Source: a phage. From it: DNA of 64,000 bases. A model generated the notes under the pieces. The model had not been told where the DNA came from. It made no database searches and saw only the letters and a list, made by a program, of their open reading frames with translations. This document shows positions 1 to 64,000 of the stretch, piece after piece (within the stretch, counting starts at the first letter, position 1; every line of letters starts with the position of its first letter). The position numbers and the translations under genes were made by a program. The stretch lies in NCBI GenBank assembly GCA_018175075.1, contig GCA_018175075.1_4100.2, one strand, 5' to 3'.

Positions 1-1
1 G

Positions 2-118
2 GATAAGTATAGTTCAGATGTTATACCAGAGGTAATTAACGGATTACAACGAAGGGTTGATATACTTTCATATGATATAATCAATGGAAATATAACAATA
101 AGTATAAACCAAGTATAA
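2..118 (+). CDS. 3' end of an upstream gene (partial, hypothetical)
   Basis: Only open frame from the window edge; stop TAA at 116-118; no start in window. Confidence 0.3.
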   Translation, partial: DKYSSDVIPEVINGLQRRVDILSYDIINGNITISINQV

Positions 119-130
119 GGAGAATACTTC

Positions 131-652
131 ATGGAAGAAGGGAAAAAGAAAGACAAATTGGCAATACACTACACATCAGGTCACGATGTATGGTGTACCC
201 CAAAAGATTTCTTTAAGAAATTGGATGATGTGTGGCATTTTACATTAGATAGTGCATGTGTTAAAGAAACTGCGTTATGTTCTAAGTACTATACACCAGA
301 AACTAATGGTTTAGTACAAGATTGGGGTAATGAAATTGTATGGTGCAATTGTCCATATAGTGATATTAAATCATGGCTAATAAAATGCACAGATGCATAT
401 AACAAAGGGGCAACTGTAATGATTTTAGTACCATCTAGAACAGAAACTATAGCTTTTCAAGATTATGCATGTCCAGTATCTGATGCAATTTGCTTTATTA
501 AAGGAAGATTGAAATTCGTAGATCCACATAATCCACATAGAAAAACAACGGTAGCTCCGTTCCCGTCATGTCTATTAGTTATGGATAGAAATCTAACACA
601 AGCTAAAATAAACTTACTCAAATCTCTCGGAAACACGATGGTTAACATATGA
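131..652 (+). CDS. DNA N6-adenine methyltransferase (phage Dam-like small MTase)
   Basis: RBS AAGGAG upstream; motif WCNCPYSD resembles the (D/N)PPY catalytic motif of N6A MTases; ~173 aa as in small phage N6A MTases. Confidence 0.65.
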   Translation: MEEGKKKDKLAIHYTSGHDVWCTPKDFFKKLDDVWHFTLDSACVKETALCSKYYTPETNGLVQDWGNEIVWCNCPYSDIKSWLIKCTDAYNKGATVMILVPSRTETIAFQDYACPVSDAICFIKGRLKFVDPHNPHRKTTVAPFPSCLLVMDRNLTQAKINLLKSLGNTMVNI

Positions 653-1185
653 CGAAAGAAACATGTATATTATCATTTATGAGATGTAACCCAATACATC
701 ACGGACATGGTTTAGTGTTTGAAAAAGCTCAAGCACTACAAGAACAGTACAATGCTGATTTGAAAATATTCCTTAGTACCAGTACTGATAATATAAAAAA
801 CCCGCTTCCTCCTGAATTAAAGATGTATTACACTGAGGGTTTCTATCCTTCGGTTCAAGAAAACATTTATACTGAAGATAATCTTTTTGATATAATGCGT
901 GAATTAGATGGAAAATATTTAGATGTATTTTTTATATGTGGTTCAGACCGTATTGATTCTTTTCAGAAAACACTTGACAGTTACAATGGGAAGTTGTATA
1001 ATTTTTGTAATATAAAAGCAATTCAAGCAGGTATTGACCGCCAATCAAGTCAATATAGCTCAACACAAATGCGTAACTTCGCAAAAAATGAAGATTTTGA
1101 TAGTTTTCGTGAGTTTTTACCTGGAAATGACGAGGACTTAAAAATACAATTATTTGAAGACGTTATAAAATACATGAGGAAATAA
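649..1185 (+). CDS. HxGH-type nucleotidyltransferase, NMN adenylyltransferase-like
   Basis: N-terminal RCNPIHHGH (H-x-G-H motif) and C-terminal SSTQMR (ISSTxxR-like motif) as in the NadD/NMNAT family; overlaps previous stop. Confidence 0.55.
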   Translation: MTKETCILSFMRCNPIHHGHGLVFEKAQALQEQYNADLKIFLSTSTDNIKNPLPPELKMYYTEGFYPSVQENIYTEDNLFDIMRELDGKYLDVFFICGSDRIDSFQKTLDSYNGKLYNFCNIKAIQAGIDRQSSQYSSTQMRNFAKNEDFDSFREFLPGNDEDLKIQLFEDVIKYMRK

Positions 1186-1187
1186 TT

Positions 1188-1481
1188 ATGTCAGTACTGT
1201 TCAAAACCAATCCAGTACTTTGGGATCAAAATGAGCAATCAGGATTTCGTTCCATCCATGTTGAATACAAAGGTAATACTGTAGTTGCAATTATTGCTAA
1301 CAAAACTCTAGGAAACTGGACTGCACAGGTTGTTCCTATGGGATATTCTTACACATCTGATGAGGTTCAATTCCTGGCTGAACTATATCGTCAAGTGCCG
1401 TTTATCATTAATGTACTAGAAGGTAATGATACATTAACCCATGAAGATGTGATTAATTTTCTTGGAAACTTACATGTGTGA
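1188..1481 (+). CDS. hypothetical protein
   Basis: ORF in tight plus-strand gene array. Confidence 0.5.
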   Translation: MSVLFKTNPVLWDQNEQSGFRSIHVEYKGNTVVAIIANKTLGNWTAQVVPMGYSYTSDEVQFLAELYRQVPFIINVLEGNDTLTHEDVINFLGNLHV

Positions 1482-1761
1482 TGAAATAAATCTTACAGGA
1501 TATTTTTTACAAGAATCAATGATTAAATTTAGTGATAAATTTTCAGTACTGGATGGTATCGAAATGTGGCATGTCAAACCACTGTTCCACACTTTCAGTA
1601 AAGAGCACAAAATGTTATTGACTGAAGCCAGTAAATCAAATAACATATGTGAAATCAAAATTGGTGTAAATGTCTATAAAGGGATGGTTATCTTTTTTGA
1701 CAATAACAGCAACTACTTTTATATTGTTAAGGAGCATTACGTTGACAAATACAAATACTAA
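1462..1761 (+). CDS. hypothetical protein
   Basis: ORF; overlaps neighbours, boundaries uncertain. Confidence 0.45.
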   Translation: METYMCDEINLTGYFLQESMIKFSDKFSVLDGIEMWHVKPLFHTFSKEHKMLLTEASKSNNICEIKIGVNVYKGMVIFFDNNSNYFYIVKEHYVDKYKY

Positions 1762-2356
1762 TACATACTTCCGTTATCTTCGCTTAGGTCTTTCCCTACG
1801 TCCGATCCGTGGAAAGTGCGATTCACTCGCTGACCTTGACTATGCATATGCATTACATCATGAAGGTGTACAGTATGTATTGGGTGATTATGGTGAATTT
1901 GAAGAAACAAATGACAGTACTGGAATTAATGCTGGTGTAGAAAATCTTAACAACATTGCTAACAGTTCTCGCCATGACATTGTGTTACAGATTCAAAACT
2001 TTATTGAGCAGCACACAGGTAAACGTGTTTGGTGCTATGTCGGTACGGATGCACAAATGTCAATTTCATTCGGTAACGATGAAGGATATGTTGCACAGCT
2101 TATTATGGATTTTGAATCTGAAGAGAAGTTTTTAGAATTCAAAGAAAAGATTATTCAGTCACTTGTTGATATGGGTATCCCCGAAGATAAAATGCCAGAA
2201 GTTCAAAACATTGATGAATTTGTTTTGATTCCATCTGATGAGAAATATGATGCAATGTTTACTGCTCTTAATATTCCAGGAGTTATTGTGGAGTACTTTG
2301 ATGATGGTGATGATAGTATCTATATCGATCTAGATGACGATGACGACGATGAATAA
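1670..2356 (+). CDS. hypothetical protein with poly-Asp C-terminus
   Basis: ORF ending DLDDDDDDE; 92-nt overlap with previous ORF so true start is probably downstream; followed by terminator. Confidence 0.45.
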   Translation: MSIKGWLSFLTITATTFILLRSITLTNTNTNTYFRYLRLGLSLRPIRGKCDSLADLDYAYALHHEGVQYVLGDYGEFEETNDSTGINAGVENLNNIANSSRHDIVLQIQNFIEQHTGKRVWCYVGTDAQMSISFGNDEGYVAQLIMDFESEEKFLEFKEKIIQSLVDMGIPEDKMPEVQNIDEFVLIPSDEKYDAMFTALNIPGVIVEYFDDGDDSIYIDLDDDDDDE

Positions 2357-2362
2357 TGTACA

Positions 2363-2391
2363 TAGCCCGACATAAGTTCGGGCTATTTTTG
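2363..2391 (+). terminator. intrinsic terminator
   Basis: Hairpin AGCCCGA...TCGGGCT followed by T-run. Confidence 0.6.
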
Positions 2392-2402
2392 TAAGGGGAT
2401 AT

Positions 2403-2678
2403 ATGAATTATAAAGTTCTACAATATACATACAGTGTTTTGTTTGATTTACATCACAATGGAAGATATCTCAATACAATACGAGAAAACACATTCACTCA
2501 TACTATCTGGATTAATCACTTAATAATGATACGTGAATATTTTGTTAATAGTGAGATAATCATTCGTGGTAAAAAACAGAAGATAGAACAAGTTAATAGT
2601 TTTGGTGGTAAATTAGTACTATCATTTATAGATAGTAATACTAATGAAAGATATAGTATAGATTTGGTGGACATATGA
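2403..2678 (+). CDS. small paralog-family protein (member 1 of tandem array)
   Basis: N-terminal LQYTYSVLFDL motif shared with downstream neighbours. Confidence 0.5.
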   Translation: MNYKVLQYTYSVLFDLHHNGRYLNTIRENTFTHTIWINHLIMIREYFVNSEIIIRGKKQKIEQVNSFGGKLVLSFIDSNTNERYSIDLVDI

Positions 2679-2941
2679 ATTATAAAGATTTCCTACTAAC
2701 ATACAAGATTATTCGAGATTTAGCACACGACAATGATAGCCCTAGTCTAGAAGACACATGCACTGAAATGATTCATACGATTCGTGGTAAGATTAAAAAA
2801 AAATTCAGTACTGTTATTATTGGTGATGACCATGCAGAATTTTCTGATATAATCATTAGACGTGATGGTAAAGTTGAGGTTCAGTACTACACTGATTTTG
2901 GATTTACCAGTATTCCGTTGGAGATATTCCCTTGGGATTAA
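2675..2941 (+). CDS. small paralog-family protein (member 2)
   Basis: Shared N-terminal LLTYKIIRDL motif; start overlaps previous stop. Confidence 0.5.
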   Translation: MNYKDFLLTYKIIRDLAHDNDSPSLEDTCTEMIHTIRGKIKKKFSTVIIGDDHAEFSDIIIRRDGKVEVQYYTDFGFTSIPLEIFPWD

Positions 2942-3243
2942 ATTTAAATGATATACAATTCACTTATAAGATCCTATATGATTTGTATGATGTATACCTT
3001 GTTAGTAACAAAATAGGTTCACATAACCCATACAAAGAACAACCATTTATTGATTTATATATTGAGTACTTAGATTCAGTAGGTGAATATATAAAAAAGA
3101 ATTACAGTACTTTTATCGACGGAAATGATATATTCGAGTTCTCTGGAGTTAAATCATACAATGGGATTATCCATGTTGAATTTCTTGAAATAACCGATAG
3201 GGGATTTATCGAGATTAAAGTTGTGAAGTTGGTGAATTTATAA
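2932..3243 (+). CDS. small paralog-family protein (member 3)
   Basis: IQFTYKILYDLYD motif; probable TTG start with GGAG upstream. Confidence 0.5.
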   Translation: MGLNLNDIQFTYKILYDLYDVYLVSNKIGSHNPYKEQPFIDLYIEYLDSVGEYIKKNYSTFIDGNDIFEFSGVKSYNGIIHVEFLEITDRGFIEIKVVKLVNL

Positions 3244-3253
3244 GAGGTTACAT

Positions 3254-3565
3254 ATGTTATTAAATGATATACAATTCACATACAAATTTTTGTATATCCA
3301 ATACGCTACGGTTGATGCTGGAGAATATCTCTACGGTGAAATCTATCGTTCGGTATGGATAAAGTTTTTGGATGAATTACATGAATATTACCATGATTTG
3401 TGTATAGTTCGTGATAATAAAATATACAAATTCCGCGATATTGTTAGTCATAGCGGTAAGCTACGATTGGAATTAAGTACTGATAGTGATGTTGATTGGA
3501 TTGGTGTAAATTTACTGGAGTTGGAGAATGAAAAACAACTTAAAGGAAATACAAGTATTTTATAA
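3254..3565 (+). CDS. small paralog-family protein (member 4)
   Basis: IQFTYKFLY motif; RBS AAGAGG; ATG start. Confidence 0.55.
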   Translation: MLLNDIQFTYKFLYIQYATVDAGEYLYGEIYRSVWIKFLDELHEYYHDLCIVRDNKIYKFRDIVSHSGKLRLELSTDSDVDWIGVNLLELENEKQLKGNTSIL

Positions 3566-3812
3566 ATTCTTATACTTGTCATATGTAAAAGATGAGTACT
3601 ATGAAAGTGTGTATTATTTTTTATGGCAACATTACCGTACTATAGTAAGAGATTTATATATAGGAAAATCTATCATATCCAATGGTGAAAAATGTATATG
3701 TACTGATGTTGTTAGTTTTAATGGTTCTTTAACACTGTGTTTCAGATGCGATAATAATAGTGGGTCATTTTCATTAAACGTATATCAGTTAGAAGGAATA
3801 AATTTTGAATAA
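3528..3812 (+). CDS. small paralog-family protein (member 5)
   Basis: IQVFYKFLYLSY and YIGKS motifs. Confidence 0.5.
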   Translation: MKNNLKEIQVFYKFLYLSYVKDEYYESVYYFLWQHYRTIVRDLYIGKSIISNGEKCICTDVVSFNGSLTLCFRCDNNSGSFSLNVYQLEGINFE

Positions 3813-4005
3813 ATGTCCATATTGTAACAGTACTCAATTAGCTCGTTTCCGTTTAGATTCAGACTGGGCGACTGGTGCTGGTGATTTCTTCCCTATTAAT
3901 GATGATGCAGAATACACCGAAGAACAGCACAAAGATTTTGATAAATCATGGCGACCTGACATTGAGTGCATTTATTGCCTTAATTGTGAGCGTGTTCATG
4001 ACTAA
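3805..4005 (+). CDS. small zinc-ribbon protein
   Basis: CPYC ... CIYCLNC cysteine pairs. Confidence 0.5.
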   Translation: MNKCPYCNSTQLARFRLDSDWATGAGDFFPINDDAEYTEEQHKDFDKSWRPDIECIYCLNCERVHD

Positions 4006-4261
4006 AGCTGAACTAATAGTTCATACATATAAAATGATATCAAGTACTGAGTTATCATATAGTGCAGATAATCCAGTACTAGATTATTTTGTTGAATTAT
4101 TGAAAGAGCATTATATTGGTAAATCACTGATTCTTAATAATATTAATTTCACGGTAAAGGATGTAGCACCTGGAAAAAACGTACTAATAGTATGTGTTAC
4201 TTCATCTGATAACCCAGTATACCCAATATCAATAATTTTTGAGATATTAGGAGATTTATGA
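3998..4261 (+). CDS. small paralog-family protein (member 6)
   Basis: IVHTYKMI and YIGKSL motifs; start taken at internal ATG overlapping previous stop. Confidence 0.45.
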   Translation: MTKAELIVHTYKMISSTELSYSADNPVLDYFVELLKEHYIGKSLILNNINFTVKDVAPGKNVLIVCVTSSDNPVYPISIIFEILGDL

Positions 4262-4548
4262 ATATCATTTTAATGCAGAAAACATATGCTATATTGGTGA
4301 AAGATTATTCCATTACTTTCGATTCACAAGAAAGTGCTCTACAGAACCTATACAAAAACGTAACACAAGAATACAGAAATATGTTTTCTGACTTAGTAGT
4401 AGGAAGGTATTTCAGTACTAAAAAACGCAAAAAACTCAAAGTTGTAGATATTACTTTTTTCTCCAACGGGCATATAACAATTCATGGTGTAGAACATAAT
4501 TCACAAATATATCGTAACTACTCATCTAACGAGGTAACATTTTTATGA
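4258..4548 (+). CDS. small paralog-family protein (member 7)
   Basis: LMQKTYAILVKDY motif; ATGA overlap with previous gene. Confidence 0.5.
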   Translation: MNIILMQKTYAILVKDYSITFDSQESALQNLYKNVTQEYRNMFSDLVVGRYFSTKKRKKLKVVDITFFSNGHITIHGVEHNSQIYRNYSSNEVTFL

Positions 4549-4718
4549 GAACAGTATTTTTTATCTGGAGTCTTTTTTCATTGGCAGTACTGACAGTATG
4601 TGGGATTTGTTTACTTTCGACAATGAATGTCTGGTACATTAATTTACTATTCCCATTCGTAGGTGTAGGTTTAGGATTTACTTTACATAGTGTTTGTAAG
4701 GATTTTAATGGCAAATAA
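4545..4718 (+). CDS. small hydrophobic membrane peptide (57 aa)
   Basis: ORF below the track threshold, found by reading; ATGA overlap with upstream stop; two hydrophobic stretches. Confidence 0.35.
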   Translation: MRTVFFIWSLFSLAVLTVCGICLLSTMNVWYINLLFPFVGVGLGFTLHSVCKDFNGK

Positions 4719-4992
4719 ATCGAATGAAGTACTTGTTGCTGAAACAATGAAGATGGTTTATGCCATAACAACTAGTAATGATTTGTCTTACCCAATTAAG
4801 TCCAAGTTGAGGGATATAACTCTTCAGGTTATACAGCAGTACTACAAATCTAAACACAAAAGTATTATTAATGTTTATCGTGACTATGAAAGGATTCGCA
4901 TTTTGTTCTGGAACAAGAATCGAGTTCGTTCGGAATGTGATATAGAAAACTTTAAATTTGAGAATCTTTATTGTTACAAAGCGGGACAATAG
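4708..4992 (+). CDS. hypothetical protein
   Basis: ORF; start set at ATG 4708 (track uses GTG 4690). Confidence 0.45.
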   Translation: MANKSNEVLVAETMKMVYAITTSNDLSYPIKSKLRDITLQVIQQYYKSKHKSIINVYRDYERIRILFWNKNRVRSECDIENFKFENLYCYKAGQ

Positions 4993-5010
4993 CTCAAGTA
5001 GTGATATAAT
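4983..5010 (+). promoter_or_regulatory. sigma70-like early promoter (GGGACA -16- TGaTATAAT)
   Basis: -35-like GGGACA at 4983-4988; extended -10 TGATATAAT at 5002-5010. Confidence 0.5.
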
Positions 5011-5050
5011 ATTGGATGAGGAACAATAACTAACACAAGGAGTGTGTAAA

Positions 5051-5974
5051 GTGCCAAGTAAAAAGCCAGATTCTGAAGTATTCAGACTGGTTGATGAAAA
5101 ATTGAGTTCAATTGGTTCATCGGTAAAAATGGATAGAACAACATACACTACCATATCAAACAAATCAACTTTTTTCTGTGATGAATGTGGGTTTAGTAAA
5201 AATATCATAGTTAGGAATGTGTACAAAAATGGAATATTTTGTCACTGTCCCACATTTAAAACTTTATATAATAAATTGGGTGAAATTAATTCAAAATTAA
5301 AATTAGATATTTCCACATTCACAACTACAAAAAACAAATCTAGATTTTATTGTGACGATTGTGCGTTTGAAAGATATATGACGGTGCATGATGTTAAGTC
5401 TAGAGGTTCATATTGTAAATGTCATTCATCATATTGTATGCCGTTAGATATCGACGAAGCATATAACACTATTATGAATAAAATAAAAGATTACTCAAAT
5501 ACAATATATATGGATAAATCTACATACCGTGGTACACAATATAAGGTTAGATTTTATTGTACAGCGTGTAATTTTGACAAATATATTAATTATAGTAGAG
5601 TTAAATGTGGATCTCTTAACTGCAATTGTATCAGACCAATCCCAGAAGAAAGTAAATTATATATTTTAGGAATATATGAACAAAATATTTTAATAAAATA
5701 TAAAGTTGGTATTTCTACAAAGATTGATAAATCAAGACTAATTAGTATTAGGTCAAAAACTAATTTTATAGTAGAGGAATTATATTATTTTACTGGAAAT
5801 ACCGAAGTTATTAAAAGTGTAGAATATAATATTTTAAATCTGCTTAAAAATAGTAGTAAATTGCCAAAGGATTATTTTGGTGATGGGTATACTGAAACAT
5901 TTGATTTACAAGACATAAATCTTGTTATTGATTATGTATGTAAATGTTTACTCGAAAATAAATTAAAAATATGA
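5051..5974 (+). CDS. putative nuclease: three zinc-ribbon repeats plus C-terminal GIY-YIG-like domain
   Basis: Three repeats of F-x-C-D-x-C...C-x-C; C-terminal GIYEQNILIKYKVGIS resembles a GIY-YIG/T5orf172-type motif; probable GTG start after AAGGAG. Confidence 0.45.
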   Translation: MPSKKPDSEVFRLVDEKLSSIGSSVKMDRTTYTTISNKSTFFCDECGFSKNIIVRNVYKNGIFCHCPTFKTLYNKLGEINSKLKLDISTFTTTKNKSRFYCDDCAFERYMTVHDVKSRGSYCKCHSSYCMPLDIDEAYNTIMNKIKDYSNTIYMDKSTYRGTQYKVRFYCTACNFDKYINYSRVKCGSLNCNCIRPIPEESKLYILGIYEQNILIKYKVGISTKIDKSRLISIRSKTNFIVEELYYFTGNTEVIKSVEYNILNLLKNSSKLPKDYFGDGYTETFDLQDINLVIDYVCKCLLENKLKI

Positions 5975-5999
5975 AAATCATAAACACAAGGAATGTGAA

Positions 6000-6728
6000 A
6001 TGATAGATAATATAAAATTTGCAACAGAAATGGCGAATCAACTCAATATTGCAAATTTCCAAATGTTAACATCTGTTATGGCTGAACATGCTGCGGCATA
6101 TTCATCTAGCGGTATACAATGTGGACAAGCTAACATGTTAGCTGATGTTTATAGTGAAGTTCAAAGCAAACAATATAGCGTAAAGACATACAAGGATAAG
6201 TTCGTAAGTCTTTATATGAATGAAGATATTTCAGAAGACCGCAAATTCACCGATTTTATTATTGAACGCCGTATTAGTGGGGTTTCAGACCCAAATGCAG
6301 CAAGTGATATTGTATTCGATGAGGTATTAAAAGATATATATGAAAATGAATTGAAAAGTAAGAATCATTACAATGTACGTGAAACTAACACAGTGCTAGT
6401 TGGATATGATGAAGACGACCAATATTTCTATTTTCGTATAACAGAAGTTCCATTTGAATATAAAAAACCATCCACTACATCGGTAAAAGAATTCACTGAG
6501 AAGAGTAAAAACTTCAAGAAACACGAAGGAAACCGTTGTAGTATTAATGGTTATGATGAAAATGGTGTTCATGTTTATGAATGGGTTTCACCTAATTGCC
6601 AAACATACACTCGTTGCTTGAAAAAACGTTATAATTTAGAAGAGCATGAATCATTCTATTTTAAAGTTAAGAAGCAAGGTTACACTCGCCCCGCCGATTC
6701 TGAATTGATGGGTATGATATATTTCTAA
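6000..6728 (+). CDS. hypothetical protein
   Basis: ORF with ATG start. Confidence 0.5.
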   Translation: MIDNIKFATEMANQLNIANFQMLTSVMAEHAAAYSSSGIQCGQANMLADVYSEVQSKQYSVKTYKDKFVSLYMNEDISEDRKFTDFIIERRISGVSDPNAASDIVFDEVLKDIYENELKSKNHYNVRETNTVLVGYDEDDQYFYFRITEVPFEYKKPSTTSVKEFTEKSKNFKKHEGNRCSINGYDENGVHVYEWVSPNCQTYTRCLKKRYNLEEHESFYFKVKKQGYTRPADSELMGMIYF

Positions 6729-6738
6729 GGAAACTTCT

Positions 6739-7020
6739 ATGGATTTTTATCTACACACATGGACATACGAACAATATATTACATTATATCTTGAAATTAT
6801 TAACACAGAACCTAGGTGTGGTTGTTGGTTCGCAGATATCATAAAAGAGTATGCTGACGAGTTCGAGTTTGTGTATCTTGGGTCTGATATATTTGTAAAA
6901 AGTGTAGGTAAAACCGGACGAATCACTGATATAGATTACGACACTGTTAGTGTGAATTTCTATGTTGATTTTCCTGATGCTGGCGTTGATGGTGTATATT
7001 GTCTTTATGAAATAATTTAA
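6739..7020 (+). CDS. hypothetical protein
   Basis: ORF followed by terminator. Confidence 0.5.
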   Translation: MDFYLHTWTYEQYITLYLEIINTEPRCGCWFADIIKEYADEFEFVYLGSDIFVKSVGKTGRITDIDYDTVSVNFYVDFPDAGVDGVYCLYEII

Positions 7021-7027
7021 ATTCTTA

Positions 7028-7051
7028 GGCCAGCGTTTGCTGGTCTTTTTT
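7028..7051 (+). terminator. intrinsic terminator
   Basis: Hairpin CCAGC...GCTGG plus T-run. Confidence 0.6.
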
Positions 7052-7064
7052 CGCAGGTACAAAG

Positions 7065-7367
7065 ATGTTCAGTATAGATTTAATTAACAGTACTATCAAA
7101 ATGTTGGCTGATTTGGTGAGACAATCAAATGGAACTTTATATTCTGCAATGTATAAAATGTTTGACCGATATATCAAGGATTGTAACATATCATTATATG
7201 GACTTGCTGTTGATATAGACGATTACTATGGAATTAATACTTCATATAAAACAGGAATTTTAATTGGTATTAATATAAAGATGGGGTATTTCCCTTATTA
7301 CTGTATAGGATTACCAGATAATACTTTGGTAGAATATCCAGCCAGTACTATTAAATTAAGAGGATAA
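7065..7367 (+). CDS. hypothetical protein
   Basis: ORF. Confidence 0.5.
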   Translation: MFSIDLINSTIKMLADLVRQSNGTLYSAMYKMFDRYIKDCNISLYGLAVDIDDYYGINTSYKTGILIGINIKMGYFPYYCIGLPDNTLVEYPASTIKLRG

Positions 7368-7374
7368 AACTAAA

Positions 7375-7953
7375 ATGAATGTATTAGAATTAAGTACTAA
7401 GCTGATTAGTATGCGTAATGAGTGGTACGATTGGTTTTATAATGGTACTGATATGGATTTTTCAAAATATCCATTTATGGAATCAGGATGTGATGCAAGA
7501 TACCGCTGGTTGAGCAAAGATTGTTCTGGTTTACATATTCTAGTTGACGATAGTGGTCAGGGAATTATAAAAGATTTACTTCAAGTTGAACAACTCGTCC
7601 ATGATAATTGGTGTGATAACGATCCATACCTTGGAAATATGATTTATGTAAGTGAAGATGATTGCATATTCGTTATCCAGCGTCATGGTAATTCTATGTT
7701 TTATGTAGCAGACAGCAGTACTCCAGAAGGTGCAGCAGCCGATGGTCTTATGCCTAAGATTGATATATTGGAATTTGGATTACCTGAGCACTTCCAGATT
7801 AGTACTTTATACGATATTCCACCACTTGAGTTCTTTGAAGAATTTAAATTGTACTACAATGATCTTCAAAAATTGAGTACTGATCGACGCATTGAAATAA
7901 CTGTTAAGTACATGGACGGAACGAAATTAACTGATACGGGGATAGAATTTTGA
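7375..7953 (+). CDS. hypothetical protein
   Basis: ORF. Confidence 0.5.
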   Translation: MNVLELSTKLISMRNEWYDWFYNGTDMDFSKYPFMESGCDARYRWLSKDCSGLHILVDDSGQGIIKDLLQVEQLVHDNWCDNDPYLGNMIYVSEDDCIFVIQRHGNSMFYVADSSTPEGAAADGLMPKIDILEFGLPEHFQISTLYDIPPLEFFEEFKLYYNDLQKLSTDRRIEITVKYMDGTKLTDTGIEF

Positions 7954-8639
7954 TTAAAGATTTAGATAGAATTTTATATGTACTAAGGGGTGTAATTACA
8001 TTACATCCACAAATCAATCGAATTGAAAGTACATTTCAGTTGGAGTCAAGAGAAACTCCATATTCACATATATCAAATGTAGTTGGTTCACTCAGTACTG
8101 AAGACTCGCCTTACGATATTTGTGTATGTGAAGTACAACCAAGTTCGGATCTTGGATTTGCTATTTTTGATAAAAATCAAAATCTCATTAGTATGTTTCA
8201 GTGCAATAATCCTTTTTGGAAAACATGCCTGTATCCAGAGTGGGCGATGCTTGATCCAACCAAGAGTACCATTAAAGTTTATGACTCTAAAAATGATGAA
8301 GTCGTTATTGATTTGGATGAGTCAATGTCAGAGGAAGAACACTTTCAGCTAATGATGATGCGTGCTATGCCTGAGTACAATGCAATGATTAACACTGTGC
8401 AATACATTAAGGATACTATGCCATCATTGCGTACACATGAGTTTTGTCATCCTGTATTGTATGAACATTTGGATTTAGATTTCAGTACTATTAAATTTAA
8501 AGATAGTGTTATTAGATATATCCAAGAGGTTACTAAATTTGATTTTATTAGTACTATGAACAATAATCCAAAAACTAATTTTAGGCATCAGTACAATGAA
8601 TCTTTGTCCGGTGGACGCGATACAAGTTGGTGGAAATAA
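7950..8639 (+). CDS. hypothetical protein
   Basis: ORF; start overlaps previous stop. Confidence 0.5.
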   Translation: MIKDLDRILYVLRGVITLHPQINRIESTFQLESRETPYSHISNVVGSLSTEDSPYDICVCEVQPSSDLGFAIFDKNQNLISMFQCNNPFWKTCLYPEWAMLDPTKSTIKVYDSKNDEVVIDLDESMSEEEHFQLMMMRAMPEYNAMINTVQYIKDTMPSLRTHEFCHPVLYEHLDLDFSTIKFKDSVIRYIQEVTKFDFISTMNNNPKTNFRHQYNESLSGGRDTSWWK

Positions 8640-8640
8640 T

Positions 8641-8904
8641 ATGAATATTAAAGATAGATTACAATTACTATACACTATTGAACAGGCTGCTTTTGAACTT
8701 GTTAATAAAATCTCCGAAGAACTTCCCAAAGGAACTATAGTTCGTGTAATTGAGAGGGATTATGAATCTGGAGAAATTGAAGAACTAGTACTAACCGTGA
8801 ATAAAGTAACATACTATGAATCTGAGTTGGCTATCCAATGTATATCGGAAGATGGTAAAATATACTATTATGACACTGGTGTAGATATAGAGGTAATAAA
8901 ATGA
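8641..8904 (+). CDS. hypothetical protein
   Basis: ORF; start moved to ATG 8641 (GGTGGA upstream) to avoid overlap. Confidence 0.45.
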   Translation: MNIKDRLQLLYTIEQAAFELVNKISEELPKGTIVRVIERDYESGEIEELVLTVNKVTYYESELAIQCISEDGKIYYYDTGVDIEVIK

Positions 8905-10043
8905 CCCTTTTACAAATATATGAAGATTTAATGCACTTATGTAATACAAACGATGCGTTTTTTTATGTGGATCATAAAAGTCCTGCTGGTGGTACGTATC
9001 GTGTATTCAGTTATCGTCTAGCATCATACACTGATTTCATGCAACCAAATGCGTTGGAAACCCGTGGCTCTATGTGGGAAATTGATGAAGAAGGTGACAT
9101 GATACGTTGTGCAGCACGTACAATGAAAAAGTTCTTCAATGCTTACGAGAATCCTGCTACAATGTTCCCTGCTAACACCACATGCGATGACATTGCGGTA
9201 GTGATGCCTAAGTTGGATGGTTCGATTATCAGTACTTATCGTGATAATGATGGTGAGATTCGTTGTAAATCACATACTGCATTGTATTCTGACCATGCGA
9301 TTAACAGTACTCGACTTATTAACGAGAACCAGAATTTGTACCAGTACATCGACGAAGCGGAACGTTTAGGTTACACAGTTAATATGGAGTATACAAGCCC
9401 AGAGTACCGAATTGTATTACCATATCAGGTAGAACAACTGTTTGTACTGAACGTTCGACATCGTGTGAGTGGTGAGTTGCTATGTGGTAAAGCACTACGT
9501 GATAAGTTTCCATGTCTTGCACAGTACAGTACTAATATGACTGGAAAAGATATTCATCACACTTTTCCGGTACGAAATACCTTCCGTGAAAGCGTGGAGG
9601 AAGTTCATAAAATGCTTGATATTGAGGGTTTTGTGTGCATCCTAAATAATGGGACAATGTGTAAAATAAAGACTGACTGGTACAGTTCATTACATCTTAC
9701 AAAAGATAGTATTATTATTGATTCTCATTTATATGAAGCAGTATTAAATGGTTCAAGTGATGATTTAAAACAATTGTTCAGTACTGATGAATATGCTATG
9801 CAAAAGATATTAAGAATGGAACAATTGGTATTTTCGTGCTATAATGCATTACAAGATGAAGTAGAAAGCTTCGTCAAGGAACACAAGCACTTGGAGCGAA
9901 AGGAATTCGCAATGAAGGTTCAGGAGTGTTTAACTAATGAACTGAATCGTCAGGGCTTGGCCTTTGCAATGTATAACAATAAGAAAGTTGATTACAAAGA
10001 GACTCTTATAAAATACATGAAAATTGTACTAAAGGATTTTTAG
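8901..10043 (+). CDS. rnlA: RNA ligase 1 (T4 gp63-like)
   Basis: N-terminal region closely resembles T4 Rnl1 as I recall it (FFY...YR.FSY..ASY.D...P.ALE.RG.M.E); length 380 aa; RBS GAGGT. Confidence 0.85.
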   Translation: MTLLQIYEDLMHLCNTNDAFFYVDHKSPAGGTYRVFSYRLASYTDFMQPNALETRGSMWEIDEEGDMIRCAARTMKKFFNAYENPATMFPANTTCDDIAVVMPKLDGSIISTYRDNDGEIRCKSHTALYSDHAINSTRLINENQNLYQYIDEAERLGYTVNMEYTSPEYRIVLPYQVEQLFVLNVRHRVSGELLCGKALRDKFPCLAQYSTNMTGKDIHHTFPVRNTFRESVEEVHKMLDIEGFVCILNNGTMCKIKTDWYSSLHLTKDSIIIDSHLYEAVLNGSSDDLKQLFSTDEYAMQKILRMEQLVFSCYNALQDEVESFVKEHKHLERKEFAMKVQECLTNELNRQGLAFAMYNNKKVDYKETLIKYMKIVLKDF

Positions 10044-10073
10044 TACTATCTAGCCTAAGCACAAGGAGAAGTG

Positions 10074-10328
10074 ATGGCTAAACCTAAGTATAAAAATGAC
10101 GGTTCCCTTTCTCCGACTGAGTTCAGGAAAATACAAGAAGAAATCGATGAATTACAGCACAAACGCTCAATGAAAGGTGTGAAGATAAGTAAGAAACGAA
10201 TCGAGAATACCTTCGGATGTAGTAGTACTGAATACAAGAAGAAAAGGAAACCAAAAGGTGTTAAGCCGAGAATACATGATGTAACTCGCTATACATCGAA
10301 ACGTGAAAATAAATTTGATCCACTATAA
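10074..10328 (+). CDS. small lysine-rich basic protein
   Basis: RBS AAGGAG 5 nt upstream of ATG. Confidence 0.5.
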   Translation: MAKPKYKNDGSLSPTEFRKIQEEIDELQHKRSMKGVKISKKRIENTFGCSSTEYKKKRKPKGVKPRIHDVTRYTSKRENKFDPL

Positions 10329-10337
10329 GGAGTTCAT

Positions 10338-10568
10338 ATGAAAGTTGAAGTTCAGCATAGTATTGTTCAGGATATGTCAGTAGTTAAATTTCTTTCTCTG
10401 AAAGATTACTTCAGATGTATCAAGTTCCTAGAAGAATCTCAATTACAGTGGACCCCATTAAAGTACAGTTCATCCAATGATACTGCTAGTATTCGTTGTG
10501 ATGAATCTGTACTTGTGAAAATCTCCAAGCGATTTGGAGTAGGAAAAGTTAATGAGCACAGTAAGTGA
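10338..10568 (+). CDS. hypothetical protein
   Basis: ORF. Confidence 0.45.
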   Translation: MKVEVQHSIVQDMSVVKFLSLKDYFRCIKFLEESQLQWTPLKYSSSNDTASIRCDESVLVKISKRFGVGKVNEHSK

Positions 10569-10806
10569 CCTAAAATACTACAACAAAACTGCGGATACGT
10601 TTATTACTCATTTATATGAAGAATTTAGTCGTATCCGTAAGGAATATACAGGTAAATGTATTTTATATAGTTCTTATCATAGTGGTGGAATTGAAAGTGC
10701 TTACATTACTAAAGTGAAGTTTTCTGATGACTATCAATTACTCTTTGAATTAGATGATTGTTTCGTTATTGAAGCTTGTTTGATAGTGGATGTTCTAGAT
10801 AATTGA
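10552..10806 (+). CDS. small paralog-family protein (dispersed member)
   Basis: EYTGKCILY motif resembling the YIGK-x-V family motif. Confidence 0.45.
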   Translation: MSTVSDLKYYNKTADTFITHLYEEFSRIRKEYTGKCILYSSYHSGGIESAYITKVKFSDDYQLLFELDDCFVIEACLIVDVLDN

Positions 10807-10812
10807 GGACAT

Positions 10813-11127
10813 ATGAATAAAGAACTTGTATTTGAGAGGATCGAAAAGTTAAAGTACATTGAAAAGGAACTAATAGAATCTGTCGAATCAATGGTCGAAG
10901 ATTACGTTTTCGATTTTAAGAAAACATTGATTGGATGTAAAGTTAAATGCTGGGATCATACAATCAGAGAATGGTTCAGTACTATAATTCTTGATGTTAA
11001 AGTATCGCGTACTGCTATTGGTAATTTAGTAAATGGTGAATGCTTTGTATACACTGAATACAATAACGGAACAAGAAACCTTTCAAGAGGATGGCACAAA
11101 CTCGAAGATGTAGAATTCATTGAGTAA
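10813..11127 (+). CDS. small paralog-family protein (dispersed member)
   Basis: TLIGCKVKCW motif. Confidence 0.45.
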   Translation: MNKELVFERIEKLKYIEKELIESVESMVEDYVFDFKKTLIGCKVKCWDHTIREWFSTIILDVKVSRTAIGNLVNGECFVYTEYNNGTRNLSRGWHKLEDVEFIE

Positions 11128-11139
11128 CAAGGAGTAATA

Positions 11140-12072
11140 ATGCCAACTATTACACTAACAGTTGGATTACCTGGGTGTGGTAAAACCACATGGGCAGTTC
11201 AAGAAATTAAAAATGCCAAATCCAAGACTATCAACATCAACCGTGATGATATTCGTGAATCTATGGCTGGGTCACATGATGCTTACAAATTCAACGATGC
11301 TAATGAGCAGTACGTAACTAATTTACAGTTCAGTGCAGCAAATTCAGCAGCAGAGAATGGTTGGAACATCATCATATCCGATACAAACCTTAAACAACAT
11401 TTCCGTAATCTCTGGAAAGTATGGGCTAAAGATAATGGTTATGATTACAAAGAAAAGAACTTCTATGATGATTTTGTACCTAATGAAGACCGTGGTGCAG
11501 ATGTTCATGAATTCTTTAAGATTAAAGAGTTCGTAAAACTTTGTAAGAAATATAACCTCCAGCGTGAGCGTTCAGTACAAGATGATATCATTGACACAAT
11601 GGCAGATACGTACTATTATAGTAAGGCATTACACATTGGTTACTATGGTAATTCACGCGAAGCTGCTATCATCGTTGATATCGATGGAACTCTTGCTCAT
11701 AAATGGGGTCGTAATCCTTACGATGAAAGTACTGTTCTTCAGGATACACCTGATGAAGAAGTTATTTTGTCTATTATCGCTGAAGCAGTTTTTCATAAAC
11801 GCAAGATTATCGTCATGAGTGGGCGTACTGAAGGGTGTCGTACTGACACCGAACAGTGGCTTAAGAATTGGGGTGTTCCTTACGATGCATTGTTTATGCG
11901 AGGCATCGATGATAAACGTCCTGATGATGTTGTTAAATTCGACCTGTACATGAAAAATGTGGTTAATCAATACGATGTTAAAAAGGTATATGATGACCGC
12001 GAAGCCGTGACGTTCATGTGGCGTAAGCTACTTGGTTTGAAGGTATTTCAAGTAGATTTTGGACGTTTTTGA
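11140..12072 (+). CDS. pseT: polynucleotide 5'-kinase / 3'-phosphatase
   Basis: P-loop GLPGCGKTT and overall resemblance to T4 Pnk (INRDD, VDIDGTLA phosphatase motif); RBS AAGGAG. Confidence 0.85.
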   Translation: MPTITLTVGLPGCGKTTWAVQEIKNAKSKTININRDDIRESMAGSHDAYKFNDANEQYVTNLQFSAANSAAENGWNIIISDTNLKQHFRNLWKVWAKDNGYDYKEKNFYDDFVPNEDRGADVHEFFKIKEFVKLCKKYNLQRERSVQDDIIDTMADTYYYSKALHIGYYGNSREAAIIVDIDGTLAHKWGRNPYDESTVLQDTPDEEVILSIIAEAVFHKRKIIVMSGRTEGCRTDTEQWLKNWGVPYDALFMRGIDDKRPDDVVKFDLYMKNVVNQYDVKKVYDDREAVTFMWRKLLGLKVFQVDFGRF

Positions 12073-12112
12073 TAAAATAAATAGTGCATATATGACAAAA
12101 AGGACTTTCTAT

Positions 12113-12799
12113 ATGCACTATTATATTATATATAAAATAACCAATTTAATTAATAATAAAATTTATATTGGTGCTCATATGACTGATGACATAAATGATG
12201 AATATATGGGTTCAGGTGTTCTGATAAAGAAATCCATTAAGAAATATGGAATTGAAAAATTCAATAAAGAAATACTTTATATTTTTGATAATAAAGAAGA
12301 AATGTATAACAAAGAAAGAGAAATTGTTAATGAACAATTTATACAAAGAAGCGACACATATAACATCAAACGTGGTGGAGAAGGTGGCTACGGCGTAATT
12401 GATAAAGAAAATTGGAAAAAACAAATATCAACGGCACAAAAGAAGCGATATTCTTCAGGTGTTGTGGCTTGGAATAAAGGTAAATCTGTATCAGAAGAAA
12501 CACGTATTCAAATGAGTCAGAGGATGAAAGGTCGTTTCCCTGGAGATAAAAATCCTATGCATGGTAAACCCTGTACATATAAAATGACAGATGAAGAAAA
12601 AACATCATGGTCCAACAATATAAAGAAATCAAACACTGGTAAAAAGAGAACTGATGTTCAAAAACAAAAATATTCTTCGGTCGCGTCAAAACGAATTTGG
12701 TTAGTTCATAAAAGTGGTAAAGTTACTAATACACAAAATGAAAATGACCCACGTTTGAATGATCCAGATTGGCAACGTGGTCAAAAGTGGAGAGAATGA
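12113..12799 (+). CDS. GIY-YIG homing endonuclease (Seg-like)
   Basis: YIIYKITN...KIYIGAH GIY-YIG motif; C-terminal NUMOD3-like repeats; start at ATG 12113 with AAAGGA upstream. Confidence 0.8.
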   Translation: MHYYIIYKITNLINNKIYIGAHMTDDINDEYMGSGVLIKKSIKKYGIEKFNKEILYIFDNKEEMYNKEREIVNEQFIQRSDTYNIKRGGEGGYGVIDKENWKKQISTAQKKRYSSGVVAWNKGKSVSEETRIQMSQRMKGRFPGDKNPMHGKPCTYKMTDEEKTSWSNNIKKSNTGKKRTDVQKQKYSSVASKRIWLVHKSGKVTNTQNENDPRLNDPDWQRGQKWRE

Positions 12800-12823
12800 A
12801 TATTTTTATGGATTATAATTTTT

Positions 12824-12850
12824 GAGGGATCATATGTTGGTCCCTTTTTC
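12824..12850 (+). terminator. intrinsic terminator
   Basis: Hairpin GGGATCA...TGGTCCC plus T-run. Confidence 0.6.
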
Positions 12851-12867
12851 TTTTAAGGAATATTATA

Positions 12868-13044
12868 ATGAATGTAAAAACACAGATGTTATTACAAAAA
12901 GAATACTTAGAAAATATAGAAATGTTCTATAGATTGTCTTTATACGAAAAAAAACATAAAAAATATAGCTTTTCTAAACATCTAAACACAAGTACTGATG
13001 ATTATCTATTTTCATCAATGTTTTATGTGAGAGGTTTATTATAA
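12868..13044 (+). CDS. small hypothetical protein (58 aa)
   Basis: ORF below track threshold; AAGGAA RBS 8 nt upstream; stop overlaps next ATG (TAATG). Confidence 0.4.
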   Translation: MNVKTQMLLQKEYLENIEMFYRLSLYEKKHKKYSFSKHLNTSTDDYLFSSMFYVRGLL

Positions 13045-13304
13045 TGGATAAATTTCACACAGATATAACACAGATAGGTAATCTTATCAATAGTCTAATT
13101 ACTGATTTAGAAGAAAAGTACTTAGGTCGAAATGTATACGTAGAAATGTATGAAACATATGGTGTTATTGATATGATTTATTACAGTGCATTGAAGTGTG
13201 AAATACGTTTAACAGTATGTTTGTTTGAAAAAAATACATTCAACAGAAGTACTGCAATTCGCCAAGTTGGAGTTGATGATATAGAATTATACGAGGAACA
13301 ATGA
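13044..13304 (+). CDS. small paralog-family protein (dispersed member)
   Basis: EEKYLGRNVYVEMY motif. Confidence 0.5.
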   Translation: MDKFHTDITQIGNLINSLITDLEEKYLGRNVYVEMYETYGVIDMIYYSALKCEIRLTVCLFEKNTFNRSTAIRQVGVDDIELYEEQ

Positions 13305-13555
13305 TGTTTGAGCAGGACTTAGAGATATTCAAAAGTCATATTGATTACTTGACTATATTAGAAAATGATTTAACTACAAAGTACAAAGGCATTCGTGTTC
13401 TGTGCTGGTATGATGATTGGGATTATAAACGTGAACTCACGATTGATCGAATTTATTTCAGTGACGGTGTACTAAATGTACATGGTGTAAATGATTTTGG
13501 TCATTCATATACATATTCTAATAATGCTAAATTTAAAAGGATCTACAATGAATGA
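13301..13555 (+). CDS. small paralog-family protein (dispersed member)
   Basis: TTKYKGIRVLCWYD motif. Confidence 0.5.
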   Translation: MMFEQDLEIFKSHIDYLTILENDLTTKYKGIRVLCWYDDWDYKRELTIDRIYFSDGVLNVHGVNDFGHSYTYSNNAKFKRIYNE

Positions 13556-13850
13556 ATATTATCATAATTTATTCGATTACATAAAACTAATAGATGATCT
13601 TTCTTTTGAATTTCTCAGTACTGAAAAAGTTCTTGAACCTCTCTATTATGATTGTATTAGTTCACTATGTTTAGATGAAAAAGAGATATTAGCAAACAAC
13701 TTACCATCCACGGTCTGTACAATCAATGGTTCCAAGGCATTAGTGTGCGAGGTTAATTTTCATAAATCACTTAATACAATTGTTTACAAGTTCGATAACA
13801 CTTGGGTAAATCATGTAACCAGTAATATTAAATCTGTGAGATTTTTATGA
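13548..13850 (+). CDS. hypothetical protein
   Basis: ORF; start at ATG 13548 after AAAAGGA. Confidence 0.45.
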   Translation: MNEYYHNLFDYIKLIDDLSFEFLSTEKVLEPLYYDCISSLCLDEKEILANNLPSTVCTINGSKALVCEVNFHKSLNTIVYKFDNTWVNHVTSNIKSVRFL

Positions 13851-14143
13851 ATATAAAAAAATTATTTGAACAAGTAAATTTATTGTACTGGTGTTCAGAC
13901 GGGTCAGATAAAGAAAATAGTGAAGCTTTTTTAGAATTATTCAGAAATGAAATACACATAATTAGAAGATACTTAATTGATAATAAAACTGAAGTAAAAG
14001 TTAGATACCATAATGGTACTTTAAAGAATGGTATAATTATTGGATTGATAGTTACACGAATGTCTAGTAATATTAAAGTTGCAGTAAGATTAATGACTGA
14101 TGATGGTGTCTACACAATAGAAGCTAGTGAGATTATATATTAA
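13847..14143 (+). CDS. small hypothetical protein
   Basis: ORF, overlapping start/stop. Confidence 0.5.
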   Translation: MNIKKLFEQVNLLYWCSDGSDKENSEAFLELFRNEIHIIRRYLIDNKTEVKVRYHNGTLKNGIIIGLIVTRMSSNIKVAVRLMTDDGVYTIEASEIIY

Positions 14144-14449
14144 ATGGATATACAAACATTCAATAAACTTAAGTACTATGATAATGGTTTTGCATTAATA
14201 ATTAACGAACTTGATGGAATACCATACGAATATCATAATCAATTAATGAAGATAATAAAATGTATATGTGAAGAATTAAAAAGTATATTTAAAAATGAAT
14301 ATGTTTATGATTTAGGTAATAGTAGCAAAAAACTATACATAAAGAAATTCTGGGGAACGCATTGCGGTTTGATGGTCGATTTAGGTTTAAGTTTAGACGA
14401 TAATTCTGAATCATGTTCATTATATATAGATGAAATGCGAATATCATGA
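14144..14449 (+). CDS. hypothetical protein
   Basis: ORF. Confidence 0.5.
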   Translation: MDIQTFNKLKYYDNGFALIINELDGIPYEYHNQLMKIIKCICEELKSIFKNEYVYDLGNSSKKLYIKKFWGTHCGLMVDLGLSLDDNSESCSLYIDEMRIS

Positions 14450-14475
14450 GACGTATCAGAATTCGGTGATATAAT
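14447..14475 (+). promoter_or_regulatory. sigma70-like promoter with extended -10 (TGaTATAAT)
   Basis: TGATATAAT at 14467-14475; weak -35 TGAGAC. Confidence 0.4.
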
Positions 14476-14506
14476 TTGATTACATCACCAATAGGGAGAA
14501 GTTGAA

Positions 14507-14833
14507 GTGAATGGTTCGTTTTTAACAATATTAGAAAAGACAACCGAGATGCTTTCTAGCTCGTTAATGCAGATTTTCAGTACTAATAATTTATACAATA
14601 CCCAGGTGTTAGATTCAATTAATAATAACTATGTGGTAAGTATATCTGATGAAATATGTCCATTTAACGCGTATTCAATTTATAGTGTAGAAGAGTTTCG
14701 TATATCCGAGATTCGATGTGGTTTTGGTGCTTGGTTAGTTCTAAATGAACGTTCAGGGTTGTCTTTATACATCGAAGAAGTTAGTAAATTTATATACAAA
14801 GGAGTAGAATATGTTAACCCCAATTATTCTTAG
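14507..14833 (+). CDS. hypothetical protein
   Basis: GTG start after AGGGAGAA RBS. Confidence 0.5.
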   Translation: MNGSFLTILEKTTEMLSSSLMQIFSTNNLYNTQVLDSINNNYVVSISDEICPFNAYSIYSVEEFRISEIRCGFGAWLVLNERSGLSLYIEEVSKFIYKGVEYVNPNYS

Positions 14834-15440
14834 CAGTGCATATGTAATCGGTATTATTATTTCTGGTATGCTTGCATATAACTATAACCGAAGTGTTCTA
14901 GGTTATGTAGTACTTGGTACAGTACTAAGTCCAGTGATTGCCATTGGTCTTCTTGTTATGCTAGGTGAGAAAAATACAAGCTTCTTTATTACTAAAGAAC
15001 TTGATAAAATCACTCCAGCACCAGAAACAGTTATTCCAGAAGTTAAAGAAGAAGTTAAAGAAGTTGAAGTTCAAATGCAAGTTAAAGTGTATAATACACT
15101 TGAAGAAACTGATCCTAAAGTTGTAGTGAATGTAGTTCCAGTCGTTGAAGATGTGAAACCAAAAGCTCCTAAAGTACAGAAAAATACTAAAACTGCAAAG
15201 AAAGCTCGTTACACTAAAGGTAAGAACAAAGGTAAATCTAAGGATGAACCACAACTAGGTGTTCATGACCATACTGCACAAATTGCAACGGCAGCGACCG
15301 CAGCAGCAATCGTAACATCACCAATCTACAACAATGATGATTACAGTGATTATAGCCGTCACAGCAGTTCTTCCTCTGATTCTTGTTCCTATGATAGCTC
15401 TAGTTCTGATTCAAGTTCATCGTCTGGAAGTTGTGATTAA
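14811..15440 (+). CDS. membrane protein with Lys/Val/Glu-rich linker and Ser/Asp-rich C-terminal tail
   Basis: Two N-terminal hydrophobic segments; C-terminus SSSSSDSCSYDSSSSDSSSSSGSCD. Confidence 0.5.
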   Translation: MLTPIILSSAYVIGIIISGMLAYNYNRSVLGYVVLGTVLSPVIAIGLLVMLGEKNTSFFITKELDKITPAPETVIPEVKEEVKEVEVQMQVKVYNTLEETDPKVVVNVVPVVEDVKPKAPKVQKNTKTAKKARYTKGKNKGKSKDEPQLGVHDHTAQIATAATAAAIVTSPIYNNDDYSDYSRHSSSSSDSCSYDSSSSDSSSSSGSCD

Positions 15441-15769
15441 TGTCAATGAAACCACTAATTCAACATAATATTTTTTATAGGTCATTATTCAAAATTCAAG
15501 ATGATTTTTATCAGACGTTGAGTAATGATCTTATAGGTAAAACTGTACGATATTCGGAACAATACATCAAACGTATGACAAGTCAGTATATTGACCCTGA
15601 ATACGAATACGACATTGAACACATTAATCCCAATACTAGAATGAAAATCATTGAGATATTTAAGAATGGGAGAACTATAGGTGCTGAAATTGAGTACTTG
15701 AATTGTGATTGTTACATAGATACAGAGTTGAGTTTGGATTATCTTGTTTTAGTGGATGATGAGGAATAA
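15440..15769 (+). CDS. small paralog-family protein (dispersed member)
   Basis: LIGKTVRYSEQY motif. Confidence 0.45.
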   Translation: MSMKPLIQHNIFYRSLFKIQDDFYQTLSNDLIGKTVRYSEQYIKRMTSQYIDPEYEYDIEHINPNTRMKIIEIFKNGRTIGAEIEYLNCDCYIDTELSLDYLVLVDDEE

Positions 15770-15771
15770 TT

Positions 15772-15987
15772 ATGATAACATTTTTTGCAATATATGGATT
15801 TGTAGCATTTGTTACATTTATAACCAACTTTCTAGTACTTAATTGGGGTTGTTTTAAAGATGAAATCATGATTATCATGAATCTCCAAACAGCAGCACTG
15901 ATGGCTATTATTTGGCCTGTAACATTAGTATATATTTTTATTTCACTTACCCAAGATATTATTAACAAATATAAGAGAAAGAAATAA
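15772..15987 (+). CDS. small membrane protein
   Basis: Hydrophobic ORF. Confidence 0.45.
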   Translation: MITFFAIYGFVAFVTFITNFLVLNWGCFKDEIMIIMNLQTAALMAIIWPVTLVYIFISLTQDIINKYKRKK

Positions 15988-16238
15988 TGTTCAACACTGA
16001 CTTATCACATCTGCGATATCTTATGTCTTTGGCTGATGATTTTATAAATGATCTGAAGCCAAAATATATTGGTCAAGAAGTACGATTAATAAACTCCAGA
16101 GGGTATGGAAAGTATATTATTACTGATATGTATATTAGTGGTGGTGAATGGCGTTTTAAAATTAATACTTATCTTAAAGATGGTTCTTTTGCTGGAACAC
16201 AAGTTACTAAACACACTAATATTATATGGTTGGAGTAA
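15987..16238 (+). CDS. small paralog-family protein (dispersed member)
   Basis: KPKYIGQEVRLIN motif. Confidence 0.5.
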   Translation: MFNTDLSHLRYLMSLADDFINDLKPKYIGQEVRLINSRGYGKYIITDMYISGGEWRFKINTYLKDGSFAGTQVTKHTNIIWLE

Positions 16239-16240
16239 TA

Positions 16241-16984
16241 ATGAAACACTTCTTAGAAGTAACCGTACCTGATGATAAAGATTTATACATTGTAGGTGAT
16301 TTGCATGGTAATGGTAAACTATGGGATGCTACAGTGAAAGAATTTGGTATTACACACAATGATTATGTTTTCAGTGTAGGTGATATTATCGACCGTGGAG
16401 AACAAAATTCAAAGCTCCTTTTTGAATTTTTGTTCGGAGAAAATCGTTACATGATTGCGGGTAATCATGAGATGATGTGCGTTGATTCGGAAACACTTCG
16501 AGATTGGTATCATTGTTGGATAAGTAATGGTGGTGATAAATTCCTTGATGAAGTTGGAGGAACAGGCATTCAATTCTTTCGTCAGTACTTAAAGGATCTC
16601 CCTATGATTATCCAAATCAATCACCGAGGATTGAAGATTGGGTTAGTTCATGCTGGTGTTCCGTTGGAATATACAACATGGGAACGATTTGTTAATGGGA
16701 CAAAATCACTTAGTGCTGATATAATTGATAAGTGCTTGTGGGATAGAAAAACATTCGATTATTGTAGAACTAATAATACATATTATGCACCTAAGTTAGA
16801 TGGAGTGCATTGTGTCTTTAGTGGACATACAGCAGTTACAGATCCACTCATTTACGGTAATCGCATTTGGATTGATAGTCAGTTCTTGACGGGTGACTTA
16901 ACTCTCGCTACTCCACAAAGTGGTGGAATGAGATACTTACGTAAAGAAAAAGATGAGTACTCATTCAATCGTTTCAAAAGGTAA
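16241..16984 (+). CDS. Ser/Thr protein phosphatase (PPP family, lambda-PPase-like)
   Basis: GDLHGN, GDIIDRG and GNHE motifs; start at ATG 16241 after GGAG. Confidence 0.8.
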   Translation: MKHFLEVTVPDDKDLYIVGDLHGNGKLWDATVKEFGITHNDYVFSVGDIIDRGEQNSKLLFEFLFGENRYMIAGNHEMMCVDSETLRDWYHCWISNGGDKFLDEVGGTGIQFFRQYLKDLPMIIQINHRGLKIGLVHAGVPLEYTTWERFVNGTKSLSADIIDKCLWDRKTFDYCRTNNTYYAPKLDGVHCVFSGHTAVTDPLIYGNRIWIDSQFLTGDLTLATPQSGGMRYLRKEKDEYSFNRFKR

Positions 16985-16989
16985 TAATT

Positions 16990-17232
16990 ATGCATGATGT
17001 AGTTAAAAAATATTTGAATGATAGATATATTATGAAAAAATCTATTAATTCTATCCTAAAAGACCATGCTAATCAAATACGTGAGATTCTATCAAATAAA
17101 CTTATTGGTTGTTCAGTTGAGTTCAACTACAAAAAGAATGTCGTGAAGATTGGAGTTATTAAACGTGTAGTTGCTGTTTATGACCAAAAGTATATGTTGA
17201 AATTGAATATGATGGTAAATTATCACAATTAA
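16990..17232 (+). CDS. small paralog-family protein (dispersed member)
   Basis: NKLIGCSVEFNY motif. Confidence 0.45.
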   Translation: MHDVVKKYLNDRYIMKKSINSILKDHANQIREILSNKLIGCSVEFNYKKNVVKIGVIKRVVAVYDQKYMLKLNMMVNYHN

Positions 17233-17268
17233 GTACTGAAGATTTAACATTTTTATAAGGAAATAGAA

Positions 17269-17496
17269 ATGAAAGTAATTCAAGTTATGGTAGAAAAATA
17301 CCAAACTGAAGATGGTCGTATTTTTGATTCAGCTAAACAAGCTGAACACCATGAACGTATTATTTCGGGTGCACGTAAAGTATGTCCTACATGTAATGGA
17401 ACACAACAAGTACCGTCAGAAGATTACCGCAGCTTTTATGCTTGTCCACACTGTGATGGGAAAGGCTACGTAGAAAAACAAGAGGTATGGAAATGA
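17269..17496 (+). CDS. small zinc-finger protein (CxxCxGxG type)
   Basis: CPTCNGT and CPHCDGKG motifs. Confidence 0.5.
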   Translation: MKVIQVMVEKYQTEDGRIFDSAKQAEHHERIISGARKVCPTCNGTQQVPSEDYRSFYACPHCDGKGYVEKQEVWK

Positions 17497-17906
17497 AATT
17501 GTATTGTTTAACTAATATGTACTGCCAAGGTGTCCAAGCTGGTATTCAAGCATTCCATGCTGGTGTTAAACTAATTAAAGAATATGAAGGTACTGCTTTC
17601 AGTACTATTATTGATGAATGGTACTATGAACACGAAACTATTGTAGTACTAAATGCTGGTGGACATGATAAGTTAAATTCTTATTATAACAACCTTAGCA
17701 AACAGGGAAAAGTTCCGTTTGCCAAATTCAATGAAGCTGGATTGAATGATGCTATTACCTGTGTAGCAGTACTGTGTACGTCTGAAATGATTGAAGACAT
17801 GGCTGTTATGCGTATGAATCTTCCTGCTGGTGATCAACTAATGCAAGTAAAATATGGTGCATTGTTTGACACACTAAAAGCAATCAGTACAATGAGGACT
17901 ATTTGA
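17487..17906 (+). CDS. hypothetical protein
   Basis: ORF. Confidence 0.5.
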   Translation: MEMKLYCLTNMYCQGVQAGIQAFHAGVKLIKEYEGTAFSTIIDEWYYEHETIVVLNAGGHDKLNSYYNNLSKQGKVPFAKFNEAGLNDAITCVAVLCTSEMIEDMAVMRMNLPAGDQLMQVKYGALFDTLKAISTMRTI

Positions 17907-19105
17907 TGGATTTTCCAGAGAAGTTATTTGTTGCACGTTCCTATGTAAACCACAACCAAGTTGATGGTTTTATTATCGATGCAACAAGATCACATACAAA
18001 AGCGTTTGAAACAAAGAAAGAGAGAGCAGAGTACTGGGCAAAGAAGAACAATCTTCCATCGTTATATATTGACAACGTTCCAACTACTGGATTTTGTGTA
18101 GTTGATAAATTAACAATTCATGCACGAGAAACATATTTCACAATCCGTCACCCAGAAGGATTTGAATTTATGATTAGTGCCAAAAACATGAATGATTTAA
18201 TTATCAATAACGATATAATCAAAGGTGTTTTTGTAGACCCAATGTTTTTCAACAATAACTTAGAATTAATTAATGGTAAAACAAAAACATTTGCTAAGTT
18301 AGTTGAAAAAGAAAATAAAAAAGAACAACAAAAAGAAACTGTAGCAGGTCTTAAAGTTGGTGATGGTTTCACGTATCTCAAAGAAGATTACTATTACTGC
18401 GGTAAAGTACATGCAATTTGTATAAAGAAAACTAAAGAATTTGCATACCCCGACAAAAGTTCTGTTTATCATTTACTTTTTAACAGTACTCGTGGAACTT
18501 ATGCATTGAATCAACGTTTGGATAATTACAATCTTGAACCTCGTGCACTCCTGAATAAGAAGACTACGGCAGATGAAGAAATTAAACTTGCTAATGAATT
18601 TTGGCAAAGCTATAGAACAAACAGACATAACCCATTAGGTGAATCTAATATTCCAGTACTGGTACACAATAAATCATTTAAAGCAAAAGACCTTAAAATT
18701 AAATACGAAGAAATAAATGTTGATGATCTTATGAATAATGGACGTTTCAACGAGAACGTACCATTTATGACTAAAGATAATGAACAAACATATCGCGTAT
18801 TTTTTGGTGTAAGTAATAATACAACGCGTAGTTATTATGGGCGTAGTGGAGATTATAATATCCATTATAATGATAAATTTGAACGCTTTAGTGCATATCC
18901 AGTTCAAATTGATGATAATGGGATTATGGTAATGGATGTTGATATTAATGAACACTCATCATTTAGTACATGGAATGGCTATCGTTCCCCATTCTTCCCA
19001 CCAAATGAACGCAAAACATCAAGCACTCGTTACTACCAAGACAAACCATGTCACGTCCAACTATCAATTAGTAATCCACTTTATATTGGAAAGTATTATC
19101 TATAA
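17903..19105 (+). CDS. hypothetical protein (400 aa)
   Basis: ORF immediately upstream of DNA ligase. Confidence 0.55.
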   Translation: MMDFPEKLFVARSYVNHNQVDGFIIDATRSHTKAFETKKERAEYWAKKNNLPSLYIDNVPTTGFCVVDKLTIHARETYFTIRHPEGFEFMISAKNMNDLIINNDIIKGVFVDPMFFNNNLELINGKTKTFAKLVEKENKKEQQKETVAGLKVGDGFTYLKEDYYYCGKVHAICIKKTKEFAYPDKSSVYHLLFNSTRGTYALNQRLDNYNLEPRALLNKKTTADEEIKLANEFWQSYRTNRHNPLGESNIPVLVHNKSFKAKDLKIKYEEINVDDLMNNGRFNENVPFMTKDNEQTYRVFFGVSNNTTRSYYGRSGDYNIHYNDKFERFSAYPVQIDDNGIMVMDVDINEHSSFSTWNGYRSPFFPPNERKTSSTRYYQDKPCHVQLSISNPLYIGKYYL

Positions 19106-19116
19106 AGGAATATACA

Positions 19117-20535
19117 ATGAGCATTTTAGCAATTCTTGAAAGCATTAAAAATACTAGCAGTACACTAGGCAAAAAAGCTATTCTTGAACAAAATAAAGAT
19201 AATGTAACTTTACAAAAAGTACTGAAATATACACTAGACCCTTCTATCGTTAGTGGCTATAAGAAGCTCCCTGCCGCTGATGACGTATATCAACATATGA
19301 CGTTAGATGAAGCAATTGATAAGCTAGAATGCATTTACAAGCGTGATGTGACAGGAAATGCGGGGCGTGATTTCATTGCTTCAGTACTGGGTTCAGTATC
19401 AGAAGATGATCAAGAAGTTCTCCGTAAAATGCTTACTAAAAACCTTGATTGTGGTATTCAAGAAAAGAACTGCAATGATGTATTTGGTAAAGGCTTTATT
19501 AAAGACGAACCATATATGCGTTGTTCTTTGATTGACAAAAAGACTGCAAAGAACATCAACTTCAAAGATTATGGTTACGCTATATCAGAAGTGAAAATGG
19601 ATGGTCAGTACTTGAACCACGTTGTCATTAATGGTTCATTAACTTCTACATCCCGTAATGGTAAACTATACGACTTCCTGGGTTGTCGTGATGGTGAGAT
19701 GGCAGGTCTTGCTCACATCATCCAAAGTAAAGATGAACGTTTTAGTAGTGGTGTAGTCTTTATGGGTGAAGGTGTAGTACTGGACAATGATGGAGAAACC
19801 ATTCTCCCACGCACTACTGGCAATGGTATAATTCAGAAAGCTGGAAAAGATAGTATCAGTCAGAATGAAGCAATGCGTACTGTATTTGTTCTATGGGATG
19901 TTGTTCCATATGATGCATTTTGTGAAGGTGTATGGGATGTAAAACGTAAAGAACGTCGCGAGATCTTAGTAGATGCAATTAACGAACTCAGTAGTGATTT
20001 TGTTCGTATGGTTGGATTCCGTAAAGTTCTAAACATCAAAGAAGCATTTGAGTACAATAGTGAACTAATGAGCGTAGGTGAAGAGGGTTCAGTACTGAAA
20101 TGTGAAGATGGTATCTGGAAATCTCACACTTCTCCTAAGCAATTGAAAATGAAACTCAAAATGCAACTGGACTTGCGTATTGTTGGTTTCAATGAAGGTG
20201 AAGGTAAGCGTAAAGGTAGCCTTGGTTCTTTACAACTGGAAAGTGCTTGTGGTACATTGAAAGTTAATGTAGGTACTGGAATTAAAGAGAAAGACGCAGA
20301 ATGGACGTTTAAAACCATTTGGGAAAGAATGCAAGAACTCATCGGTCAAGTAGTAACAGTAGAGTGCAATGATATTGTATTCGATAAGCGTACTGGTGAG
20401 CCATCACTGTTCTTACCAGTGTTTATTGAATTTAGATTTGACAAAAACACTTGTGATGATTATACTCGTATCTTAGAAATTCGTGAGAGTGCAGTTGAAG
20501 TGTTCTCAAACAGTATTATTGACGCATTAGGTTAA
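19117..20535 (+). CDS. ATP-dependent DNA ligase (T4 gp30-like)
   Basis: N-terminus resembles T4 DNA ligase (KQKQAILEKNKDN in T4 vs GKKAILEQNKDN here); KxDG-type motif EVKMDGQ; RBS AAGGA. Confidence 0.85.
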   Translation: MSILAILESIKNTSSTLGKKAILEQNKDNVTLQKVLKYTLDPSIVSGYKKLPAADDVYQHMTLDEAIDKLECIYKRDVTGNAGRDFIASVLGSVSEDDQEVLRKMLTKNLDCGIQEKNCNDVFGKGFIKDEPYMRCSLIDKKTAKNINFKDYGYAISEVKMDGQYLNHVVINGSLTSTSRNGKLYDFLGCRDGEMAGLAHIIQSKDERFSSGVVFMGEGVVLDNDGETILPRTTGNGIIQKAGKDSISQNEAMRTVFVLWDVVPYDAFCEGVWDVKRKERREILVDAINELSSDFVRMVGFRKVLNIKEAFEYNSELMSVGEEGSVLKCEDGIWKSHTSPKQLKMKLKMQLDLRIVGFNEGEGKRKGSLGSLQLESACGTLKVNVGTGIKEKDAEWTFKTIWERMQELIGQVVTVECNDIVFDKRTGEPSLFLPVFIEFRFDKNTCDDYTRILEIRESAVEVFSNSIIDALG

Positions 20536-20554
20536 CCATTTATTGGAGGTAATT

Positions 20555-21346
20555 ATGAAATTTGTTGTAACATCTGATGTACACGGTGGGACTGATTACC
20601 TCCATAGTGGTGATTACAGTGATACAGTACTGATTATTGCTGGGGACTTCGATGAAGTTAAACGCAGTCGTTACCGTACTGGTATCGAATCACTATGTAA
20701 GCAGTTTAAGAATGTAGTACTGGTTCCTGGCAATCATGAATATTATGGTTCCAATATCCACAAAACGCATAAAGTACTGTCCGATATACAAGATGAGATT
20801 CCAAATTTCATCTTTTTGCAAAACAAATTTGTATGGCTGGATGGAGTACTGCTTGTTGGTAGTACTCTGTGGACAGACTTCGATAAAGGTAATTCTTTGA
20901 CGAAGTTTGATGCTCGTCAGAAGATGAACGATTACAAACATATCCGTCATGGAACAACATCAGAGCCTTGGCGTAAGAAACTGACACCAGATGATACTGA
21001 GTTTATGCATCACAAAGATAAACAATTTATCAAAAATTCTATTGACACAGTTCGCTTTATGCATGATAATGATTTCAAGGTCATCGTGGTTACCCATCAC
21101 GCACCAAGTTATCAAAGTATTTCACCAAAATATAAAAATGATTCACTGAATGGTTGTTACTGTTCCGATATGGATCAGTACATTGAAGATTTGGGTGCTG
21201 ATGTTTGGATTCATGGTCATGTTCATAGTAGCTTTGACTACCACATTGGTAAGACACGTATCATTTGTAATCCACGAGGCTATGAATCATACAGTGGAGC
21301 TTGTGAGAATTTTGATTACAATCCTAAATTTGTATTTGAAATTTAA
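20555..21346 (+). CDS. calcineurin-like metallophosphoesterase
   Basis: SDVHGG, AGDFDE, GNHEYY, GHVH motifs; start at ATG 20555 after GGAGG. Confidence 0.75.
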   Translation: MKFVVTSDVHGGTDYLHSGDYSDTVLIIAGDFDEVKRSRYRTGIESLCKQFKNVVLVPGNHEYYGSNIHKTHKVLSDIQDEIPNFIFLQNKFVWLDGVLLVGSTLWTDFDKGNSLTKFDARQKMNDYKHIRHGTTSEPWRKKLTPDDTEFMHHKDKQFIKNSIDTVRFMHDNDFKVIVVTHHAPSYQSISPKYKNDSLNGCYCSDMDQYIEDLGADVWIHGHVHSSFDYHIGKTRIICNPRGYESYSGACENFDYNPKFVFEI

Positions 21347-21358
21347 TGAGAGGATATT

Positions 21359-21742
21359 GTGTCATTAATTTATTTTGAACTACCAGAATATACCAATTAT
21401 CCAAGCCGAGTTATTTGCTCAGTTTATAGTAATGCATATCATCACTTGTTAGTGAATAGTAATAAAGCTGTGCATTATTATCGAAATAAAGAACCACGTA
21501 CATTAAAGAATCGTTATGGTTTTGACCCAACTAACACTGAAGTTGAACTCTGTGATCTGTTTGGGGAAGTAATGGTGGTGTTGAAACGAGATATTCATCT
21601 TTTCCATACATACAAACTTAATCAGTACTTTATGGAAACACTGTCTATACGTTCCCATGCTCCGATGATTAAAGTTGATTTGAATTATGTTGATGATAAA
21701 TTGAAATATGATTTTATAAATTCACTTGTTTATTTGGAGTAA
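21359..21742 (+). CDS. hypothetical protein
   Basis: GTG start after GAGAGGA. Confidence 0.45.
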   Translation: MSLIYFELPEYTNYPSRVICSVYSNAYHHLLVNSNKAVHYYRNKEPRTLKNRYGFDPTNTEVELCDLFGEVMVVLKRDIHLFHTYKLNQYFMETLSIRSHAPMIKVDLNYVDDKLKYDFINSLVYLE

Positions 21743-21743
21743 T

Positions 21744-22148
21744 ATGAATATACGTTCAGTACGAATATTTTCATTTGTTGACATGAATGAAAAACACTCT
21801 TATGTGTTTGAAACTGTCAATAAGTTAAATCCTCATACGGCAAAAATGATTGAAACCATGAAGATCTTGAGTTTGCATATAGAAGTTTACTATCTTCATG
21901 ACGATTCTGTTTTTGTATATGATGATGGATGGTATGACGGTGTGTTTTATGATGACATTAGCACTACTGCTGATTACTACTTTCTAGTGAGTAATCCACT
22001 ATTCAGTACTAAAACTTTGTTTGACATTACCGATACAAGCGTGTATGATACAAGTCATGTTGAGTTACTTAAGTTTGATCCAGTATTATTCAACAAAGAG
22101 ACGGCGTATTGGATGACTGATTTCTTTTCAAATATTCCAGTAAAATAG
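21744..22148 (+). CDS. hypothetical protein
   Basis: ORF; start at ATG 21744 after GGAGT. Confidence 0.45.
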   Translation: MNIRSVRIFSFVDMNEKHSYVFETVNKLNPHTAKMIETMKILSLHIEVYYLHDDSVFVYDDGWYDGVFYDDISTTADYYFLVSNPLFSTKTLFDITDTSVYDTSHVELLKFDPVLFNKETAYWMTDFFSNIPVK

Positions 22149-22149
22149 T

Positions 22150-22178
22150 TTGGACATTTTAAATCTTAGTGATATAAT
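22150..22178 (+). promoter_or_regulatory. sigma70-like early promoter upstream of clpP
   Basis: -35-like TTGGAC/TGGACA at 22150-22156; extended -10 TGATATAAT at 22170-22178. Confidence 0.55.
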
Positions 22179-22212
22179 ACTCACAACAACGAAATAATAG
22201 AGGAAATTAATA

Positions 22213-22908
22213 ATGGTTGAACAATTCATGTTTGGTGGTTATGCTAATGGCGAAGTACGTAACATTTCTATTCCTTACGTAGTTGAGAAAGTTAATGGTT
22301 CAGAACGTACATATGATCTAGCATCTCGTATGATGCAAGACCGTATCATTTTCCTTGATACTGATTTCAATGATCAAATGGCACATATCATCAAACAACA
22401 ATTGGTATGGTTAGACTCACAAGGTGATTCCCCTATTACATTCTACATTAGTTCACCGGGTGGTTCAGTACACGCAGGTTTGGGTATTGCAGATGTTGCT
22501 AAGTCTTGTATTTCCCCAATTCGCACTGTAGTTATGGGTTATGCAGCATCAATGGGTTGCTATACACAATCTGTTATTGGGACTAAAGGTTTCCGTTTAG
22601 GTGGTAAACGCTCATACTTCATGTGTCACCAAGTAAGTTCTGGTACACAAGGTCTAATTACTGACCAGAAGATTTCACTTAAACATTCTGATGCCCTAAA
22701 CACTCTATTGACTAAAGAAATTGCAGAAGCAGTTGGTGTATCACACGAACAACTACTGAAAGATGCGGATCGTGACCTGTGGTTGAACGCTGAAGAAGCA
22801 CTCGAATACGGTGAACATGGTTTCATTGATGGTATCATCCTCGGACCACGCAACGAAGAAGGTAAGTATCTCGTCAAACGTCGCGGTGGCGTTGAAGAGT
22901 GGGTCTAA
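22213..22908 (+). CDS. clpP: ClpP-family serine protease
   Basis: ISSPGGSVHAG, catalytic GYAASMG and CHQ motifs; RBS GAGGAA. Confidence 0.75.
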   Translation: MVEQFMFGGYANGEVRNISIPYVVEKVNGSERTYDLASRMMQDRIIFLDTDFNDQMAHIIKQQLVWLDSQGDSPITFYISSPGGSVHAGLGIADVAKSCISPIRTVVMGYAASMGCYTQSVIGTKGFRLGGKRSYFMCHQVSSGTQGLITDQKISLKHSDALNTLLTKEIAEAVGVSHEQLLKDADRDLWLNAEEALEYGEHGFIDGIILGPRNEEGKYLVKRRGGVEEWV

Positions 22909-22920
22909 TTTGAATTTCAT

Positions 22921-22950
22921 TTGATGCCTCATTTGGGGCATCTTATTTCT
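22921..22950 (+). terminator. possible attenuator/terminator hairpin
   Basis: Hairpin GATGCC...GGCATC followed by interrupted T-run. Confidence 0.35.
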
Positions 22951-22959
22951 GGAGATTTT

Positions 22960-23250
22960 ATGAAAGTTCTTGTACGTAATAATACTGAAGTCAATGATGT
23001 GTTAGATGATTCAGAGTTTATTAATACCGCATTAGATCAGATTAGTGCAGTGGCTATTGAATTGAAAGGTGTTGACGAGGCAGAACGAGTACTCAATGGT
23101 TTTTCTATTGTTCTCGAATTAATGCAAGAAGTTCTTATTAAAAAGAACATTAATCCAATTAACGCAGTTCAACACGCAGAAGCTATGCGTCAAGAACATG
23201 GCACATTCTCAGATAAAAAATTCATCAGTACTGACGAGGGGAAAGAATAA
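22960..23250 (+). CDS. hypothetical protein
   Basis: ORF; start at ATG 22960 after GGAG. Confidence 0.45.
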   Translation: MKVLVRNNTEVNDVLDDSEFINTALDQISAVAIELKGVDEAERVLNGFSIVLELMQEVLIKKNINPINAVQHAEAMRQEHGTFSDKKFISTDEGKE

Positions 23251-23251
23251 T

Positions 23252-23698
23252 ATGTCTAATGCACAATACAAAGAAGGTTCTGCCGCGTTTAAAAACAAAG
23301 TAGTTTTTAACAATGAACAGCTAAAATCACAGCACCCATTATTCCGTCAAGGATATCGTGCTGCACAAGCTGAAGCTATGAAGAAAAATAACGTAACCTT
23401 CCCAACAACTCTGTATGATATTCCCAAACGTCCTTCAGTGTTTAAAGCAGAATGGACTGACATTATGGCAGCAACTAAACGTCCTCGTTTTGCTAAACTT
23501 CACACTGATGAAGGTCGCTGGATGTTGATGGGTATTATGAAAGCAGTTGAGAAACAGGCACATACTATTGTTCGTTACAAAGACGTTGTAGCTATGGTTG
23601 ATAAAGCATTTGATCTTATTCTCCAGTACGGTTATGATGAAGGTGTACTAACTGTTTCCGATTGTGAGCAGTACCAGTACACTCCATTCCAGAAATAA
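23252..23698 (+). CDS. hypothetical protein
   Basis: ORF; start at internal ATG 23252. Confidence 0.45.
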   Translation: MSNAQYKEGSAAFKNKVVFNNEQLKSQHPLFRQGYRAAQAEAMKKNNVTFPTTLYDIPKRPSVFKAEWTDIMAATKRPRFAKLHTDEGRWMLMGIMKAVEKQAHTIVRYKDVVAMVDKAFDLILQYGYDEGVLTVSDCEQYQYTPFQK

Positions 23699-23704
23699 TT
23701 ACTT

Positions 23705-23733
23705 AGGGAATCTTTCATGATTCCCATTTTATT
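23705..23733 (+). terminator. intrinsic terminator
   Basis: Hairpin GGGAATC...GATTCCC plus T-rich tail. Confidence 0.6.
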
Positions 23734-23811
23734 TGCTGCATATCAAAAATTATTGATCAAAAATTGATCCATACAAGGTAAATACCCAAGGTGTAATTGT
23801 TAATAGGGTAG

Positions 23812-24018
23812 GTGGATATGCAGCAATATAATTTAACTGAAGAACAAAGTGATATTTTTTATCATCATATGTTTTTAATTGATGAGTTTGCTTTGAAAAT
23901 TAATTCTGAAGCAATTGATATATTGAAGAAATGGTATTCATATTATAATAAAAACAAAAAGTGGTATTGGTTTAATAGAAATTTAAAGTCATTTTTTAAA
24001 AACAATAACACAAGTTGA
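23812..24018 (+). CDS. small hypothetical protein
   Basis: ORF. Confidence 0.4.
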   Translation: MDMQQYNLTEEQSDIFYHHMFLIDEFALKINSEAIDILKKWYSYYNKNKKWYWFNRNLKSFFKNNNTS

Positions 24019-24028
24019 TAGTGTAGAA

Positions 24029-24367
24029 ATGATACATAGTTCAATTGGATATAGTTATTTGACTAAACACAATAATACTATGATGTTATCCGGTTTTAAA
24101 GTTGAAAGAATTTCAAAGCTTACAGGTTTATCATTAAAAACAATTTTATATGATATAGAAAAGATTTGGAAAACTATAGAATTCATGCACAAAAATATGT
24201 CATTCATATATAGAAATTATGATATATTCACTGAGGTACGTCAATATCATAATAAACCTTATGTATTGAATGAAAAGTACTATAATCATATGGAAGTTTG
24301 TTCTAAACTCGTTGATGATTGGAATCTAGAGGGACATAATGAAATACACACACATAAGTATAGATGA
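24029..24367 (+). CDS. hypothetical protein
   Basis: ORF. Confidence 0.45.
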   Translation: MIHSSIGYSYLTKHNNTMMLSGFKVERISKLTGLSLKTILYDIEKIWKTIEFMHKNMSFIYRNYDIFTEVRQYHNKPYVLNEKYYNHMEVCSKLVDDWNLEGHNEIHTHKYR

Positions 24368-24863
24368 TACTAATATCTGGTTAGATAACATAATCAAGAC
24401 ATTAGAATTAATTAAACTTACATTACAAAAAACTACTGATATTGAAATTAATATTAAACAAGAAATATTAAACTATTATCATAGAAACAAATATAGCACG
24501 TTTATCTCTAAATTAATTTATGGATTATATGATATTGAAGATATTTGCATCGGTTACAGTACTGGTATTTGCTTCACTGTTAATGGTTTAAAAAATGATT
24601 TAAATTTCAGACTTTCCGATGAAGAGCAAGATTTTCGTAGATTTTGTGATAATATTATGGATACAGACAAAATTACATTTGTGATTGAATTAAATCAAAC
24701 ATGGTCTACATATGCAGATAAACCATTTGAAATTAATGAAACAGATGTGTTAAACTATATTCGAGTTATGAAAATTCATGATTTGTGTAAAAACGCATTG
24801 TTAAGTATTGGAGCTTATAATGAAACATACGACTTGGTTGAAGATAGCAGAAGTAGTTGCTGA
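24339..24863 (+). CDS. hypothetical protein
   Basis: ORF; 3' end overlaps cd start, boundary uncertain. Confidence 0.45.
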   Translation: MKYTHISIDDTNIWLDNIIKTLELIKLTLQKTTDIEINIKQEILNYYHRNKYSTFISKLIYGLYDIEDICIGYSTGICFTVNGLKNDLNFRLSDEEQDFRRFCDNIMDTDKITFVIELNQTWSTYADKPFEINETDVLNYIRVMKIHDLCKNALLSIGAYNETYDLVEDSRSSC

Positions 24864-25299
24864 GGAAAGTAAATGTATTTCACAAAAAGTTGGTTGTGTT
24901 ATTGTTAAAAATAATAGAGTATTGAGTACTGGATACAATGGAACGCCATCTAAGCAGCCAAACTGTTGTGATGTAAATCAACATTTAGTGAACGATGGTC
25001 GTTTTCAAGACTGGGTTGATGATGCAGCAAAACATGAACATCATGAGTGGAGTAATATTCATGAGATCCATGCAGAGATGAACGCTTTACTGTATAGTTC
25101 TCCGACTGAACGCCAAGGAGCAACTCTTTACACAACTCTACAACCATGCTATACTTGTTCTAAGTTAATCGCAGGTAGTGGGATTACCCGTGTAATTTAT
25201 CACAAAAGTTATCCACGAACACCACCTGAAGCGATTAAAGTACTGGAAGATGCTGGGATTATTGTTAACTGCATTTATGACAAGGGTATGAATCAATGA
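24820..25299 (+). CDS. cd: dCMP deaminase
   Basis: HAEMNAL and PCYTCSKLI zinc-binding deaminase motifs; start at ATG 24820. Confidence 0.8.
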   Translation: MKHTTWLKIAEVVAEESKCISQKVGCVIVKNNRVLSTGYNGTPSKQPNCCDVNQHLVNDGRFQDWVDDAAKHEHHEWSNIHEIHAEMNALLYSSPTERQGATLYTTLQPCYTCSKLIAGSGITRVIYHKSYPRTPPEAIKVLEDAGIIVNCIYDKGMNQ

Positions 25300-25550
25300 C
25301 ATTTATGATTGTTGGATTTCTATCAATATTAGTATTATTTTTTATAACAGTAATGTTTGTTATTGATGATAATGACATTTCTCAACGAAACTATGAAGTG
25401 CGTTTTTCTGCACAAAATAATAAGTACTATATTGTAAACTGTATACACCGTAGTGAGAAAAGGGTAACAAGTAGATTTGGATTTACCATTTATTATAAAG
25501 ACCGAGTAGAAGCTGACATGATTTGTCAGAAGCTTAATACTGTAGAATAA
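25296..25550 (+). CDS. small membrane protein
   Basis: N-terminal hydrophobic segment; followed by bidirectional terminator. Confidence 0.45.
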   Translation: MTFMIVGFLSILVLFFITVMFVIDDNDISQRNYEVRFSAQNNKYYIVNCIHRSEKRVTSRFGFTIYYKDRVEADMICQKLNTVE

Positions 25551-25578
25551 AAAAAGGAGCCACAAGGCTCCTTTTTTG
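25549..25578. terminator. bidirectional intrinsic terminator between convergent genes
   Basis: Hairpin GGAGCC...GGCTCC flanked by an A-run and a T-run. Confidence 0.65.
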
Positions 25579-25956
25579 TTAACCAGGGATGTTACAATAA
25601 TACAAATCCCAAGGGTGATATTTCATTTCTCCAGTACTCAATTTAATTTTATGAAACTGGAATGATTCGGCAAATGCACTATCATCAATCTTAATACAAA
25701 AAGTATTTTTTGCTAAAGTTGGTGCAATCTCTAGTGCAGTTTTAGATGCATCTAATCTGATTTTATCTTTATCAAAACTTGTTATAGTTACAAAACGATA
25801 AACATTAAAATCAGTGTCGATAAGATCGTAAACACAACTAGAACGTTGATTAAAGATGTTCAAGTTATATTTCAATTCACCGTTTATATTAGCGGCGGTT
25901 ACACAAAAGCCGCCGATATTGAATGGTAATTTACCTTGTGCTGCTATAGCTTTCAT
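25579..25956 (-). CDS. hypothetical protein (only substantial minus-strand gene in window)
   Basis: 125-aa ORF; minus-strand RBS AGAGGAAA upstream of ATG; convergent with plus-strand genes. Confidence 0.55.
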   Translation of the reverse strand: MKAIAAQGKLPFNIGGFCVTAANINGELKYNLNIFNQRSSCVYDLIDTDFNVYRFVTITSFDKDKIRLDASKTALEIAPTLAKNTFCIKIDDSAFAESFQFHKIKLSTGEMKYHPWDLYYCNIPG

Positions 25957-26084
25957 ATTTTATTTCCTCTTATTAATAAACAACTACTTTTACAGATTGT
26001 TGTACCTTTTATATTTACACCGTCAACTAAATATCCACCTAAAGTGAATGGAAATTGGTCTTGTCCTGCGATTGGTTTTCCCAT
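25955..26084 (-). CDS. upstream small ORF (43 aa) translationally coupled to 25579..25956
   Basis: Minus-strand ATG preceded by TAAGGAG; stop TGA overlaps the main ATG; peptide MGKPIAGQDQFPFTLGGYLV resembles the main protein N-terminus MKAIAAQGKLPFNIGGFCV. Confidence 0.4.
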
Positions 26085-26162
26085 TAAGGGCACTCCTTAT
26101 AAAAAAGCTTTACATTTGGTATGTGTTTGTGATAGAATCTTCACAGTGATTGTACTAAGGGG

Positions 26163-26190
26163 ATTATCAGATGAGGGAAATTTGAGTTAA
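26163..26190 (-). promoter_or_regulatory. candidate minus-strand promoter (TTAACT -16- GATAAT)
   Basis: Read on reverse complement; lies in divergent intergenic region. Confidence 0.3.
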
Positions 26191-26203
26191 GTACAGAAAA
26201 AGT

Positions 26204-26232
26204 TTGACTTAAGTGTTTAAGTACTATATTAT
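26204..26232 (+). promoter_or_regulatory. candidate sigma70-like promoter (TTGACT -17- TATTAT)
   Basis: -35 TTGACT at 26204-26209; flanked by TTAAGT(AC) repeats. Confidence 0.45.
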
Positions 26233-26265
26233 TTATATCTTCCTAACCAAAATTAAGGATTTGTT

Positions 26266-26874
26266 ATGAAAAGACTATGGCTTGAGGTAGTACAAGCAGT
26301 AATGCTTCTGATGTTGATAAATTTTCCAGCCAGTGCTGGTATTGAAAGTAAAAATGTGATAAAGTACAATCCTGAAACACGTAATGTATATTTCATCTCA
26401 GATATTACGGATGGGTCACTAAAGCGTATGATGGAGTTGTATGATAAAGAACACTATGATACCATTACCATCACATCGCCAGGTGGTGATTTTGATGCTG
26501 GGATTAAAATGGCAAACTTCGTTAGAGACAATGGTATAAATTTAATTGTTTCTAGGTATTGCAACTCAGCATGTACTGTGGTATTCTTCAGTGTAGCTTT
26601 TGAAAAGCGATACATGATAAATCGCTCAGTACTGGGTCTTCATAACATTTCGATTAAAAGTAATGTTACTGATGGTGATAATTCATTTGTGTCTGTAAGA
26701 CAGCTATCAACTTTTACCGAAGAAATGGCAACAAAGGTAGGTTTCCTTTTTTCACTATATGCAGCAAATGGAATCCCACCAGAAGTTCTATTTAGAGTTA
26801 GTCGTTCTCGTGGTGAAGATGTTGTAATATTAACAAAACCAGAACTGGTTTTTTACGGTTCAGTCAAACAATAA
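26266..26874 (+). CDS. secreted ClpP/S49-fold serine protease-like protein
   Basis: N-terminal signal peptide (hydrophobic core, AGI); ITSPGGDFDAG and NSAC motifs resembling the ClpP SPGG and Ser-site regions; a His is present. Confidence 0.5.
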   Translation: MKRLWLEVVQAVMLLMLINFPASAGIESKNVIKYNPETRNVYFISDITDGSLKRMMELYDKEHYDTITITSPGGDFDAGIKMANFVRDNGINLIVSRYCNSACTVVFFSVAFEKRYMINRSVLGLHNISIKSNVTDGDNSFVSVRQLSTFTEEMATKVGFLFSLYAANGIPPEVLFRVSRSRGEDVVILTKPELVFYGSVKQ

Positions 26875-26944
26875 AAATAATTAAAATAACAGGATGATTA
26901 TGATGTACTTCCTTTGTTATTAATTATATTGAGATTATATAACT

Positions 26945-27205
26945 ATGACAAACATCCAAAACTTGACATCTATTATTTTTTATGCTACTGTAGTAATGTA
27001 TGCTACAGTTATTTTTCTAACAGTTTTCATTTACAAAGATTATCGTAATGGCTTTATTGATCCAACTACAATGAAGTTCAATTCAAAATTCGAAGCAATA
27101 ATTTATTATGTACTATCAACTTCATACTTGGTGTGCCTAATGTTGTTAGGAGCACTAATTTATATCTTATACACAACATTATTTGCAATTGGAGCTATTT
27201 TATGA
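26945..27205 (+). CDS. small membrane protein
   Basis: Two hydrophobic segments. Confidence 0.45.
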   Translation: MTNIQNLTSIIFYATVVMYATVIFLTVFIYKDYRNGFIDPTTMKFNSKFEAIIYYVLSTSYLVCLMLLGALIYILYTTLFAIGAIL

Positions 27206-27795
27206 CCTGTATTATTGCACACACTGACGGAGTAAGTTCTTTTATTGCTGGGGATAAGTTAGGAAGCAATGGATTTACAAAAACTGTTCAAACTGAGCCA
27301 AAGGTATTCGAGAAAGAATTTATCAAGTTACATGATGATGGACTAACTAGAACTAAAGAAGTAATGGCATTGGGTTATACTACATCATTTCGTATGGGTC
27401 AGTTGTTAAATTATAACCTTAATTTACCTGAACAAGATGCTAGTCAAACATTTTCACAATATTTGGTTCTTAAAGTTATTCCAATCATTCGTCAAATGTT
27501 TAAAGAAGAATGGGGTGCACGAGATGCATCACAAGATGTAGGTGGTGGACAATTTATCATTCTCCACAATCATACAATCTATGAAGTTCAAGAAGACTTT
27601 TCAGTACTACAACCTAAAACAAGAATTACCGCAGTAGGTAGTGGGACATATCATGCAATTGCAGCAATGCAAGCATATATTGAAGTTGAGAACGAATCTA
27701 AAAAACCACTACACGAACGTATCAAATCAATTTTTAAAATTGTTAGTGATAATGTAACAAGCGTAAGCGAAGAGTTTGATGTTTTAAAATATTAA
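27202..27795 (+). CDS. HslV/proteasome-like Ntn-hydrolase peptidase
   Basis: Predicted N-terminus MTCIIAHTDG...IAGDK and AVGSGTYHAIAAMQAY, compared with E. coli HslV TTIVSV...IAGDGQ and IAIGSGGPYAQAAARA; Thr2 would be N-terminal after Met removal. Confidence 0.5.
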   Translation: MTCIIAHTDGVSSFIAGDKLGSNGFTKTVQTEPKVFEKEFIKLHDDGLTRTKEVMALGYTTSFRMGQLLNYNLNLPEQDASQTFSQYLVLKVIPIIRQMFKEEWGARDASQDVGGGQFIILHNHTIYEVQEDFSVLQPKTRITAVGSGTYHAIAAMQAYIEVENESKKPLHERIKSIFKIVSDNVTSVSEEFDVLKY

Positions 27796-27822
27796 AAGTA
27801 CTAATATTATAAGAGAGAATAG

Positions 27823-28023
27823 ATGATGGCATACACAATTTATGAATGGGTTTTGAGTTTTTTTATAGTTTTTTCTATTGTTGTAATTTATAACAATGCT
27901 AAATGCTTATATAGAGACTTGAAATCCAATGGTTATCACAAAGATAATAATTTTATGTATGCCTATCATATTGGAATCATTCTGTTATTATCAATATATT
28001 TAATTGTTTTTTATAAGGATTGA
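27823..28023 (+). CDS. small membrane protein
   Basis: Hydrophobic ORF. Confidence 0.45.
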   Translation: MMAYTIYEWVLSFFIVFSIVVIYNNAKCLYRDLKSNGYHKDNNFMYAYHIGIILLLSIYLIVFYKD

Positions 28024-28025
28024 AT

Positions 28026-28778
28026 ATGATATCAGAAAAATTTATAAGCAATGAAGGTAAAAAGCGATTACTGATTATATCAGGTGCAGGACTTTCTGTT
28101 GAAAGTGGTATGGAACCTTTTCGATTTGATGATGGTTTGTGGGATACATTTAAAATTAATGATGTATGTAACATTGCTAGTTTAACTACGAAATATCACG
28201 TTGTTCATTCCTTCTATAATACATTACGTGTAAAATTGGGACAATGCGAACCCAATGCAATGCATTATTTTATAAAATCGTTAGAAGATCAATATGGTGA
28301 TTGCTTCCTTCATATGACTTCTAACATGGACGATCTTTATACTCGTATTGGTGGTCATGAGCTTAAACTTCATGGAAACTTGTGCGAAGTTATTGAAAAT
28401 TATAGTATCAATTCCGATGATTATAATGTTATTAACTGCGGATACGAACCATACATACCAAAACATGATGTTTTTGCTAAACCAAATGTAGTAATGATTG
28501 GAGAATATCATCGTTATGTTGATGGTATTCGCTTACCAATTTACGAAGAACGAAATAATGTGTTGAAATCTCTTAATGAAAATGATACAGTTATTGTAAT
28601 TGGTAGTAGCGATACAGTACTGGTATGGTCGAGATTAGCAGCAGCATTACCATGTTATAGTGTTAATGTTAACATTCGTAAAAATGATAATGATTTTTTG
28701 TTTAATGAAAAAGTTATCAAGCCAGCAACCAAAGCAATACCGCATCTAGAGACTATAATTAAGGAACGTATGAAATGA
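28026..28778 (+). CDS. Sir2-family (sirtuin-like) NAD-dependent protein
   Basis: GAGLSVESGMEPFR NAD-binding motif and LHGN catalytic His motif; start at ATG 28026. Confidence 0.65.
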   Translation: MISEKFISNEGKKRLLIISGAGLSVESGMEPFRFDDGLWDTFKINDVCNIASLTTKYHVVHSFYNTLRVKLGQCEPNAMHYFIKSLEDQYGDCFLHMTSNMDDLYTRIGGHELKLHGNLCEVIENYSINSDDYNVINCGYEPYIPKHDVFAKPNVVMIGEYHRYVDGIRLPIYEERNNVLKSLNENDTVIVIGSSDTVLVWSRLAAALPCYSVNVNIRKNDNDFLFNEKVIKPATKAIPHLETIIKERMK

Positions 28779-29326
28779 GTGTTAAAGAAGTTCCCTTTGG
28801 TGAATATGGCACACGTGCAAATTTTGTATTTTGTTATTTCTTTGCAAGAAAATGCAACCCTTACAAAAACTATGAGTTGAATGATATACCAGAAGTAAAT
28901 TTAGTATTACTGCAATTACGATGGGATGGTCTTCTTGGTGGATGTGGTGGAACCGTAGAAAGTACTGATATCTCACTAGAAGATGCGTTGCGTCGTGAAG
29001 TTCAAGAAGAAATGGATTACAATATTTTTGTTTCCCATCTTCGACCACTCAAAACTTTTGAAATTTACCCAGGTGCAAACAGTCACAGTTTTAGCTATGA
29101 AGTAACCTATGACGAGTTGAAACACATTAGAGATGGATACACTAATGCTAAACATGCAAGTGCAGAAGTTGCTGGTGTAAATTTATGTCATATTTCTCGT
29201 TATTCTAAGGGACAAAATCGAGAAGCGGGATATAATAATCTTATGACACAGAACTTCATCGGTACAGCAAAACAAGAATTGGAGTATCTGGTTCAAAAAG
29301 AAAACTTACTAATTAGTTATCTATAG
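28775..29326 (+). CDS. Nudix-like hydrolase
   Basis: GCGGTVE ... REVQEE matches a Nudix box with atypical spacing. Confidence 0.45.
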   Translation: MSVKEVPFGEYGTRANFVFCYFFARKCNPYKNYELNDIPEVNLVLLQLRWDGLLGGCGGTVESTDISLEDALRREVQEEMDYNIFVSHLRPLKTFEIYPGANSHSFSYEVTYDELKHIRDGYTNAKHASAEVAGVNLCHISRYSKGQNREAGYNNLMTQNFIGTAKQELEYLVQKENLLISYL

Positions 29327-29335
29327 GAGTTTAAC

Positions 29336-29656
29336 ATGTCTTACTCAATGTTTTTGGATGATATTCGTGATGCAAATCTATATTATCCAAACCAAGATAT
29401 GGTGGTATGTCGTGACTTTAAAAGTGCATGTGAATATGTTATTGAAAATGGAATTCCAGCATTTGTATCATTCGACCATGACTTGGGTGATGTGAGCGAA
29501 GACGAAAAGACTGGATATTCTTTTGCTAAGTTTCTTATTGATTATATGTTTGATAATAATATTAAAGAACCGTTTGAGTACTTTGTTCACAGTAGTAATC
29601 CTGTTGGTAAAATTAATATTGAAACATACTTAAACAATGGATTTAACTCATTATGA
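29336..29656 (+). CDS. hypothetical protein
   Basis: ORF; RBS GGAG. Confidence 0.5.
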   Translation: MSYSMFLDDIRDANLYYPNQDMVVCRDFKSACEYVIENGIPAFVSFDHDLGDVSEDEKTGYSFAKFLIDYMFDNNIKEPFEYFVHSSNPVGKINIETYLNNGFNSL

Positions 29657-29955
29657 TTCAAACACACATCAAAAGTCTTATTTGTACTGTTCTGTTAGGT
29701 GCAGGAGTTCTTTGGTTCGGACAGTATCACGAGAACACTAAGCGTACCAACATTCACTACAATACCGCAGAAGTTGTTAGTTTAGGACAATGTAGCGAGT
29801 CCAAATGTTCATTTATGTATAAAACCCAAAGTGGTGAAGTACGTAATGGACTATCAAGAGAACCAGTTTCAATTGGTCAACTTGTTTACCAGGAGTGCTG
29901 GGAAGAAAAGGTTCGAGGTTCACGTTGCTATGTTGAATACGAACCAAATATGTAA
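29653..29955 (+). CDS. small membrane protein
   Basis: N-terminal TM segment; conserved cysteines. Confidence 0.45.
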   Translation: MIQTHIKSLICTVLLGAGVLWFGQYHENTKRTNIHYNTAEVVSLGQCSESKCSFMYKTQSGEVRNGLSREPVSIGQLVYQECWEEKVRGSRCYVEYEPNM

Positions 29956-30015
29956 TAATCCGAGTCAATAACATTAGTCGAGTACAAGGATGTACTCATA
30001 ACTCAAGGATGTTTT

Positions 30016-31455
30016 ATGAAAAAATATACAATTGACACAAACGTACTACTATCTGACCCTAATGCATCTATTGCTTTTGATGGTGCTGCAATCATTCTAC
30101 CATTTACAGTACTGGAAGAATTGGATTCAATTAAGAGTCGTAATGTAGATGTTTCACGCGATGCTCGTGTTGCTATTCGTAACATTGAAGCAATTATTGC
30201 AGATGCATCACATGATGAGATTAGTAGTACTGGTGTTAATATTGCTGATGTTCATACCAATATGAATCCTGATAGCAAATTGTTTGTTATTACAAACGAA
30301 GAAGCTGAAGCACTAATTCGTACTAAAGGTTCAGAAGAGAAAGTTCAAACCCTTCTCAAAAGCACAGTACCTGATGATAAAATCATTCTGGTAGCTTTAG
30401 CAACAGAATCAGTACTGGTAACTCGTGATATCAACATGCGTATCAAAGCACTAAGTTATGGTGTCGAGGTACAAGATTATCGCCATGATATTGTTATTGG
30501 TGATAGTGATTTGATTCACATTGGTCAACACCATTTGGAAATCAATTTTTGGGAAGTATATAGCAACTTAACCAATACTAATATTCAATCCGAACAAGTT
30601 GGTCGTCGTTTGTATCATTACATTTCCAAAAGCTTGATTGAGCATTTGCTCCCACAAAATCTATGCATCGGGGATTATCTATATGATGATGCAGACGTAT
30701 TATTTGTGTACGAAGGTCAATCAGCAATTGAGGAAGATGATGGAACACTAACACCAGAAGATATTTTGGTATTCCAAGATATTGGACAATCAGTAGCTTT
30801 ACGTGCTAAAGTATGGGATATTAAAGCAAAGAATATCCAACAAGCACTCGCCATCAACAGTATTCTCGATCCTGATGTACATCTAACAGTACTGCTAGGT
30901 TCTGCTGGTACTGGTAAAACACTAATTACGATTGCGACTGCATTAGAATTAGTACTGGAAAAACGTAAATACGACCGAATCATCTTCTCTAAAACTCAAG
31001 ACTCACAGTTTGAAGATATTGGTTTCTTGCCAGGTTCAGAAGCAGAAAAAGTGATTCCATTCTGTGGAGCCGCAATTGACGCGTTAGAGTTTCTTCATAA
31101 AGATGATGCTAACCCTCAAGGTAGTATTGAAGAGATTATGAAACGTAATGTTATTCAATTTAAAGCACTAAACTTTGTACGTGGACGTTCATTCACCAAC
31201 ACTATTCTAGTAGTTGATGAATTCCAAAACATTACACCTGCACAAGCCAAAACAATCTTGACACGAGCAGGATTAAACTGTAAAGTAGTAATTATGGGTA
31301 ACTTGAGTCAGATTGACAGTAAGTTTATTAGTCCTGTTAACAGTGGTTTGACATATGTAACTGAGAAGTTTAAAGATTGGGCAGGTTGTCGTGTCATCGA
31401 ACTAGAAGGTGTTGTTCGTTCACCACTTGCAGAATTTGCTGAAGAAAATATGTAA
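30016..31455 (+). CDS. phoH: PIN-domain / PhoH-like ATPase
   Basis: N-terminal IDTNVLL (PIN-like); Walker A LLGSAGTGKT; Walker B-like ILVVDEFQN; RBS AAGGA. Confidence 0.8.
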   Translation: MKKYTIDTNVLLSDPNASIAFDGAAIILPFTVLEELDSIKSRNVDVSRDARVAIRNIEAIIADASHDEISSTGVNIADVHTNMNPDSKLFVITNEEAEALIRTKGSEEKVQTLLKSTVPDDKIILVALATESVLVTRDINMRIKALSYGVEVQDYRHDIVIGDSDLIHIGQHHLEINFWEVYSNLTNTNIQSEQVGRRLYHYISKSLIEHLLPQNLCIGDYLYDDADVLFVYEGQSAIEEDDGTLTPEDILVFQDIGQSVALRAKVWDIKAKNIQQALAINSILDPDVHLTVLLGSAGTGKTLITIATALELVLEKRKYDRIIFSKTQDSQFEDIGFLPGSEAEKVIPFCGAAIDALEFLHKDDANPQGSIEEIMKRNVIQFKALNFVRGRSFTNTILVVDEFQNITPAQAKTILTRAGLNCKVVIMGNLSQIDSKFISPVNSGLTYVTEKFKDWAGCRVIELEGVVRSPLAEFAEENM

Positions 31456-31459
31456 TATT

Positions 31460-31482
31460 GTATGGGACATTATGTCCCATAC
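31460..31482 (+). promoter_or_regulatory. perfect palindrome overlapping a promoter -35 (possible operator)
   Basis: GTATGGGACAT-TAT-GTCCCATAC inverted repeat with no T-run. Confidence 0.4.
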
Positions 31483-31493
31483 ATGATATAATG
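31464..31493 (+). promoter_or_regulatory. sigma70-like early promoter (GGGACA ... TGaTATAAT)
   Basis: GGGACA at 31464-31469; TGATATAAT at 31485-31493; shares the 12-mer ATGGGACATTAT with the promoter at 55294. Confidence 0.55.
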
Positions 31494-31523
31494 TTGTTAT
31501 CATAATACAGAAGGAGATATAAA

Positions 31524-31712
31524 ATGGCTAAACAACCTAAGAAAAAAGAACCAGTAGCAAAAGTTAAGAAAGAGAAAGTTATTCAATCTAAAGAACAACG
31601 TATGTACGAACAACGTAAGAGTGAAACCCTATCCGGTCTTCAAGCTCTACGCAAACAAGGTGTACTAACTCGTGCACAGTACCGTGAACTAGTAGCTCAG
31701 AAAGGTTTTTGA
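31524..31712 (+). CDS. small basic protein
   Basis: RBS AAGGAG; Lys-rich. Confidence 0.5.
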   Translation: MAKQPKKKEPVAKVKKEKVIQSKEQRMYEQRKSETLSGLQALRKQGVLTRAQYRELVAQKGF

Positions 31713-31815
31713 TTCATTTGAAGACATATTGTGGAGTTCTTAATAAATACTTTTATAAGAATAATAATACTTTTTATTAAATTAAAAAGAACTCCATGTG
31801 TTATTTCAGTTTTTC

Positions 31816-31843
31816 GTCCCTGTCTTTTGGCAGGGATTTTTTA
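31816..31843 (+). terminator. intrinsic terminator
   Basis: Hairpin CCCTG...CAGGG plus T-run. Confidence 0.55.
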
Positions 31844-31938
31844 TATCTATATCTTGACAAAAGGAACAAATCATGAGAACATGTATTAAAGGAAGAATGA
31901 CTTTCCATTAGGTTATTTTAACTTAAAGGAGATTTCAT

Positions 31939-32496
31939 ATGTTTTTTGACCAAACATTTACGTTGTATCACGATTCTGGTAAAGTTGAGATTATTGATAA
32001 TCTGTTAGAGTACATTGCGGAACATGACGGTATAGACCGTTTCCACAGTAAGATGAAATTCGATTTAGCTGAATTCAACAAAAAGAATCGTGAAACATTT
32101 TGGAAGAACCGTTTCTATTACGAAATGTTTCCAGAAAAGTTTGTGGGTTATTATCTTTGTACTGAAAAAGGATTACTTGTATCTCCTGATTTACTTATGG
32201 GTGAATACATGATACTCTATAATGAGTACTGGGAACATAAACGTAAAGCTCGTGATACGGAATGGCGACATAAGCGTTCGTATATGTACAAACATAACCA
32301 CTCCCGATACAAGCGTCCTAAGACACAACAAGAGCGTCGTATGGCTTGTGCAGTACTGAAGGATGAGGGGGAACCTGATATACGTGGAAGACGTAAGATG
32401 CGTTCATTACCATCGTATTGGGACGATATCAGAACAAGACATAGTACTGGCTGGAAATACAGTACTAAACGTAAACATCAATACAAAGGGAGCTAA
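31939..32496 (+). CDS. hypothetical basic protein
   Basis: RBS AAGGAG; Arg/Lys-rich C-terminus. Confidence 0.5.
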   Translation: MFFDQTFTLYHDSGKVEIIDNLLEYIAEHDGIDRFHSKMKFDLAEFNKKNRETFWKNRFYYEMFPEKFVGYYLCTEKGLLVSPDLLMGEYMILYNEYWEHKRKARDTEWRHKRSYMYKHNHSRYKRPKTQQERRMACAVLKDEGEPDIRGRRKMRSLPSYWDDIRTRHSTGWKYSTKRKHQYKGS

Positions 32497-32511
32497 TGCT
32501 CCCTAATTTTA
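32487..32511 (+). terminator. possible terminator
   Basis: Hairpin GGGAGC...GCTCCC then TAATTTT. Confidence 0.4.
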
Positions 32512-32523
32512 TAGGTGAACTTT

Positions 32524-32853
32524 ATGAACAAAATTGACGTTACTGTAGTAATTGGTTATATTGAAATTGAACCGTGTGGCATTGATACCTTTATTGACAC
32601 TCTTAATAAGTATCGTGCTGAATATAACGGTCACATTAGTCTTTCACCAGACAGTGGTTACGGCGGTTTTCATGGATACAATGTAATTTGGACCAGAGAA
32701 GAAACTGACGAAGAATATAATACACGAATTGAAGCTGAATCTAAAAGATGTGAAGAAATTGAACGTCAAGAAATGAAACACTTAATGAACAAGAAATCAT
32801 TAAGTACCGAAGAGAAATCTAAACTGCTAAAATACATCAAGGATTACATGTAA
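32524..32853 (+). CDS. hypothetical protein
   Basis: ORF; start at ATG 32524. Confidence 0.45.
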   Translation: MNKIDVTVVIGYIEIEPCGIDTFIDTLNKYRAEYNGHISLSPDSGYGGFHGYNVIWTREETDEEYNTRIEAESKRCEEIERQEMKHLMNKKSLSTEEKSKLLKYIKDYM

Positions 32854-33503
32854 TGAAAAATGTAACTCAAGAAAAGATTCTGTACCTTGCAAAGTACAAT
32901 GGTGGTTTCAATATCATTAGCCGTGAGTACAGTGGTAATTTGGCTAAGTTGATTGACAGTTTGTTAGAATTTGATTTCATTAAATGGGAAACTAATGAAC
33001 TTTGGTACGAATATGCTGGTCAGAAATGGGAAAGTGATTATGATAATGCAATACATTCATACACTATCACCAAAGCAGGTGAAGTTCGATTAGCCATTAT
33101 GCGTTGTGCATATACTTACAAAAATCATAAAGGTGAAGAAAAACATATTCGCAGAAATGAAGAGCTATTACTTCTCATGGAAGCAGCAAAAGTTACAATG
33201 CATGATTTGTTCCACCACCCACGTTGGTATGAAAATCTAACAAAAGCAGAGTACAAAGCTTTACGTTACATTGATGAACAAAACAACAACCCAGTTGAAG
33301 TTGATGATGTTAGTGATGATGAACTAAGCCTCAAAAATGTATTTGAAAGTACCAGTACTGAAAGTATTACAGACATTTCTGTACAGATGGCACTAAAAGC
33401 AATGGAACTTTTCAAGACACAATATGAAGGACACAGTGCTGAAGAAGTAGAGCGTGAGTTCATTACACGCGTACAGATTGCATTGTTCCAATCGAAAAAG
33501 TAG
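32853..33503 (+). CDS. hypothetical protein
   Basis: ORF. Confidence 0.5.
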   Translation: MKNVTQEKILYLAKYNGGFNIISREYSGNLAKLIDSLLEFDFIKWETNELWYEYAGQKWESDYDNAIHSYTITKAGEVRLAIMRCAYTYKNHKGEEKHIRRNEELLLLMEAAKVTMHDLFHHPRWYENLTKAEYKALRYIDEQNNNPVEVDDVSDDELSLKNVFESTSTESITDISVQMALKAMELFKTQYEGHSAEEVEREFITRVQIALFQSKK

Positions 33504-33509
33504 GATGAT

Positions 33510-33689
33510 ATGAAATTTTTACTTGTACTAATCGCAGTTCTTATGGTATTATCTTGTTCAGTTAGTAATGGTTCATACATTTACGTATCAGTATTTGAAG
33601 AAGCTCCCGACAACTGTGTATTAACTCACACTGGAATTGTGTTAGTTAATGGTAAACCATCAATCGAGTACTTATGTATAGGTGATTAA
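33510..33689 (+). CDS. small putative lipoprotein (59 aa)
   Basis: ORF below track threshold; signal peptide with lipobox-like LSC. Confidence 0.4.
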   Translation: MKFLLVLIAVLMVLSCSVSNGSYIYVSVFEEAPDNCVLTHTGIVLVNGKPSIEYLCIGD

Positions 33690-33692
33690 ATT

Positions 33693-33923
33693 ATGAAATT
33701 ATTATATATTTTTATTATTTCTTCTATTGTATTTCTGAGTGGATGTGCTCCTAAAGTTGATGAGATGGATGCTGAAATCATCCGTCAAGGTTTAACAAAG
33801 CTAAATCACCAAGGAACACTATACGCATGTCATACTATGCGTCATGGGCAAGATCTTAATCTCATGTGCAGGAAGATTGTGAATCGCAAACGTCTTAATA
33901 CTGTTCCGAAGGATGCACAATGA
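33693..33923 (+). CDS. small putative lipoprotein
   Basis: Signal peptide with lipobox LSGC. Confidence 0.5.
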   Translation: MKLLYIFIISSIVFLSGCAPKVDEMDAEIIRQGLTKLNHQGTLYACHTMRHGQDLNLMCRKIVNRKRLNTVPKDAQ

Positions 33924-34090
33924 AAGAAGTAATTGACTACAAATGTAAAAATTGTGGCAAAGATAAGGGTAAGCATTCAGTACAAGGGATGGCTTGCCCG
34001 AATCCAGGTCGTGGTAATTTCAGAGGGTTCAGTACTGAAAAGTCTTACGAACCGGATCATACCAAACCTGTAATGGGTTATAAATTATGA
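33920..34090 (+). CDS. small zinc-ribbon protein (56 aa)
   Basis: ORF below track threshold; CKNCG...CPNPG; ATGA overlap with upstream stop. Confidence 0.4.
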   Translation: MKEVIDYKCKNCGKDKGKHSVQGMACPNPGRGNFRGFSTEKSYEPDHTKPVMGYKL

Positions 34091-34446
34091 GTGATTATGT
34101 AGCATTTCTTCATCGCTTTGGAGAAGCTAAAGAAAAACATATTATCCGTATGCCATTATATGGTGAAAAAGACTGGTACAAAAGTACTATCAGTGTAGGT
34201 GCATTTCGTGACCGTGAAGCTGGATTCTTTCTGGGTAAGAAACATGAACGAGAGGTACTTTGCTCACTGTGGCGTTTGGATGAATGGGATAGTGAGAACG
34301 TAAGAACTGCTGAGTCAATGCTGGCTATTGTTGGTATTGCGAACTATCAGCATCCATATGACCTATTACCTACATTTGAACATGCTTCTTTGTTTGATTT
34401 TTACAAAGCAGTAGGGTATGATTATAAAAAGAAACGTTACATTTAA
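34087..34446 (+). CDS. hypothetical protein
   Basis: ORF. Confidence 0.5.
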   Translation: MSDYVAFLHRFGEAKEKHIIRMPLYGEKDWYKSTISVGAFRDREAGFFLGKKHEREVLCSLWRLDEWDSENVRTAESMLAIVGIANYQHPYDLLPTFEHASLFDFYKAVGYDYKKKRYI

Positions 34447-34492
34447 TATCAGTACTACCACAGTGGGCAGTACTTTTTAATTGGAGATTACT

Positions 34493-35107
34493 ATGACTAC
34501 ATCGGAAAAGTACTGGTGGATTTTGGCTCATCCTAAATTCATAAACAAAGATATGGTTCCAGCTAGGATTGATATAGAACCTCATGATGTGTGTCCAATG
34601 ACAAATCGAATTGAAGATTTCAAAGCATTGAATACAAAGACTCAATTTTGGGTAGAATTTCTTTCACCAATGTATATTGAGCAAGACGACGAATGGGTAC
34701 AAGCACATGATTATCAATTGGATTGTGGTGGTGATACGTATGAAGAGGCGATTGATAAATTATACAAAAATGTGCTAAACACATATGGTGATTACACCCA
34801 ACAAGAAGCAGATAACACATTTAATAAGATCCATGCATTCAAATCTACTCCATCAATTTTTAATCCCACTAAAACTGTTTGGGAGGAACGACACAGTTGG
34901 AGTTCATGTGTAATCGATGAAGAAACCAAAGAAAAAATCATCGATGATATAAAAAATTTAAAAAATACGATAGAAGCCTTGCGTGAATTCATAATGTCTT
35001 GTACAATAGAACAACAGAAAGAGGCAAAGATACATTTGGAGAGTGAAGAATGTAAACTTTGGGTTCTAGAGAAATCTATTGAAAAGGGTATAGACTTAGA
35101 CTTATGA
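34493..35107 (+). CDS. hypothetical protein
   Basis: ORF; start at ATG 34493 after TTGGAG. Confidence 0.5.
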   Translation: MTTSEKYWWILAHPKFINKDMVPARIDIEPHDVCPMTNRIEDFKALNTKTQFWVEFLSPMYIEQDDEWVQAHDYQLDCGGDTYEEAIDKLYKNVLNTYGDYTQQEADNTFNKIHAFKSTPSIFNPTKTVWEERHSWSSCVIDEETKEKIIDDIKNLKNTIEALREFIMSCTIEQQKEAKIHLESEECKLWVLEKSIEKGIDLDL

Positions 35108-35472
35108 ATAGTAAATTGGAGAAACTAATCGAAGAATTACGCCAGATGCCACCTATTGAACAAGTAGGAAATTACAAACGGTATCGTGTTATTGCTCGTG
35201 CACTTGATAAAAAAGGTAGAGTACTGGCAACTCGCACAAATTCTTATACACAGACTCACCCAGTACAGAAGGGTTTCGCCATTCGTGCTGGGCGACCGCA
35301 AGGTGAGTTTCTTCATGCTGAAATTTCATGTTTACTGGCTGCTCGTGCTGATGTTCATACTTTACTGATTGCACGGATAAGTAAAGATGGAATTCCTGTT
35401 CCGGCTAAACCATGTGAAATTTGCTCATTAGCAATAAAAGAATATGGGGTGAAAGAGATTATCCACACATGA
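35104..35472 (+). CDS. CDA-fold zinc deaminase-like protein
   Basis: HAE and PCEIC motifs of cytidine/deoxycytidylate deaminase-like zinc enzymes. Confidence 0.55.
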   Translation: MNSKLEKLIEELRQMPPIEQVGNYKRYRVIARALDKKGRVLATRTNSYTQTHPVQKGFAIRAGRPQGEFLHAEISCLLAARADVHTLLIARISKDGIPVPAKPCEICSLAIKEYGVKEIIHT

Positions 35473-35690
35473 AAATTGAAAGATATGCTAAGCATACTGT
35501 TGGGTGTGTAAATGATATATTCTATTATTATATTTTTGCACCTGAACTACGTTTTCAAATCACAACATACAATGATGGCAGATTTAAAGATACAAACTTC
35601 CTCATAACCGACTTAGCAAAGTATGCGAATACAGAACATTTTAATCATTTAGTATTTGTGTACTGTATACCAAACCCAAATAAAAAGTAG
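35469..35690 (+). CDS. small hypothetical protein
   Basis: ATGA overlap with deaminase stop. Confidence 0.4.
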   Translation: MKIERYAKHTVGCVNDIFYYYIFAPELRFQITTYNDGRFKDTNFLITDLAKYANTEHFNHLVFVYCIPNPNKK

Positions 35691-35700
35691 GAGATTAAAA

Positions 35701-36060
35701 ATGGCTAAAACAATTTCTTTAAAAAATGAAAATGTAGGACAACGCAAAGATGGTTTCTTTGGTTTTTCTTGGACAACATTATTCTTTGGACCGTTCCCTG
35801 CATTGTTTCGTGGTGACTTTATTACGTTCATCGGTGCATTCGTAATTTACTTCATCCTCAACGCAGTGTCATTTTGGATTGTGGGTACAATTGCAATGGT
35901 TGTATGGGCATTTCTTTATAATAAGTACTACACCGTGAATCTCATCAAGAATGGGTATAAATTCAATGGCACACATGAAGAAAATGCTGAAGCTGCAATG
36001 GCTTTGCAAATTGATTTGAATAAAAACAACACAGTTGATAAAAATAAAGATCCTGAATAA
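35701..36060 (+). CDS. membrane protein
   Basis: RBS AGGAGA; hydrophobic segments. Confidence 0.5.
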   Translation: MAKTISLKNENVGQRKDGFFGFSWTTLFFGPFPALFRGDFITFIGAFVIYFILNAVSFWIVGTIAMVVWAFLYNKYYTVNLIKNGYKFNGTHEENAEAAMALQIDLNKNNTVDKNKDPE

Positions 36061-36279
36061 ATGGAAAAATATGACATAATTTACGATTATTATGGTAAGG
36101 CTTATATGAAGTGTGGGCGTTATGTTGAACTCTCTAATAGAGAATCAATAGATCCCCACACTCTTATAACAATTCATAATTCGTACTATAAAAAAGTTAC
36201 AATAGCTAATTTCGCTACATACGTGAATAATCCATTATTTCCTTACATTATTCAGTACTACTGTAGAGTTATCAAATAA
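36061..36279 (+). CDS. small hypothetical protein
   Basis: ORF. Confidence 0.4.
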   Translation: MEKYDIIYDYYGKAYMKCGRYVELSNRESIDPHTLITIHNSYYKKVTIANFATYVNNPLFPYIIQYYCRVIK

Positions 36280-36291
36280 GGTAAAAAAGAA

Positions 36292-36702
36292 ATGTTAGCT
36301 GATGAATTTATGTCACTAAGTATCAAGATATTTGATATACTAGGTGATGAAACAGATTTCAATCTAAGCGACAAAGATATTCCATTGGAAGATGGTGGAT
36401 ACTTTTTTGCGATTGGAACTACGTATAATCTGGATCTTTCAAAGCCTATCAGTGATGATAGTGATTATAATGCAACAACATATTTTGATTTCCAGCTTGA
36501 TGGACATAAAGAGCGTTTACTAACGTACAGACGTAAAGGTAGTTTCAATAGAACCGAGATTACAATAATGGATTTTGAAAAACGCATTGAACTAGCTAAG
36601 AAACATCCATTCATCAGTACTCATACATTTAATAGACTAATCGATCTATTAGATAATTATCCATATACAATCCGAGGGTCGTTACGTTTAAATGCAGAAT
36701 GA
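36292..36702 (+). CDS. hypothetical protein
   Basis: ORF. Confidence 0.5.
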   Translation: MLADEFMSLSIKIFDILGDETDFNLSDKDIPLEDGGYFFAIGTTYNLDLSKPISDDSDYNATTYFDFQLDGHKERLLTYRRKGSFNRTEITIMDFEKRIELAKKHPFISTHTFNRLIDLLDNYPYTIRGSLRLNAE

Positions 36703-36877
36703 AATCTTCAAAAAAGAATACGATGGTGAAAGTCTCTATGATATTCAAAGAGACGTACATGAAGCATTCGATTCAAGATTTAACCCATTAGCTGAACAAA
36801 TCCCACAAGATGAGTTTGGTTTTCAGGAAGGCACTTTCACAGTGACTATTACATGGAGTCCAGATGAGACTAGCTAA
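36692..36877 (+). CDS. small hypothetical protein
   Basis: ORF. Confidence 0.4.
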   Translation: MQNEIFKKEYDGESLYDIQRDVHEAFDSRFNPLAEQIPQDEFGFQEGTFTVTITWSPDETS

Positions 36878-36980
36878 ACTTGTCATAGGTTGTAGTGCAC
36901 TTGCTGCATATATGCTTTTTTCCGCACCAACCAATGTATTACTGTTAATTTGGGCAGTTGTTATATTAGCAGTACTTTAA
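36864..36980 (+). CDS. possible 38-aa hydrophobic peptide
   Basis: ORF below track threshold; GGAG 5 nt upstream; ends at terminator. Confidence 0.3.
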   Translation: MRLAKLVIGCSALAAYMLFSAPTNVLLLIWAVVILAVL

Positions 36981-37003
36981 AGCACCCTAGTGGTGCTTTT
37001 TCT
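36979..37003 (+). terminator. intrinsic terminator
   Basis: Hairpin AGCACC...GGTGCT plus T-run. Confidence 0.6.
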
Positions 37004-37139
37004 ATTTGTGCAAATAAAAACCAATGTGACTTTTCCTTGATATAGGTCAAGAGAAATAACCTGTTCTGACGCTATAATGTTGTCTGGTGATATTAAATAT
37101 CTTCACCCCCAGATGATTTCAAAATACAAGGAATGTACA

Positions 37140-38945
37140 ATGCAATTAGATAAATTATATACTGACGTAACGAATTTCCTCAATCAGAGCAATACTGATC
37201 TTACCAACGAAAATGCGAACAAAGATGCGAAATGCGTCAATACACACAGGGATTTACTTGCAGGTATCCTATCTAAGCATTATTCACAAGATGTTATTCC
37301 AAATGAGCTAATGCAGTGGCATAATGATGGTTATGGTCATATTCATGATTTAGACTACTATATCAGCCCATTAACCAACTGTTGCTTAGTTAACTACCCA
37401 GATATGCTAAAAAATGGATTTACCATTGGTTGTGCCAAAATTGAAGAACCAAAGAGTTTTAGTGTAGCATGTACAGTACTGACACAGATTGTACAAGCAG
37501 TAGCTAGTTCCCAATACGGCGGTCAATCGTTGGCTCACATTGATGTTGGTTTAGAACCTTACGTTCAAAAGTCATGGGATAAGCTGTTAGAAAAACAAAA
37601 GAAATATAATCTAAGTGATGAGTTCATTGAAGAAGAATTACGAAAAGAAGTATACGATGGATGTCAAACATTACTTTACCAGACTAATTCAATGATTAGC
37701 ACTAATGGACAAGCTGCATTCATTTCTCTTAGTTTAGGGCTTAATACTTCTAAATTTGGTAAATTAATCACTGAACAGTACTTAAAAGTTCATGAGAATG
37801 GTTTAGGTAAAGATAAGATTACTCCAGTGTTTCCTAAAGTAATTTTCTTTTTACAAGATGGTATAAACATGAATACCAATGATAGTAATTATGACCTTAA
37901 ACAGTTAGCTATGCGTTGTGCATCAAAACGAATCTACCCAGACTTTGTTTCAGTTCCATTAAATCACAAAGTGACGGGAAGTAGTAGTACTGCTGTAACA
38001 CCGATGGGATGTCGTTCATTCTTAGGAAAATGGGAAGATTCAAATGGAAATGAACAATACAACGGTCGTTTCAATTTAGGTGTGGTTTCTATCAATTTAC
38101 CTCTAATTGCTCTTGAGAGTGATTCTGATGGAGAGTTTTTTGATAAGATAGACGAGCATATGAATATTGCATATCGTGCTCAGATGAACCGTGTGGAGCG
38201 TTTAAAAGGCACTAAAGCGAAGCAGAATCCAATTTTGTTCATGGAAGGTGCATTAGCACGTTTAGGTGCAGAAGAAACCATTGACAAGCTATTTTACAAT
38301 GGTTATGCTAGTATTAGTATTGGTTATGTTGGTCTTGTTGAATGTTCAGAAATCCTCACTGGTTCTATCAGTAAGGAGTTTTGTATGTCAGTACTGAATT
38401 ATATGAAAGTAAAATGTGATGAGTTCAAAAAAGAAAGTAATATTGCTTTTAGTCTATATGGAACTCCAGCAGAGTCGCTTTGTTATAAATTTGCACGTTG
38501 CATTGAAGCAAAATATCCTTCAGTACTAAAACGTGATTACATCACAAATTCCTTCCATCAACCAGTATGGGTAGAAAGTTCTCCATTTGATAAATGGAGT
38601 TATGAAGAAGGCTTTGCTTACCTAAGTAACGGTGGAAACATCAGTTATGTTGAATCTCCAAACTTAGCAAACAACATTCAAGCACTTGAAACATTAGTTA
38701 ACTATGCTTACACGAAGATACCATATTTTGGTATTAACCAACCAGTTGACCATTGTTATGAATGTGGCTTCCAGGGTGAGTTCAGTGTAGATAAACATGG
38801 TTTCCACTGTCCGGTATGTGATAATCGTAATGAGAAGACAATCTCAGTGATTCGTCGTGTTTCTGGTTACTTGGGTAATCCTTCTTCGCGTGGATTCAAT
38901 AAAGGCAAACAACAAGAGTGTTGTGAGCGTATTCAGCACAAATAA
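37140..38945 (+). CDS. nrdD: anaerobic ribonucleoside-triphosphate reductase
   Basis: C-terminal glycyl-radical motif RRVSGYLG and CxxC...CPVC; N-terminal NENANKD resembles T4 NrdD; start moved to ATG 37140 (AAGGAA RBS) because the track ATG 37077 overlaps a TATAAT. Confidence 0.85.
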   Translation: MQLDKLYTDVTNFLNQSNTDLTNENANKDAKCVNTHRDLLAGILSKHYSQDVIPNELMQWHNDGYGHIHDLDYYISPLTNCCLVNYPDMLKNGFTIGCAKIEEPKSFSVACTVLTQIVQAVASSQYGGQSLAHIDVGLEPYVQKSWDKLLEKQKKYNLSDEFIEEELRKEVYDGCQTLLYQTNSMISTNGQAAFISLSLGLNTSKFGKLITEQYLKVHENGLGKDKITPVFPKVIFFLQDGINMNTNDSNYDLKQLAMRCASKRIYPDFVSVPLNHKVTGSSSTAVTPMGCRSFLGKWEDSNGNEQYNGRFNLGVVSINLPLIALESDSDGEFFDKIDEHMNIAYRAQMNRVERLKGTKAKQNPILFMEGALARLGAEETIDKLFYNGYASISIGYVGLVECSEILTGSISKEFCMSVLNYMKVKCDEFKKESNIAFSLYGTPAESLCYKFARCIEAKYPSVLKRDYITNSFHQPVWVESSPFDKWSYEEGFAYLSNGGNISYVESPNLANNIQALETLVNYAYTKIPYFGINQPVDHCYECGFQGEFSVDKHGFHCPVCDNRNEKTISVIRRVSGYLGNPSSRGFNKGKQQECCERIQHK

Positions 38946-38953
38946 GGTAAATT

Positions 38954-39286
38954 ATGGATTTAAAGCCAATTGTGGTTAACAAATACAAAGAACCGTATGA
39001 TGTGTATATTGGACGTGGGTCTAAATGGGGAAACCCATTTACCCATATTAAAGATAAACAAACCAAAGCCGAGTTCATTGTTAGTACAAGAGAAGAATCA
39101 ATTGAAAAATTCAGAGAATACATTATTGAACGTATTTCTTGTGGAGAAGTTAAGATTGATGAATTACTTGAACTCGCAGGGAAACGCCTTGGTTGTTTCT
39201 GTAAACCAAAATCATGTCACGGCGATGTTCTTGTCGAAATAGTGAGTGCAATATTAGATGAATTACCAGACGATAATCAAGGATGA
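38954..39286 (+). CDS. small conserved protein (GRGSKWGNPF motif)
   Basis: Motifs YIGRGSKWGNPF and CFCKPKSCHGD; sits between nrdD and nrdG. Confidence 0.5.
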   Translation: MDLKPIVVNKYKEPYDVYIGRGSKWGNPFTHIKDKQTKAEFIVSTREESIEKFREYIIERISCGEVKIDELLELAGKRLGCFCKPKSCHGDVLVEIVSAILDELPDDNQG

Positions 39287-39728
39287 TTTAGTAAATGGAG
39301 AGGGCGTTCGCTGCTCTTTATTTGTTAGTGGGTGTTCGCACGGATGTGATGGTTGCTTCAATGAAGAAGCATGGGATTACAGAAGTGGTCAATTGTTCAG
39401 TACTGAAACAGTTGAGATTATACTACAGGAACTAAAAAAACCATATGTTAGTGGTTTGTCACTTCTAGGCGGCGATCCATTAATGAAAAAGAATATAGAT
39501 GAAGTTTTAAATCTATGCAAAGTAGTTAAAGAAACTTATCCTAGTAAAACTATTTGGTGCTGGAGTGGGTATACTTTAGATGAGATTATAAAAAATCATG
39601 CTAAAGATATACTTCAGTACTTAGATGTATTAGTTGATGGTAAATTTATTGAGTCCGAAAAGAATTTAAAATTACCTTTCCGTGGTTCAAATAATCAAAG
39701 AATACTATATAAAAATAAAGATTTTTAG
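39258..39728 (+). CDS. nrdG: anaerobic ribonucleotide reductase activating protein (radical SAM)
   Basis: CSHGCDGC CxxxCxxC motif; N-terminus MNY...VNGEG resembles T4 NrdG. Confidence 0.85.
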   Translation: MNYQTIIKDDLVNGEGVRCSLFVSGCSHGCDGCFNEEAWDYRSGQLFSTETVEIILQELKKPYVSGLSLLGGDPLMKKNIDEVLNLCKVVKETYPSKTIWCWSGYTLDEIIKNHAKDILQYLDVLVDGKFIESEKNLKLPFRGSNNQRILYKNKDF

Positions 39729-39731
39729 CAT

Positions 39732-39756
39732 AAGCACCCGTTGGGTGCTTTTTTAT
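39732..39756 (+). terminator. intrinsic terminator
   Basis: Hairpin AGCACCC...GGGTGCT plus T-run. Confidence 0.65.
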
Positions 39757-39762
39757 TATGTA

Positions 39763-39770
39763 TATAAATA
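39763..39770 (+). promoter_or_regulatory. T4-type late promoter motif TATAAATA
   Basis: Exact TATAAATA about 35 nt upstream of the 39805 ATG. Confidence 0.45.
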
Positions 39771-39804
39771 CATTAACTAATATCTAATTTATAAGGGATA
39801 TATA

Positions 39805-42501
39805 ATGTCAAAGAAAATATATGGTGGCTTAGATGTCACACATAATGTGACAGTTAATGGTAAAAGAACAATTCAAGGAATAAATGAACAAGTTTTTGAT
39901 TCCAACGGTAACTTGGAATTAGATACTTATTCCAGAGATGAAGTACTAGATATAGTAAGTATGATGCCAATCTCCCATTATGGTTCACAAAACTATCTAC
40001 CTGCGGGTGTTTCTGGGGATTTCAATGGTGCATCAGAAAACCAGTCACAACGTAGAAATAAAATTTTATTAGAAAACGATGGTACACTAGTACTTTTACG
40101 TAGTGGGACAAACGGTAGTGTTGAGGGATTATTTTATTCATATTTGGCTAACGCATTATCAGTTGATGACATGAGCCGTACAATTAACACTAGTCGTCAA
40201 TACAAGCCTGGGTTTTTTGGTTCAAATAGAGTTGCGATTGGTTTATACAATACTGATCCAAATATTTTACTCGGTAGATATATTGATACTTCTAACAGTA
40301 CTAATGGTTTGTTCATATCAATTACCAATGGTACATTAGATGATAAATTGCATACTGGTTTTTTCGTTAACCAAGCAGATATATCACCTGAAGGTGGTAT
40401 TGAATATGCTATGATGGCAGAAGATGGTTCTATATATGTTTTTAACGTACTTAATGAAAATAACCAACTACAATTAGTTGTTGTTAAAGTTGTTTATAAT
40501 ATAAGCAATGGTACTTATACTGCAACTCGAATTACTGGATGGACTACTAAAACATTTTATAACACGACATATTCTGCACAAAATAATATGGTTATTACTA
40601 ATCAGGTAACATCAACAAATATTGCTGATAAACCTTATGTGTATGTTCCACAAAATCTACGCGGTATTGGGATTTACATGACATCAATTGATTTATATGT
40701 TGCACAGCAGCCAGGAACGCAGAATTTCCGCTTTAGAATGAACGGGGATGCTTGGTTTACAATGGCAACATATAATACACGTCCACAGCATAGTTACAGT
40801 TTTGTGTTCAATATGAGTACTAAACAATGTACATTAGATGCGGGTAACGATATTGGTTCATATCAAGCACCATTAGTTATAACTAATACTGGTTCGGCAT
40901 TAGTTCCTACTGGTAACGTTTTAAATAACGATCCATTGTATAACCATGCAAATGCAAGAAACATTTATAGTTCATATTTTTATTTAAATTCAGGTGAAGC
41001 ATTTTGTACTGCATGTCCAAACTTAGCAGAACCATTACTTATGCAAAAAGCTAAGTTTCCTATTCAAATAGTTTATAGTATGCTGAATGTCCGTGCTGTA
41101 CTTTCTACTGACTTCAAAGGTGGTATAGTTCGCCCGTCTTTTGGTTCAGCGGTTGGTTCATTTATTAATGGTGTAGAATTACTACCAGATAACAGTACTA
41201 AACAATATTCACGTGCATCAGGTAGTGGTGGATTTAGACCATCATATGCAGTTCATAAAAGTACTCCTAATTTTACATTTAAATCATTATCTTTAGGAAC
41301 AATACAAGGTTATGAACCTACAGTTGAACGTGCTAATGTTGATGATAATGCAAATAATAGAATTTTTATTAGTAGTATTTCTGGGTCAACTGTCACAACC
41401 AATGGTGGTATTTTTATGGTTGGGAAACGTTATTCACAATCATTATCCTATGATAAAAACTTAAATGGCACAGGAATTATAAGCGTTACACAATCAGTAC
41501 TGGACAATTTTAGAAATACTGAATATGCCAAAGTTCTAAGTGATTGGAATTTATCAGCACAAGCATACCGTGATATGACACTATTTGTTCCACAACAAAC
41601 AGACATTCCAGCTTTTGTTATGTTGAGTACAATTACTAATGATTATAGAAACTATATTAGAATTGCTGAAGTTAATGTCAATACTAGAGTTGGTAATATT
41701 ACATCTATTACATTTAAGCGTTTAGTACTTGAGAATACGTATGGTGATAACTTTACACCAACTGGGAATGGTTCGATTGCATCTTCTTCTGTTGGTTTGA
41801 CCATATATGATGGTGGTTCATTCTACTTCATTGGTGGTTCTGACCCATTATCACATCCAACAATAGGTAATACTGCAACTCATCAATTTAGAGCATATGT
41901 AACTAAATCAACTGCACAATTTACAAGTTTTATAATTACTGGATCTCATGCCAGTTATGAACAAGGAAGTCAACCAGCAGCATTACCTGGTATTGGTTTT
42001 GGAATTTTTGAACCAATGGATTACTCAAATAAAATGACATTCAAAAAATATGGAACAACGATTGCAGACTATAATAACTGGACTGCACAAGGTAGCCCAA
42101 TTAACGTAGTATCCCAGGACGTTGCTCAAGGGTTTATTGTATATTTTACAGAGGAAACACCAGTTATTCTTTCAGGTAAGTCATTTTCACTACCAGTTTC
42201 AAATATTGATTTGAGAACTATTAAGTCTAATCCAGCAAATACAACATTTTATGTATATGTTAAATTGGAACAAGGATTGGCAAACTATTACATAACTACT
42301 GATGTTATTTCTGAAACAGGAACAACTGCATATAATATTTTTTGGATAGGTACAATTCAAACTAATGCAATTCAAATCGAAACAATTAATATACAAAAAC
42401 GTTCCCGTTTAGATATATTTGGTGCTTCACTTGAATCAGCAGGTTCATCGTTCCCAGTTAGCTACGGTCTACCATCACAAACAGGAACCATAAACTGGTA
42501 A
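39805..42501 (+). CDS. large fibre-like structural protein (paralog A)
   Basis: 898 aa, Ser/Thr/Asn/Gly-rich; shares N-terminal (LRSGTNGS) and C-terminal (GSSFPVS.G.PS.TGT..W) blocks with 43117..45846. Confidence 0.5.
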   Translation: MSKKIYGGLDVTHNVTVNGKRTIQGINEQVFDSNGNLELDTYSRDEVLDIVSMMPISHYGSQNYLPAGVSGDFNGASENQSQRRNKILLENDGTLVLLRSGTNGSVEGLFYSYLANALSVDDMSRTINTSRQYKPGFFGSNRVAIGLYNTDPNILLGRYIDTSNSTNGLFISITNGTLDDKLHTGFFVNQADISPEGGIEYAMMAEDGSIYVFNVLNENNQLQLVVVKVVYNISNGTYTATRITGWTTKTFYNTTYSAQNNMVITNQVTSTNIADKPYVYVPQNLRGIGIYMTSIDLYVAQQPGTQNFRFRMNGDAWFTMATYNTRPQHSYSFVFNMSTKQCTLDAGNDIGSYQAPLVITNTGSALVPTGNVLNNDPLYNHANARNIYSSYFYLNSGEAFCTACPNLAEPLLMQKAKFPIQIVYSMLNVRAVLSTDFKGGIVRPSFGSAVGSFINGVELLPDNSTKQYSRASGSGGFRPSYAVHKSTPNFTFKSLSLGTIQGYEPTVERANVDDNANNRIFISSISGSTVTTNGGIFMVGKRYSQSLSYDKNLNGTGIISVTQSVLDNFRNTEYAKVLSDWNLSAQAYRDMTLFVPQQTDIPAFVMLSTITNDYRNYIRIAEVNVNTRVGNITSITFKRLVLENTYGDNFTPTGNGSIASSSVGLTIYDGGSFYFIGGSDPLSHPTIGNTATHQFRAYVTKSTAQFTSFIITGSHASYEQGSQPAALPGIGFGIFEPMDYSNKMTFKKYGTTIADYNNWTAQGSPINVVSQDVAQGFIVYFTEETPVILSGKSFSLPVSNIDLRTIKSNPANTTFYVYVKLEQGLANYYITTDVISETGTTAYNIFWIGTIQTNAIQIETINIQKRSRLDIFGASLESAGSSFPVSYGLPSQTGTINW

Positions 42502-42512
42502 AGGATTACATA

Positions 42513-43100
42513 ATGGCATATAAAATAAGAGCAGACCTTAAGGCAATGCAACAAGTAACAGTTCAGGGTAAAAGTACTGGTCTTGGTGTATTAGGTAATA
42601 ATATGACTTATTACCCAACAAATTCAAATGGGGAATGTACATTCCCCTCTATTACCAAAGATGAAGTTAACTTTATTGTCAATGGATTACCACTTACACA
42701 ATACGGAGAATTGTATGATGACGCTAGTCTAAATATTACTTCATCAGGCTATAGTCTTACATTTAACAGACAGATACCATCATTTATTGGTGGTTATCTT
42801 TATAAATTTCCAGCAGTTTCTATTTTTGCTTCAACTGTTTCATCTGGAACACAAACACAATACGTATATGCAACGTTAGTTCTCGGTGAACCAATTTATA
42901 AAATATCACCAACACAAATACAAGAATCTGAAATTATAATGTTTATTGGAACACTGACCGTTGGTACAAGTGGTATTACAAATATAAACATTAATAAAGT
43001 ATCCAGATTTAGTACATATAGACCTAGTGTTACACAAAAAGGTTCTTCATTCCCAGTCAGTACTGGAAAACCATCAGAAACTGGTACAATTGGTTGGTAA
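42513..43100 (+). CDS. short fibre-like paralog (195 aa)
   Basis: C-terminus ...YRPSVTQKGSSFPVSTGKPSETGTIGW matches neighbours. Confidence 0.5.
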   Translation: MAYKIRADLKAMQQVTVQGKSTGLGVLGNNMTYYPTNSNGECTFPSITKDEVNFIVNGLPLTQYGELYDDASLNITSSGYSLTFNRQIPSFIGGYLYKFPAVSIFASTVSSGTQTQYVYATLVLGEPIYKISPTQIQESEIIMFIGTLTVGTSGITNININKVSRFSTYRPSVTQKGSSFPVSTGKPSETGTIGW

Positions 43101-43116
43101 ATTAAGGAAAAGAAAG

Positions 43117-45846
43117 ATGTCATCAAAACGAATTATAGGAAGTGCCGAGATCCTTGGGAACTTGGCAATTGGACAAAGGTACGCTATGCGTACTTTTAAT
43201 GGAACCTCACCGAATGCCAATACTGGAATTGTTCAATATCCAATATATAAGCGTTCAGAAGTTCAAAGTATTTTAGATATGTTGCCTATATCACGTGTAG
43301 GAGAAATGGATTACTTACCATTAAACGTAAGTGGATCGTATGAAGGTGCTACACCTATGTCAAGTGACCAAGTAGTTCAGCCAACAATTATTGAAGATGA
43401 TGGAACCGCCGTTGTTCTGCGTAGCGGAACCAATGGTAGTACTAAAGGTTTTTATTATTCATTTATACGAGATCTCCGAAATATAACTATGATTTCACAA
43501 GAAAGTGTTATTTCAACCAATTCAATGTATAAACCTTCAATTATGAGTAGTACTGAAAATATTAAGTATTTTATTGGCTCTAATGGTTATGAGATGCTTG
43601 GATGTTTAAGTACTGAAGATAATTATATTTTTACTATAACCAATGGCACATTTAACGAAATATCACATATTCATGCTAAAGTTCCAAGTACTTCTTTTGG
43701 TAATGATATGCCAATATATACACATATTGTTGGGACAAAGGTTTATATTTGGTGTAAAGATAAAAGTGTTTCTAATTTAGGATTAGCACTTTCAATTTAT
43801 ACAGTAGAGCTAAGTGATGTGAAAGCAAGCTCAATGGCATCATTAACAAAAGTTACTGGGTTATCAGGTCAAACTGTTCGAAACACAAGTTATTCTGCAT
43901 CTAATAACATAAGAGTGTTCGATAAATTATATAGTGTTGGTACTAGCTCGGATTCATTATTCGAAGTTACATCACCAGTATCACGTGTAGAATTTTCAGA
44001 CTATACAGACTTTAACATTCAAGCCAACGTTAGTCCTGATTTATCAAAAATACGTGTAACTTTATATCCAACACATCGAATGGTTACACCTTTGTATATT
44101 TCAACAGTTTATGGTACTGGAATAAGTTTTGTTTATAATATAAACTCAAAATCTATGTCACTAGATGGTAGTGCTCGTGCACCTGCAACTGTTTCATATA
44201 ATAATGGATTTCAAGTTTCTAACCCATTTGAAATTAATATGGTCAACTTCACAGGGACAACTGCTGCTGGTGTATTAGGAAACGCAGGTGGTTTATGTCA
44301 AACTAAAGATGGTTTGGTATTTGCATCTAAATTTAGATGGAGTTCAACTGAATTTTATGGTCTACAACGATATAAGGTTAGTGGTACACCGTTTGATTCA
44401 TGGGTTGCCAGTACTAGAACCGCAAGTAACGTTATAAATGCAAACGTTTTACCAGTTTTTGGTAGTGCTGTTGGTGCAAACCTTTTAGGTGTACGTTTCA
44501 TCGATAATAGAAAAATATTATTAGCATGTTCTGGTACGTATGATGATGTAACATATAATTATAATAATACTGTTTTTTCTGAAATAGGTTCACAACCAAC
44601 ATATCAATATAACTCAGTTCAAAATAATACTACATTAAATGGTTTTGCACCACAATCTAATCGTAAACAAATAGGCGATGATTTTACATACACTGCTATG
44701 ATTTCTCTTGTTGATACCGATGGTAGTGTTAGATGCTATGGAACATCATTCATTGAAGGTGTATATAAAACAAGTGGTGGATTATTAAACCCAGATACTT
44801 TAGAATTTGATGAAACATATACAATAGAACCAACGGTATTAGAATCATTAAAACAAGATATTTTTGCTAATATAGGAAACTCTGGCATTGTTGGCACACT
44901 ATCTGGACAAATTGTATTATATTATGTACCTGATAATACTTTTTCTAAATCCATCGCAGTAGTTTCAGCATATAATCTTAACAATAACCAAGGTTATGCA
45001 ATCTATGCCGAAGTTGATGTTGTATTATCTGGAACTAACATAACTTCAGCTACATTGGTGAGTACTAGATATGAGACACTTAGTTCTGTTACAGGAATTA
45101 TTACTGAAGCATATATGAAACGTTGTACTGGTCTAACAGTTGCAAAATATTCAGGATTTGGTTACATTGGTGTTGATGCTGTTCATCAATTTTCACAACC
45201 AGGTAATGCACAATTTAAGATGATGATAGCTAAAACAGTAGATGGTGTCATAACATCAAATCGTTTTTTATCATCTAGTTACATCCAACTTGGTGCAGCA
45301 TATCAACATGGTGTTATTCCTGGTGTTGGTTTTGGATATTACAATTTTCAAGATTCTGACTATCAAACCAAATCTGTATTCAGCGTTTTTGGTACAACAT
45401 CTGCTGAAATGGATGGTTTAATTAGCGGAAATGGTAGCGTTAAAGAAAAGATTGTGGTAGTATCACAAGACGTTGCACAAGGATTCTCAGTGTACTTTAC
45501 ACGTGAAGTTCCGGTGTTTTTAGGTGGAATTTTCGACAGACTACCTATACAAAGTGTTGATTTAAGTACTGTAAAAAGTAACCCAGCTAATACTACGTTC
45601 TATTTGTATATACAAATGAACAGGAATACTAAGAAAGCGTCATATGTTATTAGTACTGAAACAATTGATGAATCTTTAACTAGCACTTACATTGGTAAGA
45701 TAGTTACTGGAACTTCAGGAATAACTTCAATTGATACAGAAAAAGTAACTCGTTTTTTGACATATCGTCCAAGTACAACGAAACGTGGTTCAGCGATACC
45801 TGCCAGTACTGGTGTACCATCAGGTCCAGGTACACGTTGGAAATAA
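43117..45846 (+). CDS. large fibre-like structural protein (paralog B)
   Basis: Start at ATG 43117 after AAGGAAAAG; shared N- and C-terminal blocks with 39805..42501. Confidence 0.5.
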   Translation: MSSKRIIGSAEILGNLAIGQRYAMRTFNGTSPNANTGIVQYPIYKRSEVQSILDMLPISRVGEMDYLPLNVSGSYEGATPMSSDQVVQPTIIEDDGTAVVLRSGTNGSTKGFYYSFIRDLRNITMISQESVISTNSMYKPSIMSSTENIKYFIGSNGYEMLGCLSTEDNYIFTITNGTFNEISHIHAKVPSTSFGNDMPIYTHIVGTKVYIWCKDKSVSNLGLALSIYTVELSDVKASSMASLTKVTGLSGQTVRNTSYSASNNIRVFDKLYSVGTSSDSLFEVTSPVSRVEFSDYTDFNIQANVSPDLSKIRVTLYPTHRMVTPLYISTVYGTGISFVYNINSKSMSLDGSARAPATVSYNNGFQVSNPFEINMVNFTGTTAAGVLGNAGGLCQTKDGLVFASKFRWSSTEFYGLQRYKVSGTPFDSWVASTRTASNVINANVLPVFGSAVGANLLGVRFIDNRKILLACSGTYDDVTYNYNNTVFSEIGSQPTYQYNSVQNNTTLNGFAPQSNRKQIGDDFTYTAMISLVDTDGSVRCYGTSFIEGVYKTSGGLLNPDTLEFDETYTIEPTVLESLKQDIFANIGNSGIVGTLSGQIVLYYVPDNTFSKSIAVVSAYNLNNNQGYAIYAEVDVVLSGTNITSATLVSTRYETLSSVTGIITEAYMKRCTGLTVAKYSGFGYIGVDAVHQFSQPGNAQFKMMIAKTVDGVITSNRFLSSSYIQLGAAYQHGVIPGVGFGYYNFQDSDYQTKSVFSVFGTTSAEMDGLISGNGSVKEKIVVVSQDVAQGFSVYFTREVPVFLGGIFDRLPIQSVDLSTVKSNPANTTFYLYIQMNRNTKKASYVISTETIDESLTSTYIGKIVTGTSGITSIDTEKVTRFLTYRPSTTKRGSAIPASTGVPSGPGTRWK

Positions 45847-45849
45847 ATT

Positions 45850-45880
45850 TAAAGCTCGTCTATTGACGGGCTTTTCTTTT
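45850..45880 (+). terminator. intrinsic terminator
   Basis: Imperfect hairpin AGCTCGTC...GACGGGCT plus T-run. Confidence 0.5.
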
Positions 45881-45891
45881 ATGTGTATAAT
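45863..45891 (+). promoter_or_regulatory. sigma70-like promoter (TTGACG -17- TATAAT) overlapping the terminator hairpin
   Basis: TTGACG at 45863-45868; TATAAT at 45886-45891. Confidence 0.5.
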
Positions 45892-45913
45892 TGAATAAAA
45901 ATAGGAGGAAATT

Positions 45914-46480
45914 ATGGTCAAATCTTTATTACCGCCACCAAAACGTCACAAAATCAAAGAAATGAAAGAACAACGTACATTAAAGATGTACATCAATTTA
46001 GTTAAGTTACTGTGTAAAAGTCCATCGCTCAAAGCAGAGTTTAAAACTGATGATGACCGCAAAGCACTAATTGAGATGAAGTATATGCTCAGTAAAATGT
46101 CCTTTTACAAATTTGTAAAAGAATACGCATCTGACCCATTTAGTCCTCGTTGGAGAGCCAAACCAAGAGAGTATTTTTACGGTGGTTCATATACGGATCT
46201 CATTCAAGACACAGTGATGGGAGTTGAATTTGAAATCGATTATGATCCGAATGGTGTGGAAAGCTGGCCGATTGAGAAACGTTTACCAAGTGAAGAAGAA
46301 ATTTATGTTTATGCAAGAAAACTTTCAAATTTCAGTTCAAGAATTACTCTAGGCAATTTAGATTCATTTATTATTTTCTATACACGTGTTGGTGTAGATA
46401 AAATGGTAACTAAACTCAATGAACTTTCATTACAACAAAAACAGATTAATGCATACAAAGACATTACTGATTTATACTAA
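45914..46480 (+). CDS. hypothetical protein (triplet paralog 1)
   Basis: RBS AGGAGG; KTDDDRKALIEMKYMLSK motif shared with next two genes. Confidence 0.5.
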   Translation: MVKSLLPPPKRHKIKEMKEQRTLKMYINLVKLLCKSPSLKAEFKTDDDRKALIEMKYMLSKMSFYKFVKEYASDPFSPRWRAKPREYFYGGSYTDLIQDTVMGVEFEIDYDPNGVESWPIEKRLPSEEEIYVYARKLSNFSSRITLGNLDSFIIFYTRVGVDKMVTKLNELSLQQKQINAYKDITDLY

Positions 46481-46492
46481 TGAGGAATGGAT

Positions 46493-47008
46493 ATGTTTTT
46501 TGGATCAGTTGGAAAACAAAACAGTACTTTAATTTGGCATGAAATTATCTTTAAAATTATATCTAAAAGCTACTCACTAAAGGATATTATCACCACAGAT
46601 AATGATAGACGTATCCTGTTAGATGCAAAATATAAATTGAGCAAACACCCTTTACTTTCTTTAATCATTGATTACGTTAATGATTATGAATCTAGTCGTT
46701 GGAAGTGGGAAGACGGCGGTTTATTTCGTGGAAAAACATTCTACGGTGCGGAACGATATGTTTTCAGTGATACATCAAATGGCGTTAAGTTTGCTATTAG
46801 AAACTTTAACTCCAAAGAAAATGATTATCTTGAAAGTGGAGTGAAAGTATATATCGATAATAATAGCAATGTACTAACATATGACGAATCACTAATTATG
46901 TTACAAATAATGCGTGGAGTTGAAGGTGTAAGAAACAACCTTACTAAATTGAAAATCCAGCAAAATGATATACATAATAGACAGAAAATTAAGGGTTTAT
47001 ATAAATGA
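46493..47008 (+). CDS. hypothetical protein (triplet paralog 2)
   Basis: TTDNDRRILLDAKYKLSK motif; start at ATG 46493. Confidence 0.5.
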   Translation: MFFGSVGKQNSTLIWHEIIFKIISKSYSLKDIITTDNDRRILLDAKYKLSKHPLLSLIIDYVNDYESSRWKWEDGGLFRGKTFYGAERYVFSDTSNGVKFAIRNFNSKENDYLESGVKVYIDNNSNVLTYDESLIMLQIMRGVEGVRNNLTKLKIQQNDIHNRQKIKGLYK

Positions 47009-47514
47009 TTTCATTTTTCAAAAAGAAACAAAAAGTTGATGAAACCGGATTAGAATCGTTTCTGTGGACTCTTATCATCAAAAAAAGCCCATTGATGAAA
47101 GAATATGCTATCAATGATGCTAATAGAAAAACTATCATTGAATACAAATACGAATTATCAAAATGTGATCCAATCGTTTATCACTTTGCGAAGTACTGTT
47201 CAAACAATTTATCGGATATCACAATCGACCACGAGTCAGTCCCGATGAGTTTTCCTTATGGTGATTGGGTAGATACTTTTGATATTTTTGATGGGTCAAA
47301 TGGTTTCAGTTTCTTTTACTCGTCAAATAAAGCAAGTGTTCGTATTAAAACAGACATAGGTTGGACACAGCATAGCTCAAATAAAGAAGATTATAATTTA
47401 TTAGCTGACGTATACCGAAGTGTGAAGAATTCAAAGGATATTGATGAAAGAATTAAAAAGCAAAATCGTATATCTTTATCACTTGAAACATACAAGTCAA
47501 AGTATGGTGGTTAA
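47005..47514 (+). CDS. hypothetical protein (triplet paralog 3)
   Basis: INDANRKTIIEYKYELSK motif. Confidence 0.5.
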   Translation: MISFFKKKQKVDETGLESFLWTLIIKKSPLMKEYAINDANRKTIIEYKYELSKCDPIVYHFAKYCSNNLSDITIDHESVPMSFPYGDWVDTFDIFDGSNGFSFFYSSNKASVRIKTDIGWTQHSSNKEDYNLLADVYRSVKNSKDIDERIKKQNRISLSLETYKSKYGG

Positions 47515-47516
47515 CT

Positions 47517-47918
47517 ATGACTACAGTTGATGATATCTATAGCACTATACGCAATATGAGTACAGATAGAAAAGTATTTGGCGATAAAGAAAAATCTAAG
47601 TGTTATGGTATTGATTCTTTTGATATAATTTCTTATGAGTACAATACAAGTGGAAATAGTTCACTGAATATCGTCTGTCCTCGTGACCCAGAAAATAATT
47701 TTATGTATGTTGAAATTAATAATGATGGAATGTTTTTTACAAAAGTTTTCAAAGGTGGAATTAATTACGAACCTATTGAATGTATGAATGAAGAAACTTT
47801 CTTTCAAGAAGATACAATTATCAATTTAGGTTTTAGTTTTGATGATTATAAAACATTAGAACATGACTTTAATCGTTATTATAATGGTTTCTTAAAGGAG
47901 TTAACAATTTATCTATGA
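47517..47918 (+). CDS. hypothetical protein
   Basis: ORF. Confidence 0.5.
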   Translation: MTTVDDIYSTIRNMSTDRKVFGDKEKSKCYGIDSFDIISYEYNTSGNSSLNIVCPRDPENNFMYVEINNDGMFFTKVFKGGINYEPIECMNEETFFQEDTIINLGFSFDDYKTLEHDFNRYYNGFLKELTIYL

Positions 47919-49147
47919 ATAACCAATATATTGAACAAACAATAGTGAAACACTTGGCTGGGTCACAAGCCTACGGAACCAGTACACCGGAAAGTGATAC
48001 TGATTATCGTGGTATTTTTCTTGCTAATAAAGAATTTATTCTTACACCCTTCTATAAGGTCAAAGAGGTAGCTGACAAAAGCGAAGAAGATACTAAATTC
48101 TATGAGTTGAATCAGTATTTAAAATTATACACTGAAGCTAACCCTAATATTCTTGAATCACTTTGGGTTGAACCTGAACACATTGTGGAAAGTACTGAAA
48201 TTTATGACTATCTTCGTTCATTTAACCAAAAACTTCTTAGTTCCAAGATTGCATTTTCATACACTGGATATGCATATAATCAGATTAAGCGTATGACAAA
48301 TCATCACGGTTGGATGGATAAAGAGCGTATTGCTGAAAAACGATTAAATGAGATTTTAGAAGAACACCCTGTCGATGAGGTTCTTGCGTGGATGTATGAT
48401 TCATTCCCACAGTATCTTGTTGAACGTTTAGATACATCCAACTTACATCCATTTAATGCTAAAAAGATTGATTTTGAAAAATATATGCGTGATACATCAT
48501 TGCAGTTAGTTTCGAAAAATCCATTAAAGCAATATCATTTCGTAAGATTAGTGCATAACTACACTACTGAAAAAATTCTTGATCGTGATTTCAATTTATT
48601 GAATTTTAATAATGGTTATGAACTAATTCATTACGGAGAAAACATTTTTGCGATTGTTAAGAATCCTAATGAAAGCACTATTAACCATGATGGTTCATTG
48701 CGTTATTTTTCAAAAGAACGTAGTACTGAAGAGTTGAAAACCAAACCAGAACTAATTGTAAAATTTAACGAAAAAGAATATCAGGAAAATAGTGAGAATA
48801 GGAAAAGTTATCATAAATGGAAAGAAAATCGTAATGCCAAACGTGCTATTTTAGAATCACAACACGGATTCGATTGCAAACATGCTATGCACACAATTAG
48901 ACTTTTGAATAGTGCAGAAGAAGCATTACAGAGTGGAATTATTCAAGTTAAACGACCTGATGCACAAATGTTGATGGATATTCGTAATGGTAAGTGGAAG
49001 TATGAAGAAGTATTAGAATATTTCGATGATAAAGTACAATACATTCGTGATGTTCTATATAAGAAATCAGTACTTCCCAAAAAACCAAACATTAAATTAG
49101 CATCAAAAATTATCATTGATATCAGAGAAATGCAATGGTATAAGTAA
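47915..49147 (+). CDS. Pol-beta-superfamily nucleotidyltransferase-like protein
   Basis: N-terminal GSQAYGTSTPESDTDYRGIF fits the hG[GS]...D.D minimal nucleotidyltransferase motif. Confidence 0.5.
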   Translation: MNNQYIEQTIVKHLAGSQAYGTSTPESDTDYRGIFLANKEFILTPFYKVKEVADKSEEDTKFYELNQYLKLYTEANPNILESLWVEPEHIVESTEIYDYLRSFNQKLLSSKIAFSYTGYAYNQIKRMTNHHGWMDKERIAEKRLNEILEEHPVDEVLAWMYDSFPQYLVERLDTSNLHPFNAKKIDFEKYMRDTSLQLVSKNPLKQYHFVRLVHNYTTEKILDRDFNLLNFNNGYELIHYGENIFAIVKNPNESTINHDGSLRYFSKERSTEELKTKPELIVKFNEKEYQENSENRKSYHKWKENRNAKRAILESQHGFDCKHAMHTIRLLNSAEEALQSGIIQVKRPDAQMLMDIRNGKWKYEEVLEYFDDKVQYIRDVLYKKSVLPKKPNIKLASKIIIDIREMQWYK

Positions 49148-49152
49148 CATAC

Positions 49153-49353
49153 ATGAGTATAATGGTACTAAAAATGCCATTATACTCGATAAATACTCAA
49201 TATAAATTAACGCAAGGATTAAGTATGGCACAACAAATTTTCACAGATATCCACACTACCGGAGTTATTAAATTTCAAAATAATTTTTCAGGTGCAACTG
49301 GCGTAGACATTAAAAATGATGGTTTTAACATTGTCAGTACTCGGATCTATTGA
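49153..49353 (+). CDS. small hypothetical protein
   Basis: ORF; overlaps next ORF in another frame. Confidence 0.3.
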   Translation: MSIMVLKMPLYSINTQYKLTQGLSMAQQIFTDIHTTGVIKFQNNFSGATGVDIKNDGFNIVSTRIY

Positions 49354-49852
49354 CGGTGAAGATAGTTCTCTTAGTGATTCGGTAATTGCATCATTTGGAA
49401 CAAATAAAAACAGTTCTTTTATTATTTCTGGCTGGACTGGAATGACTTCTTCCGAAAATAATGTAAAAATAAAAGCTAAAGCTACTAATGAGAATCATGA
49501 AACAGAATGGGTAACATTGTATGATAGTGCTAGTAACAAGTTATATAATGTATTGAGTTCTAATAATATTTTAATTAATCCCCTATCAGGTAATACAGTT
49601 TTTAATATTAATTTATCTGATAGAAATACCACTATTGCTATTGGTTCTGCTCCTACTGAAGTTTATTCAATTACTATCCTATTAACTCAGCAAACAGGGT
49701 CTAACCTCGTTAATTGGGGTTCAAATGTTAAATGGTCATATAATAGACCAGTTGTTCTTTCTTATGAAATTGGTGAAAAAGATATTATTTCATTAGAAAC
49801 ATATGATAAAGGAGTTACATGGTACGGTGCATTAATTAGAGCAGGAGTATGA
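49316..49852 (+). CDS. hypothetical protein
   Basis: ORF; start uncertain. Confidence 0.4.
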   Translation: MMVLTLSVLGSIDGEDSSLSDSVIASFGTNKNSSFIISGWTGMTSSENNVKIKAKATNENHETEWVTLYDSASNKLYNVLSSNNILINPLSGNTVFNINLSDRNTTIAIGSAPTEVYSITILLTQQTGSNLVNWGSNVKWSYNRPVVLSYEIGEKDIISLETYDKGVTWYGALIRAGV

Positions 49853-49853
49853 T

Positions 49854-52643
49854 ATGTTAAACAATAATATTGATAATATTGTACAACTTCTTTATGGGCA
49901 TCACAAATTTATTGAAAGAAATACTGGTGATACAATAGACCCAACAGTACAGCATTATGTGGTGAACAATCAGGGTGTTTTGGCGAACAACCGCCATTTT
50001 ATTAACTATTCTGCAATGGAAGGTCAACCAAACGGTGACGGGACAACAGAAGGTCAAAGTCTATTAATTTTAGGATACATTTATGCATATCTGGCTACAA
50101 ATGATCCATTGTTTTTAGATAAGGCAAAGTGGTATTGGGACGCATATCATCAGTACTTTTATGCTGGACGTGAATTACCAGATCCACCTACACCGCTACA
50201 ATGTAACTGGATAGTTAATGCAAAAGAACCTATATTGGCTAACTGGCCTTTAGCTGATGATGGATGGCCTACACATGGTGGTTTCAAGGGTGTAGAATTT
50301 ACATTTACAAATGGTCAATGCAAAATACCACATGGTGCACCATATTATGGTCAGTTCTTGGATAAAGTGACATTTGCATTCAAAGGTGCTTTAGCATGGA
50401 ACCAAATAAATGCGTCAGTAAAAGCTTTATTACCAGATGGTAGTGTTGATTGGGATACACCAGGTGAACAATATGATGTTGACTGGATTATTGATTTCAT
50501 GGGTAGAAAAATCGACTGGGATGGTAATATTTTAGCAGAAGGTTTTGACGAATCTGAAAAAGGAACTGTTCAATTAAAGAATACAACAATTAATGGTGTA
50601 TATAAATTAAATTTTGCTAATCGTCAACCAGTAGAATATGGTGGTGTAATAATTCAACGAAATGAAATGCAACACAACCGCCCACTTCATGTTCCAATTG
50701 ATTTAGAATTTGCTGATAACGCATCAGATGCAGAATTATGGTTTAGTGATGCTTCGTATTTGTTATATAAAATAACTAAAGAAAGAAAACATTATTTGGG
50801 TTGGAAATGTTCACTACTCACATGCTATGCTTATGGTGATATCGACTCCAGAGATAAATTTTTCAGACAAAGTACAATTGTAACCACACCATTCACTGAT
50901 GGTATTTCCTATGAATATTTTTATCCAAGTGATGCTATTGCTAAGTTTGGTAGAAATTCGTTAGGATACATTACTATCAGACAAGACCAAAGTGCACAGA
51001 GTACTATGGAGCAACAAGCTATTTGGTTCAGGGTAAATGCTGATTCAAAATTGCTAGTTGACTATGGTGGCGTGTGCGATGATGGTAAACCGTTATCATT
51101 TAAACCAGTACTGGAATTGTCAAAAACAAAAAATGACCATGATGTTGTTCGTTATCGTTGCGGCTTACCAGAAAGTAAAGACCAAAATATCACACATTCA
51201 TTAACACCGTTAAGTGCATTTGTTAGAGAAAAGAAAGCAGATGGTTCCCCTTATATAATTGCTGATAGTAGAATTGTTGTTCCTTATGGTGCAGCTACGT
51301 CCGAAATGTTATATAGTACTGATATATTAGTTACACGCCGCGATACCATTAATCAGTTAGTTTGTGGTGAAGATGATGGTGCTGTTATTGGATTTTGGCT
51401 ATTAGCAACAAATAAGTCTGAAGTTAAATCTTTTACCTATCGTTCATATGAAGATGATTACAATATAAGAATTGTAGATGATAATGGTTGGAGATGGTGG
51501 TGGATGATTCCTGCAACACACGGGGAATGGACTACAATCACACTAAGTTCCGATACATTACGTTTATCTGGGTATCAGCCAAATCATCCAAGTTCTGACC
51601 CAAGACCAGATGCACCAGTTTATAGTGAACTAGAAGATATTACTATTTTACCTGATACAACCCCAGTAGATGGTGTTGCTGCAATAATTGATTGGTATTG
51701 TATTAATGACATTCCAGAATTATACACGGATGCTGACGGTGATGACTATACTATGACATTTTCAATAACAATTGCAGGTGAATCACCATATACTGCACAG
51801 TTAGGGGATTGTGTAATCAAGGATTATTTGTTAAACTCATTGCATTACACACCAGGAACAATACCATTTTCTAACATCACTGACCCGTATGCGAACCAGT
51901 ATTCAGGATGGCGTGGTTTACCGTATCCAGGTTATCAATATCCTGTGATATATTGTTTTAAAGACCAGCCGGTAGATAACACACGCTTAGGAAACATGTT
52001 AAGCTTTATGAAAGATTCCCAAACATGGTTTACTCAACAATTCGGTACTGTTGGTCCGTGTGCACAAGCATATGTTTGGAACCGCTGGGATAACTTAAAA
52101 TATGGTGAACCAGATACATTTACTATGCTACATTGGGGTGATCAAGCATGGAGTGGGTATGAACCACGTGCGTTCTTTGGGGCTGCCAGAGCATGGCAAG
52201 AACTCGCAGAGAGAGGAATTGAACCACCAGCAGATCTTGTTGAATTTTGTGAGAATTGGATTCACTTTTTAATTCAATTTCAAAAAGATAATGATGGTCG
52301 TTCACCAACAATCTTCAATAAAGATGGCACAGTTGAAGGTCCAGATTGGGACTTTACAGGTCATATGTGTGGGTTGTGGTTAGCTGGGGCTTGTGCTGCT
52401 GGATTGGCTGGATGTAAAATAGAAGGTCTAACAACACTCGCTGATAACTTAGTTCTCGAACTTCAAAAGAATTATGTTATTGTAAATCCAGGTTCACCAA
52501 TGAATGGTTCATGGAGTCCAGCAGTTAGAGAAGGTACTGATAATGGTATGTTTTTTGGTTTCTGGGCAGGTGAGATTATGCGTGGATTGGGATTATACTC
52601 AATGTACCGCTTAAACACACCAAATCGTTTCCGTGATTTATAA
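49854..52643 (+). CDS. large hypothetical protein (929 aa)
   Basis: Long Trp/Tyr-rich ORF directly after the fibre-like genes; no motif I can assign. Confidence 0.5.
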   Translation: MLNNNIDNIVQLLYGHHKFIERNTGDTIDPTVQHYVVNNQGVLANNRHFINYSAMEGQPNGDGTTEGQSLLILGYIYAYLATNDPLFLDKAKWYWDAYHQYFYAGRELPDPPTPLQCNWIVNAKEPILANWPLADDGWPTHGGFKGVEFTFTNGQCKIPHGAPYYGQFLDKVTFAFKGALAWNQINASVKALLPDGSVDWDTPGEQYDVDWIIDFMGRKIDWDGNILAEGFDESEKGTVQLKNTTINGVYKLNFANRQPVEYGGVIIQRNEMQHNRPLHVPIDLEFADNASDAELWFSDASYLLYKITKERKHYLGWKCSLLTCYAYGDIDSRDKFFRQSTIVTTPFTDGISYEYFYPSDAIAKFGRNSLGYITIRQDQSAQSTMEQQAIWFRVNADSKLLVDYGGVCDDGKPLSFKPVLELSKTKNDHDVVRYRCGLPESKDQNITHSLTPLSAFVREKKADGSPYIIADSRIVVPYGAATSEMLYSTDILVTRRDTINQLVCGEDDGAVIGFWLLATNKSEVKSFTYRSYEDDYNIRIVDDNGWRWWWMIPATHGEWTTITLSSDTLRLSGYQPNHPSSDPRPDAPVYSELEDITILPDTTPVDGVAAIIDWYCINDIPELYTDADGDDYTMTFSITIAGESPYTAQLGDCVIKDYLLNSLHYTPGTIPFSNITDPYANQYSGWRGLPYPGYQYPVIYCFKDQPVDNTRLGNMLSFMKDSQTWFTQQFGTVGPCAQAYVWNRWDNLKYGEPDTFTMLHWGDQAWSGYEPRAFFGAARAWQELAERGIEPPADLVEFCENWIHFLIQFQKDNDGRSPTIFNKDGTVEGPDWDFTGHMCGLWLAGACAAGLAGCKIEGLTTLADNLVLELQKNYVIVNPGSPMNGSWSPAVREGTDNGMFFGFWAGEIMRGLGLYSMYRLNTPNRFRDL

Positions 52644-52644
52644 C

Positions 52645-52673
52645 TTGACATAGAAAAAGTAATTATGTATAAT
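52645..52673 (+). promoter_or_regulatory. consensus sigma70 promoter (TTGACA -17- TATAAT)
   Basis: TTGACA at 52645-52650; TATAAT at 52668-52673. Confidence 0.65.
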
Positions 52674-52674
52674 C

Positions 52675-52705
52675 AGAGAACTTCATATGGAGTTCTCTTT
52701 TTTTA
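52675..52705 (+). terminator. strong intrinsic terminator
   Basis: 10-bp stem AGAGAACTTC / GGAGTTCTCT, 4-nt loop, seven T's. Confidence 0.7.
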
Positions 52706-52717
52706 TAAGGTGATAAA

Positions 52718-53137
52718 ATGTTAAATGAACGTATTAAAAATGCACTACATGTATTGAACCAAGAAGTAAATTCTATTGATAAAAGTACTGACCGTTATAA
52801 AGTAATGCATGAAATCAAACAAGAATTGGAATCTATTAATAAGGGAGAATGGTGGTATCTTCAGCCCGAATATCAAACTCGTGAATTAAACGATGTTGAA
52901 AAAGAAATTGTCAAATTCATCACTACTCGTTACTGTGATACATCAGAGAATGAGGTATCAGCGAACTTCAATCTTACTAAATTGGAAGTCGAAGAAAAAT
53001 TCAATTTTGATTGGCTTGATTGGATTGAAATGGTCATGGAACTAGAAGAAAAATTCAATGTTGAAGTTGATGAAAAGTTCGAGAATAATGAAACGAAGCT
53101 GTATGAACTAGTAGAACATATTCAAAAAATGTTGTAA
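52718..53137 (+). CDS. acidic hypothetical protein
   Basis: ORF. Confidence 0.5.
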   Translation: MLNERIKNALHVLNQEVNSIDKSTDRYKVMHEIKQELESINKGEWWYLQPEYQTRELNDVEKEIVKFITTRYCDTSENEVSANFNLTKLEVEEKFNFDWLDWIEMVMELEEKFNVEVDEKFENNETKLYELVEHIQKML

Positions 53138-53190
53138 AACTATACAATTGTATACTCTAAATAATATCATCAACTATAGGAGATATTATT

Positions 53191-53565
53191 ATGAGTATGT
53201 TAGAAATAATTGTTTCAAAAATTCTTATTCCATTTTGGAAACCAATTTCTTTTGTATTATTAATTGGCGGTTCAGCTTATGCTGGTTGGGAAGCTAATAC
53301 TTATTACAGTGGATATCAACAAAGCATAGAGCAACAAATAGCTAAAAAAGTTGATACCGCCTTGGATAAAATGCAACAAGAAAATGCAAAAAATTACCTT
53401 GAAACTAAAAAAATCATGGAAGATAATGCTAAAGTTATTGAAACAAAGGTTCCTTTTATTGTAGAACGTGAAGTTTATAAGAATGTATGTTTAGATGAAG
53501 ATGGTGTAAAAGTACTGAATGAACTAAAACAAAATTCTCAAGCAGCGAGGAATAAATTCAAATGA
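53191..53565 (+). CDS. i-spanin-like protein (N-terminal TM plus coiled coil)
   Basis: N-terminal TM helix then charged helical region; RBS AGGAGA; adjacent lipoprotein gene, an arrangement like the T4 spanin pair. Confidence 0.45.
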   Translation: MSMLEIIVSKILIPFWKPISFVLLIGGSAYAGWEANTYYSGYQQSIEQQIAKKVDTALDKMQQENAKNYLETKKIMEDNAKVIETKVPFIVEREVYKNVCLDEDGVKVLNELKQNSQAARNKFK

Positions 53566-53870
53566 AAAAATTATTAGTTCCAATGATTTCTTTTTTAATT
53601 ATAAGTGGGTGTGCCGAGCAAGTAAAACTACAATCCCCCGCACCAATTAAACAAGAAATTCTGTTAGAAAGATGTGATGATGATACACCTCTACCACAAA
53701 AAATTATGATTGACAAAAATGGTTTTAAAGGTTATGATGGTGCAGAAATTCTTAAAGTACTTACTCGTTGGGATGCAGTATACAATGAATGTGCTTTAAA
53801 ACATGACGCATTGATTAAAACTATTCGTGATTTACAAGGTAAAGATATTAAAATCAATATCAAGGAATAA
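53562..53870 (+). CDS. o-spanin-like lipoprotein
   Basis: Signal peptide with lipobox LIISGC; start overlaps upstream stop. Confidence 0.45.
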   Translation: MKKLLVPMISFLIISGCAEQVKLQSPAPIKQEILLERCDDDTPLPQKIMIDKNGFKGYDGAEILKVLTRWDAVYNECALKHDALIKTIRDLQGKDIKINIKE

Positions 53871-53871
53871 A

Positions 53872-54483
53872 ATGAACAAATATCATGTTTACTATACGAC
53901 AAAATTATCACTTCTTGAAGAATTAAATCAACGAAGTACTAAGATGAAACGCTACACTTTAAATGGTATTACTTTTCGATATTTCCCACAAAAAGTTCTT
54001 ACTTTTGTTAAGAATCCAAAATGCGTGGCATGTGGGATTGAAGCTACTGAAGTACGCATTGAACGTTCATTATGTTCTGATCCAGTATATGGTAAACCAC
54101 ATTTAAATGTATATGCTGTATGTGGTCTTTATGAAGTTTTAATGACAGTTGACCATAATCATCTGGCATCTAAGGGTGGACCTGATTTAGAGTCAAACTT
54201 TAATACTATGTGCTCCAGATGTAATCAACTACGTTCGAATAAAACTGAAACAGTTGATGAGTTTCTTGAAAAAGTTAAAGGTCGTAATCTTCTCCAAGAA
54301 CATATGAATAATTTCTTTAATGTACAAAAAAAGAAAAATAACATTGACAAGTCGAAACTACTAGAAGAACGTAGGTTACGTCAAGAATTATGGGAAACCG
54401 ATCATCTATGGCATGTTCGAGAGTTTGGTCGTCATATGAAAGCTTTGAAAAAAGAACAGAAGAAATTGAATAAACATGATTGA
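53872..54483 (+). CDS. HNH homing endonuclease
   Basis: TVDHNH...SKGGPD...N...CSRCNQLR HNH motif; RBS AAGGAA. Confidence 0.7.
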   Translation: MNKYHVYYTTKLSLLEELNQRSTKMKRYTLNGITFRYFPQKVLTFVKNPKCVACGIEATEVRIERSLCSDPVYGKPHLNVYAVCGLYEVLMTVDHNHLASKGGPDLESNFNTMCSRCNQLRSNKTETVDEFLEKVKGRNLLQEHMNNFFNVQKKKNNIDKSKLLEERRLRQELWETDHLWHVREFGRHMKALKKEQKKLNKHD

Positions 54484-54495
54484 TATGATATTATA

Positions 54496-54526
54496 AGGAC
54501 TTGAGTATTCAAGTCCTTTTTTTTGG
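54496..54526 (+). terminator. intrinsic terminator
   Basis: Hairpin GGACTTGA...TCAAGTCC plus eight T's. Confidence 0.7.
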
Positions 54527-54535
54527 AGAAAATAA

Positions 54536-54892
54536 ATGAAATCTAAAATCTTTTTACCACAATTAATGTGGCATCTAGCAGAGTTAGATGAAAATGATGA
54601 ATTTACTGACTATGGTGCATGGGATGACAGTACTGAAACTTTTAAACCAGATGTAAAATATAAAATCATCTACAATGAAAGCAAAGGGCACAGAAGGTGG
54701 ACTGAAGAATTTGATCTCGTATTTCTTGACATGAGCACAAATAAGTTTTATCATTGTACTTATGAACGAGGTTTAACAGAAGATAGACCAGTACAACCAT
54801 TCAGTAATGAAACTGATGGTGTTAAGTGCAATGAAGTTTCTGTAACCAGAGAAGAAATTATCACTTATCGAACTTTGTGGAAATATTTGTAA
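54536..54892 (+). CDS. hypothetical protein
   Basis: ORF. Confidence 0.5.
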   Translation: MKSKIFLPQLMWHLAELDENDEFTDYGAWDDSTETFKPDVKYKIIYNESKGHRRWTEEFDLVFLDMSTNKFYHCTYERGLTEDRPVQPFSNETDGVKCNEVSVTREEIITYRTLWKYL

Positions 54893-54893
54893 A

Positions 54894-55292
54894 ATGCTTA
54901 AAGAATTAGATTTTTCAAACTTAGAAATTATCAGTGCTGTAAAAAACATTTCCGATATGGGAGATGAGAAAGCAGTTCTTGTTACTATTACTTTTGTAAA
55001 AGAAAAAGATAGCTATAGCCATTTAACTGGTATTGAAGAACTAATTCATAAAACCAATCTTGAGAATGATGGTAAACTCATCAAGCTTCAGGCTTCATAT
55101 ACGCAAAAAACGTCAAATTTTATAGACCTAAATAATGTAGTCAAGGTGGTATACAATCATCCTGAACACACATATAGGAACACGACAAGAAATGAAAATG
55201 TTGCTAACGATTCGAATATTATCGAAGATGTTGAATTCATAAACACAATTTTTGATCGTTGTTCTAAGGATTTAAAAAAAGTATACATGTAA
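54894..55292 (+). CDS. hypothetical protein
   Basis: ORF. Confidence 0.5.
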   Translation: MLKELDFSNLEIISAVKNISDMGDEKAVLVTITFVKEKDSYSHLTGIEELIHKTNLENDGKLIKLQASYTQKTSNFIDLNNVVKVVYNHPEHTYRNTTRNENVANDSNIIEDVEFINTIFDRCSKDLKKVYM

Positions 55293-55293
55293 T

Positions 55294-55321
55294 GGGACAT
55301 TATATGTTCCAATGATATAAT
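55294..55321 (+). promoter_or_regulatory. sigma70-like early promoter (GGGACA -16- TGaTATAAT)
   Basis: GGGACA at 55294-55299; TGATATAAT at 55313-55321; shares ATGGGACATTAT with the promoter at 31464. Confidence 0.55.
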
Positions 55322-55327
55322 GTATAT

Positions 55328-55843
55328 AGAAAATGACAACGGACATTGAAAAATGGACACTGAGAACCTACTTCTCTTGAAAATGTAAAGGATAGATGAG
55401 CTTTACCGTTGTAGCGAACAGCAGAAGAAACCTGTTAGAGTACTGGCATTCAAACAAACACGATGTAAGACCACGAATCACGGCGACACGGCTGTATAAA
55501 GAACTCCGATAAGCATACAGAGAGTTCCTAGATAGATGTATAAGGTTCGCACCTTACCAGATTTGCTAAGGGAGTTTAAGGATAGCGGACGCAATTTTAC
55601 AAGAAAGTTGCGTCCAAAATTTGAGAACAGGTACTTACTTTGATCGAATAGAGTTAGTACTGAGTGCTGTTGATGAAAAGACCAGCGACCGTTGCATATG
55701 ACTGCGATAGAGAGAAACCGAGCAACCCGCTTTCGCTCTCTAAATTTTGGTACAAGAAAGATCCGTCCAAAATTTGAGAAATTCGCAATTCGATAATATC
55801 CGATGCCATCATCGTCAAGAGAGACTTAATTGTCTCTTTTTTA
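55328..55843 (+). ncRNA. candidate structured non-coding RNA (~515 nt, unknown class)
   Basis: Promoter-to-terminator interval with no ORF of 60 aa or more inside it; visibly more GC-rich than flanks; internal repeated hairpin modules; terminator at 55817-55843. Confidence 0.4.
55817..55843 (+). terminator. intrinsic terminator
   Basis: Hairpin AGAGAC-TTAATT-GTCTCT plus T-run. Confidence 0.6.
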
Positions 55844-55982
55844 TTACCTTCATTCCCCTGCGGGGGGATGTAATAGTCCTCAACAAATCCCGTCAAGTTT
55901 TTAAAGTACATTATCATTTTCAGAAGGAACTAGTTTACGAAGTAAACGCAGTGACTTCTTGAGTTACGAGAGAACGAAGTGA

Positions 55983-56411
55983 ATGAGTAACACAACGAAA
56001 ATATCCGATAAATCCGAATTAACACAAATGTTATTCAAAGAATATTTTGAGTTTCAGATAAAAGACGAACAACAATTACCACAGCAATATTTGAAAAGAA
56101 TTAAAGATCCGTCAGTAATTACTAAAGAAACTAATTTTTATAATAGTATTTTGGATTTCGTTAAATCAGTTCATACAACAAGACCTATTGTAGTTTTGTT
56201 TTTTGATAAATCTATTCCTTTAGTAGTTCCTGAAAATGTATTTTTTATTTCAGAAACTGATTTAAATAATCAAAGTACTGTAAGTAGATTAAGAAATTGC
56301 TTACTTGTAGTATGTGATTCTTCTTTGTATAATAACAGAATACTATGGGATAGAAGTAAACGCAATGCAGTTTCGGAAATGAATCCTGAAATTACCTTTA
56401 TTATTAACTAA
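55983..56411 (+). CDS. hypothetical protein
   Basis: ORF. Confidence 0.5.
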   Translation: MSNTTKISDKSELTQMLFKEYFEFQIKDEQQLPQQYLKRIKDPSVITKETNFYNSILDFVKSVHTTRPIVVLFFDKSIPLVVPENVFFISETDLNNQSTVSRLRNCLLVVCDSSLYNNRILWDRSKRNAVSEMNPEITFIIN

Positions 56412-56443
56412 ATAATAAGAGAATAACTCTAAGGAGAGATATT

Positions 56444-56884
56444 ATGGAAGATATTAATGATTTACGACACGTAATGGACTTTATCGGAAGTACTGAAGAA
56501 GATAATTCATATGATGAAGTACTATTAACTTTTATTGAAAATAGTTTGTTTTTAAGTTCTGCTGCACATAACTGGCACTTACAATGTCATTTTTATACAA
56601 AGCATTTACAATTAGATGAACTATATAAAGAATTACCAGAATATGTAGACGCATTTGTTGAAGGTATCATGAATAATCGTGGTGCTTTGCAAGTTGGGAC
56701 TGGTAATAGTTATCGTTTTACACCAATTGAAGATTGTGTACCAATTCTTGAAGAATATGTTGAGCAATGCAGAGCAATTCATGATATGCTTGAAGAATCG
56801 GGTGATTACGGCAGTGTAAACACATTAGAAGATATTATGAGTTTTGTTGAAGGAACACTTTACAAACTTAAAGTTTTACAATAA
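56444..56884 (+). CDS. acidic hypothetical protein
   Basis: RBS AAGGAG. Confidence 0.5.
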   Translation: MEDINDLRHVMDFIGSTEEDNSYDEVLLTFIENSLFLSSAAHNWHLQCHFYTKHLQLDELYKELPEYVDAFVEGIMNNRGALQVGTGNSYRFTPIEDCVPILEEYVEQCRAIHDMLEESGDYGSVNTLEDIMSFVEGTLYKLKVLQ

Positions 56885-56889
56885 ACTAT

Positions 56890-56920
56890 ATGGAGAGTCG
56901 CTATGACTCTCCTTTTCTTT
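56890..56920 (+). terminator. intrinsic terminator
   Basis: Hairpin GGAGAGTC...GACTCTCC plus T-rich tail. Confidence 0.6.
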
Positions 56921-56932
56921 TGGAGAAATAAT

Positions 56933-57550
56933 ATGAAATCGCATGAGTTAGCAAAATTACTACTATCTCAACCAAATCTAGAAATTTATCATTATGATGC
57001 AGAGAGTGACTTGCATTATCAGAATTTTGATAATAGATTAATGGTTACACCATCTGGTATTTTCACAACGGTAAAACCTACATCAGTTTCTGAAAATGTA
57101 CTTACACCATACGAAACCCCCCTCTTGGGTCATGTGCAAATTTTCTTTAAGGATGGTACTATTACTCCAAAATTGGAGGGTTCACATATTCAAACTGTTC
57201 TTAGCTTAGAATATGGGTTGGTATTTAACATTCCTTATGAAAAGCCAATTGTTTTATTAGGTAAAAATAAATCAACACAATTCTCTAATCAACATGCTGT
57301 TTGTTATACATCTGATGATATTGATTTCATTTCAGTACTGACAGAATATGATCCTAATACTTGGAATGAAACATGGGAAAATATGTCATATGATGAAGCA
57401 ATTGAATGTGGTAAAAATTTAGCCAAAATGTTATTTCCACAAAAAGAAGAACTTTCACAAGAACAAAATGAATCATTTTCTAAAGATTTTCCTGATTCTG
57501 AATTCAATGTAAAAGTATCACCTTCTATGATTGATAAAATTGAAAAATAA
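56933..57550 (+). CDS. hypothetical protein (paralog of 58286..58870)
   Basis: Start at ATG 56933; N-terminus MKSHELAKLLLSQPNLEIYHYD parallels MKAKDLAALLLQNPEMEVYHEH. Confidence 0.5.
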   Translation: MKSHELAKLLLSQPNLEIYHYDAESDLHYQNFDNRLMVTPSGIFTTVKPTSVSENVLTPYETPLLGHVQIFFKDGTITPKLEGSHIQTVLSLEYGLVFNIPYEKPIVLLGKNKSTQFSNQHAVCYTSDDIDFISVLTEYDPNTWNETWENMSYDEAIECGKNLAKMLFPQKEELSQEQNESFSKDFPDSEFNVKVSPSMIDKIEK

Positions 57551-57562
57551 AAGAGGTTGAAC

Positions 57563-57916
57563 ATGAGTGATTACCGCGTAACATCTGGACTAATGGCACG
57601 TCTTATTGAAGCAGTTCCTGAAGATGATTATGAAGCTATTTCAGATCGTCTTTTTGACGCAGATTCTAAACTCCATATTACATATGATGGTGCATTGATT
57701 TACAGTACTGATATTGATATGTCTAGTTATGAATTTGAGATTTCTTTTGGTAACAAACTAACTACTGAAGAATTCGCTCGAAAATGTGAGCGTGAAGGAT
57801 TCTGTATTGATATTAGTTCAGTTCAGCCATATACATCACTGTGGTATGATGGTGCTGATAGTCCAATGTCTACTACATCTTTACAGGATTTTCTAAATGC
57901 AAATCAAAAAGATTAA
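57563..57916 (+). CDS. hypothetical protein
   Basis: RBS AAGAGG; ATG 57563. Confidence 0.5.
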   Translation: MSDYRVTSGLMARLIEAVPEDDYEAISDRLFDADSKLHITYDGALIYSTDIDMSSYEFEISFGNKLTTEEFARKCEREGFCIDISSVQPYTSLWYDGADSPMSTTSLQDFLNANQKD

Positions 57917-58289
57917 ATTCCACCAGCATTGTTCTATACATGAATGTGATGATTGTGGTATACAAATGAGTGACATTTATACAGTTTCCTGTAAAGGTTT
58001 CAAATTCACTCACGGTGAACCTGCTTATTGTTATGGTACAGAAGAAGGTGATATCGAAGTAGTACTGAAAGAATTGTTCCAGTACTTGCAAAGTGTAGGC
58101 CATGATGTTACAATACCCACATATTATGAAGATGATTATGATGCACATGTAGAAGAAAATACATATTATAATCAATTCGTTTATGGTAATGGTTTTATCA
58201 CATATCTACATGAGAATGGTATTGAGGTAAAAACTAAGTACACCAGTGATGATTATGATGATGATAATTCTATGGAGATTGAAGATTGA
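57897..58289 (+). CDS. hypothetical acidic protein
   Basis: ORF. Confidence 0.45.
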   Translation: MQIKKIKFHQHCSIHECDDCGIQMSDIYTVSCKGFKFTHGEPAYCYGTEEGDIEVVLKELFQYLQSVGHDVTIPTYYEDDYDAHVEENTYYNQFVYGNGFITYLHENGIEVKTKYTSDDYDDDNSMEIED

Positions 58290-58870
58290 AAGCAAAAGAC
58301 TTAGCAGCACTGTTGTTACAGAATCCTGAAATGGAAGTGTATCATGAGCACATGCACATTGATGACATGTGTGACGCTTACTATTCACCAGAAAATGTGT
58401 CTGGTATTGAAATTACCCCTAGTGGCGTATTCATCAGTACTGAACGTATTGATTATAATTCCCAGCAAGAAATCAAAACTCCACATAATAAACCTCGCAT
58501 TGGTGCTATTGACCTAGTATTTCATCAGGACCGTTTGGTAGAATATGATGAAGAAGATGGTACTACCCGAACTGATGTTGAGAATGTAGTTTTTCGTTTT
58601 TATAATGCATACGAAGACCCAACTACTGGAGAAGATTTCTTCCGTGAGCTATTAGAGGATGGAGAAGTTTATGGTCAGGATGGTACGGTTTTTGTACTGG
58701 ACCCTAACTATGAGCCAGATCACAATACATGGCAATTCTATACACCAGAAGATGTAATGGAAGTTAAAGTACTTACTGATCTTGACGATAAATGGAATCC
58801 TATGTATACTTCAATGACATATGAAGAAGCCAAAGAATACTTCGTTTCTAAACTAAACATTACAAAATAA
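58286..58870 (+). CDS. hypothetical protein (paralog of 56933..57550)
   Basis: Probable TTG start; shared N-terminal motif. Confidence 0.5.
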   Translation: MKAKDLAALLLQNPEMEVYHEHMHIDDMCDAYYSPENVSGIEITPSGVFISTERIDYNSQQEIKTPHNKPRIGAIDLVFHQDRLVEYDEEDGTTRTDVENVVFRFYNAYEDPTTGEDFFRELLEDGEVYGQDGTVFVLDPNYEPDHNTWQFYTPEDVMEVKVLTDLDDKWNPMYTSMTYEEAKEYFVSKLNITK

Positions 58871-58887
58871 TAAGGATTCACAAATTT

Positions 58888-59169
58888 ATGAAAATTGTTG
58901 CAAGTGCATGGATGAAACTACCAGATGGTACAACTGCTTTTGAAGAATATGGCTTTGTTGAAAGTGTCGATGAATTAAAGCGTTTCAAGAGTGAAAATGA
59001 TGATGATGTTTTTGATATTGTATTTGTATATCATCATATTCCTAATGATACTGATTATGAACATTATTATTATCATCCTGATTTGTTGGAAACACTTGTA
59101 TGCGACAACTATCATGAAATTGATGAAAATACAGCTTTACTAATGTTGAGTACCGTATCTCCGGTATAA
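58888..59169 (+). CDS. hypothetical protein
   Basis: ORF. Confidence 0.5.
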   Translation: MKIVASAWMKLPDGTTAFEEYGFVESVDELKRFKSENDDDVFDIVFVYHHIPNDTDYEHYYYHPDLLETLVCDNYHEIDENTALLMLSTVSPV

Positions 59170-59177
59170 GGAGTTAT

Positions 59178-59657
59178 ATGTATAACCTTACAATTATCCG
59201 CGAACCAAATGATTATGAAGGTAATACAATCTATGGTGAAGTTTTGGTATTTCAAAGTACTGAACAAAGTGGTATTGAACATAAATTAAAAGATTATTTA
59301 CGTGATCATTTATATCTGTACCGTACTGATGCAAATTGTAATTATGGTGATATAATGTTTATTGTAACGCACAATGGTGCGGTAATTGAACATGTGAATA
59401 TGACAAATGTAATGGATTTTTATAATTACACTGATACTTCTTTTCCATTGGATAACTATTTCAGTACTGTTTTTGATACGTTACGTAAGAACGTTGCTAA
59501 AAATGATAGATTCTGTACTAATTTTAGATTATTAGAAACAAATACAAGAAAGAATCTTTCTAAGAAGTATGATGAAGAACATAAGAAAAATCAGGAAATT
59601 CAACGTTTACATGAGTTAATGAAGAAATATCCCAACGAGGTCAAATATGGCTCTTAG
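59178..59657 (+). CDS. hypothetical protein
   Basis: RBS AAGGAG. Confidence 0.5.
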   Translation: MYNLTIIREPNDYEGNTIYGEVLVFQSTEQSGIEHKLKDYLRDHLYLYRTDANCNYGDIMFIVTHNGAVIEHVNMTNVMDFYNYTDTSFPLDNYFSTVFDTLRKNVAKNDRFCTNFRLLETNTRKNLSKKYDEEHKKNQEIQRLHELMKKYPNEVKYGS

Positions 59658-59985
59658 AGGACAAACTCAATATAAGTGTATTGAAGAAATCAGAAAGAAA
59701 GATGGAACACTTTTTGACAGGAAATTAAAACAAGAATATAAAGACCTAAGAGATGTTATCCGAAATGAAAGTTTCGGTGGGAAGCGTAGGCAGAAGATTT
59801 ATGAATTTCTGAAGAATGGTGTAGAAATTCAAGTCAATGGTCTTCATTGTGTACAAACCAAAAACGATCCAGATATTTTACGTCTTTTAAAAGAGGGTAA
59901 AATAGAAATGTTCAATATCCCAATTTCATCCTATGGTAATAGATTAAAATGTAAGCACACGTACTTAAGGATTAAAAATGGGTAA
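59647..59985 (+). CDS. basic hypothetical protein
   Basis: ORF. Confidence 0.45.
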   Translation: MALRGQTQYKCIEEIRKKDGTLFDRKLKQEYKDLRDVIRNESFGGKRRQKIYEFLKNGVEIQVNGLHCVQTKNDPDILRLLKEGKIEMFNIPISSYGNRLKCKHTYLRIKNG

Positions 59986-60562
59986 ATTAGTATATTACTA
60001 TGGTAGTATGTCTAGTGGTAAAAGTACTCATCTTTTACAAAAAGCATATAACCATAAGAAAAATGGAATGAAGGTAATTTACTTAACCAGTGCACTTGAT
60101 GATCGTTATGGAACAGGAAAGATTACTTCAAGAATTGGCATCGAAGCTGTGGCTGAAGTAATTCCAAAAAATGACATTAGTGTTCTTCTTAAAGTTAAAG
60201 AAACACTCAAAAATGACGTTGACATTAACAGTATCTATATTGATGAATGTCAATTTTTAAACAGAGAACAAATTGACCATTTAGCTGATATAGCAGATAA
60301 TTATGGTGTTGATGTTTCCTGTTATGGAATCCGAACAGATTTTGAATCCAATCTATTTGAAGGTTCACAAAGACTGTTCGAAATAGCTGATGACATACAT
60401 GAACTTAAGAACGTGTGTGAGAATCAGAAGTGTGGCAAAGAAGCCACTATGAATGCCCGTATAGTTGAAAGTACTGATAAAGTCTTTATTGGTGGTGATG
60501 AATCATACAAGAGTCTATGCAGAACTTGCTATATGGATTATATGAGGAATAAAAATGGTTGA
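59978..60562 (+). CDS. tk: thymidine kinase
   Basis: P-loop GSMSSGKST; C-terminal CENQKC...CRTCY zinc motif typical of type II thymidine kinases. Confidence 0.85.
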   Translation: MGKLVYYYGSMSSGKSTHLLQKAYNHKKNGMKVIYLTSALDDRYGTGKITSRIGIEAVAEVIPKNDISVLLKVKETLKNDVDINSIYIDECQFLNREQIDHLADIADNYGVDVSCYGIRTDFESNLFEGSQRLFEIADDIHELKNVCENQKCGKEATMNARIVESTDKVFIGGDESYKSLCRTCYMDYMRNKNG

Positions 60563-60779
60563 TTCATTTATGAAACGCGTTTTGAATGATGTACTATCTG
60601 GATTTAAAAAAGCAACTAGTCTTATTTTTAGTTCAGTAGTGATGGTTATTACCGTAATGGCATTTGCACTTGTACTGCATTTTGTACCATTCTGGTTAGT
60701 ATTCATTGTACTCATTGTTCTTCTAGGTACGCATGTTTATTATGTTTACCGTGAAGCTTTGGATGATGATAACGTTTAA
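60555..60779 (+). CDS. small membrane protein
   Basis: Two hydrophobic segments; followed by T-run hairpin. Confidence 0.45.
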   Translation: MVDSFMKRVLNDVLSGFKKATSLIFSSVVMVITVMAFALVLHFVPFWLVFIVLIVLLGTHVYYVYREALDDDNV

Positions 60780-60785
60780 AAGTGT

Positions 60786-60812
60786 TTGGCCTCACTATGT
60801 GGGGTCTTTTTT
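60786..60812 (+). terminator. possible terminator
   Basis: Weak hairpin then TCTTTTTT. Confidence 0.35.
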
Positions 60813-60823
60813 AAGGTATCTAT

Positions 60824-61267
60824 ATGCATAACGAAACTGAAGTCTTCAAACGTTTCATTGATATTTGTTTACACACGAATTTGGTATATTTGGGTCCAGG
60901 AGCAAACTTCAGAACTTTATCTTCAATTTTAGGATACACTGAACCATCATGCTTATATTGCGATGGGAACATGATCCATCTCACTGACGGTGATTTTAAT
61001 GTTCAGTACATTTCACAATGTGATATGTATGTGTTTAATACACCAGAATATAATATTATTATTGAAGAACGTACTAAAGATAATTACCCAACCCAATATG
61101 TAAGTTGGGATAGAACAGATTGCGTATATGCCACTGGTCCAGTACAGAAACCTATGAACTATCCTACTATTCATTTGAATGTTATCCATGATGAATTGAA
61201 AGATTACTGTAACAGTATTTCAGATTCGGAAACAAAATACTTTCCTATTATATTTTTTAAGGTTTGA
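60824..61267 (+). CDS. hypothetical protein
   Basis: ORF. Confidence 0.5.
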   Translation: MHNETEVFKRFIDICLHTNLVYLGPGANFRTLSSILGYTEPSCLYCDGNMIHLTDGDFNVQYISQCDMYVFNTPEYNIIIEERTKDNYPTQYVSWDRTDCVYATGPVQKPMNYPTIHLNVIHDELKDYCNSISDSETKYFPIIFFKV

Positions 61268-61659
61268 TTATGAGATGGCGTAAACGACATGTAACAAGAT
61301 TTGATAAAATAATCAAAAAGTATTTCTCGCATAAGTTAGATCCAATCATACTTCAACTAAGAAGTAGTATGTTTGATAGACGTTTCCCACAGTGTTTAGA
61401 ATCGTACAGTCGTAAACGTTACAAGAATGAATACCTGGTATATCGTTATGATTTATCAGAATTCTTTTTGAATACTCGTGTATCTGTACCCATCAGACTG
61501 TACTCAAGGGTAAAACGAAGTAGGGTTCAAGATATTACATATGGATATCTTATGATTGAAATCGACGACCTCAATGAAAAAACTGGCAGAAATTACAGTA
61601 CTTTATGTCTGGAAAACCATGATTCAATAAAAAGAATCATAGAAGAGTTGGGAAAGTGA
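61264..61659 (+). CDS. hypothetical protein
   Basis: ORF. Confidence 0.5.
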   Translation: MIMRWRKRHVTRFDKIIKKYFSHKLDPIILQLRSSMFDRRFPQCLESYSRKRYKNEYLVYRYDLSEFFLNTRVSVPIRLYSRVKRSRVQDITYGYLMIEIDDLNEKTGRNYSTLCLENHDSIKRIIEELGK

Positions 61660-61688
61660 GATTTTTAGTGCTATAATTGGAGATGAGT

Positions 61689-62033
61689 ATGAAATACATC
61701 GATAAAGGTACAGTGGAGACACAGTACTGGAATATCCATATTGCTGGTGATATTCAAACAGCAAGAGAATACACAAGAAAATTTGCGTTTAAGCATGGCT
61801 TTTGTGTACAATTAATTCCCTGTGAATATATCTACACTGGTGGTCTTGAAAGTGGGATGTGTGCTCGTATTATTCAGTACCCACGCTTTCCAAAAGAAGA
61901 AGTATATCTCAACCGAGATGTATTAAACTATGCAAAGGGTTTAGCTGAAGAGTTGTGTCAAAAGAGCTTTACTATAGAGCGAAATAATGATACAATTTAT
62001 TATGAAAGTGATGAACCTTTACACAAGAAATAA
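61689..62033 (+). CDS. hypothetical protein
   Basis: ORF; start at ATG 61689 after GGAG. Confidence 0.45.
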   Translation: MKYIDKGTVETQYWNIHIAGDIQTAREYTRKFAFKHGFCVQLIPCEYIYTGGLESGMCARIIQYPRFPKEEVYLNRDVLNYAKGLAEELCQKSFTIERNNDTIYYESDEPLHKK

Positions 62034-62044
62034 AAGGAAAATAT

Positions 62045-62176
62045 ATGAATGGACTAAAGAAATTTGGTAAAGATTTTCTAAAATGCATACGCTACACATA
62101 TGATGCAAATCCAGAAATGACTGCCATTGTGGGTGTGTTTATTACACTCGTTGTATTAAGCTTTATTGTGGTGTAA
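62045..62176 (+). CDS. small membrane peptide (43 aa)
   Basis: ORF below track threshold; AAGGA RBS; hydrophobic C-terminus. Confidence 0.35.
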   Translation: MNGLKKFGKDFLKCIRYTYDANPEMTAIVGVFITLVVLSFIVV

Positions 62177-62179
62177 AAT

Positions 62180-62383
62180 ATGATTGAAATTAATGCTGAT
62201 ATATATTGTAGTGCATCACCCAATTACTTCATTTATGCACTAAGTACATTTGGTGAAACTGAAGGTGAAACTTTTGTTTTAGTAGAGAATACTACATGGT
62301 TCAAAACAAGTAATAAAATTCCGAAAGATGTTTTGGAAACATATGTTCGTATTGAAAATAAAAACATATATGTAATTTTATAG
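62180..62383 (+). CDS. small hypothetical protein
   Basis: ORF. Confidence 0.4.
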   Translation: MIEINADIYCSASPNYFIYALSTFGETEGETFVLVENTTWFKTSNKIPKDVLETYVRIENKNIYVIL

Positions 62384-62390
62384 GTAACAT

Positions 62391-62801
62391 ATGATTGAAA
62401 TGGAAGGAACTCTGGTGTATGATCCAGATCGTGGCACTATGAAAAAGAAGAAGGACTTCTGGTTAGTACTACAACTTCCATTACAGTTGGTTCGATACTA
62501 CCAGTACTTCATCAGAACTGACTTACATATTGATATTAAAGACCCACAATGGGGAGCACATGTCAGTATCGTTCGTGGTGAAGTGCCACCAAATCCAGAG
62601 TACTGGAAAAAGTACGATGGAATGAAAGTAAAGATAAAGTTCAATCCTTGTATTGAGATAGTAAAAGATAAAAAGAATCCAGGTTCATTCTTTATCATTG
62701 AATTTGAAGATGATTTCATCACACATATTAGAAATGAACTAGGACTACCAACCAAGTACTTTAAATATCACATCACTGTAGGTAGAACTTACTACGATTA
62801 A
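62391..62801 (+). CDS. 2H-phosphoesterase-like protein (LigT-like)
   Basis: Two H-x-S/T-x motifs (AHVSIV and YHITVG) about 90 aa apart. Confidence 0.45.
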   Translation: MIEMEGTLVYDPDRGTMKKKKDFWLVLQLPLQLVRYYQYFIRTDLHIDIKDPQWGAHVSIVRGEVPPNPEYWKKYDGMKVKIKFNPCIEIVKDKKNPGSFFIIEFEDDFITHIRNELGLPTKYFKYHITVGRTYYD

Positions 62802-62825
62802 TGTGGTTTTTACAGTAAATATGTC

Positions 62826-62853
62826 TTGTAATAAAATAAAAATATGCTATACT
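62826..62853 (+). promoter_or_regulatory. candidate promoter (TTGTAA -16- TATACT)
   Basis: Spacing and hexamers approximate the sigma70 consensus. Confidence 0.35.
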
Positions 62854-62969
62854 ACTTAAACATTTGAAAAGAACGTTTTTGTACTGTAGAAAGTCCGATG
62901 AGGCTTTTGCAAATGGCCTCTTTGCCATCTTTGTGATTGCCCATCTTAACAATCAACAAAGGAGGCGTT

Positions 62970-63896
62970 TTGAAACAAGCGAAAAAAGCACTGAAAACTA
63001 AGACTACTTATGGTGTTCTAGTTTGCACAGTACTTGTCGCTGCGATTGGATTTTATGGTTTTTCTCAAAATGATCGTGTATCATCATCGGACGAAAGTCA
63101 GGTACACAATTTAAAACCACAAGTTACGCAAATTCAAAAGCAGGAATTACCAAAGGTAGAAATATCAAAGGATGTTCCACGCGGCGAGAAGCATTATACG
63201 GTTCAACCTGGTGATAGTTATTATTCTATTGCTAAAAAGTTTAAACCTAAAAATGTACAACTTGAAGAGTATGTTATTTTGTTGAAAAATATCAATTTAA
63301 ATGCTACTCTTCATACTTCTCAGGGTATCTTTATCCCAACAAAAGAGGATTTGAAGAACGTATTGTTACCAGATGTGACTGTACTGTTTGATTATAATGA
63401 TCCAGAAATTGTCAATCACATCAAAGAAGCTGAAGGTTCAATTGAATTTCAGTCCAAGAACAAACGCCGTTTACTTGGTGGGAAAGTCGGAGTTCCTTTC
63501 CACAATTCTAAATTTCATCCCTACAAGGACATGAAAGGTAATTATACAATAGGTTATGGGCATTATTTGGGTAGAAAAGAATCTGATGCGATTAAGTACA
63601 GAAACGGTATTACCAAAGCTCAAGCCAATAAACTTTTAATGCAAGATATGAAAAGAACATATAATGACTTTTTATTATTGATGCAGAAAAAAGAAGCAGT
63701 AAATCTGACCAAAGAACAACAACGTATTCTTTATGAAATGTCCTATACAATGGGTGTTGATAAATTAGCAACGTTTAATAAACTTTGGAAAAGTGTGAAA
63801 AATGATAACCCTAAGAAATTTAAAAAAGAAATTATGAATTCCTTATGGTATCGTCAAGTTACAAACCGAGCAGATTTGTTGTTAAGTTCACTCTAA
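62970..63896 (+). CDS. membrane-anchored LysM-domain lysozyme (T4 lysozyme-like C-terminal domain)
   Basis: Probable TTG start after AAAGGAGG; N-terminal TM segment; LysM-like YTVQPGDSYYSIAKKF; C-terminal YKD.KGNYTIGYGH...WYRQVTNRA resembles T4 lysozyme. Confidence 0.6.
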   Translation: MKQAKKALKTKTTYGVLVCTVLVAAIGFYGFSQNDRVSSSDESQVHNLKPQVTQIQKQELPKVEISKDVPRGEKHYTVQPGDSYYSIAKKFKPKNVQLEEYVILLKNINLNATLHTSQGIFIPTKEDLKNVLLPDVTVLFDYNDPEIVNHIKEAEGSIEFQSKNKRRLLGGKVGVPFHNSKFHPYKDMKGNYTIGYGHYLGRKESDAIKYRNGITKAQANKLLMQDMKRTYNDFLLLMQKKEAVNLTKEQQRILYEMSYTMGVDKLATFNKLWKSVKNDNPKKFKKEIMNSLWYRQVTNRADLLLSSL

Positions 63897-63912
63897 AAAA
63901 GGAAGGTGAAGT

Positions 63913-64000
63913 ATGCTAAATCTAAATATTCAAGGCAACGTTGATATCACTCCAGCAATCCAAGATGCTATTTACAATGAAGCAAAAAGTCTGGATAAGT
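63913..64000 (+). CDS. 5' end of a downstream gene (partial, hypothetical)
   Basis: RBS AAAAGGAAGG then ATG; runs off the window. Confidence 0.35.
   Translation, partial: MLNLNIQGNVDITPAIQDAIYNEAKSLDK

What the first reader, a model, noticed from the sequence alone, without database searches (positions are those of the whole stretch)
35104..35472. Second, divergent CDA-fold deaminase besides dCMP deaminase
A 122-aa protein carries the H-A-E and P-C-x-x-C zinc-deaminase signature but is unrelated in length and context to the cd gene at 24820..25299. Small deaminases of this fold in phages can act on nucleotides or on nucleic acids, including as toxins or modification enzymes.
Basis: partly seen in the sequence, partly recalled or inferred. 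Interest (0 to 1): 0.45.

Follow-up and report, generated by a model that had tools for sequence, protein, structure and literature searches.

The report
Truncated mini-deaminase of large phages
The gene is real and encodes a second zinc deaminase of unknown substrate, one of a large, unstudied, apparently phage-restricted family of unusually small, highly basic enzymes related to dCMP deaminase.

Summary
Observation confirmed. Window 35104..35472 (+) encodes a 122-aa protein with H71-A-E73 and P103-C-x-x-C107. It passes Pfam PF00383 narrowly (29 vs 25 bits), is under purifying selection (dN/dS 0.03) and gives a confident CDA-fold model (pLDDT 91.8). The window is an Asteriusvirus-type jumbo coliphage (PBECO4/121Q group).

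The protein is not a canonical dCMP deaminase. It fails most published clade synapomorphies (second Zn site, NxxP, HxExNA, TxxxT, helix 4), all of which the window's cd gene (24820..25299) meets. It belongs to a distinct clade: 1,022 50%-identity clusters at E<=1e-10, 96-166 aa, median pI 9.65. The clade appears in 169 viral loci but only 2 short MAG contigs, and it includes phiKZ gp260. By sequence it is nearest to dCMP deaminases (S-TIM5 dCD, 1.5e-9). Some members carry a CDA-like beta4-beta5 hairpin. The window protein ends at beta4, so it has only four strands.

Function is untested. Best guess (0.45): an unregulated deaminase of phosphorylated cytosine nucleotides that raises dUMP/dTTP supply in AT-rich phages. 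Main rival (0.25): an RNA or ssDNA deaminase, favoured by the basic charge and by coexistence with Cd or Dcd. No context supports a toxin, a TadA or a modified-cytosine role.

Novelty: new variant of a known kind. Interest is moderate.

The parts
35104..35472 (+). Mini-deaminase gene (122 aa plus stop). Predicted layout: alpha1 3-14, beta1 28-34, beta2 40-45, insert helix 53-61, alpha2 72-80, beta3 86-92, alpha3 105-114, beta4 118-121, then the protein ends.
   Evidence: ORF; PF00383; AF2 pLDDT 91.8; dN/dS 0.03
35314..35322 (+). H71-A72-E73: zinc ligand His and catalytic Glu at the start of helix alpha2
   Evidence: Invariant in all family alignments; aligned to the HAE of 4p9c, 2hvv and 1vq2
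35410..35424 (+). P103-C104-E-I-C107: two zinc-ligand cysteines at the start of helix alpha3
   Evidence: Invariant; aligned to the PCxxC of solved dCMP deaminases
35239..35313 (+). Clade signature insert between beta2 and alpha2 (N46-S-Y-x-K/Q-T-H52-P53-x-Q55...A59...G63...L70). N46 to H71 spans 25 residues, against 24 in S-TIM5 dCD and 11 in the M. capricolum tRNA deaminase. The insert contains no Cys, so it has no second Zn site.
   Evidence: Column conservation in 160 sequences: N46 98%, H52 95%, P53 95%, Q55 87%, K50 85%; lengths counted from the alignments
35374..35376 (+). R91, a near-invariant Arg (157/160) at the C-terminal end of beta3, next to the active-site loops. It is a candidate phosphate ligand (inference).
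   Evidence: position from the AF2 secondary structure
34481..35107 (+). Upstream gene (PHROG 16370, function unknown; 204-208 aa). Its stop overlaps the deaminase start (ATGA). It is the only neighbour conserved in all 12 Rak2-like loci. The N-terminal domain carries the motif LDCGGDTYEEA.
35469..35690 (+). Downstream 73-aa ORF whose ATG overlaps the deaminase stop. It is not a conserved partner, because this slot holds different genes in related phages.
24820..25299 (+). Canonical dCMP deaminase (cd) of the same phage. It meets every published dCMP-deaminase synapomorphy and serves as the comparison gene.
   Evidence: PF00383 78 bits; sequence features C19, GYNGTP, CC..H insert, HAEMNA, TLYTT, VIYHKSY checked against Iyer 2011 Table 1
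36979..36999 (+). Terminator-like hairpin (8-bp stem followed by a T run). It closes the co-directional block of small genes that contains the deaminase, just upstream of nrdD (37077..38945).
   Evidence: gene order

Best explanation
The gene encodes a catalytically competent zinc hydrolytic deaminase of the CDA superfamily. It belongs to a phage-restricted clade of mini-deaminases of about 100-140 aa. By sequence the clade sits next to dCMP deaminases. It has lost the structural second zinc site, helix 4 and the whole C-terminal part, which in canonical dCMP deaminases is understood (general knowledge, not tested here) to contribute to the hexamer and the dCTP/dTTP allosteric site. Some relatives keep a short beta4-beta5 hairpin, but the window protein stops at beta4. 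Most likely it deaminates a phosphorylated cytosine nucleotide (dCMP and/or dCTP, possibly CMP/CTP) without allosteric control. That would add to the dUMP -> dTMP flux that an AT-rich virulent phage (33% GC) needs when it rebuilds its DNA from the nucleotides of a more GC-rich host, working alongside the regulated canonical Cd. SHOWN: the fold, intact catalytic residues, clade identity and size, restriction to phages, purifying selection, AT-rich carriers, and the lack of dCMP-deaminase synapomorphies. INFERRED: the substrate class, the lack of regulation and the physiological role.
Against: No experiment exists for any member (searches found none). In two of three lineages checked, the gene coexists with another dC-to-dU nucleotide enzyme: canonical Cd in the window phage and a dUTPase-fold dCTP deaminase, gp214, in phiKZ. 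A simply redundant role is therefore unattractive. The family is uniformly very basic (median pI 9.65, net +9), unlike the window Cd (pI 6.7), which fits nucleic-acid binding at least as well. The short forms lack beta5 and all C-terminal elements, which may leave the pocket open. The gene is not adjacent to thymidylate synthase in general. The AT-rich correlation may reflect shared ancestry of the carrier phages. Related phage PF00383 enzymes have shown unexpected substrates (5mdCTP and ssDNA, but not dCMP).
Confidence: 0.45

Rival explanations
1. It is a polynucleotide deaminase. It would bind RNA (tRNA, rRNA or mRNA) or ssDNA through its basic surface and edit C (or A) in situ, for example to retune translation or damage host nucleic acid during takeover.
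For: The family is uniformly basic: median pI 9.65, IQR 9.4-9.8, net +9 in about 120 aa. The short forms lack beta5 and the C-terminal elements, so the pocket may be open. The gene coexists with Cd or Dcd, which argues for a non-redundant function. The second-best PDB sequence match is a tRNA deaminase (6l2l, 2.4e-7). There is a precedent: the phage 'dCMP deaminase' mSCD-B5 deaminates ssDNA.
Against: TadA synapomorphies are absent: there is no (E)PCxMC motif and no C-terminal helices, which in TadA contact tRNA. phiKZ encodes no tRNA-Arg; by general knowledge tRNA-Arg(ACG) is the classical bacterial A34 substrate, so gp260 would have no such phage-encoded substrate. The conserved beta2-alpha2 insert corresponds in position to the cap that excludes polymers in dCMP deaminases. 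There is no fused targeting domain. A DNA deaminase would also endanger the phage's own DNA in Rak2-like phages, which lack a phage nucleus.
Confidence: 0.25
2. It is a nucleoside-level or small-molecule deaminase of the CDA/blasticidin-S-deaminase type, acting on (deoxy)cytidine or a cytosine-containing metabolite or antibiotic, and probably works as a homo-oligomer.
Against: CDA-clade synapomorphies are missing: PCxxC is not followed by Arg, and the window protein has no strand 5 on which the conserved Glu could sit. The sequence profile matches CDA only weakly (1ux1 6e-3, against 1.5e-9 for dCMP deaminase), and NCBIfam cyt_deam_tetra scores 13.7 bits against a 113.65 cutoff. A near-invariant Arg/Lys/His set on active-site loops and a very basic pI are not expected for an uncharged nucleoside substrate (inference).
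Confidence: 0.12
3. It is a modification-linked deaminase like mSCD-B5, specific for 5-methyl- or 5-hydroxymethyl-dCTP/dCMP in phages with modified cytosine.
For: Phage PF00383 proteins with this activity exist and are polyphyletic.
Against: Those enzymes are associated with a ThyA-family dCMP methylase or hydroxymethylase within 3 kb (70% vs 6%). No ThyA family (PF00303) appears among the 25 families displayed (of 79 hit) for the 119 neighbouring ORFs of 20 non-redundant loci. mSCD-B5 is a 154-aa canonical fold close to PBCV-1 bi-DCD (Foldseek 3e-15), whereas the mini model matches 7fh4 only at 4.5e-3. The held paper on a close relative reports no cytosine hypermodification for this phage group.
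Confidence: 0.05
4. It is a toxin or counter-defence effector, for example one that destroys a cytosine-containing immune signal or depletes a host nucleotide pool to harm the host.
For: CDA-fold domains are common bacterial toxins (Iyer 2011). 57 of 97 members give weak MafB19-deam Pfam hits. The gene sits in a block of small early-type genes of unknown function.
Against: The MafB19 Pfam model also hits the canonical Cd, and more strongly (58 bits), so the hit is not specific. The proteins are stand-alone, with no delivery domain or cognate immunity gene, and the downstream gene is variable. There is no PADLOC match. The strong conservation across very different phage lineages (jumbo coliphages, phiKZ, cyanophages) is not what one would expect of a fast-evolving conflict gene (inference).
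Confidence: 0.06

Closest known systems
dCMP deaminase / ComEB clade (T4 Cd 1vq2, S. mutans 2hvv, human DCTD 2w4l, and especially the 138-aa cyanophage S-TIM5 dCD 4p9c)
   Different: The mini protein has no second Zn site, no NxxP, no HxExNA and no TxxxT. It has no helix 4, no parallel strand 5 and no C-terminal region, so presumably no hexamer or allosteric site. It has an extra loop of about 10 residues between beta3 and PCxxC. It is very basic (pI 9.7 vs 6.7 for the window Cd).
Homotetrameric cytidine deaminase and blasticidin-S deaminase (3dmo, 4wif, 3mpz, 1wn5, 3b8f)
   Same: These are the top structural matches and are similar in size. Long-form relatives share the antiparallel beta4-beta5 C-terminal hairpin.
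   Different: The mini protein has HAE where these mostly have CAE, no PCxxCR, and only weak sequence similarity. The window protein lacks strand 5 altogether. TM-scores are only about 0.5.
PBCV-1 bifunctional dCMP/dCTP deaminase (7fh4) and phage mSCD-B5-type 5mC-selective deaminases
   Different: These are full 140-154-aa canonical folds. mSCD-type genes sit next to ThyA homologues, and the mini clade does not. The mini model matches 7fh4 only at Foldseek E 4.5e-3.
TadA / Tad2 tRNA adenosine deaminase
   Different: The mini protein lacks the (E)PCxMC motif and the two C-terminal helices that bind tRNA. Its beta2-alpha2 insert spans 25 residues against 11. phiKZ has no tRNA-Arg.
MafB19-like and other polymorphic-toxin deaminases
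   Same: It has HxE combined with hairpin-division topology in the long forms, an Asn at the end of strand 2, and a Gly at the start of strand 4. Many members give weak PF14437 hits.
   Different: There is no N-terminal delivery or repeat domain and no immunity gene. The family is phage-restricted and well conserved. PF14437 also hits canonical Cd.

Membership tests
CDA-fold zinc deaminase superfamily (Pfam PF00383 / deaminase fold) | [HC]xE at the N-terminus of helix 2 and PCxxC at the N-terminus of helix 3, on an alpha/beta/alpha core | tested here: met
CDA-fold zinc deaminase superfamily (Pfam PF00383 / deaminase fold) | Five-stranded sheet in order 2-1-3-4-5 (Iyer 2011) | tested here: not met
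   The window protein ends at strand 4 (E118-121, residue 122 is the last). 57% of 307 family members are equally short. The long-form relative has strand 5.
dCMP deaminase / ComE clade (Iyer 2011, Table 1) | [quoted passage not shown] | tested here: not met
   An insert of similar length is present, but the protein's only cysteines are C76, C104 and C107, with none in residues 1-70. The window Cd has C19 and C49/C50 plus His residues.
dCMP deaminase / ComE clade (Iyer 2011, Table 1) | NxxP at the end of strand 2 | tested here: not met
   The sequence is N46-S-Y-T, and the conserved Pro is at +7 (P53). The window Cd has GYNGTP.
dCMP deaminase / ComE clade (Iyer 2011, Table 1) | [quoted passage not shown] | tested here: not met
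   The window has HAEISC and the family consensus is HAEIxA. Ala is often present, but Asn is not. The window Cd has HAEMNA.
dCMP deaminase / ComE clade (Iyer 2011, Table 1) | TxxxT in strand 3 directly preceding PCxxC | tested here: not met
   The sequence is H85-T-L-L-I-A-R91, followed by a 10-residue loop before P103. The window Cd has TLYTTLQPC.
dCMP deaminase / ComE clade (Iyer 2011, Table 1) | [quoted passage not shown] | tested here: not met
   The family has Tyr at position 121 in 68% of members, but the window has His121. No member modelled has helix 4: the region is either absent or an antiparallel hairpin.
dCMP deaminase (function) | Deaminates dCMP to dUMP; hexamer activated by dCTP and inhibited by dTTP | not testable with these tools
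   This needs an enzyme assay and oligomer analysis.
CDD/CDA cytidine deaminase and BSD clade (Iyer 2011, Table 1) | C[H]AE in helix 2 | tested here: met
   HAE is the minority variant allowed by the definition.
CDD/CDA cytidine deaminase and BSD clade (Iyer 2011, Table 1) | PCxxCR motif in helix 3 | tested here: not met
   The window has PCEICS. Position 108 across the family is Q, E or S.
CDD/CDA cytidine deaminase and BSD clade (Iyer 2011, Table 1) | C-terminal beta4-beta5 hairpin with a conserved Glu at the end of strand 5 | tested here: not met
   The window protein has no strand 5. Long-form relatives have the hairpin, but a conserved terminal Glu was not established.
TadA/Tad2 tRNA adenosine deaminase (Iyer 2011, Table 1) | (E)PCxMC motif, basic residue after strand 4, and two extra C-terminal helices with conserved E and F | tested here: not met
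   The window has KPCEIC and the protein ends at strand 4. NCBIfam TadA models give no hit.
MafB19-like toxin deaminase (Iyer 2011, Table 1) | Toxin architecture: N-terminal secretion or repeat domains and an adjacent immunity gene | tested here: not met
   The proteins are stand-alone (96-166 aa). The downstream gene is variable. No such domains appear among the families displayed for the neighbours. The PF14437 hit is below its cutoff (12.3 vs 27 bits).
Anti-phage dCTP deaminase (PADLOC dCTPase / NCBIfam NF041025) | Match to the defence deaminase models | tested here: not met
   The mini protein has no PADLOC or NCBIfam hit, whereas the canonical Cd hits at 1.7e-24 and 6e-20.
Phage mini-deaminase clade defined here (includes phiKZ gp260) | 96-166 aa; D-K-[KR]-G...N-S-Y-x-K-[TS]-H-P-x-Q...L-H-A-E...R (end of strand 3)...G...[AS]-K-P-C-x-[IV]-C...[YH]-[TS]; ends at strand 4 or at a short hairpin | tested here: met
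   The window protein matches the clade profile at 2.9e-43 and carries every signature residue except K50 (Q in the window).

The most novel reading that the evidence does not exclude
The clade is a natural family of ultra-compact (about 100-125 aa), strongly basic deaminases that act on single-stranded nucleic acid (ssDNA or RNA) with only a four-stranded core. Large phages, including phiKZ (gp260), would use it to edit host or phage RNA or DNA. It would be among the smallest polynucleotide deaminase scaffolds known and directly useful for base editing.
Probability: 0.2. Interest if true: 0.75.

Novelty: new variant of a known kind. Interest (0 to 1): 0.45.

Why it matters
If the classification holds, more than a thousand sequence clusters now annotated as 'dCMP deaminase', 'TadA' or 'hypothetical' form a separate, uncharacterised enzyme clade. 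Its fold is a pared-down deaminase core of four strands, sometimes without helix 1, and it occurs in model phages (phiKZ gp260; Rak2, 121Q and PBECO4; T4-like cyanophages). Knowing its substrate would show how AT-rich virulent phages reshape pyrimidine pools, and why phages keep it next to a canonical Cd or Dcd. If it acts on polynucleotides, it would provide very small scaffolds for base-editing tools. It is also a warning about annotation: neither 'dCMP deaminase' nor 'TadA' is justified for these genes.

Tried and rejected
(1) Split gene or partner hypothesis. I asked whether the 73-aa ORF overlapping the stop (35469..35690) supplies the missing strand 5 or acts as an immunity or partner protein. 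Rejected: that slot holds unrelated genes in the 12 Rak2-like loci, while all orthologues still end at '..HT' or '..YT'.

(2) Conserved-neighbour search across 80 viral loci, using all-vs-all clustering and a Pfam census of 119 ORFs. No partner is shared outside the Rak2-like group.

(3) Upstream gene as a functional clue. Its family is almost confined to Rak2-like phages and has no Pfam hit. One distant lineage has a homologue overlapping a dUTPase gene and another does not. I kept this only as a lead.

(4) Modified-cytosine pathway. No ThyA homologue appears among the neighbour families displayed.

(5) TadA reading. It fails the TadA synapomorphies, and phiKZ has no tRNA-Arg.

(6) Direct PDB sequence hit with the single protein: none. 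A profile was needed.

BFVD returned only unnamed family members.

(8) The search for related loci with the 97-sequence alignment failed because the alignment was too diverse. The genome scan then used a single narrow pattern, so its sensitivity is limited.

(9) The S-TIM5 dCD structure paper is not held, so I could not map phosphate ligands residue by residue.

(10) The promoter scan found no more sites than shuffled sequence.

(11) Literature searches for gp260, jumbo-phage deaminases and small phage deaminases found no experimental work on the clade.
Full report
OBSERVATION. The ORF is exactly as described: ATG at 35104, TGA at 35470-35472, 122 codons, + strand. H71-A72-E73 is encoded at 35314-35322 and P103-C-E-I-C107 at 35410-35424. 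The start codon overlaps the stop of the upstream gene (ATGA), and the stop overlaps the ATG of a 73-aa downstream ORF. The window is 99% identical to Asteriusvirus-type jumbo coliphages of about 350 kb, such as SHEFM2K, PBECO4, phAPEC6 and slurp01. Deposited records call this gene either 'hypothetical protein' or 'dCMP deaminase'.

IS IT REAL? Yes.
- Pfam PF00383 is passed narrowly (29.0 vs 25 bits, E 1e-6), while the cd gene at 24820..25299 scores 78 bits.
- PHROG 174 gives 3e-13.
- A single-sequence search of PDB sequences finds nothing, and no NCBIfam model is reached, so the protein is divergent.
- The two window deaminases are not detectably similar pairwise (phmmer E 0.92).
- The catalytic and zinc residues are invariant in alignments of 23, 97 and 160 homologues.
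- dN/dS against the 121Q-type orthologue is 0.03 at dS 0.54.
- AlphaFold2 gives a confident model (pLDDT 91.8, pTM 0.84) with HAE and PCxxC at the N-termini of two helices, as in active enzymes.
- Profile alignments superpose both motifs on those of solved dCMP deaminases.

WHAT FAMILY?
- Size of the clade. The word-indexed search found 49 relatives, mostly on contigs of about 350 kb. The exhaustive profile search found 4,291 cluster representatives at E<=1e-3 and 1,022 at E<=1e-10. The 150 best were all 96-166 aa.
- Signature. The clade has a sharp signature: D-K-[KR]-G, N46 (98%), S-Y-x-K50-[TS]-H52-P53-x-Q55, L-H-A-E, R91 (98%) at the end of strand 3, G96, [AS]-K-P-C-x-[IV]-C, and [YH]-[TS] at the end of strand 4.
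- Pfam. All 97 members scanned hit only generic PF00383. The weaker MafB19-deam and Bd3614-deam hits are not specific, because the canonical Cd hits them too.
- Distribution. The clade is essentially phage-restricted. There are 169 confirmed loci in IMG/VR, against 2 hits in representative genomes of 185,579 species, both on MAG contigs of 6-15 kb. The genome scan used one narrow pattern, so its sensitivity is limited.
- Cultured phages. The gene is in about 197 of 50,697 records: Rak2-like jumbo phages of many enterobacteria and Xanthomonas, phiKZ-like phages (PHIKZ260 = gp260), large T4-like cyanophages (ACG-2014f, S-SCSM1, S-CAM7), Aeromonas phages of about 115 kb, and Salicola SCTP-2.
- Literature. 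No paper in the held library reports an experiment on any member.

STRUCTURE AND PLACEMENT.
- Window model. The layout is alpha1, beta1, beta2, a 25-residue insert with one helix, alpha2 (HAE), beta3, a 10-residue loop, alpha3 (PCxxC), beta4, and then the protein ends. It has four strands and no helix 4, strand 5 or C-terminal helices.
- Forms across the family. Of 307 members, 57% are equally short, 36% carry about 11 more residues ('YTTxxGxxxE..'), and about a third also lack alpha1, giving proteins of about 100 aa.
- Long form. An AF2 model of a long-form relative (P0237, pLDDT 92.1) shows that the tail forms an antiparallel beta4-beta5 hairpin. In the classification of Iyer et al. [quoted passage not shown]
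- Insert length. The N-to-HAE spacing is the same as in S-TIM5 dCD (25 vs 24 residues) and much greater than in the tRNA deaminase (11).
- Synapomorphy test. Against the published dCMP-deaminase synapomorphies, the window Cd meets all of them: C19, GYNGTP, the CC..H insert, HAEMNA, TLYTT and VIYHKSY. The mini protein meets essentially none. It has no Cys before residue 76, N-S-Y-T in place of NxxP, HAEISC, HTLLIAR, and no helix 4. It also lacks the PCxxCR of the CDA clade and the TadA motifs.
- Conclusion. This is a clade of its own. It is most simply read as a drastically reduced offshoot of the dCMP-deaminase lineage, but rooting needs a proper phylogeny.

CONTEXT.
- In the window. The gene lies in a long co-directional block of small genes of unknown function that ends at a terminator-like hairpin (36979-36999) just before nrdD/nrdG. 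Promoter-like sites are no more frequent than in shuffled sequence.
- Neighbours in Rak2-like loci. In all 12 loci the upstream gene (34481..35107, PHROG 16370) directly precedes the deaminase, usually with a 4-nt overlap. The downstream slot is variable.
- The upstream gene's family. It is nearly confined to these phages. Its N-terminal domain (motif LDCGGDTYEEA) recurs in short proteins elsewhere. In one lineage that protein overlaps a dUTPase gene, and in another it does not.
- Other loci. Across 20 non-redundant non-jumbo loci, no family is enriched among 119 neighbouring ORFs. The tool displays only the 25 most frequent of the 79 families hit. Those show scattered T4-type replication and nucleotide genes (gp32, gp59, RNR-beta, ThyX, dUTPase) and no ThyA, toxin or immunity modules.
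- PADLOC. It has no match for the mini protein, while the canonical Cd matches the defence dCTPase model.

CLUES TO FUNCTION.
(a) Whole-genome six-frame searches, with the window as positive control (both deaminases were found, at 3e-43 and 9e-7). In KLEP7 (117 kb) the mini gene gp40 is the only CDA-fold gene and sits beside a thymidylate synthase. In phiKZ, gp260 is the only CDA-fold gene, but a dUTPase-fold dCTP deaminase (gp214), thymidylate synthase, DHFR, dTMP kinase and RNR are present. The window phage has the mini gene plus the canonical Cd, and close relatives encode a thymidylate synthase.
(b) All 80 viral loci are AT-rich (GC 30-48%, median 38.5%). The window is 33.3%, KLEP7 35.3% and phiKZ 36.8%. 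By general knowledge these values are well below those of the hosts (E. coli about 51%, P. aeruginosa about 66%).
(c) The family is uniformly very basic (median pI 9.65, net charge +9), whereas the window Cd has pI 6.7.
(d) A bioRxiv study (10.1101/2024.12.05.627091) shows that phage PF00383 'dCMP deaminases' can be specific for 5mdCTP and 5hmdCTP and can act on ssDNA while ignoring dCMP. Those enzymes are 154-aa canonical folds that sit next to ThyA homologues. Substrate therefore cannot be read from the family name.

MECHANISM.
- Chemistry (established for the fold). Zn bound by H71, C104 and C107 activates water, and E73 shuttles protons, giving hydrolytic deamination of an exocyclic amine.
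- Substrate (inferred). I favour a phosphorylated cytosine nucleotide, handled without allosteric control, that supplements dUMP/dTTP supply in AT-rich phages (confidence 0.45). The reasons are the sequence kinship with dCMP deaminases, the conserved cap-like insert, near-invariant basic residues on the active-site loops, the phage nucleotide-metabolism setting, the sole-deaminase case in KLEP7, and the AT-rich carriers.
- Main rival. A polynucleotide (RNA or ssDNA) deaminase (0.25) is favoured by the basic charge, the possibly open pocket of the truncated forms, coexistence with Cd or Dcd, and the mSCD precedent.
- Less likely. Nucleoside or small-molecule (CDA/BSD-like, 0.12), modified-cytosine-specific (0.05) and toxin or counter-defence (0.06) roles are less likely for the reasons given under each rival. 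An inactive protein is very unlikely, given the invariant catalytic residues and strong purifying selection.

NOVELTY AND VERDICT. The gene's existence, and a loose 'dCMP deaminase' label, are already in GenBank. What appears to be new is the recognition that it represents a large, phage-restricted, structurally truncated clade that fails the membership tests for dCMP deaminase, CDA and TadA, and that includes phiKZ gp260. I rate it a new variant of a known kind, of moderate interest (0.45). Interest would rise considerably if the enzymes turn out to act on nucleic acids.

Noticed in passing
window 34481..35107; loci L094-L097 (gene at L094:3327-3770, dUTPase at L094:3763-4287): The upstream gene's N-terminal domain (motif LDCGGDTYEEA, 41-48% identical over 73-91 aa) recurs in 139-147-aa proteins of other phage contigs. 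In one lineage that protein overlaps a dUTPase-family gene by 8 nt. This may link the domain to dUMP-producing enzymes, but a second lineage (L098-L101) lacks the dUTPase.
   Followed up: partly
window 24820..25299 versus 35104..35472: Mosaicism. The cd gene is 99.8% identical in DNA to phage 121Q but only 91% to PBECO4 and SHEFM2K. The mini-deaminase protein is 100% identical to PBECO4's and 97% to the copy on the 348,532-bp IMG/VR contig L003, whose length equals that of 121Q. This suggests recombination between Asteriusvirus lineages within the window.
   Followed up: no
GenBank OR545507.1 (Sharanji) 302356-302835; LT603033.1 (slurp01) 159568-160035: The canonical Cd orthologue is annotated 'tRNA-specific adenosine deaminase (tadA)' in these records, and the Sharanji paper discusses it as a translation factor. 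The sequence meets all dCMP-deaminase synapomorphies, so this looks like a mis-annotation. The mini-deaminase orthologue (WNN14749.1) is left as 'hypothetical'.
   Followed up: yes
window 35469..35690 and the equivalent slot in L003-L014: The position immediately downstream of the mini-deaminase is a variable slot. It holds at least six unrelated gene clusters in 12 Rak2-like loci, while the upstream side is fixed. It may be a hotspot for gene exchange.
   Followed up: partly
window 27133..29326: By transfer from the E9.1 record, this stretch holds an HslV-family peptidase, a Sir2 NAD-dependent deacetylase-like gene (28020..28778) and an overlapping Nudix hydrolase (28775..29326), followed by PhoH (30016..31455). 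A Sir2+Nudix pair in a phage could relate to NAD+ or ADP-ribose counter-defence. I did not verify this with profiles.
   Followed up: no
window 8901..10043 and 11140..12072: An RNA ligase ('RNA ligase and tail fiber attachment catalyst') and a polynucleotide kinase are annotated in the E9.1 record. Together they form a T4-like tRNA-repair pair, in a window that has no tRNA genes.
   Followed up: no
phiKZ NC_004629.1 246758..247117 (gp260): phiKZ gp260 is a member of the clade (profile E 1.3e-28). It has H-S-E in place of H-A-E and 'YPCPTC', and it ends in '..VIVSIGK'. It is the only CDA-fold gene in phiKZ, which also encodes a dUTPase-fold dCTP deaminase (gp214).
   Followed up: yes
locus L094:2034-3275 (JGI metagenome contig Ga0377222_002783): A TnpB/IS605 OrfB (Cas12f-like TNB) gene sits inside what looks like a phage contig, immediately upstream of the homologue of the upstream-gene domain and the dUTPase.
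   Followed up: no
Pseudaeromonas phage KLEP7 OM654377.1 73342..75688 and 91490..93613: NrdD is annotated as two separate CDSs (gp127 and gp128) with a gap of about 260 nt, and the RNA ligase is annotated as intein-containing. The record also annotates two separate 'ribonucleoside triphosphate reductase' CDSs (gp197 and gp198) near its end.
   Followed up: no
window 36979..36999: A strong terminator-like hairpin (8-bp stem with 4 GC pairs, loop of 5, then a T-rich tail) lies about 80 nt upstream of the nrdD ORF. It marks the end of the small-gene block.
   Followed up: no

Follow-up and report, generated by a model that had tools for sequence, protein, structure and literature searches.

The DNA analysed here (the window, 64,000 nucleotides) comes from an Asteriusvirus jumbo coliphage that is 99% identical to BF17 and phAPEC6. 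The phage belongs to the known giant E. coli phages of the PBECO4/121Q group, which are jumbo myophages. Asteriusviruses and other Rak2-like jumbo phages have been proposed for phage therapy, and their adsorption apparatus is mostly without assigned proteins. The span considered in this report, positions 39763 to 52643, is largely ordinary and is now better described; four of its proteins, formerly “hypothetical” or loosely “tail fiber,” are given fold-level identities.

Gene content and transcription units

The span opens with two large paralogs that flank a much smaller one, continues through an interposed operon, and ends in an accessory cassette (Table 1). The open reading frames named in a preliminary description of the span are all present: those of 898, 195, and about 910 aa (909 by our count), the paralogous triplet (33% and 26% identity), the nucleotidyltransferase (Pfam RlaP, E 5e-16), and the 929-aa frame. 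The nucleotidyltransferase was the sole match in a Pfam run on ten proteins, and a tRNA scan of the 64-kb window found no tRNA genes. The triplet proteins match PHROG 18641 and PHROG 7868, both of no known function.

Table 1. Features of the locus and their coordinates in the window
Feature	Position	Strand	Remarks
Intrinsic terminator hairpin	39732..39750	+	Terminator scan; ends nrdD-nrdG unit
Late-promoter-like motif T-ATAAATAC, with TATAAATA at 39763-39770	39763..39771	+	Conserved core ATAAATAC
898-aa virion protein (121Q gp499, phAPEC6 gp323c)	39805..42501	+	Beta-propeller-rich globular (predicted), PHROG 3573
195-aa “mini” paralog	42513..43100	+	N-terminal ~60 aa plus C-terminal ~120 aa; ~720-aa core missing
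909-aa paralog (121Q gp501)	43117..45846	+	Ortholog of virion protein CBB_149
Intrinsic terminator	45851..45874	+	Terminator scan; closes propeller-paralog operon; annotated terminator in G17
Sigma-70-type promoter TTGACG-17-TATAAT	45863..45891	+	11/12 consensus matches; serves interposed operon
Three tandem paralogs, 188, 173, and 169 aa (121Q gp502-504)	45914..47514	+	33% and 26% identity
133-aa protein and 410-aa RlaP-type nucleotidyltransferase	47517..49147	+	Pfam PF10127, E 5e-16; PHROG 388
3.56-kb accessory cassette	49161..52717	+	Indel among Asteriusviruses
Second late-promoter-like motif ATAAATAC	49189..49196	+	36 nt ahead of ATG 49225
42-aa ORF (phAPEC6 gp315c)	49225..49353	+	N-terminal part of split adaptor gene
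178-aa ORF (121Q gp508 “tail fiber”)	49316..49852	+	C-terminal adaptor part; PHROG 32568 “tail fiber protein”
929-aa virion protein (121Q gp509, phAPEC6 gp314c)	49854..52643	+	Predicted (alpha/alpha)6 six-hairpin glycosidase-like core, CBM-like beta-sandwich insertions
Perfect sigma-70-type promoter TTGACA-17-TATAAT (52645-52673), then terminator hairpin (52675-52698)	52645..52698	+	Cassette right end
Tryptic peptide spanning predicted +1 fusion junction			IYDGEDSSLSDSVIASFGTNK

The preliminary description had read the span as a single block driven by one late promoter. The promoter itself stands: TATAAATA at 39763 is an exact T4-type late motif, 34 nt ahead of the ATG at 39805. It lies just past the terminator hairpin (AAGCACCC...GGGTGCTTTTTT), which is kept in 121Q, Ecwhy_1, A4, fENko-Kae01, and CBB. 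It cannot drive the whole span, because the terminator at 45851-45874, the sigma-70-like promoter at 45863-45891, and a separate late motif at 49189 intervene; the span consists of three transcription units rather than one block.

The + strand of the 64 kb holds only this one copy of TATAAATA, and both strands together hold 2 against 13.7 expected. ATAAATA, published as the late consensus for two related phages, CBB and GAP32 (PMC5259590), is about 9-fold depleted in the window, with all four + strand copies in non-coding DNA. The ATAAATAC core occurs at the same spacing ahead of the orthologous operon in six phages, where the flanks vary and the preceding T is not conserved. The ATAAATAC copy at 49189 is conserved in three phages, including 121Q and A4; like the motif at 39763, it is non-coding and precedes its ATG by 34-36 nt. 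Because the core is conserved amid varying flanks, ATAAATA is depleted, and the consensus matches that of CBB and GAP32, late, structural expression of the paralog operon is plausible on sequence grounds. RpoD-like promoters mark early genes in CBB (PMC5259590), and the genes of the interposed operon are probably early.

The propeller paralogs and their mini form

The 898-aa and 909-aa proteins align over their full length (28% identity, E 1e-63), with identity falling from 44% at residues 51-100 to 12-26% between residues 150 and 750 and reaching 48-52% between residues 751 and 850. The centres have therefore diverged, as the preliminary description held. It further supposed that the central domains had been swapped, and here it does not stand: the centres align as collinear diverged homologs, and paralog-type relatives have the entire fold in common (TM 0.82). 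The C-terminal motif GS[SA][FI]P[VA]S.G.PS..GT occurs in all three proteins (898, 195, and 909 aa), whereas DGT.V.LRSGTNGS, also described as common to the three, is confined to the two large ones and is missing from the 195-aa protein. An AAGGA Shine-Dalgarno sequence stands ahead of the 909-aa gene (ATG 43117), whose product is homologous to the 898-aa protein from residue 2-3 onward. This frame is intact in phAPEC6 yet unannotated in its record; such annotation gaps limited the published virion proteome.

Both large proteins match the profile of PHROG 3573 (E 1.8e-274 and 4.7e-267). This propeller family spans 132 phage records, is conserved over very different jumbo phages and hosts, and includes relatives annotated “minor tail protein.” In Goslar its neighbours are genes for tail fibres, and in EL it adjoins a gene for baseplate assembly. 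PDB sequence searches with the 898-aa protein and with the family profile matched no chain, and a Pfam scan of relatives with an internal or extended C-terminal domain gave no domains.

The predicted monomer of the 898-aa protein is compact, globular, and all-beta (pTM 0.80), built of beta-sheet domains, and is without a beta-helix, coiled coil, or triple-helix stalk. Its best fold matches are beta-propellers, the top two being fucose lectins; an elongated fold like that of the trimeric fibres and tailspikes is not what the monomer model gives. Many jumbo phages have full-length structural relatives in BFVD (TM 0.6-0.87) whose annotation is virion structural protein. Confidence in the monomer model is low at residues 1-60 and 873-898, and these termini may form a stalk in an oligomer.

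Virion presence is documented by published mass spectrometry: gp323c, the counterpart of the 898-aa protein, was detected in phAPEC6 virions at a low coverage of 5.6%, and gp314c, the counterpart of the 929-aa protein, at a low coverage of 13% (PMC7247149). CBB_148 and CBB_149 are annotated as structural, likely on the basis of mass spectrometry in the CBB study. Of the idea of fibre paralogs with swapped centres, virion association and plausible late structural expression survive, and the swapped domains and, in the monomer model, the fibre fold do not. In the fENko-Kae01 record the three orthologs lack the “identified with LC-MS/MS” note that a nearby gene has, and a search of the fENko-Kae01 proteomics supplement for the orthologs found nothing. 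The BASEL completion paper holds no Asteriusvirus data, and the fEgEco12 paper nothing specific on these genes. Assigning the propeller family to the whiskers that make the tails of phAPEC6 and CBB “hairy” is unsupported. By the expectation of the CBB paper, a GAP32 without whiskers should lack the whisker genes too (PMC5259590), and GAP32 has the family; the proposal also fails on size, with a globular protein of ~100 kDa set against 119-nm hairs.

Two stretches of the 195-aa protein, ~60 aa at the N-terminus and ~120 aa at the C-terminus, align to both large paralogs. Each of the three genes has a single counterpart in CBB, in the order CBB_147, CBB_148, and CBB_149 (46% identity, 45% over the termini, and 35%, respectively), the mini gene being the positional ortholog of the 916-aa CBB_148. 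The triplication is therefore older than the split between Asteriusvirus and Mimasvirus, and the mini gene is an internal-deletion derivative. It remains 195-196 aa long in A4 and fENko-Kae01, with a rough dN/dS of 0.2-0.4. Mini forms also recur elsewhere: they make up 22 of the 150 top cluster representatives, include Goslar gp28, and in some cases have tail-fibre-like N-termini. The propeller family, in which mini forms recur, is a virion component found across the jumbo phages.

The optional cassette and the 929-aa protein

The cassette is present in PBECO4, 121Q, G17, and phAPEC6, and also in A4, as judged from a locus that takes in the adaptor gene and only the beginning of the 929-aa homolog. 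It is missing in Ecwhy_1 and fEgEco12, in which 10 nt separate the stop of the nucleotidyltransferase gene from the start of the ACP gene, and it is missing at the syntenic site in CBB and fENko-Kae01. Both the sigma-70-type promoter and the terminator hairpin at its right end lie inside the indel. The cassette is optional and self-contained, with its own late motif, and its glycosidase-like protein is thus optional within the genus. PBECO4, 121Q, and phAPEC6 (with the cassette) and Ecwhy_1 and fEgEco12 (without it) therefore amount to a natural experiment on the part that this protein plays in host range or biofilm penetration.

Two overlapping frames at the start of the cassette form a split adaptor gene. 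The 42-aa ORF aligns to the N-terminus of the uninterrupted 209-aa A4_503, and its product, gp315c, was detected in phAPEC6 virions with 69% coverage (PMC7247149). In a five-sequence comparison of this peptide with the propeller family, a shared N-terminal anchor did not reach significance (2.6 bits, E 0.047). The 42-aa and 178-aa frames would be joined by a +1 shift at TAT TGA C (49348-49354); reading TAT and then GAC gives a 208-aa product whose alignment with A4_503 needs only one gap, of one residue and well downstream of the junction. Five genomes have the identical site and, as in prfB, an in-frame UGA is followed by C and the shift restores the ancestral frame. Re-pairing from UAU to AUU is poor, and the sequence ahead of the putative shift site offers no more than a weak GGA.

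The adaptor and the 929-aa protein are linked beyond this genus. The C-terminal domain of the 178-aa frame is homologous to the gene directly upstream of a 929-aa homolog in an Enterobacter prophage (E 8e-16), and homology at the same position occurs in the phi92-like phage JohannJBalmer (E 5e-20), so that the linkage is kept in three unrelated phage types. One adaptor relative is fused to a tail-tube-like domain.

The predicted structure of the 929-aa protein contains an (alpha/alpha)6 barrel. The protein is Trp-rich, as the preliminary description stated (3.3% against 1.2% in the ORFs of the window); the Tyr richness claimed alongside it is not borne out, Tyr content being average. The family covers 531 phage records. 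The match to PHROG 2871 has E = 0, and a phi92-like homolog is 57% identical over 99% of the length. In the phi92-like phage this homolog lies inside the baseplate gene cluster and is annotated [quoted passage not shown] the annotation of the family in phi92-like phages generally being lateral tail fibre with glycosidase domains. Other relatives are fused to a P2 gpI baseplate-wedge domain or to tail-sheath domains. Between Pseudomonas, Enterobacter, and E. coli hosts the family is ~50% identical. Five carboxylates are invariant (D62, D292, E294, D746, and E907) and E66 is nearly so. Pfam glycoside hydrolase families gave no match to the 929-aa protein. A weak GH76 repeat match (E 8e-4) was the only sequence match to a defined hydrolase family, and PDB sequence searches returned insignificant or repeat-level matches only.

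Probable roles of the two modules and comparison with known systems

We infer that the span holds two independent late-transcribed virion-accessory modules with an unrelated, probably early operon between them. In the first module, the likeliest role of the conserved N-terminal ~110 aa and of the C-terminal domain of ~130 aa, with its flexible GSSFPVS.G.PS.TGT..W tail at the end, is that of assembly interfaces to the periphery of the tail or baseplate; that of the diverged propeller cores is the binding of glycans on the host surface. The middle paralog would have lost its core and would persist as a conserved 195-aa subunit with the two interface regions only, which probably co-assembles with the large paralogs or takes their sites. 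In the second, optional module, the 929-aa protein is probably displayed on the tail, where it would bind or cleave a conserved envelope or matrix polysaccharide during adsorption. Graded as one explanation, with modules, assembly interfaces, glycan binding, mini subunit, and optional glycosidase-like cassette taken together, this reading is given a probability of roughly 0.6.

Three other accounts of the propeller paralogs have been weighed. The 898-, 195-, and 909-aa proteins would, in the account closest to the preliminary description, be trimeric receptor-binding fibres or spikes with swapped central receptor-binding domains and a broad or switchable host range. Late expression, virion association, conserved termini with diverged centres, the “minor tail protein” annotations, the tail-fibre-like N-termini of some mini relatives, and a low-confidence N-terminal 60 aa and C-terminal tail, as for segments that fold only in an oligomer, are all in keeping with it; the stalkless globular model and the collinear centres, which indicate divergence rather than domain swapping, make it very improbable. 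That the propellers are capsule- or O-antigen-degrading enzymes (sialidase-, GH43-, or GH130-like glycosidases or phosphorylases) instead of lectin-like binders is improbable as well: identity to the sialidase-, GH43-, and GH130-like matches is only 5-11%, a search of the 898-aa protein for Asp-boxes or a sialidase motif found none, the invariant residues of the family are mostly Gly, Pro, and aromatic with no conserved acidic cluster in the core, and the two best fold matches are lectins. A purely architectural role in the tail, collar, or baseplate, with no part in host recognition, would agree with the retention of the family over very different jumbo phages and hosts, with a dN/dS of 0.25-0.4 (no diversifying selection), and with the elongated decoration proteins on the collar and distal tail that cryo-EM of phAPEC6 shows and that have no assigned gene. 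This role is unlikely, however, as the cores diverge much faster than the termini in orthologs and paralogs alike and all three paralogs have long been kept, a pattern that ligand diversification fits better than scaffolding.

For the 929-aa protein, the alternative is a non-catalytic scaffold, such as a fibre-carrying arm of the kind proposed for phi92-like fibre I, with an inactive fold derived from a glycosidase. A receptor-binding protein would not usually keep ~50% identity between hosts that differ in their surface glycans, and this figure could reflect a structural role; the fusions to baseplate and sheath domains, the missing Pfam glycoside hydrolase match, and a phi92 fibre I arm and fibre II without an assigned protein point the same way. 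Against this, many Trp, Tyr, Asp, and Glu residues are invariant and CBM-like domains are present, as is typical of carbohydrate-active proteins, and close relatives without the protein are viable isolates, so that it is not an essential scaffold in the Asteriusvirus genus. A scaffold is possible, though the less probable choice. A bolder extension of the two-module reading is unlikely to hold in all its parts. The cassette may be a plug-in tail module that moves between phages of unrelated types (jumbo myophages, myophages like phi92 and rV5, and prophages of siphophages), and may deliver a six-hairpin glycosidase against a glycan common to Proteobacteria (e.g., cellulose, PNAG, or another matrix or envelope polymer), which, if true, would explain the ~50% identity between hosts. 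In the PBECO4/121Q lineage the adaptor may be made by programmed +1 ribosomal frameshifting at UAU-UGA-C. The mini paralog, for its part, may be a propeller-less blank that fixes the valency of a tail-borne, hetero-oligomeric propeller complex.

Several known systems bear comparison with the locus. The late motifs resemble T4 late promoters, which have this element at -10 and none at -35 and are recognized by the sigma factor gp55 together with gp33 and a sliding clamp, in the exact copy at 39763, its strong avoidance elsewhere, and its position ~35 nt before late-gene starts; they differ in that the core conserved in relatives is ATAAATAC, without the first T. A gp55-like sigma factor is predicted in CBB, in which no gp33 or gp45 homologs were found (PMC5259590), and phAPEC6 encodes a sigma factor. 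CBB_147/148/149 and GAP32_143-145 of the Rak2-like phages belong to the same family (PHROG 3573) and occupy the same position directly after nrdG. CBB differs in its full-sized middle paralog (916 aa, against 195 aa in Asteriusviruses) and in having no 929-aa cassette at the syntenic site.

The peripheral baseplate fibre complex of phiKZ, gp131-gp135, in which gp131 has a C-terminal 7-bladed propeller (PMC13250141), is likewise a set of tandem paralogs with a very small member (gp132), terminal segments shared for assembly, and beta-propeller domains. Only the N-termini are shared there, whereas both termini are shared in the window paralogs. BLAST (tblastn) and the family HMM found no homology over gp122-178, and the family profile matches no PDB chain; phiKZ is therefore an analogy and not a member of the family.

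The 929-aa protein shares its predicted core fold with six-hairpin (alpha/alpha)6 hydrolases (GH8, GH76, GH105/GH88, and GH48) at only 8-12% identity, and differs from them in having no Pfam GH match and two large beta-rich insertions that break up the barrel. Its full-length homologs are the lateral tail fibres of phi92-like phages and Vequintavirinae (e.g., JohannJBalmer bas62_0025, PHROG 2871), at 57% identity and with a gene for the adaptor domain upstream. A 2026 cryo-EM study of phi92 assigns no position to the homolog; fibres of the PHROG 2871 type are part of a “Swiss army knife” of glycan-active tail proteins (PMC8594841). The phi92-like homologs lie in the tail and baseplate cluster, whereas the gene in the window is far from the baseplate genes. 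It belongs to an optional cassette that brings along a promoter and a terminator, and is accompanied by an adaptor that is short and split.

Gene content and transcription units

The span at 39763-52643 matches Escherichia phages BF17 and phAPEC6 along its entire length at 99% identity; for PBECO4, 121Q, G17, and further Asteriusvirus jumbo myophages (~350 kb), the identity is 96-99%. All of its genes and proteins are already in public genomes, mostly recorded as "hypothetical" in related phages, with the loose names "tail fiber" or "tail protein" given to the last two; the present analysis adds fold-level annotation, operon structure, a mini-paralog pattern, a cassette indel, and a split adaptor. 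Every gene lies on the + strand. The sequence observations of the preliminary description were all recovered: the late motif, ORFs of 898, 195, and 909 aa, a paralogous triplet, an RlaP-type nucleotidyltransferase, and a Trp-rich ORF of 929 aa. The span had also been described as one block driven by a late promoter. The late motif at 39763 stands, but the mapped terminators, a sigma-70-type promoter, and a second ATAAATAC divide the span into three transcription units, two of them late.

Transcription signals and genes of the span (window coordinates)
Feature	Position	Strand	Role or context
898-aa propeller paralog	39805-42501	+	
195-aa mini paralog	42513-43100	+	
909-aa propeller paralog	43117-45846	+	
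Terminator	45851-45874	+	End of first late unit
Sigma-70-type promoter TTGACG-17-TATAAT	overlaps terminator 45851-45874	+	Drives triplet, 133-aa gene, nucleotidyltransferase
Triplet, 133-aa gene, nucleotidyltransferase	45914-49147	+	
Second ATAAATAC	49189	+	5' of 42-aa, 178-aa, 929-aa genes; conserved in 121Q, A4
Split adaptor (42-aa and 178-aa ORFs)	49225-49852	+	
929-aa gene	49854-52643	+	
Terminator hairpin	52675-52698	+	Ends 929-aa gene

The motif TATAAATA at 39763 is the sole + strand copy within 64 kb (2 copies on both strands versus 13.7 expected); it lies 34 nt from the ATG at 39805 and is directly preceded by a terminator hairpin 3' of nrdG. In 121Q, Ecwhy_1, A4, fENko-Kae01, and CBB, ATAAATAC recurs unchanged and equally spaced in front of the 898-aa orthologs, and the flanking bases differ, the preceding T included; by this comparison, the conserved promoter core is ATAAATAC, rather than the full T4 octamer. 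ATAAATA occurs five times in the window versus 45.5 expected (~9-fold depletion), and all four + strand copies fall in the non-coding ~8.5%, counting as non-coding the copy at 49189, which is overlapped by a spurious ORF extension. Further non-coding + strand copies at 12077-12083 and 31743-31749 are candidate late promoters. The window motif agrees with ATAAATA, the late consensus of CBB and GAP32 (PMC5259590); in CBB, a gp55-like sigma factor is predicted and early genes are marked by RpoD-like promoters (PMC5259590). The triplet (45914-47514) comprises tandem paralogs of 188, 173, and 169 aa (33% and 26% identity) under a sigma-70-type promoter, and its family annotation consists solely of the unknown-function PHROGs 18641 and 7868.

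An accessory cassette with a split adaptor and a tail protein

A cassette of 3.56 kb (49161-52717), which has its own late motif, terminator, and outward sigma-70-type promoter, is absent from Ecwhy_1 and fEgEco12, two close relatives in which 10 nt separate the nucleotidyltransferase stop from the acyl-carrier-protein start, and from the corresponding site in CBB and fENko-Kae01; it is therefore accessory. It is present in PBECO4, 121Q, G17, and phAPEC6, and A4, over the extent of its locus compared, has the adaptor gene followed by the beginning of the 929-aa homolog. The TTGACA-17-TATAAT promoter at the cassette end points toward the downstream acyl carrier protein gene. This perfect sigma-70 promoter would fire into the terminator hairpin, which lies directly 3' of it (the two together at 52645-52698).

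The A4 adaptor (A4_503) is a single uninterrupted gene of 209 aa. In the window, PBECO4, G17, 121Q, and phAPEC6, the adaptor is split into ORFs of 42 and 178 aa that overlap in different frames, and all five share one junction sequence. When TAT-TGA-C (49348-49354) is read as TAT followed by GAC, the resulting 208-aa product is collinear with A4_503, with one single-residue gap far 3' of the junction. The usual frameshift stimulators are weak at this junction, and no Shine-Dalgarno sequence is evident for the 178-aa ORF. A prfB-like +1 frameshift, which would make this a candidate programmed site, and a protein made in two pieces would each fit the split.

The 929-aa protein had been left unassigned to any family; it belongs to a known and widespread family of tail proteins, functionally uncharacterised and with a predicted glycosidase-like fold. 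Members are present in 531 phage records (PVP-SE1-like, phi92-like, and rV5-like phages, SPN3US, Goslar, and Vibrio phages among them), and the family forms 292 clusters at 90% identity, many of them ~50% identical and from Enterobacter, E. coli, and Pseudomonas genomes. The structure model is confident (pLDDT 89.2, pTM 0.83) and has paired helices at its two ends and centrally, with two beta-rich insertions between. The family profile weakly matches the GH76 helix-hairpin repeat (E 8e-4), and a 62-residue segment matches four PDB chains, all six-hairpin enzymes and none significant; no Pfam glycoside hydrolase model matches the protein. Published mass spectrometry of phAPEC6 virions detected the protein (gp314c, 8 peptides) together with the 42-aa product (gp315c).

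The homolog in JohannJBalmer, a phi92-like phage, is annotated "lateral tail fiber protein with several glycosidase domains" and sits in a baseplate cluster, right after a small protein sharing its C-terminal domain with the 178-aa protein. An Enterobacter siphophage prophage has the adaptor domain, there joined to a tail-tube-like N-terminal domain, and then the enzyme, in the same order as the window, and further relatives are fused to a P2 gpI baseplate-wedge domain or to non-contractile tail-sheath domains. The 929-aa module is thus probably carried on tails by attachment parts that can be exchanged. By gene order in the phi92-like relative, the phi92 counterpart is expected among gp141, gp142, and gp144; these three are absent from the text of the 2026 phi92 cryo-EM study, which assigns no protein to the fibre I arm or to fibre II.

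Propeller paralogs and their mini form

The 898-aa and 909-aa proteins can be aligned along their whole length (28% identity, E 1e-63), with identities of 44% over residues 51-100, 12-26% over 150-750, and ~50% over 751-850, a profile that bears out the earlier picture of conserved ends and diverged centres. The 195-aa protein aligns solely with the family's first ~60 and last ~120 residues; it shares the C-terminal GSSFPVS.G.PS.TGT motif and accordingly lacks the DGT.V.LRSGTNGS block, although both had been attributed to all three paralogs. For the third paralog, PBECO4 and 121Q annotate a start at 43186, 23 codons downstream (886 aa), and G17 one equivalent to 43117 (909 aa); the latter is preferred because an AAGGA Shine-Dalgarno sequence accompanies the ATG at 43117 and, from residue 2-3 onward, the protein is homologous to the 898-aa paralog.

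The reading of these proteins as fibre or spike paralogs with swapped centres is partly borne out: the genes are indeed late ones and their products virion-associated, but the end-to-end alignment argues against swapping and the predicted structure against a fibre fold. The 898-aa model, built with a 42-sequence alignment, is compact and all-beta (pLDDT 86.9, pTM 0.80), with low confidence only at residues 1-60 and 873-898. In a comparison with predicted viral structures, proteins of many jumbo phages match the chain over its whole length (TM 0.6-0.87). Several, the CBB, Erwinia phage Joad, and SEGD1 proteins among them, are annotated as virion structural proteins; the matches in Serratia BF and PhiEaH1 are uncharacterized. 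Published mass spectrometry detected the 898-aa protein itself (gp323c) in phAPEC6 virions. The 195-, 909-, and 178-aa proteins were undetectable in that proteome, because the search covered predicted proteins and record MK817115 leaves their intact ORFs unannotated (phAPEC6 locus 5751-9084, 12554-13090).

At the same site after nrdG, CBB has three full-length paralogs that are one-to-one orthologs of the window's genes: CBB_147 of the 898-aa protein (46%), CBB_148, through its termini, of the 195-aa protein, and CBB_149 of the 909-aa protein (35%); CBB_148 and CBB_149 are annotated as structural. By tblastn, the family is found in 132 phage records, including the phiKZ-like EL and Goslar, and a family HMM confirms EL gp114 and gp115, whose genes adjoin a baseplate assembly gene, and Goslar gp26. 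In Goslar (locus 3872-7487), full-length gp26 (867 aa) and a mini gp28 (169 aa; C-terminal domain E 1.6e-9, family HMM) are flanked by two tail-fibre genes, one with a Peptidase_S74 domain. The big-plus-mini arrangement thus extends beyond Rak2-like phages, to the nucleus-forming phage Goslar.

In A4 and fENko-Kae01, the length and frame of the mini gene are preserved (41-56% identity), with a rough dN/dS of 0.2-0.4, similar to the large paralogs; such conservation marks it as a maintained gene, not debris. A search of the C-terminal domain against 1.8 billion cluster representatives gave 348 matches; among the best 150 of these, 108 are of 860-1250 aa, 22 are mini forms (130-260 aa), and the domain is almost always C-terminal. 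The conserved termini may serve as assembly interfaces and the propeller cores may bear glycan-binding surfaces that diversify; lacking a core, the mini form would take the same sites as the large paralogs. Sequence homology between the propeller family and phiKZ gp131-135 was looked for and not found; as an instructive analogue, these phiKZ proteins are likewise tandem paralogs, the tiny gp132 included, whose shared termini form a hetero-hexameric fibre base with a distal 7-bladed propeller (PMC13250141).

What the first reader, a model, noticed from the sequence alone, without database searches (positions are those of the whole stretch)
52641..52705. Consensus promoter embedded between a stop codon and a strong terminator; same arrangement at 45850-45891
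TTGACA -17- TATAAT begins two nucleotides after the stop of the 929-aa gene, and a 10-bp-stem terminator starts one nucleotide after the -10. A transcript initiating here would contain only the 3' half of the stem and so escape termination, while read-through transcripts from upstream are stopped. At 45850-45891 the -35 (TTGACG) lies inside the terminator stem. Both look like compact insulator-plus-restart units.
Basis: seen in the sequence. Interest (0 to 1): 0.45.

Follow-up and report, generated by a model that had tools for sequence, protein, structure and literature searches.

The report
Overlapping terminator–promoter junctions in jumbo phage
Two gene boundaries in this giant E. coli phage pack a transcription stop signal and a textbook start signal into the same ~60 bases, so that incoming transcripts should end and a new one should begin; the layout is real and conserved, but it is a kind already known from phage phiX174.

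Summary
The window comes from an Asteriusvirus, a 121Q/PBECO4-like E. coli jumbo phage.

**Site 1.** The order is stop codon, TTGACA, 17 nt, TATAAT, 1 nt, then a 10-bp hairpin with a T-run, then SD and ATG.

**Site 2.** The hairpin comes first. TTGACG sits in its loop and 3' arm, and TATAAT lies 17 nt downstream.

**Conservation.** Both sites are conserved. At site 1 the hexamers and stem persist in relatives about 72-76% identical, while the spacer has diverged. At site 2, TTGAC, the 16-17 nt spacing, TAnnAT and a covarying hairpin persist across several genera.

**Genomic position.** Both sites close structural-gene operons that have T4-type late promoters (TATAAATA at 39763, GATAAATA at 49188). 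Each opens a sigma70-type transcription unit.

**Escape from termination.** The predicted site 1 start, A52680, lies inside the 5' arm. This cuts the hairpin from -13.0 to -2.6 kcal/mol, so transcripts from this promoter should escape termination.

**Genome-wide.** In a close relative, 10 of 83 predicted terminators carry an overlapping or abutting strong promoter on the same strand. About 1.4 are expected at random, and these occur in several registers.

**Precedent.** phiX174 pA/TH has the same geometry as site 1.

**Verdict.** This is a new member of a known kind, of modest interest. No transcript mapping exists for these phages.

The parts
52641..52643 (+). Stop codon (TAA) of the 929-aa tail protein gene (49854-52643)
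   Evidence: phrog_2871 tail protein, E=0
52645..52673 (+). Site 1 sigma70-type promoter: -35 TTGACA (52645-50), 17-nt spacer, -10 TATAAT (52668-73)
   Evidence: A 12/12 match. The hexamers are kept and the spacer has diverged in A4, JNE01 and Turkey5.
52679..52681 (+). Predicted transcription start (6-8 nt after the -10; A52679/A52680), inside the 5' arm of the hairpin
   Evidence: Inferred from the -10 position. The residual hairpin is -3.5, -2.6 or -1.4 kcal/mol for the three starts, against -13.0 for the full hairpin. Not mapped experimentally.
52675..52704 (+). Site 1 intrinsic terminator: stem 52675-84 / 52689-98, loop ATAT, T-run 52699-52704
   Evidence: Annotated as a terminator (ARNold) in phage G17 and also in UE-S1. 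The stem is kept in A4, JNE01 and Turkey5, with the G-U wobble moved.
52707..52720 (+). SD AAGGTGA and ATG (52718) of the 139-aa acyl-carrier-protein-like gene, first gene of the restarted unit
45844..45846 (+). Stop codon of the 939-aa structural-type gene (43027-45846)
   Evidence: phrog_3573; the homologue in phage pEa_SNUABM_50 is annotated 'putative structural protein'
45851..45883 (+). Site 2 intrinsic terminator: stem 45851-60 / 45865-74, loop TATT, T-run TTTTCTTTT to 45883
   Evidence: Annotated as a terminator in G17 and Munch. Covariation across 11 phages: 6 of 10 pairs change on both sides, and 0/500 shuffles reach the observed score.
45863..45891 (+). Site 2 sigma70-type promoter: -35 TTGACG (45863-68, in the loop and 3' arm), 17 nt, -10 TATAAT (45886-91); predicted start about A45898
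   Evidence: An 11/12 match. TTGAC is invariant, spacing is 16-17 nt and TAnnAT is kept across Asteriusvirus, the Munch group, Eneladusvirus and Mimasvirus.
45903..45916 (+). SD AGGAGG and ATG (45914) of the 188-aa gene, first gene of the restarted unit
39763..39770 (+). T4-type late promoter core TATAAATA, just after terminator 39732-39750 and before the 898-aa gene; start of the late operon that ends at site 2
   Evidence: The motif is strongly depleted elsewhere in the window.
49188..49195 (+). Late-promoter-like GATAAATA in the intergenic region before the tail module (42-aa ORF, 178-aa tail fibre, 929-aa tail protein) that ends at site 1
   Evidence: one of only four + strand ATAAATA, against about 34 expected; gene functions
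54466..54524 (+). Third unit of the site 1 type: TTGAAT-17-(TGa)TATTAT (54466-54494) directly abutting terminator 54495-54518 and its T-run. The stop codon of the upstream gene (54481-83) lies in the spacer.
   Evidence: In A4 and JNE01 the -10 is a perfect TATAAT 0-1 nt from the conserved stem.
56859..56921 (+). Possible fourth unit: TTTACA-17-TAAACT (56859-56887), 4 nt, then terminator 56892-56912 and its T-run
   Evidence: Weaker case: the -10 overlaps the stop codon, the site has diverged in A4, and the residual hairpin is still -6 to -10 kcal/mol.

Best explanation
Both sites are composite operon boundaries in an Asteriusvirus jumbo phage. Each combines an intrinsic terminator that ends a structural-gene (late) operon with a sigma70-type promoter that starts the next unit of small genes. 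The two signals are interleaved, most likely because intergenic space is minimal (about 67-74 nt).

**Site 1.**
- The promoter lies upstream of the hairpin, and its -10 ends 1 nt before the stem.
- RNA polymerase arriving from upstream transcribes the whole hairpin and U-run and terminates.
- Polymerase initiating at the promoter starts at about A52680, inside the 5' arm. Its RNA can form only a 5-bp, -2.6 kcal/mol hairpin that lies 5 nt from the U-run.
- It therefore reads on into the ACP-like and spanin genes, as far as the next terminator at 54495.

**Site 2.**
- The order is reversed. The hairpin comes first, the -35 uses the loop and 3' arm (the GAC of TTGAC pairs with an invariant GTC), and the U-run serves as the promoter spacer.
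- The start, at about 45898, lies downstream of the terminator.

**Shown here:** the sequence elements, their enrichment, their conservation and covariation, the folding energies and the genomic context.

**Inferred:** that host E-sigma70 (or the phage's RpoD-like sigma) uses these promoters, the exact start sites, termination efficiency, and the timing of expression.
For: - **Elements and coordinates:**
- **Enrichment of consensus-like sites on the coding strand:** 13 against 2.36 expected in the window. In a 350-kb relative, 87 against 17 sites at 12 bits or more, and 58 of 61 spacer-17 sites are on the coding strand.
- **Site 1 conservation:** kept in A4, JNE01 and Turkey5 with diverged spacers, and the -10 is always 0-1 nt from the stem.
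- **Site 2 conservation:** kept across at least four groups of jumbo phages, with invariant TTGAC, 16-17 nt spacing and a covarying stem.
- **Folding:** -13.0 kcal/mol for the full hairpin against -2.6 for the truncated one.
- **Context:** late-promoter cores at 39763 and 49188, with the motif otherwise depleted. Structural or tail genes lie upstream and small genes downstream.
- **Genome-wide coupling:** 10 of 83 terminators have a same-strand promoter of 11 bits or more overlapping or abutting them, against 1 antisense and about 1.4 at random positions. These occur in several registers, including TATAAT in a hairpin loop.
- **Precedent:** phiX174 pA/TH has identical geometry, with the annotated start at the first loop base.
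- **Related phages:** RpoD-like promoters and T4-like late motifs are reported for the related phages CBB and GAP32 (PMC5259590).
Against: - No 5' or 3' end mapping exists for any Asteriusvirus in the searched literature, so promoter use, start sites and termination efficiency remain predictions.
- Many equally good consensus-like sites lie inside genes (for example 974-1002, 12/12), so a good match alone does not prove use.
- The residual 5-bp hairpin at site 1 could still cause some termination or pausing.
- One Asteriusvirus lineage (fEgEco12, CMSTMSU) has no such unit before the ACP-like gene, so the unit is dispensable at that junction.
- The temporal class of the flanking genes is inferred from motifs and gene functions, not measured.
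Confidence: 0.75

Rival explanations
1. The overlap is a functional coupling device, not only compaction. Two versions are possible. (a) E. coli RNA polymerase that releases its RNA at the hairpin stays on the DNA ('recycling termination') and re-initiates at the overlapping promoter, which would link expression of consecutive units. (b) At site 1-type units, heavy late transcription runs across the promoter before terminating and occludes it, which would shut off the downstream early unit automatically.
For: Recycling termination, with reinitiation at the nearest promoter, has been demonstrated for E. coli RNAP (PMC11347151 and the references in it). Terminator-promoter coupling is far above chance in this genome. 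The -35-in-hairpin arrangement at site 2 has persisted across genera, which is more stable than simple adjacency would require.
Against: The units occur in several different registers: promoter before the hairpin, interleaved with it, inside it, or 6-16 nt after it. This fits 'any arrangement that saves space and keeps the start beyond the 5' arm' better than one specific hand-over geometry. If the upstream operons are transcribed by a gp55-type late holoenzyme and the promoter needs sigma70, hand-over would need a sigma exchange. There are no expression data.
Confidence: 0.12
2. The promoter-like hexamers are not used. They are by-products of AT-rich intergenic sequence and of the hairpin sequence, and the downstream genes are expressed by read-through or from other promoters.
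For: The genome is 33% G+C, and loose promoter-like matches are no more frequent than in shuffles (107 against 106). Several near-consensus sites are intragenic.
Against: High-scoring matches are 5-fold enriched and almost all co-oriented with the genes. The hexamers and 16-18 nt spacing are conserved while the spacers diverge. In Eneladusvirus the hairpin has shifted register, yet TTGACA is kept, now in the loop. The strong terminators would otherwise leave the downstream genes without a transcript source.
Confidence: 0.08
3. The inverted repeat at site 1 is mainly a DNA operator for a dimeric repressor that covers the start site, or an RNA processing or stability hairpin, rather than a terminator.
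For: The repeat spans about -5 to +19 of the promoter, a classic operator position.
Against: It is followed by a canonical T-run, and independent annotators (ARNold) call it a terminator. Other units of the same architecture have unrelated stem sequences, so there is no shared operator. Pairing is maintained through wobble and compensatory changes, which points to selection on RNA structure.
Confidence: 0.04
4. Site 1 is a promoter-proximal attenuator of the lambda PR'-tR' type. The promoter fires into its own terminator and makes a short RNA unless an antiterminator acts.
For: The promoter is followed by a terminator within 30 nt. Premature termination in 5' UTRs is common in other phages (PMC10914365).
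Against: The -10 ends 0-1 nt before the stem in every relative, so a start 6-9 nt downstream cannot include the whole 5' arm. The phiX174 homologous layout has its start at the loop.
Confidence: 0.02

Closest known systems
phiX174 pA promoter / TH terminator overlap (H-A intergenic region)
   Same: The order and spacing are the same: stop codon, TTGACA, 17 nt, -10, hairpin starting 0-1 nt after the -10, T-run, then the next gene's ATG. The transcription start lies beyond most or all of the 5' arm (RefSeq marks 3962, the first loop base), so pA transcripts escape TH while upstream transcripts stop there.
   Different: phiX174 is a 5.4-kb ssDNA microvirus with no temporal sigma switching. Its -10 is weak (TTTCAT) and its stem has 6 bp. 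Here the promoter is 12/12 consensus and the stem has 10 bp. The predicted start leaves half of the 5' arm in the transcript, and the unit separates a late operon from a sigma70 unit in a 350-kb myovirus. The sequences are not homologous.
RpoD-like (early) promoters and T4-like late promoters described for Rak2-like jumbo phages (CBB, GAP32, PA5oct)
   Same: The promoter classes are the same: TTGACA/TATAAT before clusters of small genes, and ATAAATA-type motifs before structural genes. Many ARNold terminators are reported (PMC5259590; PMC7318152).
   Different: In the passages read, those papers list promoters and terminators separately and do not mention their physical overlap, its registers or its conservation. 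No start sites have been mapped for Asteriusvirus.
Generic terminator-then-promoter operon boundaries in bacteria and T4-like phages
   Same: Site 2 and the many units with the -35 at 6-16 nt after the stem are ordinary 'stop then restart' junctions. Close terminator-promoter proximity is general in E. coli and B. subtilis (PMC11347151).
   Different: At site 2 the -35 is built from the hairpin loop and 3' arm and the U-run doubles as the spacer. This sharing of bases has been kept across genera.
Promoter-proximal terminators and attenuators (lambda PR'-tR', 5'-UTR terminators in Pseudomonas phages)
   Same: A terminator lies within a few tens of bases of a promoter.
   Different: In attenuators the full hairpin is transcribed from that promoter. 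Here the geometry excludes this.

Membership tests
sigma70-type (-35/-10) promoter | -35 and -10 hexamers close to TTGACA / TATAAT with a 17±1 nt spacer | tested here: met
   Site 1 matches 12/12 and site 2 matches 11/12, both with a 17-nt spacer.
sigma70-type (-35/-10) promoter | Hexamers and spacing under purifying selection relative to the spacer and flanks | tested here: met
   hexamers are kept and spacers have diverged. At site 2, TTGAC is invariant in 11 phages of several genera.
sigma70-type (-35/-10) promoter | Primary transcript 5' end 6-9 nt downstream of the -10, dependent on E-sigma70 | not testable with these tools
   No transcript mapping was found for Asteriusvirus.
Intrinsic (Rho-independent) terminator | Stable G+C-containing hairpin immediately followed by a U-run, downstream of a stop codon | tested here: met
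   Site 1: 10 bp, -13.0 kcal/mol, T6-7. Site 2: 10 bp followed by TTTTCTTTT.
Intrinsic (Rho-independent) terminator | Base pairing maintained by compensatory change | tested here: met
   Site 2: 6 of 10 pairs change on both sides, 0/500 shuffles reach the observed score, and slid controls score much lower. Site 1: only a shifted wobble among close relatives, so the evidence there is weak.
Intrinsic (Rho-independent) terminator | RNA 3' ends in the U-run in vivo or in vitro | not testable with these tools
   Needs Term-seq or in vitro transcription.
phiX174 pA/TH-type overlapping promoter-terminator (site 1 only) | The -10 hexamer abuts the terminator stem (0-few nt) | tested here: met
   1 nt in the window and A4, 0 nt in JNE01 and Turkey5; 0 nt in phiX174.
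phiX174 pA/TH-type overlapping promoter-terminator (site 1 only) | The start site lies beyond enough of the 5' arm that the promoter's own RNA cannot form the terminator hairpin | tested here: inconclusive
   The predicted start A52680 leaves a 5-bp, -2.6 kcal/mol hairpin 5 nt from the U-run. The start is predicted, not mapped.
Promoter-proximal attenuator (lambda PR'-tR' type) | The complete terminator hairpin is encoded downstream of the start site | tested here: not met
   The stem begins 0-1 nt after the -10 in all relatives.
T4-type late promoter (context of the upstream operons) | TATAAATA core upstream of structural genes, with the motif avoided elsewhere | tested here: met
   TATAAATA occurs at 39763 and GATAAATA at 49188. 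TATAAATA occurs 2 times against 13.7 expected on both strands. On the + strand, ATAAATA occurs 4 times against about 34 expected.
T4-type late promoter (context of the upstream operons) | Phage gp55-like late sigma present and required | not tested
   Reported for the related phage CBB (PMC5259590). Not searched for here.

The most novel reading that the evidence does not exclude
The interleaved terminator-promoter units may be hand-over or switch points for host RNA polymerase. In one version, polymerase that releases RNA at the hairpin stays on the DNA and re-initiates at the overlapping consensus promoter (recycling termination). In the other, for units with the promoter upstream of the hairpin, late transcription sweeps across and occludes the sigma70 promoter, so the early unit is silenced as late transcription rises. 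Either would explain why the shared-base arrangement at site 2 has been kept across genera of jumbo phages.
Probability: 0.12. Interest if true: 0.6.

Novelty: new member of a known kind. Interest (0 to 1): 0.3.

Why it matters
If the prediction holds, these units give precise boundaries for transcription units in a poorly annotated group of 350-kb phages. They mark where late operons end and where sigma70 units begin.

The units could also serve as very compact natural 'terminate and restart' parts of about 60 bp, each with a consensus promoter.

The census shows that base-sharing between terminators and promoters is a recurrent way of saving space in this genome. The apparent rule is that the start site must lie beyond the 5' arm of the hairpin. 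That rule is directly testable with dRNA-seq and Term-seq.

The finding does not reveal a new mechanism, because phiX174 pA/TH already shows the same solution.

Tried and rejected
1. **Rfam.** A scan of the whole window at gathering thresholds gave no hits, so the hairpins are not part of a known structured RNA family.

2. **Literature on Asteriusvirus/Rak2-like transcription.** Searches for transcriptomes or mapped start sites found only in-silico promoter and terminator lists and a PA5oct RNA-seq study without relevant detail. An exact-phrase search for 'promoter overlaps terminator' returned nothing useful. The T4 genome review (PMC150520) is not held.

3. **Extra conserved promoter positions.** I looked for a phage-specific promoter signature beyond the two hexamers (UP element, extended -10). 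Only a slight A-richness at about -40 and a weak G at -13 appeared, so there is no evidence for a distinct promoter class.

4. **Operator reading of the site 1 inverted repeat.** Rejected because the stems differ between units.

5. **Attenuator reading.** Rejected on geometry.

6. **Loose promoter scan.** At a threshold of 9 of 12 matches or more, counts equal those in shuffles. Only near-consensus sites are informative.

7. **Unit at 56859-56912.** Conservation is ambiguous because its -10 overlaps a stop codon and phage A4 has diverged. I kept it only as 'possible'.
Full report
**What the window is.** The region 49854-53200 is 98-99% identical to Escherichia phages SHEFM2K, E9.1, SP27, 121Q, PBECO4, G17 and others. 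These are Asteriusvirus jumbo myoviruses of about 350 kb. The window is 33% G+C. Nearly all ORFs lie on the + strand.

**The observation.**

Site 1 reads: TAA (52641-43), c, TTGACA (52645-50), 17 nt, TATAAT (52668-73), c, AGAGAACTTC-ATAT-GGAGTTCTCT (52675-98), TTTTTT, then ..AAGGTGA.. and ATG (52718).

Site 2 reads: TAA (45844-46), AAAGCTCGTC-TATT-GACGGGCTTT (45851-74), then a T-run. TTGACG (45863-68) occupies two loop bases and four bases of the 3' arm. TATAAT lies at 45886-91 and ATG at 45914.

- The site 2 -35 is partly in the loop.
- A site 1 transcript would keep about half of the 5' arm, not none of it.

**Is it more than chance?**
- Loose promoter-like matches are no commoner than in shuffles.
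- Near-consensus sites are enriched. TTGACA-N17-TATAAT with at most 1 mismatch occurs 13 times against 2.36 expected, and 12 of these are on the coding strand.
- In a 350-kb close relative (ECO103 4-12-1), a position-weight scan gives 87 sites of 12 bits or more against 17 in Markov shuffles.
- In the same genome, 58 of 61 spacer-17 sites are on the coding strand, and nothing beyond the two hexamers is conserved.

**Comparative evidence, site 1.**
- In A4, JNE01 and Turkey5 the flanks are 72-76% identical. TTGACA, a 16-17 nt spacer of unrelated sequence, a -10 (TAAACT or TATAAT) and the hairpin are all present. The -10 lies 0-1 nt from the stem.
- In JNE01 and Turkey5 the stop codon of the tail gene lies inside the -35, as T[TGA]CA.
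- slurp01, ECO103, EC22.5-2, UE-S1 and ph0011 lack the 929-aa gene at this position. They still keep its last ~25 nt followed by the promoter-terminator unit.
- fEgEco12 and CMSTMSU have no unit; the genes there abut.

**Comparative evidence, site 2.**
- Nucleotide similarity extends through the intergenic region into other genera.
- I aligned 11 phages: Asteriusvirus, Munch, EJP2, Hallingskeid, Eneladusvirus (pEa50, BF) and Mimasvirus (GAP32, XbC2).
- TTGAC is invariant. The spacing is 17 nt, with one case of 16. The -10 is TATAAT, TACAAT, TATACT or TATTAT.
- The stem covaries: GCTCGTC/GACGGGC, GCCTGTC/GACAGGC, GAGGTTGTC/GACAGCCTC, GAGACTGTC/GACAGTCTC and GCGGTC/GACCGC.
- In Eneladusvirus the hairpin register has shifted, so that TTGACA lies in the loop region.
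- Formal counting gives 6 of 10 pairs with changes on both sides. No shuffle out of 500 reaches the observed covariation, and slid controls score far lower. The three innermost pairs are frozen because GAC belongs to the -35.

**Genomic context.**
- The T4-type late core TATAAATA is strongly avoided: 2 occurrences against 13.7 expected on both strands.
- On the + strand, ATAAATA occurs 4 times against about 34 expected, and TAAATA 19 times against about 97.
- The + strand copies fall at 39763, just after terminator 39732-50 and before the 898-aa gene, and at 49188 (GATAAATA), in the intergenic region before the tail module.
- The genes upstream of site 2 are large paralogues of phrog_3573; a homologue is annotated as a structural protein.
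- The genes upstream of site 1 are a tail-fibre protein and a 929-aa tail protein. Downstream genes are small: paralogous 188- and 173-aa proteins and a nucleotidyltransferase after site 2, and an ACP-like protein and an Rz-like spanin after site 1.
- This matches the classes reported for related phages. RpoD-like promoters precede small early genes, and ATAAATA motifs precede structural genes (PMC5259590). Asteriusviruses also encode an RpoD-like sigma (PMC11895373).
- Both sites therefore sit where a late operon ends and a sigma70-type unit begins.

**Mechanism.**
- The full site 1 hairpin folds at -13.0 kcal/mol.
- RNAs starting 6, 7 or 8 nt after the -10 (A52679, A52680, C52681) retain hairpins of only -3.5, -2.6 or -1.4 kcal/mol. 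These are separated from the U-run by 4 to 6 nt, depending on the start.
- Established knowledge of intrinsic termination requires the hairpin to reach the U-run, so transcripts from this promoter should not terminate.
- Upstream transcripts contain the complete signal and should stop.
- At site 2 the start (about 45898) lies beyond the terminator, so no such trick is needed. The two elements simply share bases.

**Generality.**
- In the 350-kb relative I found 83 terminator candidates.
- Ten of them carry a same-strand promoter of 11 bits or more whose -35 starts between 35 nt upstream of the stem and 20 nt after it. Only 1 does so in antisense, and about 1.4 would be expected at random positions.
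- The registers vary:
  - promoter just upstream of the stem (site 1, and 320405, 324235, 142929);
  - -35 upstream with a perfect TATAAT in the loop of a 16-bp hairpin (L021 5024-5070, minus strand);
  - -35 inside the stem or loop (site 2, and 342113, 338687, 80304);
  - -35 at 6-16 nt after the stem.
- Within the window, the unit at 54466-54524 is a third site 1-type case: TTGAAT-17-TGaTATTAT abuts the stem. A4 and JNE01 have a perfect TATAAT there.
- A fourth candidate at 56859-56912 is only possible.
- The variety of registers argues that the overlap reflects compaction. The one visible constraint is that the start must lie beyond the 5' arm.

**Comparison with what is known.**
- phiX174 pA/TH is the exact precedent for site 1. 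The literature states that the end of pA is immediately followed by the TH stem (bioRxiv 10.1101/2020.03.05.979765).
- The phiX174 sequence reads TAA-9 nt-TTGACA-17-TTTCAT-GCCTCC-aaatctt-GGAGGC-TTTTTT-ATG. RefSeq marks the transcription start at 3962, the first loop base.
- Site 2 and the downstream-register units are ordinary terminator-then-promoter junctions, apart from the base sharing.
- A leader-attenuator reading fails on geometry.
- A coupling role remains possible but unsupported. It could act through RNAP recycling (PMC11347151) or through promoter occlusion.

**Verdict.** This is a new member of a known kind. The modestly new points are the genome-wide recurrence in several registers and the cross-genus conservation of the hairpin-embedded -35.

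Noticed in passing
window, whole; + strand copies at 39763 and 49188: The T4-type late-promoter core is strongly avoided. TATAAATA occurs 2 times against 13.7 expected on both strands. On the + strand, ATAAATA occurs 4 times against about 34 expected and TAAATA 19 times against about 97. The few + strand copies include intergenic ones before structural genes.
   Followed up: partly
window 49225-52615: The tail module (42-aa ORF, 178-aa tail fibre, 929-aa tail protein) is missing in slurp01, ECO103 4-12-1 and EC22.5-2. The late-promoter region (..GATAAATA..AAGT) is joined directly to the last ~25 nt of the 929-aa gene at a short GGCACA/ACAC microhomology. UE-S1 and ph0011 also lack the module.
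   Followed up: partly
L004 687-692 (JNE01) and L005 (Turkey5): The stop codon of the tail gene is embedded in the -35 hexamer, T[TGA]CA. As a result, the 67-nt intergenic region is almost entirely occupied by the -35, spacer, -10, terminator and SD.
   Followed up: yes
L021 5024-5070, minus strand (ECO103 4-12-1, outside the window): A perfect TTGACA-17-TATAAT is interleaved with a 16-bp terminator hairpin. The 5' arm lies in the spacer, TATAAT in the loop and the 3' arm after the predicted start; T5, SD and ATG follow.
   Followed up: partly
window 974-1002 (+): A second 12/12 consensus promoter (TTGACA-17-TATAAT) lies inside the 178-aa ORF 649-1185. About ten further 11/12 sites are also intragenic and co-oriented with the genes. 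They could be internal promoters in a tightly packed early region, or they could be unused.
   Followed up: no
L012-L015 (pEa50, Serratia BF, GAP32, XbC2), about 60-90 nt downstream of the site 2 homologue: These genera have a second, tandem TTGACA-17-TACACT/TACTAT/TAAAAT promoter-like site between the composite unit and the next gene.
   Followed up: no
window 56903-56935: The ORF listed from ATG 56903 (annotated this way in G17) starts inside the terminator hairpin 56892-56912. An in-frame ATG at 56933 follows an SD (GGAGAA) after the T-run and is the more plausible start.
   Followed up: no
window 39805-45846: Three adjacent paralogous genes (898 aa, 195 aa, 939 aa) all match phrog_3573/phrog_26864. 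The 195-aa protein corresponds to the C-terminal ~120 residues of its large neighbours, and the C-terminal coding sequence is conserved at the nucleotide level across genera.
   Followed up: no
window 25579-26951, minus strand: The only sizeable minus-strand ORF nearby (25579-25956) lies downstream of the single minus-strand TATAAATA (26230-26237) and of an 11/12 promoter-like site (26951-26923).
   Followed up: no
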